Shown here piece by piece: positions 1-64,000 of a stretch of 64,000 bases of DNA (positions are counted from its first letter, which is position 1; the number at the start of each line of letters is the position of its first letter). The notes below the pieces were generated by a model. That model had not been told where the DNA came from and did not search any database. It worked only from the letters and a program-made list of their open reading frames with translations. Source of the DNA: Macrostomum lignano (taxonomy: Eukaryota). The stretch covers positions 124,001 to 188,000 of the forward strand of contig NIVC01000247.1 in NCBI GenBank assembly GCA_002269645.1. The letters run 5' to 3'. Made by a program: the position numbers and the translations under genes.

Positions 1-246
1 AAGCAAACGATCCTATTCATGAACAGGCGCTGCTTCGGTTGAATGCTCTCTATAACTAAGTTGACTATTCAAAGCTCTCATTTAATTCAATGCGCACGAA
101 AACAGTGAATTCAATTGTCTGCCAGCCAAGTTTGCGCGGATACATAGATGCAATATCTCTCAAGCTTATAAATTAGGATTGCTTCGTGTGCCATGAAAGA
201 CACAAATTTCCACGTCTCGTTTGAGTCTCACTGCTAAAGCTAGACG

Positions 247-1303
247 ATGCAAACTTTTACGTTGGTCTTCGGCATCAGCGCTTTGCTTCTAGCCACCTCA
301 CAGCAGGTGGACTGCGTATTCTGTCCGCCAGGATGGCTGTTGACAACCTCGCGCGGACTGTGCATCGGGACTCCGTCATTTCAAGCCGCTGCAGGCATCC
401 GGGCAGCTACGGCCGCTGATTTCTGCGGCAGAGCCGTCAGGCAGGCTGGTCTGGCGAGCTCAGCAGCCGACCCGGATGTGCTTCGGTTGGGGCAGAAGCT
501 GGCGAAGGGACGGCGACTGTGGGTTTCCGGCTGTTCGAAAGCTTCGATCGAACGGAATGAGTAAGGCTGCTGTCTAGTTCTGTTTTTCGGGGGTTCAGCA
601 TTTAGCACGACTGCCGACTCTCACGGCTCATCAGGGGTTCGATTCCCTTGTAAGCGCTAGCCGGCCTCATAAGTTAAGGTCTCCTGCAATAAAATGCGAT
701 CCCGGGGCTTGTCATGCAATCAATGACCATGAGGGCCAACCATCCAGGCACAGAGCGGGTCAGGGTTGCTGCACACAGTGCCGAAAGTCCCCCTAGACAC
801 TTGATTACTATATATTTTGTCCATCGGTTTCTGTGGAAAGCTTCCGAGGGTCACCTTTATTGATCAATTAAACGAATCCAAACCGTATAACCTCTCCGAA
901 ATGTCGCAATTGTTGCAGTGAAAGTCATCAGTGCTGCGCAATCAATCCCGTTGATGGAAAAATCACGCCAACAGCTTGTTCGGAGCTGCTCCCTCCTCTG
1001 TGCTCCGCGCCTCCCTTGCTAAGCCGGCAGAAGCGCCAATACTCTTACTACTACTACTTATACTCCACCACAACGCGTTCACCTTACTACGACTCGTACT
1101 ATTACTCAAGCGGCGCTTATGTAGGATTGGTTATCGGTGTGATTTTGGCAATTTTAATACCAATAGTGATTGTTGTGCTTGTGATCTGGTGCTGCTGCAA
1201 GTGCTGCAAAAGCAAGACGGTTGTCGTAAATCCAGTGCGTCAGCCTCAGCCTATGGGTATGGGAGTGAACATTGTGAATGTTCAGAATATGCAGCACCAC
1301 TGA
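247..1303 (+). CDS. Type I membrane protein with C-type-lectin-like domain, furin-like site, Tyr-rich stalk, TM helix and Cys cluster (predicted exons 247-560, 606-649, 975-1303)
   Basis: Signal peptide MQTFTLVFGISALLLATS; CPPGW...C...A..FC....LAS...LWVSG and terminal CSELLPPLC (C-x7-C) typical of CTLD folds. GT-AG introns 561-605 (45 nt, removes TAA 562-564 in frame) and 650-974 keep the frame into RQKR-QYSYYYY...-TM-WCCCKCCK. Confidence 0.65.
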
Positions 1304-2383
1304 TTGAGGACTGCTAGCTAGACTGTTACTTTTGTAGCAATTGATACACTCGAACTTTATGAATGTCCGTATAATTCAACAAAAAACCTAGCTTTTAGCG
1401 CCACTGCAAAGTGACAGGACCTTAGTGTACCATGTACTTACTGCATGTTCACATTTAGATTTGGTATTTGGTAAATATATTAATAATTGTTTATTTTTAA
1501 CTGTCTGTAACGATTTTTATTCAAAGTTCTTATATTACAGCGCTTTTGAAAGTTTCAATTTATAAACCAAACGCTGACTATATTGTAGTTCACCATTTTT
1601 ACTCATTGCAGTTTTACTCGTAGAGCAAAAAATAGCGTCTTTGAAATAATGCTGCAGTATCATGAGATATAAAATATAAACACTTCTATTTTGTTTTTTT
1701 TCACCAAGGAAAACTTGGTAATTCATATTCGATACAGTGTAAATCTTTTGAAAGCACCTCCGGTTTCGGGTTTTGTAAGTGAATGGAGAGCGGCGATCAG
1801 TGAAAGTACGTTAATTAATTGTGCACAAAATTTTGGCGTTCACAAAACAAAGTTCTGTGCTCTAAGATTTTTTAAAATTTACGGCTAATATAAAATGTGA
1901 AAAATAATTCGTACACACTGTGCATAAAACTTACTAATGACAGTAGCGCAAGCGCCGCGATTAAGCCGCGCGGCCCCGCGCAACCCCTTTGTAATTAATT
2001 AAGAATTAACCACAAGGACTAACCGGCCCCGTATAGTAGGTGTTTAGGAGACGTGCCATGCCTTTTTAAATCAAGGGTATAAGGTGACGTGATGCACTTC
2101 GATCCTCTCCTACATGTTTATGCCGTACAGGGAAAGACAAATGGGAGGATCAAACCACTTTGCGACCAGATATCTCTGCTGCTAGAGCCTTATGGCAGTT
2201 TAGACCATTGATGAAGGAATAGAATTCTATTCCAGCTTCATCCATGGTTTAGACCCAAAAAGGACTAAATAGTTTCCGGGTCCTTCTTAGGACCTTGCAC
2301 ATATCCCTAGCTGAGGTCGCTTTACTGATAAGTGAGATCCAGGGGACGGATATTCCGACTTTTTCTGTTCATGTTTGGACATT

Positions 2384-2816
2384 GCAGCTAGATGTAGCAG
2401 GCCGACCTGATCTACATATATACATCAAGGACAACTGAAGTTACGTTATATATAGGACGCGACACTCAGCTTTCGTGGAAATTTTTTTGGAGGCCCGTAA
2501 GCCGTACAAAGTTCTACGTACATAAGCTTAGGATTCGACCGCTTCCAACGAAGTGCCTATCAACATTGTACAAGGAATATCTAGGCAATTGGCAAACATT
2601 TTTCTAAAAGGACTAGTATACGGAGAGAATCAGCCATCTGTCGTGATGCTCCAAATCCTCAAAATCGTAGGCTGCGAAAGCTTAGATTAGCTTTCTACGT
2701 GCAACTATTCGAAAATTACATACATGTGATCGAAGACCAGGCCTCCAATAAAAGTTACACGATACGCGAGTGTTGCGTCCTACTACTTCAGTTGTCCTTG
2801 ATATACGTCTAACTGC
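2384..2816. repeat. Degenerate foldback / MITE-like inverted repeat
   Basis: ATCAAGGACAACTGAAGT (2424-2441) is the reverse complement of 2785-2802; TAGGACGCGACACTC (2453-2467) pairs with 2768-2782 with one mismatch. Confidence 0.5.
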
Positions 2817-3148
2817 CCAGCGATCCTTGGCGAGAGACCGTGAGATCATTGCCCAACCAACAAGCTAGGATAATACATGTACTGTACGTAGATATCACTG
2901 TGTGACGAATTTGAGAATTCAAGAAGTTCATAATTTAAATTTAACATCAGGGTTTTAGCTAAAAGGCTTGTTTTAACAACAATAACTATAGTTTTAAAGG
3001 TTTTTTGAAAATAATTTATTAGTTAGTGTTAAGTACGTACAATATTTAAAAACAGACTTATTGAACTTTAATAAATAGTTTTATTTTTTAGTAAATTAGC
3101 TACTTTTTAAATCAACTTTCATGACACTTTCTGACATCAATTCTGTTA

Positions 3149-3273
3149 CACGGTTAGGCTGGGCACTGATATTGAGGAAAAAATTGCCACAAGACGGCAC
3201 CTATGTGCCATTAAACTACTGCCTTTCTGTAGTTTGGAAAGCCCACTCATTAAAATTCATGTGCCTATCTTTG
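3149..3273 (+). repeat. Left TIR of Chapaev-type transposon
   Basis: Reverse complement of 6230-6354 with 5 mismatches. Confidence 0.95.
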
Positions 3274-3656
3274 CTGTGTATGGCACTATATGTTTCGGTA
3301 CACTTTAAAACAAAATATTTTATTGCTCTAATAGAATTTTTGCTAATCAGATGATAATTATGAATAGACCACAAAGGACTTTGGGAGTAAATATTGCCCC
3401 ATATCTGCTTGAGCAATAAAACGCTGCACCACAGGTAGCTTATGCCTTATAATTGCAGTCATAAAGAGGAATTTATCAATAGTAATAACACAGTAGTATC
3501 TTATCTATAATTGCTTTGTAATATTTCTGCCAGGTGCGTTAACTTGGTTATCATACTGCTCAATTTACTTATAAAGGTTTGATCTAGTTCTATTTGATCT
3601 AAAACAAGCGAGTGCCTGAACTGAAAGAGCTGTTTGCATAGCTTGTACTGTCTACA

Positions 3657-5699
3657 ATGCCAACGACAAAAAAAACTCATAACGAGAACAGGCAAAGTTT
3701 GTGCCTGCTCTGCTTGAGACGAGCTTCTGCGCTGATTTCTTCTTGCTCTAATTTCGAATCCGTGGCAGCCGACTTGTTCCAGGACTACGAGGCAGTGCGG
3801 CACTTTCTACCTGAAGGAGTTTGCCAGGGCTGCAGGCGCGTTTTATCGTCACTAAGAAGTCTGACGCCTCGTGCTCTGCCACCGCGACCAGATTACGAGA
3901 AGATAATAGCCGACATGAAGAGTCTGCCTCCAGCCACCAGAAGCAGACCGGATTGCAACTGCCAACTGTGCGAAATGGCTCGTGGCAATCACCACAAAGG
4001 CAGCGATCCAAAGACGCCTTACACAACAGGTCCTGCTCGAGCCCCACCTGGTCGACCACGCGAAAGATCCCCAGCACCAGCTGAAGGAGCAACGGCTGTG
4101 CTTTCCTGCTCATACTGTCATTCTCCAGTTGGGCGTGGCAAACAGCACAAATGCAACTCGACAGCTAAGGTGACTAACATCGAGCAAACAGTCAGCCCAA
4201 GGACAAGGGAGATGCTGGCCAGCAACTGCATTGCCGAAAAGACGGGTGGGTCGACGGCGGATTCGAATTCGATCACTCTGGCCAGACATCGAGGCGGCCA
4301 TCCGATTCGAGTTGCTGTGCATGTTGCTCAAAACAGCAGTGCGAGCTTTCCTCCAACGAGGACGGACACTATGATGCACTTGAAAACAACTCTGAATCTG
4401 AGCAACAATCAAGTGCTACAGGCTGCTCAAGTGCTTCGTGCTGGCGCGAGCTCATCTCGTGCAGTCGAGTCAAACTTGAAGAAAATTTTGGTACAGCAAA
4501 ATCGAGCATTAGAGGATTACTTCGACATCCAGAATCTCCAGTTCTCGGAGCTGACCTCGACTGCCGCAACAGCCGACACTATTTGCCGCCCGACTGTTGT
4601 CTGCAACGACTCGGTCAAACTCATTGCACATGTTGCTCAGCAACGCAGTTTCAATGATTTTCACTGTCTGCTGGGTCTCGATGGTGGCGGCGGATTTTTT
4701 AAAGTTTGCGTTTCGATAATTGGCTCTAACGCAAAACCCGAAATCGGAACTCGAGGAGCCAACAGCAGGAAATTCTGTGACACGGGTGTCAAGAAGATCC
4801 TGTTGCTTGCGATCGTCAACGACGTTCCTGAGACTTACGGAAATATTCAGGCTCTGCTAGAGGCGATCGCTGTCAACGAACTTCAAATCCCAGTCACTGC
4901 AGATATGAAAGTTGCAAACATCATCTGCGGACTGCAACCTCATTCCTGTACACATCCGTGCCCCTATTGCGAAGCTCTGGCTCCTCTTACAGAAAATGGT
5001 GTGCCAAGAACTCTTGGGAGAATTCGGCAGTTTGCTCAGCAGTTTCAAGCAGCTGGCCAAGTTCGTGCAAAGGCAAAGAACTTTAAAAACTGTGTCAACA
5101 TGCCACTGCTACCAGGCGATGATGACAAAGAAGTTTTGATGCTTCTGCCGCCACCTGAGCTGCACCTGCTCCTTGGAGTCAGCAACCGACTGCTGGACAA
5201 GCTCAACGAAGCTTGGGGTGCGAATCGCGCGTTCGAGTGGGCTCATCAGCATGGCATTATTCGAGCTGATTACAGAGGTGGCATGATGGAAGGAAACGCC
5301 TGCCGCCAGCTGCTCCGCAAATCACCGCAGCTTCACGCTGATCTGCCTCCACCATTACAGCCGTACGGGGCGTGTCTGATGGCGTTCGATCGGCTGGTCA
5401 GCAGCGCCTTTGGAACCGAATTGGCGGCAGACTTTGAAGAGGCAATTGAGAATTTTCGACTGGCCTACATGAGCTTAAGCTTACCTGTCACCCCAAAAGT
5501 TCACGTTGTCTTTTGCCATGTTGGAGAGTTCTGCCGGCGGACAGGGCAAGCGCTTGGCAGCTGCAGCGAGCAAGCAGTGGAGAGTGTTCACTCTGATTTT
5601 GCCAAAACGTGGTCACGGTACAGCCTGCCAGCGCACCATGCTGAGTTTGGCCAAAATCTTTTGCGCGCCGTGGTTGCTTACAACAGCCACCACATTTAA
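3657..5699 (+). CDS. 680-aa DDE transposase with RAG1-like core and N-terminal Chapa-type zinc finger
   Basis: N-terminal H-x7-C-x2-C ... P-x3-C-x2-C ... C-x-C-x2-C. Core motifs LGLDGGGG (D), TADMK (D), CPYC, ELHLLLG, MEGNACRQLL, TPKVHVVFCH (H-x4-H), SEQAVESVH (E) are colinear with RAG1/Transib motifs. Confidence 0.85.
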   Translation: MPTTKKTHNENRQSLCLLCLRRASALISSCSNFESVAADLFQDYEAVRHFLPEGVCQGCRRVLSSLRSLTPRALPPRPDYEKIIADMKSLPPATRSRPDCNCQLCEMARGNHHKGSDPKTPYTTGPARAPPGRPRERSPAPAEGATAVLSCSYCHSPVGRGKQHKCNSTAKVTNIEQTVSPRTREMLASNCIAEKTGGSTADSNSITLARHRGGHPIRVAVHVAQNSSASFPPTRTDTMMHLKTTLNLSNNQVLQAAQVLRAGASSSRAVESNLKKILVQQNRALEDYFDIQNLQFSELTSTAATADTICRPTVVCNDSVKLIAHVAQQRSFNDFHCLLGLDGGGGFFKVCVSIIGSNAKPEIGTRGANSRKFCDTGVKKILLLAIVNDVPETYGNIQALLEAIAVNELQIPVTADMKVANIICGLQPHSCTHPCPYCEALAPLTENGVPRTLGRIRQFAQQFQAAGQVRAKAKNFKNCVNMPLLPGDDDKEVLMLLPPPELHLLLGVSNRLLDKLNEAWGANRAFEWAHQHGIIRADYRGGMMEGNACRQLLRKSPQLHADLPPPLQPYGACLMAFDRLVSSAFGTELAADFEEAIENFRLAYMSLSLPVTPKVHVVFCHVGEFCRRTGQALGSCSEQAVESVHSDFAKTWSRYSLPAHHAEFGQNLLRAVVAYNSHHI

Positions 5700-6229
5700 T
5701 CCCGGTAACTCGGTTTTCTGCTTTACTGGTAAAAGAAATGGCAGTGGTTGTTAGTCTTACAGTAAAGTAGTATTCAAAGGACCCTATAAATTTAAAATAC
5801 TAAAATTTTTGCAAGCTCCCGTACTGTAGAAAGCTTTCATACTTTTGCTACTTTATATGCTAATACGAGCGTACCTTGCAATATTATTGCAGAAATGCAT
5901 GTAGTTCTGGTTAATATTTGAGGAACTTGCTACACAAAAAGAATATAGTTATTTCGAAATTTTTCTATAAAACCCATGCTGTTTCTGAGTATTTAAATGT
6001 AAACAATTTGTAATGTTAGAAATCGTAAAATTATTTAACTTACTAACTTACAAGCTAGTTAACAAGTAAAACAAGCAATAATACTACACAAACATTAACC
6101 TAAATAAACTTCTTGTAATCTTGTACTCTTTTTTGTACAAGTATACATTAAGTCTGTCACTTGCTAAAAATTTCTGCTTGTCTTATTAACGAGAGCAATT
6201 AATGAGAGCAATTGTACACAGATTGTACA

Positions 6230-6354
6230 CAAAGATAGGCACATGAATTTTAATGAGTGGGCTTTCTGAACTACAGAAAGGCAGTAGTTTAATGGTACAT
6301 AGGTGCCATCTTGTGGCAATTTTTTCCCCAATATCAGTGCCCAGCCTAACCGTG
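6230..6354 (-). repeat. Right TIR of Chapaev-type transposon
   Basis: Ends ...CAGCCTAACCGTG followed by the TSD GTTA. Confidence 0.95.
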
Positions 6355-6553
6355 GTTAATTCTGTAAATTCAATCAAGTAGCGTATCGTCTCAATTCAAT
6401 GTTGTGTTGAAGGTTGAAGTCTGCCTATTTTGTCCAAGCAAAAGCATGGACATAAAAGTAAAATATATTTTAGTCATACCGAAATTTATATATTTGGTAG
6501 AAATTTTCTTGGATTTATGGGCCTATCATTACGCCTTTTAAACTTTGTCCAAC

Positions 6554-6629
6554 TCGGAATATTCCAACCATTATTCCGACTTGTAATGCGGTTAAATTAC
6601 AAGTCGAAATAATGGTTAGAATATTCCGA
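6554..6629. other. 76-nt near-perfect hairpin (34-bp arms, 8-nt loop)
   Basis: 6554-6587 versus 6596-6629 differ at 2 positions, both G-U wobbles on the minus strand. Confidence 0.8.
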
Positions 6630-7409
6630 CTGATTAAGCCCTATTGCTATTAAACACTATTGCTAGAGTCTAAATATCATTCTGACTCTTATTTTGACTG
6701 ATTATTTAATACATTGCAAGAGTCTAAACCTAAATATCATTCCAACTCTTATACTGATTGATTATTAAATACATATTGCAAGAGTCTAAATATCATTCTG
6801 ACTGTTAAATGCACAATTTTTTACATTTACTTTGACAAAGTATGCACAGAATAAAGCAAACTTTTAAATAATGTTAGCCCAAAATTTTAAACTAAAATAA
6901 AATAAATTAAATTTTGGGTTGGATTAGGAGTTAGTTAGTTGCTGTCTTGGGATGATTTCTTTTTGCATTGCACTTCATTTGAGTATTTTGTGTTTTCTTT
7001 GTAAAGGCTTAATTTGGCTATCTTTTTGTTACTTGTAGAGAACAGAGATTCTATACAGATATCCCCCAATGGGGGGCGAAGATTGCTAGTGGAAATCTAA
7101 TTTCAATCTATCACTTAGTCTTTTAAATTTGGTAAATCAATTTTCAATTAAAATTTAATGTAAAGCAATCATTTTAATAGATTGAATACAATAATAATTT
7201 TTTTGACTTTTTAGATACAAAACTATTTATATTATAGGCCCCTAGTTTTACATTTTCTTAAACATCAATTCTTTCTTCACTTTTAAAAATCACCTTACTA
7301 ATGTAAAATTGTCATGGACAATGATATTTGCTATGAATCTCTTTTTTCTAAAATTAACAAACAAAGAACAAATATAGCTTTCACAAAGATGATAGACATT
7401 CTCCCTAAA

Positions 7410-8290
7410 AAGAAAATATTCCCAAGATAGCAAGCATCCTCCAGATCGCAAGCACCCCCCTCTAAAAATAAGCAACCACAGATAGCAAGCATCCCCTAAT
7501 ACTCGAGCAAGCATCTCCCCAGATAGAAGCATCCACCCAGATAGAAGCATCTACCCAGATAGCAAGAATCCCTAAATAGCAAGCATCCCTAGATAGAAAG
7601 AATCCCATACATGTAGCCAAGCATAGTAATCCTTGGTTTACCCAGTGCAGTAATCCTTGGTTTATCAAGCATCCTTGGTTTGCCAAGTGCAATAATCCTT
7701 GGTTTATCAAGTGCAGAAATCTTAGCAATTTTCTTAATAAGCCTCAACATTGCAGCAATTATATTTCAGCCTTGACATCTTCGCAATTCTCCCCATCCAG
7801 AAAGCCTTGAAATCCCAACAACCCAACTCCCCTCCTCCCAACAATTCAGTCATCTCCCATGAGCCTTAATATCTCAACAATTTAGCCATCCCCAATGAGT
7901 CTAGATATCTCAACAATTCAGCCATCCCCCATGAGCCTGAGCCTTGATACCTTAGCAATTCTCATAGTAGGCCTTGACATCTCAGAAATTCCCTCAGTAA
8001 GCATCAACATCGCAGCAATTAAACTCAAGCCTTGACAGCTGCGCAGTTCTTCTAGCCCAGTAAGCCTTGACATCTCAGCGATTCCCTTAATAAGCCTTGG
8101 CATCTCAGCAATTCCCCCAGTAAGCCTTGGCATCTAAAACATTTCCTCAGTAAACCTTGGCATCTCAGCACTTCCCCCAGTAAGTCTTGACATCTTAGAA
8201 ATTTCCTCAGTAAGCCTTGACATCTCAGCAATTCCCCCAGTAAGCCTTGGTATCTTAAGCAATTTCCCCAGTAAACCTTGACATCTATCT
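7410..8290. repeat. Degenerate tandem repeats (AGATAGCAAGCATCCC-like and ~30-bp TTGACATCTCAGCAATTCCCCCAGTAAGCC-like)
   Basis: Recurring diverged units; the ~30-bp family recurs at 13440-14400 on the other side of the Gypsy element. Confidence 0.75.
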
Positions 8291-8600
8291 GTAAATGCTA
8301 AAGCATTTATCTATAGGCTCATTCCATATAAGATGGACATTTTTGGAAAATAGAAAAAAGTCAATATTTTTGCTTGCCATTGCCTTATCAGCCAATTTTT
8401 TTACCAAATGTTTTTTATGTGCAATATCTACAATCTAAGAATAAATGAATGATAAAATGTTAGATTAGTATGCTATCAAGTGGCAAAAAGTCATTTTTGT
8501 AAAAATTTAGACATTTTTCGAAGCAAAAGACATCATTAAGTTTGTGTACCTTTTAAAAACAAATAGAAAGCTTTGGAAGGTTGAAACAAACTATAGATAA

Positions 8601-11600
8601 TGTTGTGTTCTAGTTGATTGATTAAATTCAATTCAGTTGGAGACACTTGAGTCTCGCTCAATATATTTATACTCATGTGCACGTTGAAAACAGTGTTACG
8701 CAATTGAAACAACGATACCATGATTGAACGCACGATGCATATAAGGTAATTGAACAATTCTACCCTCAAAGTTAGTTAGTTACAACACCTAGGCCTGATG
8801 CACAGTCACTACATTCTCCCCCCTTCCGGAAGAGGATAACGCGCCGGTTGCCGTCGAGCTCGAGTTGACCTTCGAAGTTCAGGTGGAGGTGGCGGCTCGC
8901 CCATCCGTGGGGGCGGAGCCGGCGGCAGCGGCAAATCGAACCAGTCGTCCTCTTGGTCGGCCGCGCCGTTGTCAGCCGGTGGGCTGTTGCACTTAACCAG
9001 CCGACTCGCTTACCATTTTGTACCGTCGGACAGCACGAAGGTGTTGCGCCCTGCTTTGGAGGCGATCTTTAGTGGTTCCTTCAGTCGGGTCGCCAGCTTG
9101 TGCGCTCGGTGCGGCGTCTGTCGCCAGACCCAGTCTCCGGCCTGGAGCATAGAGTCACGAGCTCGCCTTCGCTTGTTGGTGTAGTCGGCATTCTTGGCTT
9201 GCCTCTGTGTGATACTGTCTCGCAGGTCGCTGTCGTCCCGCTGTTGCACTGGAGTTGGCCTGAGCAGCTGCAGTCCGGACCGCAGCTTGCGCCCAATCAT
9301 CAGCTTGGCTGGAGTCAGCCCGGTGAGAGCGTGCTGGCTGGTCCTGTAAGTCTTGAGCACCAGGTCGATGGCGTCCTCGAACTTCGCTCCCGCCCTCAGG
9401 TTCGCTGCCAGGCCCTCCTTCAGACTCCGGTTGAATCGCTCGACTCCGCCGTTGCCTTGCGGGTAGTACCGGCTCACTCGGCTGTGCTTGATGCCCTCGG
9501 CTCGCAGGAACTCTTTGAACTCGTCGCTGACAAACTGGGGTTCGTTGTCGCTGATCAGCATCTTCGGGACTCCCCACCGGCCGAATAGCTTCCAAAGCGT
9601 CTTGATGATGTTGGCAGAGGTGACGGTTTCCATGGCTGCAATCTCCGGCCACTTGCTGTACAGGTCGTGGATCACCAGTAGAAACCGCTGGTGTCGAGGA
9701 GCCGCGGCGACCTCGCCAAAGATGTCGATCTCGACCTTGTCCCACGGTCCATCTGGCCACTCGATTGGTGTCACGATCGTCTGTTGAGGCTTACCGGACT
9801 TCTCCGCCAGAGTGCAGGCCGTGCAGTTCTTGACGTAGTCCTCCACCTGCCGGTCAATTCCAGGAAACCAGACCGTGTCGCGGCACCGCTGCTTTGACCG
9901 AACGACGCCCGGATGCCCTTTGTGGGCCTCTTCGATGACTTGAAGTCGCAGGCTCGTTGGGATGATCGCGCGTTCACCACGACCGAGGCACTGACCGTTG
10001 TTCCAGCAGAACAGCTCGTCCCCGGACGTTGAAGTACGGCTTTAGAGAGCTGTCCACCTTCGTTGGCCAGCCGCCCGAGATGTACTGCAAAACCGCCTGC
10101 AGCGCCTCGTCCTCCTTGGTCGCTGTTGCCAGTGCGCCTGCCGTCAGCGTTGTCTTCGAGTCGACGACTGCGTAGACGTAGCCCTCCTCGTCGGTCTCCT
10201 TGGCTGGAACGCGCTCCGTTGTGGCCCATCTGGACAGCATGTCCGCGCACTTGTTGTCAGCGCCAGGGATGTGCTCAAACCGGACGTCGTAGCTGCGAAG
10301 TCTCTCGACCCATCGATGAATGCGAAGAGGCCTGTGCCCCATGCCTTTCGAGTCGAGCAGAGTTGTCAGGGCCTTGTGGTCGGTGCGCAGCGTTACTCGT
10401 CTGCCGTATAGATAGTAGTGCCAGCGTTCGATGCTCCATACACAGGCCAGGGCTTCTCGCTCTCTGGCTGAGTATCGCTTTTCCGCTGGGCTGAGTGCTC
10501 TCGATGCGAACGCGATTGGCACCTCTTTTTCGTTTTGTACTTGGCTGAGCACTGCCCCCAGTCCATCTAGACTTGCATCGCAGGTGACGTACGTCTCAGC
10601 TTGGCAGTCAAAATGAGCTAACACTGGGCTGCTGGTTACGGCTGACTTGAGTGTACGGAAGGCTGTACGTTCCCGCTCACCCCAGTGCCAATCCGCGTCC
10701 TTTTTGAGCAGTTGTCTCAGAGGCTCGGCAATTGCTGAGTAATGCGGTATGAACTTGTGCAAAAAGTTCACTGCCCCGAGAAACGATTGAATTTGCGCGA
10801 CCGTTGATGGCTCAGGAATTCTTAGAATTGCGTCAACGTTGCACTTGGTCGGTTTGATGCCGTCTGCAGAGATGACCAATCCGAAGAAATCCACGCTCGC
10901 CTGCCGGAATTTGCACTTCTCTCGATTGAGTGTGAAGCCTTCGCAATGAATCCGCCCTAGGACTTCTCGGAGGTTCTTGTCGTGCTCAGTCTCGTCCTTG
11001 CCATGCACCAGGATGTCGTCCACGATGTTGATGGTGCCAGGAGCTCCTCGAAGCACCGTCTGCAGGGCTCGCTGGAAGGCAGCTCCGGAGCTAGATAGCC
11101 CGAATGGCACCACGGTGAACTGGTACAGGCCGGCATCGGTGATGAAGCACGTCAGTCCTCGAGAGTCTGGATGTAGCGGAATCTGCTGGTAGCCTTGACG
11201 CAGGTCCAGCTTGCTGAAGCACTTCGAGCCGTTGATGCTGGCCGATAGGTCCTCGATTGACGGTACCGGATAGTGGTCCGCGATCACCGCCTTGTTGACC
11301 TGCCGCAGATCCACGCAAAGACGAACCTTGTTGGACTCCTTCTTGCGCGTCACGACAACGTTGCTAACCCACTCGGACGCGTCGACCTTCTCAATGATGC
11401 CCTGTTGCTCCATCCGGCTGATCTCTGACGTCACTTCGTCCTTCAGGCCGATCGGCAGCTTCCGCATTGGCTGAGACACTGGCTTGACCGAGGCGTCGAT
11501 CTTTGTCTGGTGAATGAAGCTCTTGGACCGGCCCAGACCGTCGAAGATTCCGGGGAAGTCGCGCTCGATCGTAGTCTCGCTGATGCTCATCACTCTGTTG

Positions 11601-12924
11601 TCACCTTGGAAGATTTTGAATCCAAGGGCCTGAAACAAGTCGCGGCCCAAGATGTTCGCTCCTTTGTCGGCGACGTAGAATGTGGCTTCTGTCCTGATGC
11701 CGTTGAACATCACTGGAAGCTCGACCTTGCCGATGGTCTTGATCGCAGATCCGCCGTATGCCTCCAGTTTTGTGCTCGTCGGAAGCAGCGGGTGCCTAGC
11801 GAAGGACTTCTTGAACGTCTCCATGTTGAGCAACGAAACGGCAGCACCGCAGTCGATTTGCAGTCGAATCAGCTGTCCGCCCAGACGGCATTCGCAGAAT
11901 AAGCTGTCTGTGCTCTTGTTGTTCACGGCCAGGACCGTCAGACTGGACTCTGCAGGCTCTTTGGTGTCGATCGCAGAGACCGCTTTCATGCGGCACATTT
12001 TCGCGAAATGGTTCGTTTTGCCGCATCGTCTGCATTTCTGGCCCATCGCCTTGCATTCGCCCTTGTGTCCGTGGTTGCCTCCGCATCGAGTGCACTTTGG
12101 ACCTGCTGCTGCGGTCTTCTCATGGCGAGCAGCTGGCTTCGGCTTCTTGCTCAGCGCCTTCACATGGAGCTCTGGGCCGCTGACCTGCTTGGCATCTCTG
12201 ATGGCTGCTTCGATTCGCTCAGCCTTCTTGATGGCGTCATCTAGCGTCAGATCATCCTCCTCCATCAGGAGTCTTTCCCTAATGCGAGGTACGCAGGTTT
12301 TCTCCACAAGTTGGTCTCGAATTATTTCGTCGTGAAAGGTGCCAAATTTGCAGTTTGTTGCCAGTTCTCTCAGGGCCATCACGTAGTCTCCGATGCTCTC
12401 GCCGTCATGCTGGGCTCGCTGCCGAAAGGCAAAGCGCTCTGCTATGACGCTTCTCGACGAGCTGAAAATCGCCTTCAGTGCCGTTTTGGTCTCCTGAAGC
12501 GACTTGCTTGCATCGACGTTTGCAGCTCGGCAGCGTCCTTCCTCACCAAGCAGATGCAGGAGGATCGCCTTTTTCCGACTCTCTGATGCCTCTTCGAGAG
12601 CTCCAGCTACTAGGAAGTTCTCAAATGACTTGATCCACCTTGCCCATGGCACAGGAGGTTCGCCTGGTACTGGTTGAAACTCCGCTGGGTACGGGAGTCC
12701 GCTCGTCGCCATTTGTTGTGTTCTAGTTGATTGATTAAATTCAATTCAGTTGGAGACACGAGTCTCGCTCAATATATTTATACTCATGTGCACGTTGAAA
12801 ACAGTGTTACGCAATTGAAACAACGATACCATGATTAAACGCACGATGCATATAAGGTAATTGAACAATTCTACCCTCAAAGTTAGTTAGTTACAACACC
12901 TAGGCCTGATGCACAGTCACTACA
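8601..12924 (-). mobile_element. Ty3/Gypsy LTR retrotransposon, near full length (4324 bp)
   Basis: LTRs 12714-12924 (211 bp) and 8601-8813 (213 bp) with TG...CA ends, differing by one 2-nt indel and one substitution. 5-bp TSD GATAA (8596-8600, 12925-12929). PBS TGGCGACGAG 12711-12702; PPT 8827-8814. Confidence 0.95.
9010..12712 (-). CDS. Gag-PR-RT-RNaseH-IN polyprotein with a 1-nt frameshift at ~10020-10023
   Basis: Gag CCHC knuckles; protease LQIDCGA; RT LDLRQGY and IVDDILV; RNase H CDAS...EREAL...TDH; integrase GHPG..CTAC, DIFG, SDN, VERFN in ORF 9010-9846. An extra base in the C4 run breaks the RH-IN linker; TAA 9010-9012 cuts the IN tail. Confidence 0.9.
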
Positions 12925-13439
12925 GATAAAAGTATAGTACTTGCATCATCAGATAAAAGTATTGGTGACCAAATAATCTATTATATTTTTAATAAATTGG
13001 TACTTCAAAGTTACTGAATTGACAGAAAAAAATATGTTAGGACCATAATATTACGACCATAAGGCTGCCTTTTCTTTTGTATCTTTGTTGCCTTTTTGAG
13101 TTTATATATTCTACAAAAAGAGTATGATTACTAAAGATGTTCTGAGTCAAATTTTAAAAAATGTATTGCAAAATATCAAAAATAAAAATGTTATAAGACT
13201 TTTACCTTTTAGTTTCTATATGTCAAAAATCCTGTTGTTACGACCATAAGTGCCATTCAAGGTTTAATAGCATCTATACTAATGATGATATCTACATGAA
13301 ACTCTATAAAAATATTTTTGACAAAATTATCTTTCATTTAAAATATTGGTTTAGTATATTCTATTATTATATTTCATTTTATAAGTAAAAATAGCCTGTC
13401 ATGTTACGACCATTCTTATATGGAATGAGCCTATAAGTA

Positions 13440-14400
13440 ATTCACCTTATGAGCCTTTAATCTTAGCGATTCCACCAGAAATCCTTTATGGCTGATACGA
13501 CAATTGTTCTGTAATTGAACCCAAACCCTAACCATAACCCTTAACCTGCAGTCAAGTCACAGCATTTCAGCAATTCCCTCTCAGCCCAAGAATTTCAGCA
13601 ATTCCACCATGAGCTTTTGAAATCTAAAACTTTCCCCAATCAGCCTTAAAATTTAGCTACTAACCTATCTTGGCAATTCTACATAAGTCTTATGTTTAAA
13701 ACTAACCCTAGCCCTGCCAAGTCACAGCATTTCAGCAAGTCCCACTATGAACCATAGTATGTCAACAATTACCCTACACAATTCTTGAATTTCAGCTATT
13801 CTCTTATGAGCCTTTGACATCTCAGCCAGTCTTATAAGAAACCTAGCATCTTAGCAATACCCAAAGAGCCACAGTCCACAGCATTACAAGGATCCCCCGT
13901 GAGCGTTGACATTTCAGTGATTCTATAATGAGCCTTGATATCTCAGAAATATCTCAGAAACTCCTAATTGAGCCACAAAATTTAGGCAATATCCCCAAGT
14001 CTTGCAATCACTGCAATTACCCCCGAGCCTTGAGCCAAAGTATAATCCAGATATCCCCCCATTAGCTGTGACATTCCTTGATGAGTCTTTAATGTTTGAC
14101 AGGCCAATTCATTTATAGTTTAACCCTTACCTTACCCTAACAATCTCAGCCATTCCCCAACAGCCACAGCATTCCAGTAATTATCCCCATGAGCTTTGAC
14201 AGCAAAGCAATTTTCCAATGAGCCTTTATAACTCAGCAATTTCACAAATGAAACTTGAAATCAAAGCAATTCTCCCCAGAATCACATCATTATATAGCAA
14301 TTCTCCCGTAAGCCTTGAGATCTTAGAAATTCTCCCATGAGTCTTGACATCAAAGCAATTTCCCATACCAGCCCTGACATCTTAGCAATTCCCATTGAGT
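13440..14400. repeat. Old degenerate ~30-bp tandem repeat (CAGCAATTCCC...GAGCCTTGACAT)
   Basis: Same motif family as 7750-8290, more diverged. Confidence 0.6.
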
Positions 14401-15656
14401 CTTTTATGCTCGACAGACCGCTTCTTTTATGGTAGATAGGGTGATTCTTTTTTCGCTTTTACTTGTGTTGAGTTTTCTTCTGTTCAAAGTAGAATTTATT
14501 TAAAAAAATTACTGTGGTTCACCATCACTTTAGCAATGGTTCAACAGCAGTTTAGTAATAGTTCACTAGCACTGTTTCACAAAATCTGCAAGCAGATGGC
14601 CACTGATCTTCATATGCTTCTCAATAATCGAAACCATTTGAAATGTTTGCAACTTGCAGTTTAAATTTGATTTGCAATCCTCTTACATATTTATTACTTT
14701 ATTATATGTCAGATTAGCACTGCTCACCCGGATTAGCAATACCCTCTTTAAATAGCACTTACAGCAGATTAGCACTGCTCTAGAAGACTAACGCAGTCCC
14801 CAGCAACAAAAGTATCTAAATTTAAATGTTCCAACATCTTCATGAATCTGCATAGGATACAATCATTATTGTCACAGGTCACAAAGATAAATTCTTTGCT
14901 TCAATGCAGACTTGAACTGCTGACATTCTGCTTAACTTCTGCCTGATACTGCCTGCCTACTGCGGCTATTGTGCCTATTGACAGGTGGTCGAAAGAATCT
15001 AGTTATTAACTTTAGCAGTTTAAACCTAACCCCCAGAAATCGACATTTATCCCCACAACAACCTGAAATTATCCCTTCATCTAATCTTGCACAATAGACT
15101 GCAGTCATTCCTTAGTAGCCGGCATTCATCATCCACTTTTCATTCTACAACTTTTATCAAAATGAAGCATGTATACCCTCAGCAACATAGAATTGTCCCC
15201 TTAGCAAAAATATTTCACTTAGCAGCCCGCAGTAATCCCCTCAACAACTTGTACTTAATTTCCACAGTTAATATCCACTCAAAACTCAATAGTTAGTTAT
15301 CAGCCTCAGAAGTCTGCCATTTTCTCCCAGTTAGTCCGCAGTTTTCCCTCTCAGCAGTCTGCTGCTATATGCTCGTAAGCAATACCTTCAGCAGTTTCTT
15401 TTTCAGAACCGTCTGCAGTTTAGCAATTTCATAATTTCATGGAACTATGCCATATACCCATTGATGGGATCAGTGCGCTCATAATACATGTACTCAAAGC
15501 AGTTTTTACAAATCAAATTTGCTTAGTGACTTGTGCCAAATAGCAGAAATAGTTCATTAAGTTATAACTAACCAATCCGCCTTGTTAATTAAGCATAAAA
15601 GTTCCAATTAGTCGAAGCACAAGCTAAAATAAAATAATTAGTTCAATTTTAATTGT

Positions 15657-15745
15657 CCGCTGTGAGGCAGACTCGAACCTAGGACCTTACGCTTATCCTA
15701 AACCTGTTCCTAGTGTCTACAGTGCGGCTACTCCGCCTATTGATT
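15657..15745 (-). mobile_element. Possible tRNA-derived SINE head (degenerate)
   Basis: B-box-like GGTTCGAGTC (plus-strand 15670-15679) with a weak A-box-like TAGCCGCACTG about 50 nt upstream; no clean cloverleaf. Confidence 0.35.
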
Positions 15746-16119
15746 GGAGGGTGACAAAATCAGCCATATATGCTTTGGCACTGCAGTGAAATACACAGCA
15801 GTTATAGGCTGCTCAGTGCACGGGTTGCATGCAGGCAGAGCCAATGCGCAGTTAAGTGAAATCTATAAATTAGATTTAAGTCTGGAGGAACTACTTTACA
15901 GTCTGCAGTTTGTCCCCTTTGCAGACTTCAATGATCCCTTTGACAATCTGCAGTTCCCCTCAGCAATCTGCAGTCATTCCATTTGCAGTCTACAACTGTT
16001 TCATTAACAATTCTCACTTATCCCCTCAGCACTCTCTGCAGTTCTTCCTTTAGCATTGAAGCAGATTCAAGAAATTTTAACTGTCTTCTTTCCAGACAAT
16101 TTTGCATCTTTTGGCAAAA

Positions 16120-16350
16120 ACGCAATCAAAATCGGTCAAGAATTGTAATCTCTAGAGCGTTATGGACATTCAAGCATACAAACAAATATGAGAGATTTAG
16201 TATATTTGGATGGATTGAATAGATTAGATAGAAGATTAGAAGATTAGATAGATTAGATTTTGAATCTTTAAGCGAAAATGCTATCAAAATCGGTCAAGAA
16301 TTGCAATCTCTAGGGCGTTATTGACATACACACCTTAGAGACTTAGTATA
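16120..16350 (+). repeat. Two direct copies of CAAAATCGGTCAAGAATTG(T/C)AATCTCTAG...TTAGTATATTT, followed by GATA-type simple repeat to ~16520; resembles non-autonomous Helitron/Helentron ends
   Basis: Copies at ~16126-16210 and ~16285-16350; the family assignment rests on resemblance only. Confidence 0.35.
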
Positions 16351-16991
16351 TTTAGATATATTTGAAAGATAGAAGATAGATAGATAGAAGATTAGATTAG
16401 AAGAAGAAAGATAGATTAGATAGATAGAAGATAGATACATAGAAGAAAGATTAGATAGAGATTTAGTATATTAGAAGATTAAGATGTATGGATGGATGGA
16501 TGGAATGGAGGATAGATAGAGTAAAGAAATGCAAAATTATTTTGAAAATATTACCATTGAAAGATAAATAATTGCTTAAAAGTTATAAAAAGTCATCCAG
16601 GAGTAAATTTATGCTTTACTTTCTATTAACTCAAGTATGAATAAACTAAATAGAAATCCTATTCTTTAGTCTATTTAGAATATTTAGAATTCAAAATGCA
16701 CCTCTAATTTATATAGTAATGGATGTGCACTTTATGGCTCAGAGATTGCAGAAGCTACCTAGAGTCATTTCAGAGTCGCAGACATGCTTTATGTCTTTAA
16801 AATGCTTTAAAGAATGCTTTAAAATGACTCTTATGCAACTCTCTTTAATGACTTTTAGAGTCACAACTATTATAGTATTATTAGTCACTAAGTTATGATG
16901 CATTGATAGTTAAAATTTTTATTGTACATATTTTTCAATATATTTAACTTCACTTTCAGCACTAGCCACAGCACCAGAATCCCCAGTTACC

Positions 16992-18660
16992 ATGGCAACC
17001 ACCAAGTTGATTAGATCTGCCCGCAACGATGCTCATCGCAAGGGCCCAGGCTCCGCCCCTGACAAGCCCACAGATCTGGAGTTGCAAGTGGCCCAGACTC
17101 TGATGGATTTGCAGCAGAATTCCGATCTGAAGAGCATGCTCCGCGAACTGCATATCACTGGTGAGCTCTGCAGTGCTTAAGTATTGTATTCTGCCAGTAG
17201 TGTTGAATGCCCAATCCGCCCCCTAGAATCATCAATCCGCCCCTCCCCCTAGAATCGCCCAATCCGCCCCCTTGAATTCCTCAATCCGCCCCCTAGAATC
17301 ATCAATCTGCCCCTCCCCCTAGAATCGCCCAATCCGCCTCCTAGAATTGCCAAATTAGCCCCCTAAAATCGCCCAATCCACCCTTAAAATTGGTCAATGC
17401 GCCCCCTAGAATCGCTCAATCCGCTCCCTAAGTATCGCCCGATCCGCCCTCTTGAATTCCTCAATCCGCCCCCTAGATTTTCTCAATCCCCCTTGAATTA
17501 CTCAATCCGTCCCCTAGATTTTCTCAATCCGCCCCCTAGATTTTCTCAATCCCCCTTGAATTCCTCAATCCGCCCCCTAGATTTTCTCAATCCCCCTTGA
17601 ATTACTCAATCCGTCCCCTAGATTTTCTCAATCCGCCCCCTAGATTTTCTCAATCCCCTTGAATTCCTCAATCCGCCCCCTAGATTTTCTCAATCCCCCT
17701 TGAATTACTCAATCCGTCCCCTAGATTTTCTCAATCCGCCCCCTAGATTTTCTCAATCCCCCTTGAATTCCTCAATCCGCCCCCTAGATTTTCTCAATCC
17801 CCCCTTGAATTTCACAATCTGCTCCCTAGAATCTGCCCAATCCGCCTCGTAGAATTGCCCAATCCGCCCCCCTAGAATCGCCCAATCCGCCCTCTAGAAT
17901 CGCCCAATCCGCCCTCTAGAATCGCCCGATCCGCCCTCTAGAATCGCCCAATCCGCCCCTCTAGAATCGCCCAATCCGCCCCTCTAGAATCGCCCAATCC
18001 GCCCCTCTAGAATCGCCCAATCCGCCCCCTAGAATCGCCCAAATTGCCCCAGATCCTCTCCATAGTGAGAGCTTAAGCCAACCTCGTCCCGCCGAACTGC
18101 GCAGGCGCCAAGGAGGTGGAGGTGTCGGGCGGCAAGAAGTGCATCATCCTGCTGGTGCCGGTGCCGCAGCTGCGCGCCTACCAGAAGATCCACGTGCGGC
18201 TGGTGCGCGAGTTGGAGAAGAAGTACTCCGGCAAGCACGTCGTCATCGTTGCCGAACGCCGCATCCTGCCCAAAGAGTCGCCGAAATCGAAGATCCACCA
18301 GAAGCAGAAGCGGCCGCGCTCGCGCACCCTGACCGCCGTGCACGACGCCGTGCTGAACGATCTGGTCTTCCCGGCCGAGATTGTCGGCAAGCGGACCCGG
18401 GTTCGCGTCGACGGATCCCAGCTGATGAAGGTGAGCGGCTGCCTGGTTGCTTGGTTAGTCGCAGTGTCTACTCACAGTAGCCAGTAAAGTAAGTAGTATT
18501 CGTTACTTAATATTTTATGGATATTAAAATATTGTTCCAGGTGCACCTGGACCGGGCCAACCAGACAGCTGTGGATCACAAGTTGGACACCTTCGTGTCT
18601 GTCTATCGCAGCCTCACTGGGAAGCAGGTGATCTTTGAATTCCCAGACTACACCATGTGA
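16992..18660 (+). CDS. RPS7: 40S ribosomal protein S7 (eS7), 204 aa; exons 16992-17160, 18105-18430, 18541-18660
   Basis: [86 protein letters not shown]; GT-AG introns in consistent phase. Confidence 0.97.
17205..18045. repeat. C-rich minisatellite (~23-bp CTAGAATCGCCCAATCCGCCCCT and variants) in RPS7 intron 1
   Basis: Tandem units visible throughout the intron. Confidence 0.9.
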
Positions 18661-18939
18661 GCTGGAGTGGCGTTTAGCAAACTGTCTTGTTCGTGACCAT
18701 AGCCTGTCGCAGTCTGAGAGAGAGACGCACTGAAAATAGTGATTGAAATAATTAAAGGCGTCAAATAAAAAATGAATAATTAATTCGCTCTGAACAACCC
18801 CCGATCGGTTCAGTTTGACTGGTGCAACGTCAGATTGTTGAGACGTTTCTGGATGAAAAATATTGCTTTCGTTAATGCAAATTTTGTCTTTGATTTTTTT
18901 AAACACTGCGCTGCTGTGTATGCGTCAGTTAAAGATGCA

Positions 18940-20385
18940 GCAGATAGAATAGAACAGCCACGATGGGATAGAATGGGTAGAACAGCTGATAGAATGGATA
19001 GAACAGCTGATAGAATGGATAGAACAGCTGATAGAATGGATAGAACAGCTGATAGAATGGATAGAACAGCTGATAAAATGGATAGAATGGGTAGAACAGC
19101 TGATAGAATGGGTTGAACAGCTGATAGAATATATTGAACAGCTGATAGAATGGATAGAACAGCCATGATGGGATAGAATGGGTTGAACAGCTGATAGAAT
19201 GGATTGAACAGCTGATTGAATGGATAGAATGGATTGAACAGCTGATTGAATGGATAGAATGGATTGAACAGCTGATAGAATGGATTGAACAGCTGATAGA
19301 ATGGATAGAACAGCTGATAAAATGGATAGAATGGGTAGAACAGCTGATAGAATGGGTTGAACAGCTGATAGAATATATTGAACAGCTGATAGAATGGATA
19401 GAACAGCCATGATGGGATAGAATGGGTTGAACAGCTGATAGAATGGATTGAACAGCTGATTGAATGGATAGAATGGATTGAACAGCTGATTGAATGGATA
19501 GAATGGATTGAACAGCTGATAGAATGGGTTGAACAGCTGATAGAATGGATTGAACAGCTGATAGAATGGATTGAACAGCTGATAGAATGGATAGAACAGC
19601 CACGATGGGATAGAATTGATAGAACAGCTGATAGAATGGATAGAATGGGTAGAACAGCTGATAGAATGGATAGAATGGGTAGAACAGCTGATAGAATGGA
19701 TAGAATTGATTGAACAGCTGATAGAATGGATAGAATTGATTGAACAGCTGATAGAATGGATAGAATTGATTGAACAGCTGATAGAATGGATAGAATTGAT
19801 TGAACAGCTGATAGAATGGATAGAACAGCTGATAGAATGGATAGAACAGCTGATAGAATGGATAGAACAGCTGATAGAATGGATAGAATTGATTGAACAG
19901 CTGATAGAATGGATAGAATTGATTGAACAGCTGATGGAATGGATAGAATGGATTGAACAGCTGATAGAATGGATAGAATGGATTGAACAGCTGATAGAAT
20001 GGATAGAACAGCTGATAGAATGGATAGAACAGCTGATAGAATGGATAGAATTGATTGAACAGCTGATAGAATGGATAGAATTGATTGAACAGCTGATAGA
20101 ATGGATAGAACAGCCATGATGGGATAGAATGGATTGAACAGCTGATAGAATGGATAGAACATCTGATAAAATGGATAGAACAGTCATGATGGGATAGAAT
20201 GGATAGAACAGCCATGATGGGATAGAATGGATAGAACAGCCATGATGGGATAGAATGGATAGAACAGCCATGATGGGATAGAATGGATAGAACAGCCATG
20301 ATGGGATAGAATGGATAGAACAGCCATGATGGGATAGAATGGATAGAACAGCCATGATGGGATAGAATGGATAGAACAGTCATGA
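18940..20385. repeat. 21-bp minisatellite GATAGAATGGATAGAACAGCT with higher-order blocks
   Basis: Tandem units; a ~246-bp block is repeated at ~19081 and ~19327. Confidence 0.95.
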
Positions 20386-20739
20386 ATGTCAGGTGAGATA
20401 GAATAAGTTACCGTCATGCAAGGCGAAGGCGCACCTGCGCATCTCAAGGATACTGTAATCTCTGTTGAGAAGAAAATCTGTGCCATCGGAGCTGCAGGAG
20501 GCGCGGGTAGGGCAGGAGCTGCATGTCTTCAGCCCACTGTGTGGAGCGGTCTCAAGTTTCAGTTTTTCTTTGTCTTGCCAGCCTCGAATTCTTCATCAAC
20601 TTTTGACGAAAGAAGAAATAATTTGGCTCTCCGCACCTGCGTCTAAATAATTGCTTTTGCACAAATCCAGTTGGGATTTCTATACAATTGGGGAGAAAAT
20701 CGTTGGATATAGCTTGCGCGCGGCGTGGAGAAATCATGA

Positions 20740-20953
20740 TGGTAGTTCTGAGGGGGAATTGTGCAACTCTTATCTTGGTAGTTCTCAGGGGGGAATTGTG
20801 CAACTCTGATCTTGGTAGTTCTCAGGGGGAATTGTGCAACTCTGATCTTGGTAGTTCTCAGGGGGGAATTGTGCAACTCTGATCTTGGTGTTCTCAGATG
20901 GGAATTGTGCAACTCTGATCTTGGTAGTTCTCAGGGGGGAATTGTGCAACTCT
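20740..20953. repeat. 37-38-bp tandem repeat GGTAGTTCTCAGGGGGGAATTGTGCAACTCTGATCTT (~5.5 copies)
   Basis: Direct tandem copies. Confidence 0.9.
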
Positions 20954-21070
20954 GCTTCTCTAGTCTGTAAAGGTCTGCTAACATATAAGCTTTGAGAAAT
21001 AAGGTCACCTTCTCACTAAGCTGGATTTGATAATTGCTCTAATAGGTCATTATAGGCGCGGCAGCTCGCT

Positions 21071-21078
21071 TATAAAAG
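21071..21078 (+). promoter_or_regulatory. TATA box candidate TATAAAAG upstream of the Lin-28-like remnant
   Basis: Consensus TATAAAAG in a GC-richer context ~210 nt before the first CSD remnant. Confidence 0.3.
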
Positions 21079-21358
21079 GCGGCCTGGTTTTCTCTTTCAG
21101 AGGAAAAGCCACTAGCCGGTTTGCTTTTTTGCGTCTTAGTTTTGATCTGTTGTTAGCGGCGAAGCATTAAAGTGACTTTCGGAAGGTGCTCTGCATGTAC
21201 CATAACTGAACTTCAGTTCCACGCACTCGAATCTTTGCAGACGTTTTTTTAACTTTCGGCGCAAATATTGAATTCAGAAATTGGGCAGGTGGTTCGATGC
21301 CGATTGAGGCTTTGGCTTCATCCGACGGATGTCGGAATGGTCTTCGTGTATCACAACA

Positions 21359-22092
21359 GTGACAGAGAAAAGAAGAAAGTGACGCAGAACAGGAGAGTGA
21401 CAGAGAAAAGAAGAAAGTGACGCAGAACAGGAGAGTGACAGAGAAAAGAAGAAAGTGACGCAGAACAGGAGAGTGACAGATAAAAGAAGAAAGTGACGCA
21501 GAACAGGAGAGTGACAGAGAAAAGAAGAAAGTGACGCAGAACAGGAGAGTGACAGAGAAAAGAAGAAAGTGACAGAGAACAGGAGAGTGACAAAGAAAAG
21601 AAGAAAGTGACGCAGAACAGGAGAGTGACAGAGAAAAGAAGAAAGTGACGCAGAACAGGAGAGTGACAGAGAAAAGAAGAAAATGACAGAGAACAGAAGG
21701 AGAGTGACAGACAGAGAGAACAGTGAAGAGTGACAGACAACAGGAATAGTGACAGGGAAAAAGTGACAAACTACAGAAGTAGCGACAGGAAAAGAGTGAC
21801 AAACTACAGAAATAGTGACAGGAAAAGAGTGACAAACTACAGAACTAGCGACAGGGAAAGAGTGACAGAAATCAGGAATAGTGACAGGGAACGAGTGACA
21901 GACAACAGGAATAGTGAAATGGAAAGAGTGACAGACAACAGGAATAGTGACAGGAAAAGAGTGACAAACTACAGAAATAGTGACAGGGAAAGAGTGACAG
22001 ACAACAGGAATAGTGACGGAAAGAGTGACAGACAACAGGAATAGTGACGGAAAGAGTGACAGACAACAGGAATAGTGACGGAAAGAGTGACA
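21359..22092. repeat. Two adjacent purine-rich minisatellites: 38-bp (21359-21720) and 33-bp (21727-22092), both built on GTGACA
   Basis: Units GTGACAGAGAAAAGAAGAAAGTGACGCAGAACAGGAGA and GTGACAGACAACAGGAATAGTGACAGGAAAAGA. Confidence 0.9.
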
Positions 22093-22882
22093 ATTTTTTG
22101 AATAAACTACATGTAGGTTCTGACCTCTGTCTTGACATCTCAGCTATTCGCCAACCATCGACCTTATCTAACCCCAATCCTCGCCCTTATCTAACCCCAA
22201 TCCTCACTCTTATCTAACCAATCCCAATCCTCGCCCTTATCTAACCCCAATCCTCGCCCCCAGTGCCTTAACCCCAGTACCGATTTTTGGTTGCTATGGG
22301 GTACCTTGAGCAAGGGTTTGGTTGCTATTGGATTTTCTTTGAGTAGGTTTGGTAGCTATGGGGTTTCCTTGAGTAAGTTTGGTTGCTATATCGTGTCTCT
22401 ACGATGTTTTATTTTGAGTTTTATTTGGAGAGAATAACATTAGGAACCTCGGTTCGCCATATGGTTGTGTTTAAACAGCATAAAATGTTGAAACGGCTCC
22501 ACATAGAATGAAATGAATTTGAAAATACGACTCAACTGACGGATCGACACTTCCGCTAGTCCGTGATTAAGTTTTAAAGAGGGTAATAATTTATCCCATT
22601 AATTTATGTTGTGCTTTTCCCAAATCCCTCATCAAGTCCGCCATCTGCATGCCGGGATTTTGGCACCTCTGCGCTGAAGAGCTGGTGAAGTTCGAGACCT
22701 GGCAGCCGAGAAGGGCCTGGAGGCGCGGCGGTCACCGTGACCGACGGGGCGCCGTGCCGCGGTGGCGGTGGCGCGGGCTCACGTCATCAGCTCAAGAGCT
22801 CTGCGACCGCTGCTGGCAAACAGAGGGGAGAGGAAGAGAGAGTGAGAGAGAAGACTGTAAGGAGAAAAATGATAGAGGCAGG

Positions 22883-25443
22883 TGTTGTGTATTGAACGCG
22901 TGGGTTTTTGTGCGAGCGAGAGTTGAGAAATAAGAATTGTGGAGTCTCGACTGACTCCGCCGCTTTATATTTGTTAGTAAATGAAGCGTGCACGTTGGGT
23001 GTATACACCTGGCAGATTGGCTATATGTTACGCAATGATTTGAGTTGAATACAATACTGTTGAAGTTCAGTACATCATACACCGTTCAGCTCGGGTAGCG
23101 CATTGGCGGGCGACGCTCGCGCTCTGACCTTCTCAGCACCGGCGGGGGTGCCGGCGGGTCCCCAGCGAGATCATCAGGCGGTCCTGGCGGATCCACCTCC
23201 GGGCCGCCACCACGTTCGTCGAGCTGCGCGTCGCCGTCGTCGTCGCTGCCTTTGCCCGGTCCGGCCAGCACGCAGCGCCGCAGGTGCCACCGCTTGCCGT
23301 TTTCGAGCAGCACAGTTGTCTTGAATCGCTTGCGAACCCGGAACGGCCCGGCGAGCTTCGGCTCCAGCTTGCCCGGTGCCGCAGGCTTGGAGATGTGCAC
23401 CCAGGAGCCGTCTTGGATGACCACGGTCCGCGTCGCCGATGCGTGCCGCCGACGGTCGGTGTCGCTCTTTGCTCGCTGCTTCGCCGTGGCGACCCGGTCA
23501 TGAGCCGACGTCGGCCGCATGGCTTCCGAGTCCGGCTGGAGTGCGAGCAGTGGGGTGCGCATTGGTCGGCCAGTCATGAGCTCGTGTGGACTCGAACCCG
23601 TGACGTGCGTTGGGGTCGCCCTATAGGCCGCGACGACAGCTCGGACGGCCTTGCAGAAGCTCCACCCGGCGACCAAGTGCGCTGTCACGCCCTCGCCGAG
23701 AGTGCGGTTGAATCGCTCGACGTTGCCGTTTTGTTCTGGACAGTACACTGCCGTTCGCTTGTGTTCGATCGCCAGGCTCGCCAGGTACTCGTCGAACTCG
23801 CGGCCGAACTGGGGTCCATTGTCGGTTGTGATGCTTTTCGGGATGCCCCACCTCGACCAGATGACCTCGAGGAAGTCGACGGCTACCTTGGTTGTGACCG
23901 ATTCTACAAGCGCGACTTCTGGCCAACGGCTGAACCGGTCGATGAGCACGATCGCGAATCGCTGGTGACGCGGCGCCGCTCTGAACTCTCCGCAGATGTC
24001 GAGCTGCAGCTCCTGCCAGGCTCCTGTTGGCGTGCTCGGCTGTTGCCTGATCGGCTCATAGAAGTCCTTGGAGTTGTCCTGAAGTTGTGAGCCCTCGTCA
24101 CTGAGATGGTTAATTTGAAGAGACACACCAAACTTCGAGAAGTCGGAGCGCCCAAGAAGGCTTGAGCTGCACTCTGTGATCTGGAAACAGACTGAGGCCG
24201 TCTTGTCCTTGTACATGACCGGGAGCGTCGCTGTCCCATAGGTCCGAATGTGCGAGCCTCCGTAGGCCACGAGCCGTGCTGGTGGTCCGCTTCCCTTGGT
24301 TGCGTGTCGTCGAACTCTCTGGAAGTCGGACGCGCTGATCACCGACACGGAGGCACCGCTGTCCAGCGTCAGCGTCAGCAGCTCGTCGCGGACCGCGCAT
24401 TCGATAGTGTGGGCGGCAGTCGAATCCTGGTTCGCGACTTGCAGAATGGTGCTCACCTCTTCACCGACGGTCGCCACCGTGTTGCTTCGGCAAAGTGGTT
24501 CGGCTTATTGCAGTTGTTGCACTTTTTCCCATTGCTGGGCACTTGTGCTCCTTGCTGTAGTCGCCGCCGCATCGCCTGCACTTCTCGCTGTCCTTGCGCG
24601 TTTTGGGCTTGGCTCTGACTTTCTGCTTTGAGACGGCGTGCACTGTCTTTTGGGATGCCCCTGATGTGCCGTTGAGGACCTGGGCTTCGTTGATGGCTGT
24701 CTCGATTTGGTTGGCGAGAGCTGCAGGGACTTCTCCAGTGTCAGGTCGTCTGGTTCCATCAGCAGCCTGGCACGCACGTTTTCTCGATGAGTTGATCGCG
24801 GACCATCTCATTTGTCAGGTCCTTGAACGCGCAATCGGCCGCGAGCTGCTGGAGATCTCTGACGAACTGCTGCACCGGCTCCCCTGGTCGCTGCTCCCTG
24901 CACCGAAACCTGTAGCGAGCTCCGATGACGCTCTTGTTCGGCACGAAGATTTTGTCCAGTTCTTCGAGCAGTTTCTTCATGTCGTTCGCCTCAACGCTTT
25001 CCGCCTGCCGTTGGCCCTCCGGCCCGAGGCAGTGTCGAAGGACGGCCATTTGTCTCGCCTCCGACATTTTGTCCAGTTCCGTTGCTGTTGATTAGATCGC
25101 GAACTGACTTTTCCACCTTGGCCACGGGCAGCTTGGCTCGCCCGGGCTAGCCAGGTACGGCGTTGGTGGGTTGAGACTGAAGTCTGCCATCTTCGTCGCC
25201 AATGTTGTGTATTGAACGCGTGGGTTTTTGTGCGAGCGAGAGTTGAGAAATAAGAATTGTGGAGTCTCGACTGACTCCGCCGCTTTATATTTGTTAGTAA
25301 ATGAAGCGTGCACGTTGGGTGTATACACCTGGCAGATTGGCTATATGTTACGCAATGATTTGAGTTGAATACAATACTGTTGAAACATAAATACGGTACG
25401 ACTGAAGTACTCAATACTTGTACTTAGTACTCACGCCACAACA
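22883..25443 (-). mobile_element. Internally deleted Ty3/Gypsy LTR element lacking RT and RNase H (2561 bp)
   Basis: 5' LTR 25203-25443; 3' LTR shares 182 bp (22883-23064). TSD GCAGG (22878-22882, 25444-25448); PBS TGGCGACGAAGATGG 25201-25187; gag with in-frame stop at 25092-25094 and frameshifts. Confidence 0.92.
23086..24477 (-). CDS. In-frame protease-integrase fusion ORF of the deleted Gypsy element
   Basis: LTLDSGASVS protease, then directly W..LQLDICG, IDRFSRWPE, TTDNGPQF, NGNVERFNRTL integrase core and LRRSERERRPP tail; no RT YxDD, no RNase H, no HHCC. Confidence 0.85.
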   Translation of the reverse strand: MATVGEEVSTILQVANQDSTAAHTIECAVRDELLTLTLDSGASVSVISASDFQRVRRHATKGSGPPARLVAYGGSHIRTYGTATLPVMYKDKTASVCFQITECSSSLLGRSDFSKFGVSLQINHLSDEGSQLQDNSKDFYEPIRQQPSTPTGAWQELQLDICGEFRAAPRHQRFAIVLIDRFSRWPEVALVESVTTKVAVDFLEVIWSRWGIPKSITTDNGPQFGREFDEYLASLAIEHKRTAVYCPEQNGNVERFNRTLGEGVTAHLVAGWSFCKAVRAVVAAYRATPTHVTGSSPHELMTGRPMRTPLLALQPDSEAMRPTSAHDRVATAKQRAKSDTDRRRHASATRTVVIQDGSWVHISKPAAPGKLEPKLAGPFRVRKRFKTTVLLENGKRWHLRRCVLAGPGKGSDDDGDAQLDERGGGPEVDPPGPPDDLAGDPPAPPPVLRRSERERRPPMRYPS

Positions 25444-25789
25444 GCAGGGATACTGGAGTTTCATAAAAGAGATCGCCTGCAGAAGTAGGAAGTCCGAACT
25501 CAGAACTCCGAACATGCGGCGTGTCCGCAGGTGAAGTCCTGACTAACCGGTCAATATCAGCTGACGAAGACGAAGATTGAGAGCTCAGAAACCAGTGCTG
25601 ATCTCCTTGAAGACGCTCACGCGGAGGGAAAAAACTGATGCACCACTTCATCATTGAATCGCAATTGCAAGTACAATTTAGGCTGCGCTTGAATCAAAGA
25701 TGATTGATGATTTCCATTTCTCTCGCCAGGTGCTACAACTGCGGCCAGGTGTCTGACCACCTCGCCGCTGCCCGCTAGGCCGACTGCCC

Positions 25790-25826
<37 letters not shown>

Positions 25827-25827
25827 C

Positions 25828-25886
<59 letters not shown>

Positions 25887-25887
25887 C

Positions 25888-25926
<39 letters not shown>

Positions 25927-26040
25927 CACAGACAGACAGACAGACACACAGACAGACAGACAGACACACAGACAGACAGACAGACAGACACTCAAACAGA
26001 CACACAGACACACACACTCAAACAGACAGACAGACACACA
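25790..26040. repeat. (GACA)n microsatellite
   Basis: Tetranucleotide run. Confidence 0.97.
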
Positions 26041-26504
26041 GCTTAGCTACCTCAGCACGCAGCAGTCACTGCACTTACATACGTGATTCAAACACAAGTC
26101 AAGACTCCAGTAAGTCAGGCCTCTCAATATCCCAAGAGAAACTGAGCCTCGAAATAATATTAAACTCCCTTGGCTCGAAAGGCGTTGGTTTGCGGGAGTT
26201 CGCACCGCACTAGCTAATTTTACGAGCGCTACTCCGCGAAAATATTTGTTCATGTAGGAAGCCCCCAGCGGGAGAACATGCAGTAATGAGTTGTTTTATT
26301 ACGCTCGTAAGCTTTTCCCGGTTCAAACAATTATAAAATTCTTTACCTTTCTAAGTGCACGTTTACAAAACCAATAGTAACGATTCTTTGAGGTAAATTT
26401 TTATTTCAATAACAATCTATCTGAAGTTTATTTTGCTTATTTTGTACTATGGTTTGACTGATTTCTGAGTTATGGTCAAAGGGGAATGAAAGATTTAAAG
26501 TGGA

Positions 26505-27695
26505 CCCCACACTGCACACCCCAGCTCCCCATTGCACACCCCACTGCACGCACCACTGGCACCAGCAACCCATTGCACGCCCCAGCACCCCATTGCACAT
26601 CCCAGCACCCCACTGCACGCCCCAGCACCCCATTGCACATCCCAGCACCCCACTGCACGCCCCAGCACCCCACTGCATACCCCAGCTCCCCATTGCACAC
26701 CCCACTGCACGCACCACTGGCACCAGCAACCCATTGCACGCCCCAGCACCCCATTGCACATCCCAGCACCCCACTGCACGCCCCAGCACCCCATTGCACA
26801 TCCCAGCACCCCATTGCACATCCCAGCACCCCACTGCACGCCCCAGCACCCCACTGCACACCCCAGCTCCCCATTGCACACCCCACTGCACGCACCACTG
26901 GCCCCAGCAACCCATTGCACACCCCACTGCACATCCCAGCACCCCACTGCACGCACCACTGGCCCCAGCAACCCATTGCACATCCCAGCACCCCACTGCA
27001 CACCCCAGCTCCCCATTGCACACCCCACTGCACGCACCACTGGCCCCAGCAACCCATTGCACACCCCACTGCACATCCCAGCACCCCACTGCACACCCCA
27101 TCACCCCACTGCACGCCCCAGCACCCCACTGCACATCCCATCACCCCACTGCACGCCCCAGCACCCCACTGCATACCCCAGCTCCACATTGCACACCCCA
27201 CTGCACGCACCACTGGCACCAGCAACCCATTGCACGCCCCAGCACCCCATTGCACATCCCAGCACCCCACTGCACGCCCCAGCACCCCATTGCACATCCC
27301 AGCACCCCATTGCACATCCCAGCACCCCACTGCACGCCCCAGCACCCCACTGCACACCCCAGCTCCCCATTGCACACCCCACTGCACGCACCACTGGCCC
27401 CAGCAACCCATTGCACACCCCACTGCACATCCCAGCACCCCACTGCACGCACCACTGGCCCCAGCAACCCATTGCACATCCCAGCACCCCACTGCACACC
27501 CCATCACCCCACTGCACGCCCCAGCACCCCACTGCACACCCCAGCTCCCCATTGCACACCCCACTGCACGCACCACTGGCCCCAGCAACCCATTGCACAC
27601 CCCACTGCACATCCCAGCACCCCACTGCACACCCCATCACCCCACTGCACGCCCCAGCACCCCACTGCACATCCCAGCACCCCACTGCACACCTG
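26505..27695. repeat. C-rich minisatellite (CCCAGCACCCCACTGCACA/G units with higher-order blocks)
   Basis: Tandem ~20-bp units. Confidence 0.95.
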
Positions 27696-28109
27696 TAAGT
27701 AAAAATTCAGAGACAGCAAGAGGAGACGCAAGAGCAGCTGGCCAATTTCAATGAAACAACATCGGCCTACAAGTTAAAAAATGTTACAGAACAAGTATGA
27801 GGTTAATAGCACTGTCATATTTATTATATATATGCTTTTGTAGCGGTATAGCTAGTTTGCATAATAAACTCATTAGCTATGATTAACATTGCTTAAATAT
27901 CAAACAAAATTGAGGAATATGAATGCGATTAACGACTAGATGTGATTTACTGACAAGATTGCATTTTTATTTAGAAGCAGTTGCTATATTAAATGTTATA
28001 CAGTGTCACATTCTGCGGTGCTGTCTAAAGATACTTTAGAACTACTGTATGAGTGGGTAAGCAATTGTCATCTAATGAACTACTCCTGACGTCACTCTCG
28101 GCCAGCACG

Positions 28110-28478
28110 GTTAGAGTGGGGTGATTGTCCGGAGGAGTAGAAAAATGGGGGTTAGAGTGGGGTGGTTGGCCGGAGGGGTAGAAAAATGGGGGTTAGAGTG
28201 GGGTGGCTGGCCGGAGGGGTAGGAAAATGGGGGTTAGAGTGGGGTGGCTGGCCGGAGGGGTAGGAAAATGGGGGTTAGAGTGGGGTGGTTGTCCGGAGGG
28301 GTAGGAAAATGGGGGTTAGAGTGGGGTGGTTGGCCGGAGGGGTAGAAAAATGGGGGTTAGAGTGGGGTGGCTGGCCGGAGGGGTAGAAAAATGGGGGTTA
28401 GAGTGCGGTGGCTGGCCGGAGGAGTAGGAAAATGGGGGTTAGAGTGGGGTGGTTGGCCGGAGGGGTAGAAAAAAGGGG
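28110..28478. repeat. 41-bp G-rich tandem repeat GGTTAGAGTGGGGTGGTTGGCCGGAGGGGTAGAAAAATGGG (~9 copies)
   Basis: Direct tandem copies. Confidence 0.95.
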
Positions 28479-29229
28479 GTTTAAGCTCAGGGTTTTCTAG
28501 AAGTAGTCTATTTATAGTATTTTATAGCAACAGCAGGGGTTTCCTCGTGACTTATAGCATATTGATCTAAACCGTAATAATCCCGTAAATATCAAATCAA
28601 TCAAAGTATTGTCAGAATGGGTAAAAACGATAGTTTAGCGAGCAGGTTAGAAAGTGTGTGTAAGGGTTAAACACAAGTAACAAATAAATAATACCAATAA
28701 ATATTAAGTGTCATTTTTTCATTATGCCGAATTGCGTCAAAAAAACAATTAAATTAAAATAAAACAAAGAAAAAAGATAGAAACAGCTGAGAGAAAGCAG
28801 ATTAGTTGCAGAAAATAAACAGCAATACATGAGGGTGCACTGTAACAGCACAAACTCGTGACAGTGTTGCAATGGATAAAAGATTGCTAAAACTACCCTA
28901 AGTAGCAAAGCTTTGTAAATAAAACGGGGTGTATATAATTTCATACAGTGGTGTAAAATGTTTTTATAATAACAGAATTAGGATCACGATTTTTTCATTT
29001 AAGAAAAACTTTTGATCGACTTTAAAAAACAAAAAATCACAGTAATAAAAACATTATAGTGTTGCATATTGAGGATAGCATTATCAAGCAATAATGTATA
29101 TATAAGATTCCAATAATACGCAGCAAACTGCAAAAACAAAATTATTTCAACTTTTAGGCAGAAATACTAACAGCGGGGACCGCAGGAACTGTCATTTCAC
29201 GATAAGGCGTTCATAGCAGCCGACTCAGC

Positions 29230-29800
29230 AACCCTAGCAACTGAATTGGCATCCATAGCAACCGATTAGGCGTCCCTAGCAACTTAATTGGTGTTCATAG
29301 CCACCGAATCAGCGACCCTAACAACTGAATTGGCAGCCATAGCAACCGATTTAGCAAACCCTAGCAACTGAATTAGCATCCATAGCAACCGATTTAGCAA
29401 ACCCTAGCAACTGAATTGGCAGCCATAGCAACCGATTTAGCAAACCCTAGCAACTGAATTGGCATCCATAGCAACCGATTTAGCAAACCCTAACAACTGA
29501 ATTGACATCTATAGCAACCGATTTAGCAAACCCTAGCAACTGAATTGGCATCCATAGCAACCGATTTAGCAAACCCTAGCAACTGAGTTAACATCCATAG
29601 CAACCGATTTAGCAAACCCTAGCAACTGAATTGGCAGCCATAGCAACCGATTTAGCAAACCCTAGCAACTGAATTGGCAGCCATAGCAACCGATTTAGCA
29701 AACCCTAGCAACTGAATTGGCATCCATATCAACCATTCTAGCCCTTTGAAACTGAATCAGTGTCCATAGCAACCGACTTAGCGGTCCTAGCAACCTATTA
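29230..29800. repeat. 43-bp tandem repeat CATAGCAACCGATTTAGCAAACCCTAGCAACTGAATTGGCATC
   Basis: Homogeneous core with diverged edges. Confidence 0.92.
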
Positions 29801-30117
29801 AGCGACCCAAGCATGAGAAGTTTATCAGTCGCCAAACAAGGGAGACGCTCCCGGGTACGCCACTGACTACTAATAGTATGTTACGCAGTTTTTTAAACGA
29901 AATTTATCGATAGCTGTATAACAATGGAATAAAAACGAGATTCATTGCACATTTTGCTACTATAATATTGTAAATATGTTAATATCCTCAACACTGCCGG
30001 CATAGGTCAGTTTCGTCAGTAGTATGATGGAAACATGACTGTCCATAAGTTTTTCAAAACAAACAATTTTCAGATTGCCCACACTAAACATTAGCCGGTC
30101 GAATGAACAAATCAAGG

Positions 30118-33100
30118 TCAGTAGTTGCCGTAAGCCGGCGCGGCGTCCTCGGGGTGAGAGGCCTCGTAATTCTGCTGGGTGGTGGTGACCGAGTAGCTGT
30201 GGCCGCACTCGCCTTTGTGGAAATGATTTTTCAGCACCTGGTACTTGCGGAACATCAGGAAGCCAATGTAGCCGTGTAGGCCAAGCGTGGGAACGGCGAA
30301 CACCTGGGATAATGAGGCATCAGAGATTCTCGCTGACTTGAAGCCTATGCTAGTGCGAAATATTGAGATTGCTCAAGGATTTCCCACGGTATTTTTAATC
30401 GGGATTTCCCATGGGGAGTTTCTCAGAGGGATTTCCCATGGGAATTTCTTAAAGTTATTTCCCATTAGAAATTTCTCATAGGGATTTCCCAGGGGAGTTT
30501 ATCATAGGGATTTCCCAGGGGAGTTTATCATAGGGATTTCCCAGGGGAGTTTATCATAGGGATTTCCCAAGGGAGTTTATTATAGGGAATTTCCCAAGGG
30601 AGTTTATTATAGGGAATTTCCCAAGGGAGTTTATCATAGGGATTTCCCAAGGGAGTTTATCATAGGGATTTCCAAGGGGAGTTTATCAAAAGGATTTCCC
30701 GTGGGAGTTTATCAAAAGGATTTCCCGTGGGAGTTTCTCATTGGGATTTCCCATGGGAGTTTATCATAGGGATTTCCCAAGGGAGTTTATCATAGGGATT
30801 TCCAAGGGGAGTTTATCAAAAGGATTTCCCGTGGGAGTTTATCAAAAGGATTTCCCGTGGGAGTTTCTCATTGGGATTTCCCATGGGAGTTTCTTAAAGG
30901 GATTTCCCACGTGAGTTTCTCAGTGATTTCCCATTGGATTTTCTCATGGGGATTTCCCATATGAGTTTCTTAGAGGGATTTCCCATGGAAATTGCTCATA
31001 GGGATTTCCACTGGGAGTTTCTCATTGGGATTTCCCACAGGAATTTCACAAAGGTGAAAGTTTCCAGATTACCATTTGGAGTTTTTCAAAGGGATTCCCA
31101 TAAGGGTTCCCCAGTGGATTTTCTTACAGCAATAAGGATTTATCAGTAAGGGGGAATTCTGCAGATTAGCCAGAAATGATTTCAAAAAAAAACTCACAGC
31201 GCTGGCGATGGCGGCGCTGCCAATGCCCTTTCCGTTCACGGCCGAGAGGATGAAAGCAATCAGGCTCAGAATGACCACCACGGCCAGGTAGATCAGGATC
31301 TGAATGGGGTGGATTAAGAGAGTACAGATTATTAGATTGGTTATTGGTATGTGCGCATGCAGGGTTTTTCAAGCGTCAGAATAATGCCATTTGGGATCAA
31401 ATTAAATTTGTGCGTGATTCTAATTATTTTTTTATCATTTATCTTACACTAAGGAGACGTTCGTATGGAACCAATTTTATCATTGGTTCAGGAACTTATG
31501 AATACATTTCACTCAAGAACAACATTGAGTTTTGTTATGAACATCAATTAATTAACCTATCCCACAAATAAACAATTTGTTATCTCTTGTAAAGTAAATT
31601 TTGGTCGTCTGCCGCTTTTTGAAGTGCTCCTGACTTGAGTCACTGTGGCCAATTTTAGTGTCATTTGATTGAAGGCACTTCTTTTCCATTCACGTGATTC
31701 ACTTTAACTTTGTATAAAGGCCAAGTGAAGGGACAATCTGCAGTTTTTTCTGCGTAAACTTGTCGGGGAAGTCAAGCTGTTACGTTGTGCTGGCTTTAAC
31801 ATTTCTGGGTGTAATGTCAAAGTTGGTACAATGCTACTCATTGGTGACGCACCTGCCAGTGCTTATGCTCAAGGTTTTCTTAGTCATACTGCAGCAGCCA
31901 AATGATGCTCAAATTTTGTCGTTGTACAACCACTCGAATTCAGGATCGCAATGATTTTTCCAACTACTGCATGTACATAATAGTCGCACTGATTAATTTT
32001 ACAGAGCATATCGTGAAGATAAATCAGTGAGTCATGTCGCCTCTGATTGAAATTTCTGTTTTTATCTACACTTCCTCAAGCTACACTATGTATTTTATGT
32101 ATTTACTTCTTCGAGGTTCAGTGATTGGTATTCGTATGAATGTGCACATCGATCTCTCGAAAATTTTGGTTCCAATTTTGTCATTGTTGTTTGGTGTACA
32201 TTCATTAAGCTACAATTGTCATTTATTGTTGCATTTGCATGGGTTTGTTAAGTTATACGGCTTATTTGATTCATTTATTTGCTTTTCAGTTTGAAAACCA
32301 TCTTGGTGTTCTTAAGAACACGAGGTGTCCGACAGAAAGAGGTATTTTAAAACATGTCAGTAATCAGTTGATGGTGATGCGTTCTTTTTAAGTTCTCTCT
32401 CAAGCCTTGTTAATTGTAAAGTTGTGCAGTTGTAAATAGTCACTTCCAACTCAGTTTCTGGTGAAGATTTGATATTTCGCCGTGATTTGTCTATGCATCC
32501 CTACCCGTCAGGAAATCTTTCTATTGGTTATTATGCTGTGTCGCGATCATGGATTTCTGGTGCTCCTAAAGGGAAGGTTGAGTCTGAGTTCGTTTTGTTT
32601 CCATTGGCATCTACGAGTAATCATATTTAGTGATTCATGTTTGTGAGCACTGCTCAGAAATTTAGTGTATTACATTTTTGTTCCTTCAGCCTATAATACA
32701 CACTTGTCAGATAATATGCTGAAAATATTGAATTCACATCCGCTCTTTTGGTTAGTCACTTGCCTTTTGATCATTGACAACAATTTACAGGATTTTAGTA
32801 TATGGACTCTTACTAAGTAGCTGTCAATGGTCGCTTCATTGGTGAGAAATTAGGTTTGTCTTCCAACGGAACTGTTTTTTCCTTTGCTTTCAAATACTTG
32901 TACTTAGGAAAAATTATTTTTGAGTCAATGGCTGCTAAAATTTAGGTAATTTGTGTTGAATTCCAAATTAATAACTTTATGGGTCATTTGCTTTATTGAA
33001 TGTTACATTTACAGAGTTGCAAAATTCTATAGATAATTTCCCCAATTTTCATAAATTGTTTGAACAGAGATTTTCTGATTATCTTCATAATCTACATGTA

Positions 33101-35122
33101 GGATGTTTTTGTCTGTTGTCTATCCTCTTGAATATATCAGTCAAATATCGAATATGAGCAACCATGAATCAACGCAATGGTTTGTCGCTTCGGCATTGGG
33201 CCTTACTGAATTGAGTAAAGCTATGTTTTGAGTGCTCTTATTTATCGTCAGAACTCGGTCATTTTGTGCAATCTGTATAAACTGAAAGAGATGACGGAGG
33301 ATGAACGAATGCCTTTTCCACCAAGCTGCCTCAGAATTGGAAGTCGAAGAACTTCTGGCTGTGCTAAAGGATCCACCGCATCATCGTAAGAAGCTATCTT
33401 GAGTTTAGCACTCGTATAAGTAACTGGACTGGTGCCGAGACTGGAGAAAGTGGCCAGAATTGCTGCTCTCCCCCGCGAGGACCCGATTTCTTTGTACTTC
33501 TCGAAGGACAACCTGATACAGGCCATCAAACGCTCTAAGCCCTCGAAGGCCATTTGGCCTTGACGGTATTTGCCCGCTCGTCCTCAAATATCAAACCGCT
33601 CGCTGCATCACAATGAAATTCCTGCGGTCTGGAAGAAATCGCTGATCTGCCCGATTATCAAGAATGGCAAACCTCCAGATGACGGCGCCTCTTACCTCCC
33701 CCGCGGCCCGATTTCGTTTCTCTCACCGCTGGCAAAAATCTTCGAAAAACTCCTGCTGGGCAGCCTCCAGGAAACCAAAGTTTTTAGGTTCCGGGGGAAG
33801 TATGGTTGCAAAGCTGCAAAGCTGCGATGATGCGGTGGATCAGAAGCATTGATTACTTTATCAGTTACCTCGGTGTCAAAATTTCGGTGACTGGTAAGGT
33901 CATATGGTCGACGGATCAACTGAGGCAATGGCTAGGCAGGGTTATGAGCGCACCCCTGAAGCCTGACCAAAAGATCAAGGGGATTAAGGAAGTCCTAATC
34001 GGTAGGCTCACTTATCAACTCAGGCTAAGTGAGGTACGTTTCTGCGAGCTGAGGAGAGTTACTAGAATGGTCCAAAAAGCATGTAAGCAGATCCTACACA
34101 TGCAATTAGGTGCGCCCAATGCGTGGGCCCATCTGCCCCTGTGGAGATGCGGCCTCGGGCTACCTGATTTTGAGCTCACGATTCCGCTGATGCGGCGTGC
34201 TGCCTGCGAAAGCATGGCGAGCTCTTCGGACCCAGTTGTAGCCAACATAAGTGAAAAGATTCCAACTTATGAAAGTAGTCTCACTCGTGGACTTTACGTT
34301 AAATCCGCAAAGAAGGTTATACAGGATAAATATGAGCAGGCCTATTTGAGCACCCAGAGCGAAGCTCATGAGCGTACGGTGGGAAAGCGCGGTTAGACCT
34401 TATTGGCTACATGGCGGAGACGGTGTAGTGAAGGCGGGTGAATACGTGTCTATCAACAAGTTGGTTACAAGAACTGTTGAGACGCGCCAATTCATCCACC
34501 CAAGAGTCAAAGACTTTGAGACTCTGAAATGCCGTCGCTGTGGAAACGCGGTAGAAACTGATCTGCATGTTTTGAATGAATGCCCGTTTACCAGACTAGC
34601 CCAATGCCGCCGGCACAATTTTATTGCGGATTATCTTGGCAAAGCCCTGGTGGACAATGGTTGGGAAGTTTGGAGAGAACGGCTCGTTCGTAAAGATCTA
34701 GAGAACTTTAAGCCCGACCTGATTTGCAGGAAGGGCAACGATGGAGCGATCATAGACGTCACTGTACCCTATGAATCGAATGAGAATGTGCTACAATCAA
34801 AGGAACGGTTTAAAGAGGCTAAATATGAAGGTCTGAGGGGTCAAGTCGCCGAGCTTTTGAACATCTCTGGCGGCGTTAAAGTCGTTGGAATCGCTGTCGG
34901 TGCCTTGGGCACGGTTCTAACCACGACTCTCAATAAAGTGAAAGGACTCGGACTTGATCCAGTCAAGGTCGGAAAAACATTACAAATCTCAGCACTCCGA
35001 GGTTCAGGCCGTGTTTGTAAGGCCTTTCGGATTTAAGGCCCATATGCCTAGTGCCACCCCTTTTTGACACTAGCGCTACGCTAGGCAAGGATTAGGGTCA
35101 TTATGAGCCTAGTGGAAAAAAA

Positions 35123-35154
<32 letters not shown>

Positions 35155-38100
35155 GAATGGAGCCTGCGGCTTAATTTGACTCAACACGGGAAACCCCTGC
35201 TGACAGATGACCTGAAACTCCCAGCCTGGCAGCACGGCTTTCGCCCGATGCGCTCGACCACCACTGCCCTGTGCCAGCTCGTTGAGCAGATCAGCACTGG
35301 TTTCTGCCATGCTAAACACCCGGCGAGAACAGGCACAGTTGCCCTCGACTTGAAAGCCGCTATCGATTGTGTGGATCACTACGAGCTCATTACCGACATC
35401 TTTAACTCCGACCTGCCGAACCTGCAACTCTCCAACTACCTTCTTGGTCGTCACGCCCGCACCGTGCTGCGCGACTGCAAGTCCGCCTGGCGCCAAGTCC
35501 GTATGGGAGTCCCCCTTATGGCAGCGCGATCAACCCGCTTCTCTTCGCTTTCTACCTGAAGGACACCCCTATGCCGGACGACCCTGACTCAAGCCTTATC
35601 GGATACGCCGACGACCTGACTGTGGCTGCGTCTTCCGCTTCCATCTCGCGCATCCAGGAGCAACTTAACGTCTACCTGGCGCGTCTGGTGCTGTTTCTTG
35701 ACGCCCGCAAGCTCAAGGTCTCCGCAGTAAAATGTACTACGACGCTCTTCACTCCGGACCAACGGGAATACGCCAGGGCCCTCGAGGTCAACTTTGACGG
35801 CTTCAGACTACCCCAGGCCCTCTATCCTAAAATCCTGGGAGTCATCTTTGACCCGAAAATGACGTTTTGCCGCCACGTCAACGCGACGACCCAGAAGGCC
35901 CGCAAGCGTAATAGCGTCCTCCGTTGCTTGGCGGGCAGCAGTTGGGGTTGCTGCAAGGAGCTGCTTCTCAACACCTTTAGGGCGATTTCACGCAGCATCC
36001 TCAACTACGCTGCTCCTGTTTGGGGACCTACTATCTCGTCCTCCTCCTGGACCGGGCTCCAGGCGGTCCAAAACGCGGCCATTCGGTGCGTCACGGGCTG
36101 CACCGTCAGCGGTGCCGTGGCTGACCTCCACTGCGAGACTCGGATGCTCCCGGTCCAGCAGCACAACAGGCTCCTCTCTCCAGTTCCCTCTGGCCTCCCG
36201 CTGCCCTGAGCACCCCTGTCATCATCTTTCCGCCTGCCCGGCTCCTCGCCGGCGCATGAAGCCGTCCATCTTTACAGCACCGTTCTTTGATGATTCCTGG
36301 CAGCCAGTCACCGCCCCGGCGGTCATCGACGACGCGGCAGCCTGGGACAGGGCGAGACGAGCACAAAATTCGCTCATCGTACTGGATTATATCGACAGCC
36401 TACCTCCTAACCGCGTCGTTGGTCTCCGCCCTGATATCTGCGAGTCTGAACGCTCTCTGCCGCGCCGTACATTCTGCCTGCTCGCCCAGCTGCGCTCAGG
36501 TTTCAGCCCCTTGCTTCGCATCTACCAGCACCGGCTGAACCCTGAGACGCCTCCCAGCTGCCCTGAGTGTGGCGCGGCCTTGCATGACAGCCTGCATCTC
36601 TTTAACTGACCGGCTCACCCCACCGAGCTGGAGCCTTCGAATCAGTGGCGCAACCCCATTGAAGTCGCTAAGTTCCTGTTGCTGTCCGTCCAGCTTGACC
36701 CCGGCGAGAGTAAAAAACAACACCATCACGGTCGCAAGCGTCATCACGATCGCAAGTGTCATCACGATCGCAAGCGTCATCACGATCGCAAGTGTCATCA
36801 TGATCGCAAGCGTCATCACGATCGCAAGCGTCATCACGTCGCAAGCGTCATCACGATCGCATGCGTCATCACGATCGCAAGCGTCATCACGATCGCAAAC
36901 CCCATCACGGCAAGAGTGCTTGATATTTCGTCACCTTATCTATGCTCTAGACGACAGGATTTAGGACAAAAAAAACGAATTTAGACAGACGCTCGTACAT
37001 GTAAAAGCAGCCATAAGTTTCCAGGAACAATCCAGGTACATTGTTTGTACTAGCTGTTTCGTAATCATGCAGTGCCATTTTCTGATTAGCGTAGCCGCAA
37101 TTAAGTAGCAAGAATAACAATTTAGTTTTGTACTGCTATTGGGCTTATTGGCTTATAATTAATTACCATTCTGATATATATATATTGTTTTTTTTATTTA
37201 TCGAGACATTGAGTCACCAGTGTTTTACTGCACTTACTGCACTGTAGTACAAAAATAGTACAGGTGCTACTGAAATATTCTAGGGGTTAGCCCCTAAAAC
37301 CCTTCTGGCTCCTATGGGTCCCCTGCCGGTTTTTTCCAGTGTGGAGGTAAGCTACAGACAGGTACAGTAAGCTACAGACAGGTACAGTAAGCTACAGACA
37401 GGTACAGTAAGCTACAGACAGGTACAGTAATCTACAGACAGGTACAGTAATCTACAGACAGATACAGTAAGCTACAAACAGGTACAGTAAGCTACAGACA
37501 GGTACAGTAAGCTACAGACAGGTACAGTAAGCTACAGACAGGTACAGTAAGCTACAGACAGGTACAGTAAGCTACAGACAGGTACAGTAATCTACAGACA
37601 GGTACAGTAATCTACAGACAGATACAGTAAGCTACAAACAGGTACAGTAAGCTACAGACAGGTACAGTAAGCTACAGACAGGTACAGTAAGCTACAGACA
37701 GGTACAGTAAGCTACAGACAGGTACAGTAAGCTACAGACAGGTACAGTAATCTACAGACAGGTACAGTAATCTACAGACAGGTACAGTAAGCTACAGACA
37801 GGTACAGTAAGCTACAGACAGGTACAGTAATCTACAGACAGATACAGTAAGCTACAGACAGGTACAGTAATCTACAGACAGATACAGTAAGCTACAAACA
37901 GGTACTGTAATCTACAGACAGGTACAGTAAGCTACAGACAGGTACAGTAAGCTACAGACAGGTACAGTAAGCTACAGACAGGTACAGTAAGCTACAGACA
38001 GGTACAGTAATCTACAGACAGGTACAGTAAGCTACAGACAGGCACAGTAAGCTACAGACAGGTACAGTAAGCTACAGACAGGCACAGTAAGCTACAGACA

Positions 38101-38410
38101 AGCTGGGGTGACTCACCACCAGCCCGAAGGGGCCGGGAATCTTGGGCAGCAGGCGGATCAGGTACAGGACAAACAGAATGCCGGTGCCGAAAGCGGCGGT
38201 GGTGCCAACAAAAGCAACAAAGCCGCCGCCGTGAGCGGACCAGGGGAAGACGGTGCCGCAGATGAATAAAATCACGGCCGAGACGAAAGCCGCAATCAGC
38301 ACGATGCCGAGGGGGGTTCGGACAAAGTCTTTGTCCAGCCCTACACCGGGTCCCTCGGAATGGGTGGCTGTGGTCTCGGTAGTGGTTGCTTTATAGGCGT
38401 CGGTCTCCAT
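30118..38410 (-). CDS. MARVEL-domain tetraspan membrane protein (plasmolipin/CMTM/MAL-like), 193 aa; exons 38410-38117, 31299-31198, 30303-30118
   Basis: LDKDFVRTPLGIVLIA (MARVEL N-terminal motif); four hydrophobic helices; phase-0 GT-AG introns. Confidence 0.85.
30400..31050. repeat. 26-bp minisatellite GGGATTTCCCAGGGGAGTTTATCATA in MARVEL intron 2
   Basis: Tandem units with variants. Confidence 0.9.
31595..32330 (+). pseudogene. Decayed CACTA/EnSpm-type transposase remnant
   Basis: Colinear fragments LPLF..LWPIL, LYKG, FLRKLVGEVKLL, GDAPASAY..GFLSH, SYNCHLLLHL...V..YG...FENHLGVLK with frameshifts and stops. Confidence 0.75.
33759..33816 (+). rRNA. 18S rDNA fragment, upstream flank of the insertion site (non-functional)
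   Basis: GGCAGCCTCCAGGAAACCAAAGTTTTTAGGTTCCGGGGGAAGTATGGTTGCAAAGCTG matches the conserved 18S stretch preceding AAACTTAAAGG; followed by an 8-bp duplication CAAAGCTG (33817-33824). Confidence 0.9.
33825..35122 (+). mobile_element. 5'-truncated R2-clade RLE-type retrotransposon inserted in 18S rDNA (R8-like)
   Basis: YLGV, APLKPDQK, LHMQL..GLGLP thumb (ORF to 34396). After a frameshift: CRRCG...ETDLHVLNECP (CCHC), RRHN, KPDLI, IDVTVPYE, KEAKY (RLE), stop at 35036. ~80-nt 3' UTR, then A7 (35116-35122) abutting 18S. Confidence 0.9.
35123..35195 (+). rRNA. 18S rDNA fragment, downstream flank of the insertion site (non-functional)
   Basis: TAAAGGAATTGACGGAAGGGCACCACCAGGAG[GAA]TGGAGCCTGCGGCTTAATTTGACTCAACACGGGAAACC: the universally conserved 18S sequence with a 3-nt insertion. 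Confidence 0.97.
36727..36900. repeat. 18-bp tandem repeat TCACGATCGCAAGCGTCA (~9 copies)
   Basis: Begins directly after the LINE tail. Confidence 0.9.
37345..38100. repeat. 20-bp minisatellite GTAAGCTACAGACAGGTACA
   Basis: Highly homogeneous tandem array next to the MARVEL exon 1 donor. Confidence 0.97.
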
Positions 38411-38619
38411 GGAAACGCTAGTGTGTAGTCTTTGTAGATTTTTGTTAGTATGGACTAGTTGGTGTGCTGCTTCAGGAACAGGAGCGGCTCCGGCTTAGCA
38501 AGCTGTTAGCATGAAATTTAGGGGAGAAATTGGTAACTATTTAATCAGACTTTAAGTGAGAGTTTGTATTTCGATTTTGAAGTGATTTTAATTATGCGAA
38601 TGTAATTTACTATCGTCTG

Positions 38620-38691
38620 TCTGTCTACCTGCCTGTTTATCTGCGTCTGCCTGTCTGTCTGTGCCTGTCCGTCCGTTTGTCTGACTGGCTA

Positions 38692-38734
<43 letters not shown>

Positions 38735-38802
38735 TAGTGTCTGTCTGTCTGTCTGTCTGTCTGTATGTCTGTCTGTCTGTCTGTCTGCCTGTCTGTCTGT
38801 CA
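38620..38802. repeat. (CTGT)n microsatellite
   Basis: Tetranucleotide run. Confidence 0.9.
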
Positions 38803-39263
38803 TAAAATCGATAAATAAATAAGCAGACTCAGCATTCAGTAATCAAAAATGAGCAGCATCGAGGCTCAAAAGGATGTATTTTAACCGGGTCACGTTAGTG
38901 GTAAACTTAATAAACTACAGAATATATCATAAGATGAACAAACTTTAAATTTTTAAGCCCATCTTAGTAACGACTTAACGAGGAAGTTTAACGACAGTGA
39001 AACTAACTGGCATGACATTATTTTAATATGAGAATCGCTAACTGTCCTTACTAGGAAATATGATTTGAAAAAACCACAACTTACTACTTGCAGTAATAAT
39101 AAACAAATTACATTTGTCGTTTCTTTGCTAAAATTAAAATTTAGAATTATGATGATTAACAAACTACCAAAAAATGTTATCAAACAAGCAGACAGAAGAT
39201 GAAAACAAAGCTGAATTCACAAAAAATAAGTTAATATTAATTTGTTAGCATTCGCTAAGAAGT

Positions 39264-40524
39264 TCAAGCCAGCTTAACTCCGCCACTCTTGGCCTGGTCC
39301 AGGCGATTCTCCACGTCGTCCCAGTTGATCACCTTCCAGATGCTCTTGACGTAGTCTGGGCGAACGTTCTTGTACTGCAGGTAGTAGGCGTGCTCCCACA
39401 CGTCTATGCCCAGCAGCGGCTCCAGGCCTGTGGTGGCCTTCAGCGGATCCTGGAATGCAATTTCAATGAGTGCAGGCGGGTCAGGACTGACTTTGGTGCT
39501 GACAGATGGGTCAGGACTGGCTCTGGTGCTGACAGGTGGGTCAGGACTGGCTCTGGTGCTGACAGGTGGGTCAGGACTGGCTCTGGTGCTGACAGGTGGG
39601 TCAGGACTGGCTCTGGTGCTGACAGGTGGGTCAGGACTGGCTCTGGTGCTGACAGGTGGGTCAGGACTGGCTCTGGTGCTGACAGGTGGGTCAGGACTGG
39701 CTCTGGTGCTGACAGGTGGGTCAGGACTGGCTCTGGTGCTGACAGGTGGGTCAGGACTGACTCTGGTGCTGACAGGTGGGTCAGGACTGGCTCTTGTGCT
39801 GACAGGTGGGTCAGGACTGGCTCTTGTGCTGACAGGTGGGTCAGGACTGGTTCTGGTGCTGTCATGATTGCTCAGGTCATGAATCAAGACATGCTAAGAT
39901 GAACCCATCTCAAACTGATGGGTCAATAGCTACTCGGATGGGGCAATAGCTACTCAGAAAGGTCAAAGGTCAGCTATAAAAGTACACACTGACCTGGTTA
40001 GCGCAGGTGGCAATCTGCAGCCGGTCAGTCTTGAAGTTATAGCCCAGCCAGGCCCATCCGCTACCCTGAACACCCACGGCGGCGGCTGACATCTGCTCCT
40101 GGAACTTGCTGAACGAGCCGAAATCGCGATTGACCGCCTCCAACAGGAACCGGGATGGCTCGCCACCGCCCTGAGGGCTGAGGTTCTTCCAGAAGATGCT
40201 GTGGTTCACGTGACCGCCGCCATTGAACCGCAGAGCCGCCTGGACGGCAATGATGTCGGAAGTTTTGCCGGCGGCTAGAGCGGCAGCCAGGGTCTCCTGG
40301 GCGGAGTTGAAATTGTTCACATAGGTGGCGTGGTGCTTCTGATGGTGCAGACGCATGATATCGGCGCTGATGACCGGCTCCAGGGCGCTGTAGTCGTAGG
40401 GCAGGTCGGGCAGGACAGCCTTTACAATTGGCTGAGGAGCCTGAGCCGCACCGCTGAGCGGTTGGATGCAGAGCCGCTGGCACAGACGGACAGCAGATGG
40501 CAGCTTGGAGCCGATGCAGTGCAT
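39264..40524 (-). CDS. SOD2: Mitochondrial manganese superoxide dismutase; exons 40524(or 40542/40566)-39994 and 39449-39264
   Basis: [64 protein letters not shown]; all four Mn ligands present. The start ATG is ambiguous; an acceptor AG at 40533-40532 favours 40524. Confidence 0.97.
39478..39863. repeat. 30-bp minisatellite GGGTCAGGACTGGCTCTGGTGCTGACAGGT (~13 copies) in the SOD2 intron
   Basis: Tandem copies. Confidence 0.97.
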
Positions 40525-41480
40525 GTTGGAGCTGAAGAGCATGTGGGTTGGGGTGAATAAATTCATTACTAATTATACACTTAATTTCTATTAATAATCA
40601 AATTAAATTTTTATATAATCGAAATGTCAATAAAAATACTATAGAAGTTAAAAAATAATAGCAAAACCATATATAATAATTAGGACTCACAAAACTGAAG
40701 CTGCTTTTATAACTTATGTCATTGTGTCTTATAATTTCTAAGAAATAGCTTTTCATAGAACTAAATCAGGGTATAAATAATAATGATTTAATTCACTTTA
40801 TCTAATTCAAAACCTACCTAAAAGATTATATCTGAACTATTAAGATTTAGTTACATATATATAATATAAGATTTTTGGCTAAAAATAGAACTATTTCTTG
40901 AATATAAAAATCCATCATTTTTCTTTTTAATTCAATATATCATTGAAATTTCTTCCTTTATTTTAGGTACCTACAAATTTTTTATATGCTGAAAAATAGG
41001 ATATATTAGATATATAGATGAATATTTTTATATAGCAAAATTTATGATACATTTTCAATTTCACCAGCTAATAAAAAAGATGTGATATATAAGTTTGAAA
41101 ATGAAGAAATAGACTAAAATAGGCCAAAATAGGAACAATAATGACAAAATAAAATGATTAAAGAAGCCATCCTATAATAAAAGCTAATTTTCTATAATGC
41201 TACACAATACTAGAGATCCCAAAATCCTAGGGTTTTATGATACTAGGAAACCAATAGGTTAATCTCTAGACATGATAGAAAAGTATTAAATCATAGGAAT
41301 TTGGGATCTGAGAATTCTGACTTCAATTCAATATTGTGAAAATGCCAAAAATCATTTAACTTGGTATGTTTATAGACCTAATAATAGCCTATAATTATAT
41401 GAAACAAGTTTTATACACTTTTAACAAAAATAAACTTGACTTTTTCAATAACAAAAATTCCACCTTGGCCTAGGGTAGAA

Positions 41481-42500
41481 TATGAGGGCAAATCAAAAAG
41501 TCCTGTTACTTTCTTAACTAGGCCTAGAAACAAAACAAACAATGATTAACTGTTAATCATTTTATACTTTCTCAACAAAGTTCCCATGCAGTGACACACA
41601 CACTTGGCCTAGCACTTTGGTAGCTTCTAAATGCCCATAGTGTACTAGTCTTTACCCTGGTTTTTGCATCACTGGTTTACCAAGGATGCTAATACAGTCA
41701 TAGAAGCCTAATGGTGGCCTTAAAGTGAGTTTTTTAGAACTAAGAATAGCCAAAAGTCTGATAGAGCTAGGTTTGGTAAATGAGCAGGGTGAGGGAGCTG
41801 CTTAAACCCTAGCTTGTAGATGGCAGCCTGCGCCTTGTGACAGGTATGCGCCAAAGTGTTGTCACATACTCGTATATGCTAACACCCATCCAACCCATCC
41901 AAACTAGATGGGTAAAATGGCCATTGGCCTAAGTTGCAAAATTGAAAATGTAATAAATGAAAAATTAGGAAAAGAAAGGAGAAGAGAAAAGGAAAAGAAA
42001 GGAAGGAGAAAAGAGAGGAAAAATGAAAGAAAAAAAAGAAAAGAAAAGAGAAAAAGGCAAAAAAAGTCATAGGCCTATACAATATAAAAATTAAGTCGCA
42101 ATTAGGGGAACTAAGTTGCAATTGGGAAGAACTAAGTTGCAATTGGGAGAAACTAAGTCACAAATCTAGACAAAACTAAGTTGCACTTGCACCAGATGGG
42201 TGAAATTTTGGGGTTGGGCATATATATATTGTCATAGAACAACTGGATGCCCCTGGTGACCTTTCCTTGTCTTTTCTCCTTGATTGCTTCTTTTAGCTAG
42301 CATAATATGGCAATGTAGGAGTCTCCTGTGACTATCCACTTCTCTGACAGCCACTTGATTAGCATCACCCCTTGCTGAACCCAGAAGATGGTGCCTATCC
42401 ACTTCTTCATTGATGGTACCATACTAGCCTTCATTGGAATAGGTTCATTGAGGCACTTCCATTGTATATTTTGAGCTTTGGTCTTTGGCTCATCTGGCCC
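41481..42500 (-). pseudogene. Decayed mariner transposase, split at the D-N motif by a ~365-bp insertion, with a TIR remnant
   Basis: 42500-42228: EPKTK.Q..QW...TIFW.QQGVMLI...LKEAIKEKRQGKVTRGI.LFYDN. 41863-41562: DNTLAH...LGFKQLPHPAHLPNLALSDFWLF..LK...GNFVEK*. TIR-like TATGAGGGCAAATCAAAAAGTCC at 41481-41503. Confidence 0.85.
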
Positions 42501-44554
42501 TAGCTAGGCCTATACATTTTCAACATAAAAAGTTATAAGGCTTACACATTGAACAAGTGCTTTGAAACCATACATAAGAAAAAATGGTCTATGAAAATTG
42601 TCTTAATAGATTAGATTGTTTTAGGGCCTAATGTTAAAGCTTTTATGATATTGATTTTTGGAAACATTGTTTTTGCTGATCTGATCATGTTTAGGCCCTA
42701 TTCTTGGCCAAATTTTGTTTGGCACCTCAACTTAAGAATTAAGACTCAAAAATAGCAATGTTGCATCAAATATAAGTCTAAATCTAATTAGTATAGCCTA
42801 TAGGGCCTAGAGTTTGATGAAATTTTAAATCTAACTTTTTTATTTAAGCCTAACCCACAGTCCCACATAGCAACATGCAAACAAGATAGCCATAGATAAT
42901 TCAAGCCTATGGCATAGGCTAATGCATGGTACAATTCAATAGGCAGGCCTACAAAACTCAAAACTGAGGTTGACAATGTATCAAAATAACTTCTCCAGGA
43001 CAACACTTGTGTCACTTTTCAGTGGAAGCGTAATAAAAAATTGAAATAAAACTATTTTCATGTTATAAAATTTAATTAATCTACGAGCGTATTAAGCATC
43101 TAAAATTTAACCTTATCTGTACTCTGTATTCTGGGATTGGATAATTTGCTAAAAATAAATTAAAAATAGCCGGTTAAATTTGTGAAGAAAACAATGCGTC
43201 ATTATAACAAAACTGATTCTATGCAAATAGATATATATATGTACTTTATAAGTTTTATATATAATTTTTATTTTCAAAAATTAAAATATAGCTAGCAATT
43301 CAGCTTTATGTACAGTAATAATCAATGTTAATATTTTCGCGAAAATAAGTTCGGTAAAATAATCAATATTTAATAGATAGTCACTAAATTGCATAGTATA
43401 TGAGGCAGTCGCATATATCACAATATGTATAGCGCTCATAGAAACACATGCATTTGTGATTACTGTATCGAATCTGTACATGCATATTAAATCTACATGT
43501 TTTAGCAGTTGGATTCGGTGCCTTAAATAAGTTTAAACTTAATTTTTTTGGCCCCGTATACACAATGTGTACAGCTGGTGTCTTGTCCCAAACTTCTCTC
43601 TATCCCAAAGAATTAGTTGGCCGAAATGAAAGAAAAAATGAGAAAAAGTTGAACTACATGTAGGATGTGCCGCATATAGCTACTGCGAAACAGCAAATAC
43701 TGAATGCTAAATCTAGCTACTGTAAGAACAGTTCCTTACTACGTGTGCATGTGTGGCTCTTAAGGGCAGGGGTCGGAATTGTTTTACTTTAAGGGTCAGA
43801 TAATTAAAGAATCCAGAGTGAATACGATAGGGAATAGGAAATGAGAGAGAATAGAAGAGAAGAGGATGCGAGAATATAATGAGTGAATGAGAAAATACGA
43901 GCGTAGATAAGAGGAGAGGGGAGAGATAGGGGGAAGAGGAGAGAAGAGGAAAGAGGGGAGAAGAGAGTTGAGAAGACACAAACCTTGAGCAGACTCAGGA
44001 GTTCGCCCCGACCCCTGCTCTAGGGAGTCTGTAGACTCTGACGGCCCCCAGCAAATGAATGACATGATTAAATGCTCGAAGCGAATTGCAGTTTGCGTGC
44101 GAAAGCTGGCATGCCCCATTCCCTACTCCAGACTAATTCTCGAATCGTCAACAGTCTTAACACTGACAGCGGTAGCTCCCAACCTGTCTCTAGCAATCCC
44201 CTTAATATTTGATAACTGATTGGACGCTAATTACAGCGCGTAAACGGTGCAGAGGTCTCTAGGAGCAGACACTCCTCAATGTCATGCGTCATCCCCATCG
44301 AGGGGGGCGGAGCTGCGACTCCCTGACCGGATTGGGCAATATTTATACGCAACTCTCGGCCTCGAATTGCCGAGATTGCGAAGTTTTGCGCGAATGGCTT
44401 TCACGCGATCGGGAGGTCAAGCACGCGACATCCCCCAGAAATATATATATCATAATAATTATAGCGATGCTGGACCCCATCAGTCCGGCCCTTGTTCCCG
44501 AGATTAATTCAGCTCTCACTTTTGAAAGTCAATTGACACACGACAGTAGCAGAA

Positions 44555-45759
44555 ATGCAGAGCGATTTGAAAGTGGGCAGCAGTTGTCCAAGTTGCTGCA
44601 ATGCTCAAGCTCATTGTCCTGAAGCCAGTTTTGGTAATTTCGCGGCATCGCCAAAGAGCCTGCAGTGGCAGCCAAATCTGACGGCCAAACCCGAATGCCA
44701 GGGGAATTCTGCGAATTTGACTCTGACTTCTGAGCCGCTGGATTTCTCCAGGTGAGATTCGCAATGACCTTTGCTGTATCTGCGAGACTTTTCGGGAATT
44801 TTCCTACCGTTGTGGGGGAATCATTGTGGAGGCAAGGGAATTTTCCTACTGATTGAGGGGAATCATTGTGGAGGCGAGGGAATTTTCCTACCGATTGAGG
44901 GGAATCATTGTGGAGGCAAGGGAATTTTCCTACCGATTGAGGGGAATCATTGTGGAGGCAAGGGAATTTTCCTACTGATTGAGGGGAATCATTGTGGAGG
45001 CAAGGGAATTTTCCTACCGATTGAGGGGAATTATTGTGGAGGCAAGGGAATTTTCCTACCGATTGAGGGGAATCATTGTGGAGGTGAGGGAATTTTCCTA
45101 CTGATTGAGGGGTATCATTGTGGAGGCGAGGGAATTTTCCTACTGATTGGGAGGGGGAATCATTGCGGAGGCGAGGGAATTTTCCTACCGATTGAGAGGT
45201 ATCATTGTGGAGGCGAGGGAATTTTCCTACTGATTGAGGGGAATCATTGTGGAGGCGAGGGAATTTTCCTACTGATTGGGAGGGGGAATCATTGCGGAGG
45301 CGAGGGAATTTTCCTACCGATTGAGAGGGGGAATCATTGCGGAGGCGAGGGAATTTTCCTACCGATTGAGAGGGGGAATCATTGCGGAGACGCGAATCCT
45401 TTAAACATCCGTCTTCTCATGCTCTCAGCAGGCAGCCACCTGTCTCGCTCACCTCTGCAATCAACCGCGAGTCAAGCAGCCGACCGGCCACAAAGAAGCA
45501 GACGAGCTGCTCGAAGCAGCGACAGCAGCAACCAGACCGAGTCCGTCGACGCCACGCCGCCAACGATCGGGAGCGACGTCGGATGAACGCTTTGAACGCG
45601 GCGTTCGACCAGCTCAGAGCGGCGATTCCGGCCGCTGAGGGTGATGAGGCGGCAGCGCTGCTCGGAGGCTGCGGCGGTCACGGCAGACGGCTGAGCAAAT
45701 TTGAGACTCTGCTGATGGCGCAGGCCTACATTGAGATGCTGACTGGCTTGCTGGGCTAA
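44555..45759 (+). CDS. atonal: Atonal-family bHLH transcription factor; exons 44555-44751 and 45429(or 45432)-45759
   Basis: [29 protein letters not shown]...[16 protein letters not shown] matches the Atonal/Amos/ATOH basic region and helix 2; phase-2 GT-AG intron; AATAAA at 45813-45818. The exact orthologue is uncertain. Confidence 0.85.
44790..45390. repeat. 42-45-bp minisatellite GGGAATTTTCCTACCGATTGAGGGGAATCATTGTGGAGGCAA in the bHLH intron
   Basis: Tandem copies. Confidence 0.95.
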
Positions 45760-45869
45760 ATGAGCCTTGCTTAACCTGCGACTGTGCGCTCAGCTTGTGT
45801 TGAATCCTATTGAATAAAATCCACTGCTTTTCTGAACTTCTATTTTCATTTCATCTGGAATGAAGGGAT

Positions 45870-46425
<556 letters not shown>

Positions 46426-46983
46426 TTCCTGGGGACATGGTAGATTTTGATGCAAAATACCTGCCTTTCTACTACAAGTAGACTAACGAAACTATTACAA
46501 GAAAAAAGCAAGAAAAATATTCACCATGACCGTAAAATGCATGTAAACAGTCAGAATGAAAAGCAAGGCAGGGAGGCATTATGAAATCTTTTATAGGGCG
46601 CAGGCTCTGCATGCATGGTGTATTCGCTGCTGACTGCTGCTGCTGCTGCTGGTATCCAAAGTGCTGTTGAACTGATGCTGCAGCACAGCGAGGCGGCTGT
46701 TACCTACAGTATAAAAGATCGAAAAACACAGATTAAACAGGTTTAACCCCCCCCCCAATGTACATGTTAGGGCAAGCAAAAGGTAATTAATAATTTTACA
46801 ACTGCAAACTGGCGACATCGCACATATTTGCTGTGCGAGTGTGCAGTGTTGATCAGGTTCTCTCTTGTTCGAGCTAATGATGTGGCTCGCCGGGGCCGCT
46901 GCCCCCCCCCCCCATTCACTAGGCTGGTGAATTTTATGGGCACATTTTTGCCCAGCTGATTTAGCGCCCTTTACGGCAGCTGT

Positions 46984-47657
46984 GGCGCCCCTGGTGCTGG
47001 CGCCCCTGGTGCTGGCGCCCCTGGTGCTGGCGCCCCTGGTGCTGGCGCCCCTGGTGCTGGCGCCCCTGGTGCTGGCGCCCCTGGTGCTGGCGCCCCTGGT
47101 GCTGGCGCCCCTGGTGCTGGCGCCCCTGGTGCTGGCGCCCCTGGTGCTGGCGCCCCTGGTGCTGGCGCCCCTGGTGCTGGCGCCCCTGGTGCTGGCGCCC
47201 CTGGTGCTGGCGCCCCTGGTGCTGGCGCCCCTGGTGCTGGCGCCCCTGGTGCTAAAGCCCCTGTTCCTGGCGCCCCTGGTGCTAAAACACCTGGTGCTAA
47301 AACCCCTGGTGCTAAAACCCCTGGTGCTAAAACCCCTGGTGCTAAAACCCCTGGTGCTAAAACCCCTGGTGCTAAAGCCCCTGGTGCTAAAGCCCCTGGT
47401 GCTAAAACCCCTGTTCCTGGCGCCCCTGGTGCTAAAACACCTGGTGCTAAAACCCCTGGTGCTAAAACCCCTGGTGCTAAAACCCCTGGTGCTAAAGCCC
47501 CTGGTGCTAAAGCCCCTGGTGCTAAAGCCCCTGGTGCTAAAACCCCTGGTGCTAAAGCCCCTGGTGCTAAAACCCCTGGTGCTAAAGCCCCTGGTGCTAA
47601 AACCCCTGGTGCTAAAGCCCCTGGTGCTAAAACCCCTGGTGCTAAAACACCTGGTGC
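46984..47657. repeat. 15-bp minisatellite: GCTGGCGCCCCTGGT switching to GCTAAA(A/G)CCCCTGGT at ~47250
   Basis: Tandem units in two sub-arrays. Confidence 0.97.
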
Positions 47658-48052
47658 TCCTAACGATGGCAACCCTAATTACGAGCCTGCGGCCCTGCAG
47701 TTTAGCTGCATGCGCAGCAATTCATGTACACGCAGGATATTATTGTACGCGCAAATTTTCCACAGTCTGCTACTTCCGTAACTTCAGTCGCTTTTCAAAT
47801 AGAAAATACGCTGGTCTGTTTCGCAGTCTCGGGAAGTTCGCTTTTGTAAAGAACTTTTTTCCGCTCGCTCCGGGAAAAAGCCTTATTAGGGAAGAGGATC
47901 AGAAACTTAGTGTTTTTCGTTTAAAACTAAATGTAGCTTAGAAGCCGCGACCAAGGACTTCTGGTTGTAGCGGTAGACATGGTTTTGAAACCAATTAAAA
48001 AGTTTGACTTTCTAGACATTCAGCAAGTTTCAAAAGTGTTTTCAATTTTTAC

Positions 48053-49270
48053 TTCAGCGCTACAGGATGAGATTTAGCGCCACAGGATGGCATTTAGCGC
48101 CACAGGATGGGATTTAGCGCCACAGGATTGAGTTTAGCGCCACAGGATTGAGTTTAGCGCCACAGGATGCGATTTAGCGCCACAGGATTGAGTTTAGCGC
48201 CACAGGATTGAGTTTAGCGCCACAGGATTGAGTTTAGCGCCACAGGATGGGATTTAGCGCCACAGAATTGAGTTTAGCGCCACAGGACGGGATTTAGCGC
48301 CACAGGATTGAGTTTAGCGCCACAGGATGGGATTTAGCGCCACAGGATGGGATTTAGCGCCACAGGATTGAGTTTAGCGACACAGGATGGGATTTAGCGC
48401 CACAGGATGGGATTTAGCGCCACAGGATTGAGTTTAGCGACACAGGATGGGATTTAGCGCCACAGAATGGGATTTAGCGCCACAGAATGGGATTTAGCGC
48501 CACAGGATTAAGTTTAGCGACACAGGATGGGATTTAGCGCTACAGGATTGAGTTTAGCGACACAGGATGGGATTTAGCGCCACAGGATTGAGTTTAGCGC
48601 TACAGGACGGGATTTAGCGCCACAGGATGGGATTTAGCGCCACAGAATTGAGTTTAGCGCCACAGGACGGGATTTAGCGCCACAGGATTGAGTTTAGCGA
48701 CACAGGATGGGATTTAGCGCCACAGAATGGGATTTAGCGCCACAGGATTAAGTTTAGCGACACAGGATGGGATTTAGCGCCACAGGATTGAGTTTAGCGA
48801 CACAGGATGGGATTTAGCGCCACAGGATTGAGTTTAGCGCTACAGGACGGGATTTAGCGCCACAGGATGGGATTTAGCGCCACTGGATGGGATTTAGCGC
48901 CATAGGATGGGATTTAGCGCCACAGGATTAAGTTTAGCGACACAGGATGGGATTTATCGCCACAGGATGGGATTTAGCGCCACAGGATTGAGTTTAGCGA
49001 CACAGGATGGGATTTAGCGTCACAGGATGGGATTTAGCGCCACAGGATGGGATTTATCGCCACAGGATTGGATTCAGCGCCACAGGATGGGATTTAGCGC
49101 CACAGGATTGAGTTTAGCGACACAGGATGGGATTTAGCGCCACAGGATTGGGTTTAGCGACACAGGATGGGATTTAGCGCCGCAGGATGGGATTTAGCGC
49201 CACAGGATTGAGTTTAGCGCCACAGGATGGGATTTAGCGCCACAGGATGGGATTTAGCGCCACAGGATGT
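48053..49270. repeat. 20-bp minisatellite TTTAGCGCCACAGGAT(G/T)G(G/A)
   Basis: ~60 tandem copies. Confidence 0.97.
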
Positions 49271-49721
49271 GATAAAAGGCATTTAAAGCATTAAACATCC
49301 CAGCTGATTTAACAATTCACCCTTCTAGATTTTAGCCAGGCTGATTACGACCGTGTTATAGGCTAGAATCCAGTCCAGGTGTTAATTCCTAAGGTCCATG
49401 CGAGCACGGGACCCAGACCAGAGAGGAAAAGGCGCACAGAGAGGAAAGAAAGAATTGGTGGGCTGGGCTGGGATTCGGGTAGGTCATATATCTTTCTTAG
49501 TTGGACTTCGGAAAAAGGAAGGAACTCCCCAGGAATAGCGTCAGTCATATTCATAGATGGAAAAGGGGAAAGGAGGAGCCTTAAAGGAGAAGAGAGGAAC
49601 TGGGATTGGCGGATCTCAAACAAAGAGAACCAACCCTCCATCCCTTGCGTGCACTTGATAAACCTTCTGTAGCAGTGAGCGCCGACCGCCAAGGGCATCG
49701 AGGATCTAGTATATGGAGTGA

Positions 49722-50277
49722 AATGAGAACCGTGGCGCCAAAATGAGACCCGATGGCGCTAAAATGAGAACCGTGGCGCCAAAATGAGACCCGATGGCGC
49801 TAAAATGAGAACCGTGGTGCCAAAATGAGAACCGATGGCGCCAAAATGAGAACCGAAGGCGCCAAAATGAGAATAGTGGCGCCAAAACGAGAACCGAAGG
49901 CGCCAAAATCAGAACCGAGGGCGCCAAAATGAGAACCGATGGCGCTAAAATGAGAATAGTGGCGCCAAACGAGAACCGAAGGCGCCAAAATGAGAGCCGA
50001 AATGAGAATCGTGGCGCCAAAAACGAGAACTGTGGCGCCAAAATGAGACCCCAAGCCGCCAAAACGAGAACCCAAGGCGCCAAGATGAGAATCGTAGCAC
50101 CAAAACGAGAACTGTGGCGCCAAAATGAGACCCCAAGGCGCCAAAACGAGAACCGAAGGCGCTAAAATGAGAATTATGGCGCCAACATGAGAATCACGGC
50201 GCCAACATGAGAATCACGGCGCCAACATGAGAATGATGGCGCCAACATGAGAATCACGGCGCCAACATGAGAATCAT
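49722..50277. repeat. 20-21-bp minisatellite GGCGCCAAAATGAGAACC-type
   Basis: Tandem diverged copies. Confidence 0.9.
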
Positions 50278-51169
50278 TTCACCGAGGTTCACTGAAGGCC
50301 ACAATGAGTACAAATATTAACAATTTCAACAAAACCCATTCCAAGTACAATTACACAAGCGCTATCCTTTTCCACTCCAGACTCCAGCTTCTGCAGCAGT
50401 CCTTGGCCACTTGAAAAAACTCGCAGCCAGCGTAAACCTCACGGGCAAGCAAAACTGAACAATCAAGCCATGAAGCTCTTTCAGTAACCAGTAAGTACCC
50501 AGCTTGCACCCGCGGCCAGACCCGCAGCCCCAACCCCCACAAGCGCGAGGGAAGAGGAGCCAGGGGGGAGACAGGCGCAGGACTGCACAGTTAACCCCAA
50601 CACCACCACCACCATATATAGAGACCATATAGATTATAATAAAATGCAGGGTTAGAGAAATTTAGATAAAAAAGCATGGGGACGAAAGTACGCTGCAGAG
50701 GGTGAGGGAGGGGTGAGAGAGATAGAGAGAGTTCAGGCAGTACAAGCAGTGCGCAAACGTGAAGTAAGGCTGCAAGCAATAAACACTTATTCTCTCTCTC
50801 TGCAATACTGGTACGTATTGCATTATGACCCCCTGCAGAGCCGCTGTAACCCAGGCCAGGTTAACACAGACTAGCTGTTAAGCATCCTATCCTGCCTTAC
50901 CCTGTCTGGTAAAGTCTGCATGTGTATATCTATGTATATAATATACGCGAAAGTTTTTCCGGCTTTCCTCTATGACGCACCCCCCCCCCAGAAGCCAGGC
51001 CAATACAAATTAACCCAGTCTATCATAGTAAGTGAACGGACACAGTACTGAAATCTGGAATATGCTAAGGAATGAATGAGCCATGAGGATTCTAATCTAA
51101 AGATATTAAAATTTGAGGACAACCATTCTTGGTGGCTTAGCTCATGCGTGCTCGTTGTCGTTATGATCT

Positions 51170-53612
51170 CTCTTCATGATCTCTCTTTCCTCTTTATGAT
51201 CTCTCCCCCCCCTCTATGATCTCTCTTTCTCTCTATGATCTCTCTTTCCTTTGTGATTGTGATCCCTCTTCCCCTCTATGATCTCTCTTCCCCTCTATGA
51301 TCTCTCTTCCCCTCTATGATCTCTCTTCCCCTCTATGATATCTCTTCCCCTCTATGATCTCTCTTCCCCTCTATGATCTCTCTTCTCCTCTATGATCTCT
51401 CTTCCCCTCTATGATCTCTCTTCCCCCCTATGATCTCTCTTCCCCTCTATGATATCTCTTCCCCTCTATGATCTCTCTTCCCCTCTATGATCTCTCTTCT
51501 CCTCTATGATCTCTCTTCCCCTCTATGATCTCTCTTCCCCTCTATGATATCTCTTCCCCTCTATGATCTCTCTTTCCTTTGTGATCCCTCTTCCCCTCTA
51601 TGATCTCTCTTCCCCTCTATGATCTCTCTTTCCTTTGTGATCCCTCTTCCCCTCTATGATCTCTCTTCCCCTCTATGATCTCTCTTCCCCTCTATGATCT
51701 CTCTTCCCCTCTATGATCTCTCTTCCCCTCTATGATCTCTCTTCCCCCTATGATCTCTCTTCCCCTCTATGATCTCTCTTCCCCTCTATGATCTCTCTTC
51801 TCCTCTATGATATCTCTTCCCCTCTATGATCTCTCTTCCCCTCTATGATATCTCTTCCCCTCTATGATCTCTCTTTCCTTTGTGATCCCTCTTTCCCTTT
51901 ATGATCTCTCTTCCCCTCTATGATCTCTCTTCCCCTCTATGATCTCTCTTCCCCTCTATGATCTCTCTTTCCTTTGTGATCCCTCTTCCCCTCTATGATC
52001 TCTCTTCCCCTCTATGATCTCTCTTCCCCTCTATGATATCTCTTCCCCTCTATGATCTCTCTTCCCCTCTATGATCTCTCTTCTCCTCTATGATCTCTCT
52101 TCCCCTCTATGATCTCTCTTCCCCTCTATGATATCTCTTCCCCTCTATGATCTCTCTTTCCTTTGTGATCCCTCTTCCCCTCTATGATCTCTCTTCCCCT
52201 CTATGATCTCTCTTCCCCTCTATGATCTCTCTTCCCCTCTATGATCTCTCTTTCCTTTGTGATCCCTCTTCCCCTCTATGATCTCTCTTCCCCCTATGAT
52301 CTCTCTTCCCCTCTATGATCTCTCTTCCCCTCTATGATCTCTCTTCCCCTCTATGATCTCTCTTCCCCCCCCTATGATCTCTCTTCCCCTCTATGATCTC
52401 TCTTCCCCTCTATGATCTCTCTTCTCCTCTATGATATCTCTTCCCCTCTATGATCTCTCTTCCCCTCTATGATATCTCTTCCCCTCTATGATCTCTCTTT
52501 CCTTTGTGATCCCTCTTTCCCTTTATGATCTCTCTTCCCCTCTATGATCTCTCTTCCCCTCTATGATCTCTCTTCCCCTCTATGATCTCTCTTTCCTTTG
52601 TGATCCCTCTTCCCCTCTATGATCTCTCTTCCCCTCTATGATCTCTCTTCCCCTCTATGATATCTCTTCCCCTCTATGATCTCTCTTCCCCTCTATGATA
52701 TCTCTTCCCCTCTATGATCTCTCTTTCCTTTGTGATCCCTCTTCCCCTCTATGATCTCTCTTCCCCTCTATGATCTCTCTTCCCCTCTATGATCTCTCTT
52801 CCCCTCTATGATCTCTCTTCCCCTCTATGATATCTCTTCCCCTCTATGATCTCTCTTCCCCTCTATGATATCTCTTCCCCTCTATGATCTCTCTTTCCTT
52901 TGTGATCCCTCTTCCCCTCTATGATCTCTCTTCCCCTCTATGATCTCTCTTCCCCTCTATGATCTCTCTTCCCCTCTATGATCTCTCTTCCCCTCTATGA
53001 TCTCTCTTCCCCTCTATGATATCTCTTCCCCTCTATGATCTCTCTTTCCTTTGTGATCCCTCTTCCCCTCTATGATCTCTCTTCCCCTCTATGATCTCTC
53101 TTCCCCTCTATGATATCTCTTCCCCTCTATGATCTCTCTTCCCCTCTATGATCTCTCTTCTCCTCTATGATATCTCTTCCCCTCTATGATATCTCTTCCC
53201 CTCTATGATCTCTCTTCTCCTCTATGATATCTCTTCCCCTCTATGATCTCTCTTCCCCTCTATGATATCTCTTCCCCTCTATGATCTCTCTTCCCCTCTA
53301 TGATCTCTCTTCCCCTCTATGATATCTCTTCCCCTCTATGATATCTCTTCCCCTCTATGATCTCTCTTCCCCTCTATGATCTCTCTTCTCCTCTATGATC
53401 TCTCTTCCCCTCTATGATCTCTCTTCTCCTCTATGATCTCTCTTCCCCTCTATGATCTCTCTTCCCCCCTATGATCTCTCTTCCCCTCTATGATATCTCT
53501 TCCCCTCTATGATCTCTCTTCCCCTCTATGATATCTCTTCTCCTCTATGATCTCTCTTCCCCTCTGATCTCTCTTCTCCTCTATGATCTCTCTTCTCCTC
53601 TATGATCTCTCT
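51170..53612. repeat. 2.4-kb pyrimidine-rich 19-bp satellite CTCTATGATCTCTCTTCCC with periodic TTTCCTTTGTGATCC variants
   Basis: Tandem units with higher-order periodicity. Confidence 0.97.
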
Positions 53613-55007
53613 TAACCTCTCTTATCGTTTCTGGCCACATTGATAAAACAAAAAACTACGCAGTAAATTTCAAAGAACAAAATGTAATGTTTAAAACTGC
53701 AGACTCGCAGAGAGAAGAGCACTGTCGCACTTATTTTAACAAAGCAGCATTCTCACAGATGCAGATGGTGTATTTCAAAACCAAAAACTGCAGCCAAATT
53801 ATTTTGCACTTAATAATATAGTTTTACGATCATAGACAGCGATTTTTAACAAATAGTGATTTATGATTTGTACACTTGAAAACTTTCCAATCGAAACGAA
53901 CAGTTGAAATTATTAAAATTTAAAAGTTCGCGTGTACGAAATTCACACAATATTTATGCATACAGATATACTATATAATAAGGCTTACAAAGCAGTTCCG
54001 CACTGGTTTTTAAGAATTAACTATGGCCATAATGAGCAGCTAGCTAAAAGGGCAAAGGATTAATCTAAACTCATGGGGATTAAGGCTAGTTGATGCGGTT
54101 ATATCGATAAAAGAAGTCAAAGGCGCCACGGGTACAGGCAGGTACAGGTGTGATGAAATATTTAAGTCAGTCAGACAGACACAAGGCAGTATAGAGCTGA
54201 TAGCAGATGTAATTAATAAGGCAGTACATGTAAATATTGTCAAAATAAATAAATAAATGAATATAAATATTGTGCTAGCAAGGCACAGTACAGGATTAGC
54301 ACTTCTGCAGCAATTCAATTCTATGCATAGAAGTGGCAAAGCTAAAAGGCTGATTGATTTGTTTGTACAATTATAGCAGAAATAGGCACTGGCGAAAGCT
54401 ATATTAGAAATTCAATCAGTAGTACTACATATTATTAGCATTATTATTATTAGTTTGGTTATTAAAAATAGAAAACAACTTAATTAAAAGTACACAATAA
54501 AACACAAAACAACAACAGATTAGTTACCATGGCAACGCCAATTTGCTGCATCCGAAAGAAGCCTTCTCAGCCTCGACTTGGGATGCAGCAAAAGAAACTG
54601 GACAAAGACAGAAGAAAAGTGCCAATTGCACAGCGAAACCAAAGTCGGAAAGGAGATGCAGAAGTCCAAGCACTTCCGCAGCATCCCGGCCAACTTTAAC
54701 AATCGAAACTTTGGAGAGAGAAGAAAATGAAAACGCTCGCAAAAAGGCTTTATCAGAAAATTCGAAATAGCAGAAAAACACGACAACAACAAAACGAGAG
54801 CTTAGCAAGAGGGAGGCGGCGGCTGTTGAAACCGAAGGAGGGGGCCGCCTACGCAGTGATTTTCTTGAATAAAAACGTTTGGGATTTAAAAATAAAATAA
54901 TAAACAAACACAACACAAACAGAAACAAAAATTTCAACAAGAGAAAACTGTTCGTGAAGCAAAGTGTACGAAGCAACAACAGTCTGTCCAGTCTGACCCT
55001 GTCAACT

Positions 55008-58000
55008 TCAATCCTCGAACATTGGCGTGTGCCCGCCAGACATGGAGTGTGGCATATTGTACATGTGCTGCTGCTGGTGCTGGTGCTGCATTGGACTGGC
55101 AAACCCGGAGCTGTGGCCGGATGAGCTGCTGGTCTGCTGCCAGGCCTGGTGCTGCTGGTGGCCGCCATGGTGATGAGGCAGGGTGTAGTAGCCATTGCCA
55201 TTGTTGCCTGGGTGATGATACTGCGGAGGCTGCTGCTGCTGCTGCATCATAGGGTAGCTGCCCATGCTCACAGGCATTCTCTGGTACTGCTGCTGCTGCG
55301 GCTGAGGCTGCAGAGGCTGCGGATAGTGTTGCAGAGTCTGGAAGCCCTGCTGCTGGTACATCATCTGCTGCTGATGCTGAGGAGGCTGCGGAGGTGGCGG
55401 AGGCTGCTGAGGCATAGTGGGCATTGGCAAAGGCGGAGAAGCTTCTACTAGAAGATTCTGCATCATGTTGCTGCTGTTGCTTCCAGCCTGCTGTTGCTGC
55501 TGCTGTTGCTGCAGAAGCAGAGCGGCGTACTGCCGACAAGGCTCGCTGGTGCCGTGCTGAGCCAGCTCAGCCAGTCGATTCAAAACCACTCCATGGCTGG
55601 CCAAGTAGTTGGGCACCTCCTGCTGCGAGCTCAGCTCCCACAGCAGCCCGAGAGCAGCTCTGGGCACCGCTTCTGTCTGGGTCGGCAGGAACAGCAGCTG
55701 GCAGAGCAGCTGGCAGCAGTGCTGAGACAGAGCCGCCCGGCTGTCGGGGTCCCTGGCCAACAGCTGCAGGGCGCCGCAGCAAGCTTCGGCCAAGTCATCG
55801 CAGCGACTGGCTCGGATTCTGCCAGATGCCGTCTCGGGTGGGCAGCCGTTGGCGGCAACCTGCAGTGGGGCCACAATTTTTTTCTCTAGCGTTTGCAGAA
55901 ATGTTGGGAGCTCAACATCTATTGGGATCTTAGTGGGATCTGTCTGAATTTGGGGATCTTTATAAATCAACTGGTATCTCATAAATCATCATCTGGGGGA
56001 TATTAAAGGGCTAGGATTTCATAAATAATAATCGGGGGAATATTTAAAGGGCTGGGATCTCATAAATCATAATCTGGAAGGGATATTAAAAGACTGGGAT
56101 CTCATAAATCATTATCTGGGGGATGTTTAAAAGGCTGGGATCTCATAAATCATAATCTGGAGGGGATATTTAAAGAGCTGGGAGCTCATAAATCATAATC
56201 TGAGTGGATATTTAAAGGGCTGGGATCTCAAATCATAATCTGGGGGATATTTAAGAGACAGGCATCTTTCCATATGGTATCTTTAAGCATTGATCGATAA
56301 GAATAGGGAACTAAAATCCGAGAAATTGGGGATTGTCAAGAAACTGAAATCCCTCAGAACAGGGATGAGATAATTTACAATTATTACAATCCCCACCCAA
56401 CAGACCTGCATATCCCGATAAGCGGACTGCAGCACTCCACACAGCTGAGCCACAACGCCCTTCTCCCTGAGATCGGCGCAGTTGCCAGGGCACAAAGCCA
56501 GGTTGCGCACCAGGTTAATAATGGCTTTGCGCACCGAAAGGGTGGTGGTCACGTCGAACAGTCGAGACAAAACCGACAGACCGTCGAAGAAGCGAACCGA
56601 CTCCTGGGCTCGACAGGCCTCGTCGTGTCTGACAGTCAGGTGGCGCAGGGCGCACACGCAGGGCTCGATGATGTCCTCCTGATCGTTGGAGCGCTTGATG
56701 GCCTCGATTAGGGCTTTGATGCCGCCGCTGGCGCACACCTGCGGTTTGGTTGAGTTGAGCAGCGGCTTGGGGTCATTTAAGGTCAGCGAAAGCTAGTTCT
56801 AGGAAACGTTCCATTATCTGACACTTATTTTTGATTCTTTGGCGTTATCTGACACTAATTTTGATTCTTCATGACCTCCTGACACTAATTTTGATTCTTT
56901 ATGGCGTCACCTGACACAAATTTTGATTCTTTATGGCGCCATCTGACACAACTTTTGATTCTTTATGGCGCCATCTGACACTAATTTTGATTTCCATGGC
57001 GTCATCTGACACTAATTTTGATTTCCATGGCGCCATCTGACACTAATTTTGATTTCCATGGCGTCATCTGACACTAATTTTGATTTCCATGGCGTCATCT
57101 GACACTAATTTTGATTTCCATGGCGCCATCTGACACAACTTTTGATTCTTTATGGCGCCATCTGACACTAATTTTGATTTCCATGGCGTCATCTGACACT
57201 AATTTTGATTTCCATGGCGCCATCTGACACTAATTTTGATTCCATGGCGCCATCTGACATTAATCTTCATTCTATGACGCCTTCTGAGTCCTGACACTAA
57301 TTTTGATTCCTTAGCGCCATCTAACATCAATTTTGATTCTAAGGCGTCACCTGACACTAACTTTGGCAGCATATCCAACAATTTGAAAGATCATAAATGT
57401 ATATCTCTCAAAGCAACGAGGCACCAGTTTTTAAAGCTTTGACCTTCAATATCTAGGCCTATTTTTATGACACCCCCTGACACACTCACCTGCTGCTTGC
57501 TCTTCTGATTATTGCAGGTCAGATTGGACAGAATGCCGGCGCTGCACGATACCACAGTGTGATCTGAGGAGGCCAGCAGGTTGATAAGCCGCTCGAACAG
57601 GGGGCCGGCAATCTCCTGGCTGGTGGCAGCGTCAGACAGGTTCCTCAGCGTCCACAGGCAGTTGTGCAGCAGCCGCGGCGACGGGTTGGGGCCGCGGGGC
57701 TCGTGCGGAGCTCGGGTCAGGTGCTTGGTCAGGGCGTCGATTCCGTTAGCCCTGATCACGGACACCTTGCTCTCCGGGCAGACGCTGAGCACCTTGAGCA
57801 CACGAGTGGTGGTCCATAGCAGCTTCTCGTAGTTGTAGTTGAGCAGAATGTGCACCAGCTCCACTGGGCCGCCGGCTGAGCAGATCTCAAGCTTGGTCTG
57901 CGGATGCCTGCAGACGGTGACCGATGGGGGATGTTTTGTTAGGGATGATGAGGATCTAAGTTCTCTGACTGGGATCATAAAATAATAGGGATAAAGATCT

Positions 58001-60286
58001 TATATCGGGACTTATGAAATTTGATTATGAAATACTGATGTAGCGACCATGCAATTTGGGATGTGAGATCATGAAATTTGAAGATATGGGATCATTGACT
58101 TGGGATCTGGGATTATGAGATATTGGGATGTGAGATACTTTGGGATCTGGAATTCTGGGATCATGCGATATTGGGATGTGAGATACTTTGGGATCTAGAA
58201 TTCTGGGATCATGAAATATTGGGATGTAGGATCATGCGATATTGGGATGTGGGATCATAAGATATTGGGATGTGAGATACTTTGGGATCTGGAATTCTGG
58301 GATCATGAGATATTGGGATGTGAGATACTTTGGGATCTAGAATTCTGAGATCATGAGATATTGGGATGTGGGATCATGCGATATTGGGATGTGGGATCAT
58401 GCGATATTGGGATGTGAGATACTTTGGGATCTAGAATTCTGAGATCATGAGATATTGGGATGTGAGATACTTTGGGATCTGGAATTCTGGGATCATGCGA
58501 TATTGGGATGTGAGATACTTTGGGATCTGGAATTCTGGGATCATGAGATATTGGGATGTGAGATACTTTGGGATCTAGAATTCTGGGATCATGAGATATT
58601 GGGATGTGGGATCAGGGATCATGCGATATTGGGATGTGAGATACTTTGGGATCTAGAATTCTGGGATCATGAGATATTGGGATGTGGGATCATGCGATAT
58701 TGGGATGTGGGATCATAATATATTGGGATGTGGGATCATGCGATATTGGGATGTGAGATACTTTGGGATCTAGAATTCTGGGATCATGAAATATTGGGAT
58801 GTGGGATCATGCGATATTGGGATGTGGGATCATAAGATATTGGGATGTGAGATACTTTGGGATCTGGAATTCTGGGATCATGAGATATTGGGATGTGGGA
58901 TCATGCGATATTGGGATGTGAGATACTTTGGGATCTGGAATTCTGGGATCATGAGATATTGGGATGTGAGATACTTTGGGATCTAGAATTCTGGGATCAT
59001 GAGATATTGGGATGTGGGATCATGCGATATTGGGATGTGAGATACTTTGGGATCTGGAATTCTGGGATCATGAGATATTGGGATGTGGGATCATGCGATA
59101 TTGGGATGTGAGATACTTTGGGATCTGGAATTCTGAGATCATGAGATATTGGGATGTGGCATCATGAGATATTGGGATTTGGGATAATGAAGTTTAAGGA
59201 TGTGGGATCATGGACTTTGGAACATGAGATGCTCGCAGTTTGGAATCTGGGATTCTGGGATCAGGGAATTTAAGGATTATAAACTTTAGGATGTGTGATC
59301 ATGAGAATTGAAATATAAATGCTACAATGGGATCTGAATGTGTAATGAACAGAACAAAATTCAATGCTAAATGCAAATTACCTGAATGACAGCAACTGCA
59401 GACAGTCGGTGCAAATGGCCAGAAATTTCTGATTATTCTTCTTCAACAGGCCCACAATGACGGGAATGCCACCGCACTCGCGCACCTGCTCCTTGGCGCC
59501 ATCCTGATACAGCAGCAGATTGTGCAGAGTGGTAATCGAATAGAACTGAATCACTTCGATATTGCTGGACAGCTGTCTGATCAGAGCTGCCACACCGCCT
59601 GTCTTGAAGATGACGGCAAGGCCGCCGGGAGTCTGCGACATCTGATGCAGCGTGCCGGCCAGCCAGCGGGCGGGCTCCGGAGCGGCCGTGTCCAGCGACC
59701 TGACCAGAGCCTCAACCATGCCCGGAGTGTTGATGATGATCTCCAGATTCGGCCGAGTCTTGGACAGCTGGTTGATCATCATGGAGGCCTGGCCGACCAC
59801 TACGGGATCTTCGTCCTCGAGCAGCGGCACCAGTTCGGGCAGGGCCGAGGCCGCGTCGGCCAAATCCGACGCCTCGTCGAAGTTGCCGCCGATGGAGGTG
59901 AGGTTGGAGGCGGGGCCGCCGATGCCCTGGTCCAGCGGGATCGGGGTGTTGGTGGTGCCGCCGCTGCTGGACAGCGGGGTGCCCGGGCTCAACATGCCGC
60001 TCAGGTCGGACGGCGGGAACGCGGCTTCAACAGCTCCGACGCTGCCGGGATGTCCGGGCCCACTCGGCCATGGAGCTTCGAGTTCGTCCGAGCCTCCGAT
60101 CGGCTGCGAGCAGACGGACGGGGCCGAGGTGCCGGACATGACAGAGTGAATGCCAGAGTCAGACAGCATGTACTGGCCCTGCTGCTGCCACATCCGGGTC
60201 TGCTCGTCGGCGCTCTGCAGCGGCAGGTCGGCCAGAGCATCGAAGCCTTCGATATCGTCCGGGATGTTTGCATAGTCCGCATCCAT
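55008..60286 (-). CDS. CTNNB1: Beta-catenin (armadillo), ~835 aa; exons 60286-59382, 57907-57490, 56738-56406, 55859-55008
   Basis: DSGIHS degron; ARM repeats with [89 protein letters not shown]; intron phases are consistent. Confidence 0.96.
55910..56250. repeat. ~41-bp tandem repeat (GGGATCTCATAAATCATAATCTGG...) in beta-catenin intron 3
   Basis: Tandem diverged copies. Confidence 0.85.
56813..57365. repeat. 31-bp minisatellite ATCTGACACTAATTTTGATTTCCATGGCGCC in beta-catenin intron 2
   Basis: Tandem copies. Confidence 0.93.
58090..59260. repeat. Compound minisatellite (23-bp GGGATCATGAGATATTGGGATGT + 25-bp GAGATACTTTGGGATCTGGAATTCT) in beta-catenin intron 1
   Basis: Alternating tandem subunits. 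Confidence 0.95.
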
Positions 60287-62169
60287 GCCGAAATCTAAAC
60301 CGATTGAAATTTTTAGAAAAGATTTGAGAAAATTCTTCAAAACACACGAGATCTCAGTTTAAATCTCGTCGAACGCTGCTAAGATGGCAGAGAGAAACGC
60401 CTGCCGACTGAGGGCATGCATGAATTCAATAATAGGTAAGCAAACTGTTGGAATGGATCTAATAGTGAGTGCATTATAATCCATTTTAACTAATACCACA
60501 ATTATTGTTGTGTTATTCTGCTGGAATGCATCTACCTATTATTTACATGGCTAGGACTTACATCATTTTTTGTTTTATTTTTCTGTTTAAAATTAAAAAA
60601 ACCCTGACTTTTGAATATTCAGTATTACAATTTTTATAAGTTTTTTTTCTATGAAATTCTAAAAAAGAATTTAGAAGTTGGTTCTTTATAAAAAAAGTTT
60701 TCTTTTCTATTCTAGTTGAATTTAAATTTGAAAAGTTAGCACACCATGCATGTGGTACTAGCATCATTGAATTAGGCTACAGTCTAGAGGTTGGACAAGA
60801 TCTTAATCTTGCAATCAATAAACACTTTTCTCAATTTAATCTTGATTTAAGAAAGTGCTAAGAACCTGAGATATAAAATAAGGTAAAATAAAGAGCCCTA
60901 GCCCCTAGGCTTAGATACCAATACTTTGAATATATCATAGATATCTAGACATCAATATAAATACATTGAATTCAAACTGATTCAAATTAGTGCTAAAAAT
61001 TTAACTTATTTAGTGTTACTCAAATTATGGGATCAATAGTGTCCAGCCCTTAGGCTAGTCCCTAGCCCTATTTAGGTCAGAATAGAATATAAAAACTAGA
61101 ATTTTATTTTGGTATAAACTTGCCATGATCTGTACTGATTTTTAGTCTTCTAATCTAAGGACAAAATATATTAATGTATTTTAGTCAATGGGTTTTTCCT
61201 CATAGACAAATTGTCTAACAAGATTTGCTAGTCAATATTTAAATACCAAGTTTTTCCTCTTGATATTGGCCAAGAGGTTGTTGTGCAATCTTAACCCATG
61301 AGGGCCACTTCCCTTTATACTTTTTGCAAGATGTTTGGTATGCAATGTTATGCTTGGTGCACTCAGTGTGCAGTGTATGATGTTTAATGCGCATCTATGG
61401 ACTTTGACCTTATTGGAATAAATTAACAAATTTCAGATAACCATCTATTGCATTTTCAATATTTACTAGAGTTACATTGTGGTAGAAGGCAACATTGCAC
61501 ATTGTGTCATATTGCAATTGATGGGTGGCAGTGATAACAATACCACAAGAGTAACATAATTATCATTAAGACTTTGAATATAAGGTTTAAGAACATTTTA
61601 GAACACTTCATTTTTAGGCTTTTTATACTTTGGCAATCTTCTAGTTTTGCACATTTAATTATTTTAAAGCATTTTTAATTATTTTCAGCAAAGCAATCAT
61701 GGCTGGGCGCCTTGCAGCACCAACAACTATTTTTCTGGTCCCAGACCTAGGACCTGCTGCTGATCTGTGCAACCTGAACCCCTTGATATGTGAGTTCAGT
61801 GCAATTATGGCTACCAATGATGCGATGATCCCCTGGCTAGCCACGTATCACCTGCTGGCCAATGCCCAATCATTTGATGGTGAACCACCAGCTGCACTTT
61901 GTGGACCATACATGCGCAACAGTTGGCCAAGTTGGCTGATCCAGCCAACTGATTTGGTGGCCAGCCAAGACAAGTTGCAAAAATGCCCACCTAAATAGAT
62001 ACCGAAGTAGTACTAAGTAGATGATGAGGCATTTTTCTTTAATAAGACAGTTATAGATAGTTACTCCTGCTGTTTACCTAGAGTTGCGTTAATTTTGCTT
62101 TAGGGTTTCTTTTACATGTAAGGCGCATTTTTGGCTAAAAACTATGTCGCATTTTTGTTAAAACTAAGT

Positions 62170-62350
62170 CACAGTGAACCGAATTTTGGAAGTAGCACAT
62201 GTATATTGTGGATCCTAACCACCCAGAAGTCCACACGAACATAGTAGAGAGCACATGGGCCCACACTAAGGCCCATTTCAGGGCCATGCATGGCACGTCT
62301 AAGGCCCTATTCGACACCCACTTGGACAATTTCTCTGGCATCGCTGACAC
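62170..62350 (+). pseudogene. Merlin/IS1595-like (ISXO2) transposase C-terminal remnant
   Basis: TVN...YIVDP.HPEVHTNIVESTWAHTK......GTS......HL..FLWHR resembles the TVNH..FVDP..G.HTN.IE..W...K...YL.EF.WR motif. Confidence 0.65.
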
Positions 62351-64000
62351 CCACGCAACACCTTTGGAAATATCCTTTTCTGGGTAGTGCACTTGCACTA
62401 TTATGCCATCTGAGACATAAAACATAAAACAAAACTGTCGTTAACTATCATTTTAAAAACAGTTTGAATTAAACGTGCAAAACTAGAAGATTGCCTAAAC
62501 TTTTTTGATAGGATTCATTCTGGCACAGGCATGCCATGATCTTGACTATAGATCTTGACAATGCCAATTTGTCTAAGTGAATTGCTTGGCAAGTTTTTTC
62601 CCATTGAGGTTCGCCCACAATGTTTATTTCCTATTAAGCATTCAGTCATGTGGCAGATTTTGTCTACATTGTCATTGTCCCTAAAGCTTAGTAAGTCTAA
62701 AAAGATTAAAAAAAGATTTAGTTAGAATGGCAACAATATGGCATAATATAGGCCTAGGCACTATACTAAATTCATAAATTAGGCCTAAATAGCTCACCAA
62801 AGACAGTCACAATGTAGGCCTAATGACAATGTATATAGGCCTATCCCTGTTAGACCCTGTATAGGCAGGCGATAGGCCTAATTATTAGTTAATAGTTATA
62901 TATATACTAATATACATTAATATAGTTAGGCCCTACTTTAAAGCTACTTAGTTGACAGGAATGTTTCTTTATTTTAAATGGCCAAATGGCCAAATGGCCA
63001 AGCATAATAACTCGTTTAGTTAGCATATTGGTTTTTTTAATAAACCTTCCATATTATTATATTAAGCTTTGAGGAATGCCATACACTTGTACTAAAAAAG
63101 TTAACGAACCTACAAGTAAAACCTAAACCTGCCTGCTACAGTTAAACCTATAGTATTCTGTTATTTTTAGGTTAGGACTTGTCTTTCGTCTTTACTAATT
63201 AGCTGGTTAGGAGTTTCGGTAGTTTTCTACATTACAGGTTTAAAGCATTTCAAAAGATGATTTTGTTTAATTTTTGGATTGTTGTTAATGGAATTGCAAG
63301 TATTGAAAAAATTAAAAAATACTCGCTAACTTTGCATAAAATAAAACAAAAAGTTTTAAAAAACGCGTTCTTTCTGTAAAAAATCGAAACAAAATTAAAA
63401 CACCTTTTATTTGAAAAACTATGCGTTAGTTTTAAGCTTTTTTAAATAGTTTATGATATACATAACGCAGACCGGTATTAATAGAAAAGGTATAGTATAG
63501 TGCTACAACTGGAGGGAGACGATGTCCATTCAACAGGCATAGCTCGATTTTAGCTCAAAAATAAAGAGAAATAAAATTAAAAACCTTCGCTGATTGCTTT
63601 CAATTTTCTAGGAGGCTCCTCTTCCCTATGAAGAATGAAAATCCACTTGGAACGGCATACATGTATCTCGATCAAAGAAGTACATACACATCGTAATAGC
63701 AATGACTGACTCGATGACTTAGTCGTCCGTTGGACATTTTTTGCAAGGACCACTGTAGCTACAGAGTTATACTTCAGTATAACAGTAATTGATATTGTTA
63801 CATGTGCTGTACAGTTTTTTGAGACTGCACCGCGGCGGGTGCTCGCGCACGACAATTCAAGATCTACCAAGTTCCGGGAAAGAAGATAATCGTTCCGGAC
63901 TTTATTTCGTATCACGGTTGCGGTGAGGAGGACTCGGCGGAGCTCCAAGTGTCGGGGCGCTTCATATCGTGACACCAAACTGTCCAATTCAAGACATCTC

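What the first reader, a model, noticed from the sequence alone, without database searches (positions are those of the whole stretch)
33759..35195. R2-clade retrotransposon caught at an 18S rDNA target site (R8-like specificity)
Seen: an RLE-type non-LTR element (thumb, CCHC, PD..D..K endonuclease, short 3' UTR, A7 tail) is flanked by contiguous halves of 18S rDNA. The 3' junction is AAAAAAA|TAAAGGAATTGACGG. The 5' junction is GCAAAGCTG + 8-bp duplication, with loss of AAACT, on a 5'-truncated element. A precise 3' end with a sloppy 5' end is the signature of R2-type target-primed reverse transcription. Established: R2 normally targets 28S; R8 of Hydra is the known R2-family lineage retargeted to 18S. 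Inference: this animal, apparently a bilaterian and possibly a flatworm, carries an 18S-specific R2-family element inserting at AAACT^TAAAGG. It is either a wider-than-known R8 or an independent 28S-to-18S switch, which makes it a candidate new site-specific integrase system. I cannot verify from memory whether the site is nucleotide-identical to Hydra R8.
Basis: partly seen in the sequence, partly recalled or inferred. Interest (0 to 1): 0.9.

Follow-up and report, generated by a model that had tools for sequence, protein, structure and literature searches.

The report
Relic 18S-targeting R8 retrotransposon copy
This is a broken, front-truncated copy of an R2-family retrotransposon that targets one exact spot in the 18S ribosomal RNA gene (the 'R8' lineage known from Hydra, here in a Macrostomum flatworm). 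It survives with short scraps of 18S on both sides inside another dead retrotransposon, so the locus is an ordinary fossil, but it shows that R8 is more widespread than published surveys say.

Summary
Window 33825-35122 is a 5'-truncated, frameshifted R2-superclade element (thumb, CCHC, RLE nuclease, 79-nt 3' UTR, A7).

Two corrections. First, the 18S flanks are only about 58 and 73 nt, and the whole block lies inside another decayed LINE, bounded by a 7-bp duplication (CCTGCTG). This is a relocated fossil, not an element caught in an rDNA array. Second, it is not a new system.

An intact 1156-aa relative (84-88% amino-acid identity) sits in a genuine Macrostomum lignano rDNA unit at the same 18S position (AAACT^TAAAGGAATTGACGG). 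Six further related lineages from metagenomes and one genome assembly use the same nucleotide position. Hydra R8Hm-A nests among four of them (99% bootstrap). The Macrostomum element branches beside that clade, but with only 47% support. Its zinc-finger/Myb region is most similar to the 18S-inserted lineages.

Best reading: a dead copy of a flatworm member of the R8 (18S-specific R2-A) lineage. Novelty: new member of a known kind. Hydra's own R8 junction could not be checked here.

The parts
33290..33751 (+). Outer, decayed non-LTR (LINE) element, left part: N-terminal part of its reverse transcriptase. The start coordinate is approximate.
   Evidence: ORF fragments ending ...PISFLSPLAKIFEKLLL. 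Joined to the right part, they give one continuous Pfam RVT_1 match.
33752..33758 (.). Left copy of the 7-bp direct repeat CCTGCTG (target-site duplication of the secondary insertion).
   Evidence: Read directly. The identical heptamer occurs at 35196-35202. Chance of a match at a fixed position is about 6e-5.
33759..33816 (+). 18S rRNA 5' flank (about Rfam SSU model 1086-1139), ending GCAAAGCTG.
   Evidence: 96.8% identity over 62 nt to M. lignano 18S in L001 4519-4580.
33817..33824 (+). 8-bp tandem duplicate of upstream 18S (CAAAGCTG) at the 5' junction.
   Evidence: The same kind of duplication occurs in L001 (22 nt) and L005/L006 (several nested copies).
33825..33843 (+). 19 nt of uncertain origin at the truncation point: either non-templated or a diverged piece of the element.
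   Evidence: The DNA alignment to the full-length copy starts only at 33844.
33844..35036 (+). ORF remnant of the R8-like element: end of RT/thumb, linker, CCHC knuckle (34530-34583), RLE nuclease (about 34608-34826) and C-terminus. One frameshift near 34357; stop codon at 35034-35036.
   Evidence: 86.7% nt identity to L001 7115-8466. 84-88% amino-acid identity to P0001 residues 751-1155. Matches solved R2 proteins in the PDB.
35037..35115 (+). 3' UTR of the element (79 nt).
   Evidence: Aligned to the 3' UTR of the full-length copy in L001. Both give the same predicted fold, but the z-scores are weak (-1.1 and -1.75).
35116..35122 (+). A7 tail.
   Evidence: Relatives carry A13 (L001), about A100 (L002), A21 (L010), (AAATT)n (L003) or no tail (L005, L008, L011).
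35123..35195 (+). 18S rRNA 3' flank starting TAAAGGAATTGACGG (Rfam SSU model from 1145/1146). Carries a 3-nt insertion and point changes relative to M. lignano 18S.
   Evidence: Rfam SSU_rRNA_eukarya E=2.6e-07; BLAST to L001.
35196..35202 (.). Right copy of the 7-bp direct repeat CCTGCTG.
35203..36975 (+). Outer LINE, right part: rest of the RT (...LTDDLKLPAWQHGFRP..., YADD), a C-terminal region, and an 18-mer tandem array (36724-36909) at its 3' end. The end coordinate is approximate.
   Evidence: RVT_1 hits, ORFs, tandem repeats.

Best explanation
Window 33759-35195 is a dead, relocated fossil of an insertion event by an R8-type retrotransposon. R8 is the 18S-specific offshoot of the R2-A clade.

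How the family works (inferred from the R2 model of target-primed reverse transcription). The single protein has three N-terminal zinc fingers plus Myb, then RT, a CCHC knuckle and an RLE nuclease. It binds its own 3' UTR RNA and recognises the universally conserved 18S sequence GCTGAAACT^TAAAGGAATTGACGG. It nicks the bottom strand at that point and primes reverse transcription from the nick, which gives a fixed 3' junction. The 5' end is joined imprecisely by microhomology. That produces small target deletions, tandem duplications of upstream 18S, and frequent 5' truncation.

Shown here: an intact copy lies in a Macrostomum lignano rDNA unit, and seven related lineages use the same nucleotide position.

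History of the window copy. It first inserted into an 18S gene, 5'-truncated at about codon 752-759 of 1156, with loss of AAACT and an 8-bp duplication. Later a 1.44-kb piece of that interrupted 18S was inserted into an unrelated LINE copy. The piece held about 58 nt of 18S, the element and about 73 nt of 18S, and the insertion made a 7-bp target-site duplication. That it happened is shown.

The route of relocation is inferred. Most likely a fragment of pre-rRNA was reverse-transcribed in trans, because a truncated element that lacks its 5' processing signal would stay embedded in the rRNA. Capture of a DNA fragment at a staggered break is the alternative. Since then the copy has decayed (one frameshift, about 13% nt divergence). 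It has no RT domain and cannot move.
For: R2 family: the C-terminal 222 aa match solved R2 proteins. P0001 matches them over RT and RLE at E=1e-90.

Full-length relative: P0001 is M. lignano BOX15_Mlig021084g3. It lies between the two halves of an 18S gene that is followed by 5.8S and 28S.

Same site in relatives, seen in L002, L003, L005/L006, L008, L010 and L011. Two further hits came from a DNA-pattern scan that used no protein query (L020, L028).

R8 link: the R8Hm-A sequence from the supplement of PMC5678591 has its best matches in exactly these lineages. It nests among them with 99% bootstrap. The zinc-finger/Myb region of P0001 is closest to the same lineages.

Relocation: identical CCTGCTG heptamers flank the block. 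Removing the block and one repeat restores a single continuous RVT_1 match in the outer LINE. There are no rRNA genes elsewhere in the window.

The 5'-junction duplications match what Eickbush et al. 2013 describe for R2 and hydra R8 (PMC3774820).
Against: The Macrostomum protein's position beside the R8 clade has only 47% NJ bootstrap support, and no maximum-likelihood tree was possible.

Hydra R8's own junction sequence could not be retrieved, so 'same site as R8Hm' rests on R8Hm-A nesting among lineages whose sites I did read.

No HDV-like 5' ribozyme was found by Rfam or by a strict descriptor.

The RNA versus DNA route of the secondary relocation is not resolved: there is no poly(A) at the end of the relocated block.

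The window itself was not found in the contig collection. The species assignment therefore rests on the 18S flanks and on element similarity.
Confidence: 0.85

Rival explanations
1. The Macrostomum element switched from 28S to 18S on its own, converging on the site used by R8. It would then be a new site-specific lineage rather than an R8 member.
For: P0001 joins the R8 clade with only 47% bootstrap. Two neighbouring lineages, P0095 and P0144, show no rDNA flanks.
Against: Convergence on the identical nucleotide of an 1.8-kb gene is improbable. The DNA-binding N-terminus of P0001 is most similar to the 18S-inserted lineages (P0159 E=1.5e-25). P0097/P0163, which branches next to P0001, uses the same site. 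NJ places P0001 as sister to the R8 clade.
Confidence: 0.08
2. The 18S-element-18S block entered the outer LINE during that LINE's own reverse transcription. The RT would have switched template to an rRNA/R8 co-transcript and then back, so the chimera was born as one cDNA rather than by a later insertion.
For: The block has no terminal poly(A). It lies inside an RT-coding sequence in the same orientation. One G (33758) is shared at the left junction.
Against: This route needs two switches that return to within 7 nt of the departure point. A clean 7-bp direct repeat with restoration of the RT match is the classic signature of insertion at a staggered break. No useful microhomology is present at the right junction.
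Confidence: 0.15
3. The locus is an assembly chimera joining rDNA reads to a dispersed LINE.
For: rDNA and its insertions are often misassembled. The window could not be found in the public contig collection for an independent look.
Against: The flanking 7-bp duplication is present. The 18S flanks carry private mutations, including a 3-nt insertion. The element is 13% diverged and frameshifted relative to the rDNA copy. A mis-join with live rDNA would show near-identical sequence and no duplication.
Confidence: 0.03

Closest known systems
R8 (R8Hm-A/B) of Hydra magnipapillata, the 18S-specific lineage inside the R2-A clade (Kojima et al. 2006; cited in PMC5035012)
   Same: RLE-type single-ORF element and 18S-specific. 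R8Hm-A (RT to CCHC) is 36% identical to the Macrostomum protein in the tree alignment. It is 40-46% identical by BLASTP to the metagenomic lineages that share the site, and it nests among them with 99% bootstrap. Tandem duplications of upstream rRNA at 5' junctions are reported for hydra in PMC3774820 and are seen here.
   Different: The host is a flatworm, not a cnidarian. The Macrostomum protein branches outside the well-supported core. Hydra's exact junction was not available to me. From my memory of the 2006 abstract, which I could not check, R8 lies 37 bp upstream of R7.
R2 sensu stricto (28S-specific; R2Bm, R2Tg and others)
   Same: Same domain order (ZnF/Myb, RT, CCHC, RLE). Best solved-structure matches are A-clade R2 proteins. 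Same junction asymmetry, expected from target-primed reverse transcription.
   Different: The target is 18S AAACT^TAAAGG, not 28S AAGG^TAGC (site as quoted in PMC7650587). Recent surveys define R2 by the 28S site and therefore exclude such elements (PMC13188248).
R9 of bdelloid rotifers (R2-derived, a different 28S site)
   Same: Another R2 derivative that changed target within rDNA (PMC5035012).
   Different: It falls in a different clade in my tree (R9Av groups with P0051/P0105). Its target is in 28S. [quoted passage not shown]
R7 of Anopheles (18S-specific, R1 clade, APE nuclease)
   Same: It inserts in 18S.
   Different: It has an unrelated nuclease type and belongs to a different clade. 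Its site is different according to my memory of Kojima 2006. Not tested here.
Dispersed rRNA-derived pseudogenes and 'orphon' fragments
   Same: A short piece of rDNA found outside the array, flanked by a target-site duplication and decaying neutrally.
   Different: This fragment happens to carry an R8-type insertion and landed inside another LINE.

Membership tests
R2 superclade (RLE-bearing, R2-like non-LTR elements) | C-terminal CCHC knuckle followed by a PD-(D/E)XK restriction-like endonuclease homologous to that of R2 | tested here: met
   Window ORF 34368-35036 matches R2Tg, R2Bm and other solved R2 proteins (E=5e-19 to 2e-09) over the CCHC and RLE regions. C55/C58/H67/C72 and K115-P116-D117...D130...K152 are present.
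R2 superclade (RLE-bearing, R2-like non-LTR elements) | Single ORF with N-terminal zinc finger(s) plus Myb, then RT | tested here: met
   Met for the full-length family member only. P0001 (1156 aa) has three ZnF-like motifs and a Myb-like segment, RVT_1 at residues 515-770, and matches R2 proteins at E=1e-90. The window copy lacks everything upstream of about residue 752.
R2 sensu stricto | Insertion at the conserved 28S site (AAGG^TAGC) | tested here: not met
   Both the window copy and the full-length copy are flanked by 18S. In L001 the 28S gene is uninterrupted (one Rfam hit covering model positions 1-3401).
R8 (18S-specific R2-A lineage) | Site-specific insertion in 18S rDNA | tested here: met
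   Two independent copies of the Macrostomum family (window, L001) and seven related lineages share the 3' junction before (T)AAAGGAATTGACGG.
R8 (18S-specific R2-A lineage) | The same nucleotide position as Hydra R8Hm | not testable with these tools
   Kojima et al. 2006 and Repbase are not held. No Hydra locus could be fetched. The only support is indirect: R8Hm-A nests among lineages whose site I read.
R8 (18S-specific R2-A lineage) | Phylogenetic grouping with R8Hm-A | tested here: inconclusive
   NJ on 671 columns (RT to CCHC) gives 99% bootstrap for R8Hm-A plus nine metagenomic lineages. P0001 is their sister with 47% support. N-terminal domain similarity points the same way.
R8 / R2 | 5' self-cleaving HDV-like ribozyme that processes the rRNA co-transcript | tested here: inconclusive
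   No Rfam match in L001 4480-4900 and no hit with a strict HDV-like descriptor. However, 7-11-bp complementarity links upstream 18S to the first 35 nt of the 5' UTR in five of six elements, and tandem 18S duplications occur at 5' junctions. The window copy has no 5' UTR.

The most novel reading that the evidence does not exclude
R8 is not a Hydra curiosity. It would be an old, widely distributed 18S-specific branch of R2-A that hits one invariant nucleotide position in the universal AAACTTAAAGGAATTGACGG segment of small-subunit rRNA. It is present in flatworms (an intact, probably active copy in Macrostomum lignano) and in at least six other lineages seen in metagenomes and a genome assembly. 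It may have been missed because recent R2 surveys require a 28S flank. If so, it would offer a second natural rDNA-targeting TPRT protein family with a different, equally conserved site.
Probability: 0.6. Interest if true: 0.55.

Novelty: new member of a known kind. Interest (0 to 1): 0.4.

Why it matters
The locus has no function; it is a fossil. Its value is as a pointer to three things.

1. It documents an R8-type element in a bilaterian. An intact copy sits in the rDNA of Macrostomum lignano, a laboratory model flatworm.

2. Together with the relatives found here, it shows that an R2-A sub-lineage has kept one fixed 18S site across diverged hosts. This bears on how R2-type proteins change and then hold target specificity.

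3. R2 proteins are being developed for site-specific transgene insertion at the 28S site (PMC13580325). A family with a different, universally conserved rDNA site is an obvious candidate for the same tests.

The nested structure also gives a clean example of an insertion-bearing rRNA fragment being moved to a new genomic place.

Tried and rejected
Searches that gave nothing useful:
- Word-index protein searches with the window ORF, with P0001 and with an 11-sequence alignment returned almost nothing beyond M. lignano itself. The exhaustive HMMER search was what worked.
- Naming hosts through cluster look-ups failed because nearly all relatives are unnamed metagenome or Logan proteins.
- Kojima 2006, Gladyshev 2009 and Thompson & Christensen 2011 are not held, so the published R8 junction could not be read. 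The supplements of PMC5035012 and PMC4838377 held no R8 sequence.
- Exact look-ups of window ORFs in the contig collection found nothing.
- The first metagenome pattern, A8 followed by TAAAGG..., found nothing. The second pattern gave 19 loci, of which only 2 were insertions.

Ideas tested and not supported:
- HDV-like ribozyme: no Rfam match and no descriptor hit. One dubious L008 hit with a 180-nt P4 was rejected.
- 3' UTR fold: the predicted shape is the same in the window and L001, but it is not better than shuffled sequence.

Rejected readings:
- In-situ decayed rDNA unit: the window has no other rDNA and the outer LINE halves rejoin.
- Misassembly: the copy has private mutations and a flanking duplication.
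- L007 (P0162) and L009 (P0144) were uninformative, and L004 (P0095) has no rDNA flanks.
Full report
OBSERVATION

From 33759 to 33816 there are 58 nt of 18S rRNA ending in GCAAAGCTG. They match the Macrostomum lignano 18S at 60 of 62 positions when the shared G at 33758 is included. Next come an 8-bp repeat of CAAAGCTG (33817-33824) and 19 nt of unclear origin.

From 33844 the sequence aligns at 86.7% nt identity to a full-length element. At protein level the window copy covers residues 751-1155 of a 1156-aa relative, in two frames joined by one frameshift near 34357, at 84% and 88% identity. The stop codon is at 35034-35036. A 79-nt 3' UTR and A7 (35116-35122) follow.

At 35123 the 18S resumes with TAAAGGAATTGACGG. 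Rfam aligns it from SSU model position 1146 with E=2.6e-07. Relative to intact 18S (GCTGAAACTTAAAGG) the 5' side has lost AAACT. The C-terminal 222 aa match solved R2 proteins over the CCHC knuckle and the restriction-like endonuclease (R2Tg 7e-19, R2Bm 1.6e-10).

The 18S flanks stop after about 58 and 73 nt. The 64-kb window has no rRNA gene at Rfam gathering score. A BLAST of the whole window against a complete M. lignano rDNA unit finds only these pieces.

On both sides lies one decayed LINE. The left part ends ...PISFLSPLAKIFEKLLL and the right part continues LTDDLKLPAWQHGFRP.... The heptamer CCTGCTG occurs at both boundaries (33752-33758 and 35196-35202). If the block and one heptamer are removed, the two halves give a single continuous RVT_1 match.

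So a 1.44-kb fragment, consisting of 18S, truncated element and 18S, was inserted into an existing LINE copy with a 7-bp target-site duplication. The element was therefore not caught in an rDNA array. It is a relocated fossil that preserves an older 18S insertion event. The private changes in the flanks (a G-to-A change and a 3-nt insertion) and the 13% divergence of the element argue against a misassembly with live rDNA.

WHAT THE ELEMENT IS

An exhaustive HMMER search with the 222-aa ORF found 1184 relatives. The best was P0001, 1156 aa and 89% identical. P0001 is 'hypothetical protein BOX15_Mlig021084g3 [Macrostomum lignano]', encoded on NIVC01003830.1.

There the intact ORF lies between the two halves of an 18S gene, followed by 5.8S and an uninterrupted 28S. 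P0001 has three zinc-finger-like motifs and a Myb-like segment at the N-terminus, then RT, CCHC and RLE. It matches solved R2 proteins at E=1e-90, best to A-clade R2s. The host guess ('possibly a flatworm') was right. The family is 18S-specific in a real rDNA unit.

THE SITE IS SHARED BY A WHOLE CLADE

I fetched the contigs that encode the nearest full-length relatives. Seven lineages sit in 18S with the downstream flank starting at the same position:
- P0001 (L001)
- P0004 (L002)
- P0009 (L003)
- P0160 (L005, L006)
- P0163/P0097 (L008)
- P0156/P0008 (L010)
- P0015 (L011)

These were read. The 3' junctions read tail|TAAAGGAATTGACGG. The tails vary: A7, about A100, A21, (AAATT)n, or none. The L001 copy reads A13|GGAATTG, so the T is lost or masked there.

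The 5' junctions are variable: GCTGAAACTT|, GCTGAAAC|, GCTGAAA|, GCTGA|. L001 has GCTGGAACT, then 9 extra nt, then a 22-nt duplicate of upstream 18S. L005/L006 have several nested partial duplicates. This fixed 3' end and ragged 5' end is what R2-type target-primed reverse transcription predicts. The duplications are the kind Eickbush et al. describe for R2 and hydra R8 (PMC3774820).

A protein-independent scan of metagenome contigs for a non-T base before TAAAGGAATTGACGG... gave 19 loci. Two of them (L020, L028) carry R8-like ORFs directly upstream. The rest are natural 18S variants. Two neighbouring lineages (P0095 in L004, P0144 in L009) show no rDNA flanks.

IS IT R8?

The literature held here says that only R8 (Hydra, 18S) and R9 (rotifer, 28S) changed target within the R2 superclade, and that R8Hm-A/B lie inside R2-A (PMC5035012). 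A 2026 survey defines R2 by the 28S site and so would not list such elements (PMC13188248).

I recovered the R8Hm-A protein (RT to CCHC, 570 aa) from a supplementary alignment of PMC5678591. Its best matches in my set are exactly the 18S-inserted lineages, at 40-46% identity. In an NJ tree with named references (R2Bm, R2Dm, R2Lp, R2Dr, R2Amel, R2Nvit-B, R2Ci-B, R9Av), R8Hm-A nests among them with 99% bootstrap. The Macrostomum protein is the sister branch, but with only 47% support.

The zinc-finger/Myb region of P0001 is the part that reads the target in R2. It is most similar to the same 18S lineages (P0159 E=1.5e-25). With the identical insertion position, this makes common descent much more likely than an independent switch.

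What I could not do is read Hydra's own junction, because the 2006 paper and Repbase are not held. From memory only, that abstract places R8 37 bp upstream of R7.

MECHANISM

Shown: the domain set, the fixed 3' junction, the ragged 5' junctions, the truncation, the nesting and the 7-bp duplication.

Inferred from the R2 model: the protein binds its 3' UTR and nicks the bottom strand opposite AAACT^T. It then reverse-transcribes from the nick and joins the 5' end by microhomology or by 18S sequence carried on the RNA.

I looked for the 5' ribozyme expected of R2/R8. Rfam found none and a strict HDV-like descriptor found none. In five of six elements, however, 7-11 bp of upstream 18S can pair with the first 35 nt of the 5' UTR. 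This point stays open.

For the relocation I favour reverse transcription in trans of a pre-rRNA fragment, because a truncated copy without 5' processing signals would stay embedded in rRNA. Capture of a DNA fragment at a staggered break fits equally well. A double template switch during synthesis of the outer LINE is less likely.

VERDICT

The locus is an ordinary dead fossil. The family behind it is a flatworm member of the known R8 kind, with an intact copy in M. lignano rDNA. It belongs to a broader 18S-specific clade than the open literature describes. Novelty: new member of a known kind. Interest is moderate.

Noticed in passing
L001 15908-16069: A U1 snRNA gene (Rfam 145 bits) lies about 1.9 kb downstream of the 28S gene, in the same orientation, in the M. 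lignano rDNA contig. It therefore appears to sit in the rDNA spacer.
   Followed up: no
L001 about 4779-4790 (5' UTR of the full-length element): A perfect 12-nt antisense match (GCAACCATACTT) to the 18S just upstream of the insertion site (AAGTATGGTTGC). It lies 164 nt into the 5' UTR. Chance is about 5e-4 and its function is unknown.
   Followed up: partly
L008 85-270; L011 43-60: The 18S-derived ATG in GTATGGTTGCAAAGCTG is in frame with the element ORF in L008 (61 open codons) and in a 5'-truncated copy in L011 (the protein starts MVAKF). This hints that the upstream rRNA could supply a start codon, but chance is not excluded.
   Followed up: partly
L005 1660-1760; L006 750-850: The 5' junction carries about five nested partial tandem copies of TTGCAAAGCTGAAACTT before the element begins. 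L005 and L006 encode the identical protein, yet their 18S 5' parts differ by 3.7%.
   Followed up: no
window 36724-36909: An 18-mer tandem array (CATCACGATCGCAAGCGT, 10.4 copies) forms the 3' end of the outer LINE.
   Followed up: no
window 30377-31037; 37347-38100; 39473-39861: Three satellite-like arrays flank the locus: a 26-mer x25, a 20-mer x38 at 95% identity, and a 30-mer x13 at 97% identity.
   Followed up: no
window 9974-12712 (-); 23086-24477 (-); 59378-60340 (-): A Ty3/gypsy-type pol ORF (RVT_1, RT_RNaseH), a separate integrase-core ORF, and an ORF with an Armadillo repeat. The window is a transposon-rich region.
   Followed up: no
L017 about 870-941; L021; L024: Three metagenome contigs share an identical sequence that does not look like 18S immediately upstream of TAAAGGAATTGACGG. 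It has no R8-like ORF. It may be an intron or a divergent protist 18S at the same position.
   Followed up: no
L010 3804-3952: The 18S 3' flank of the P0008/P0156 element is 96.6% identical to M. lignano 18S over 149 nt. The flanks of L002 and L003 are only about 82-83% identical to it. The host of L010 may therefore be another flatworm.
   Followed up: no
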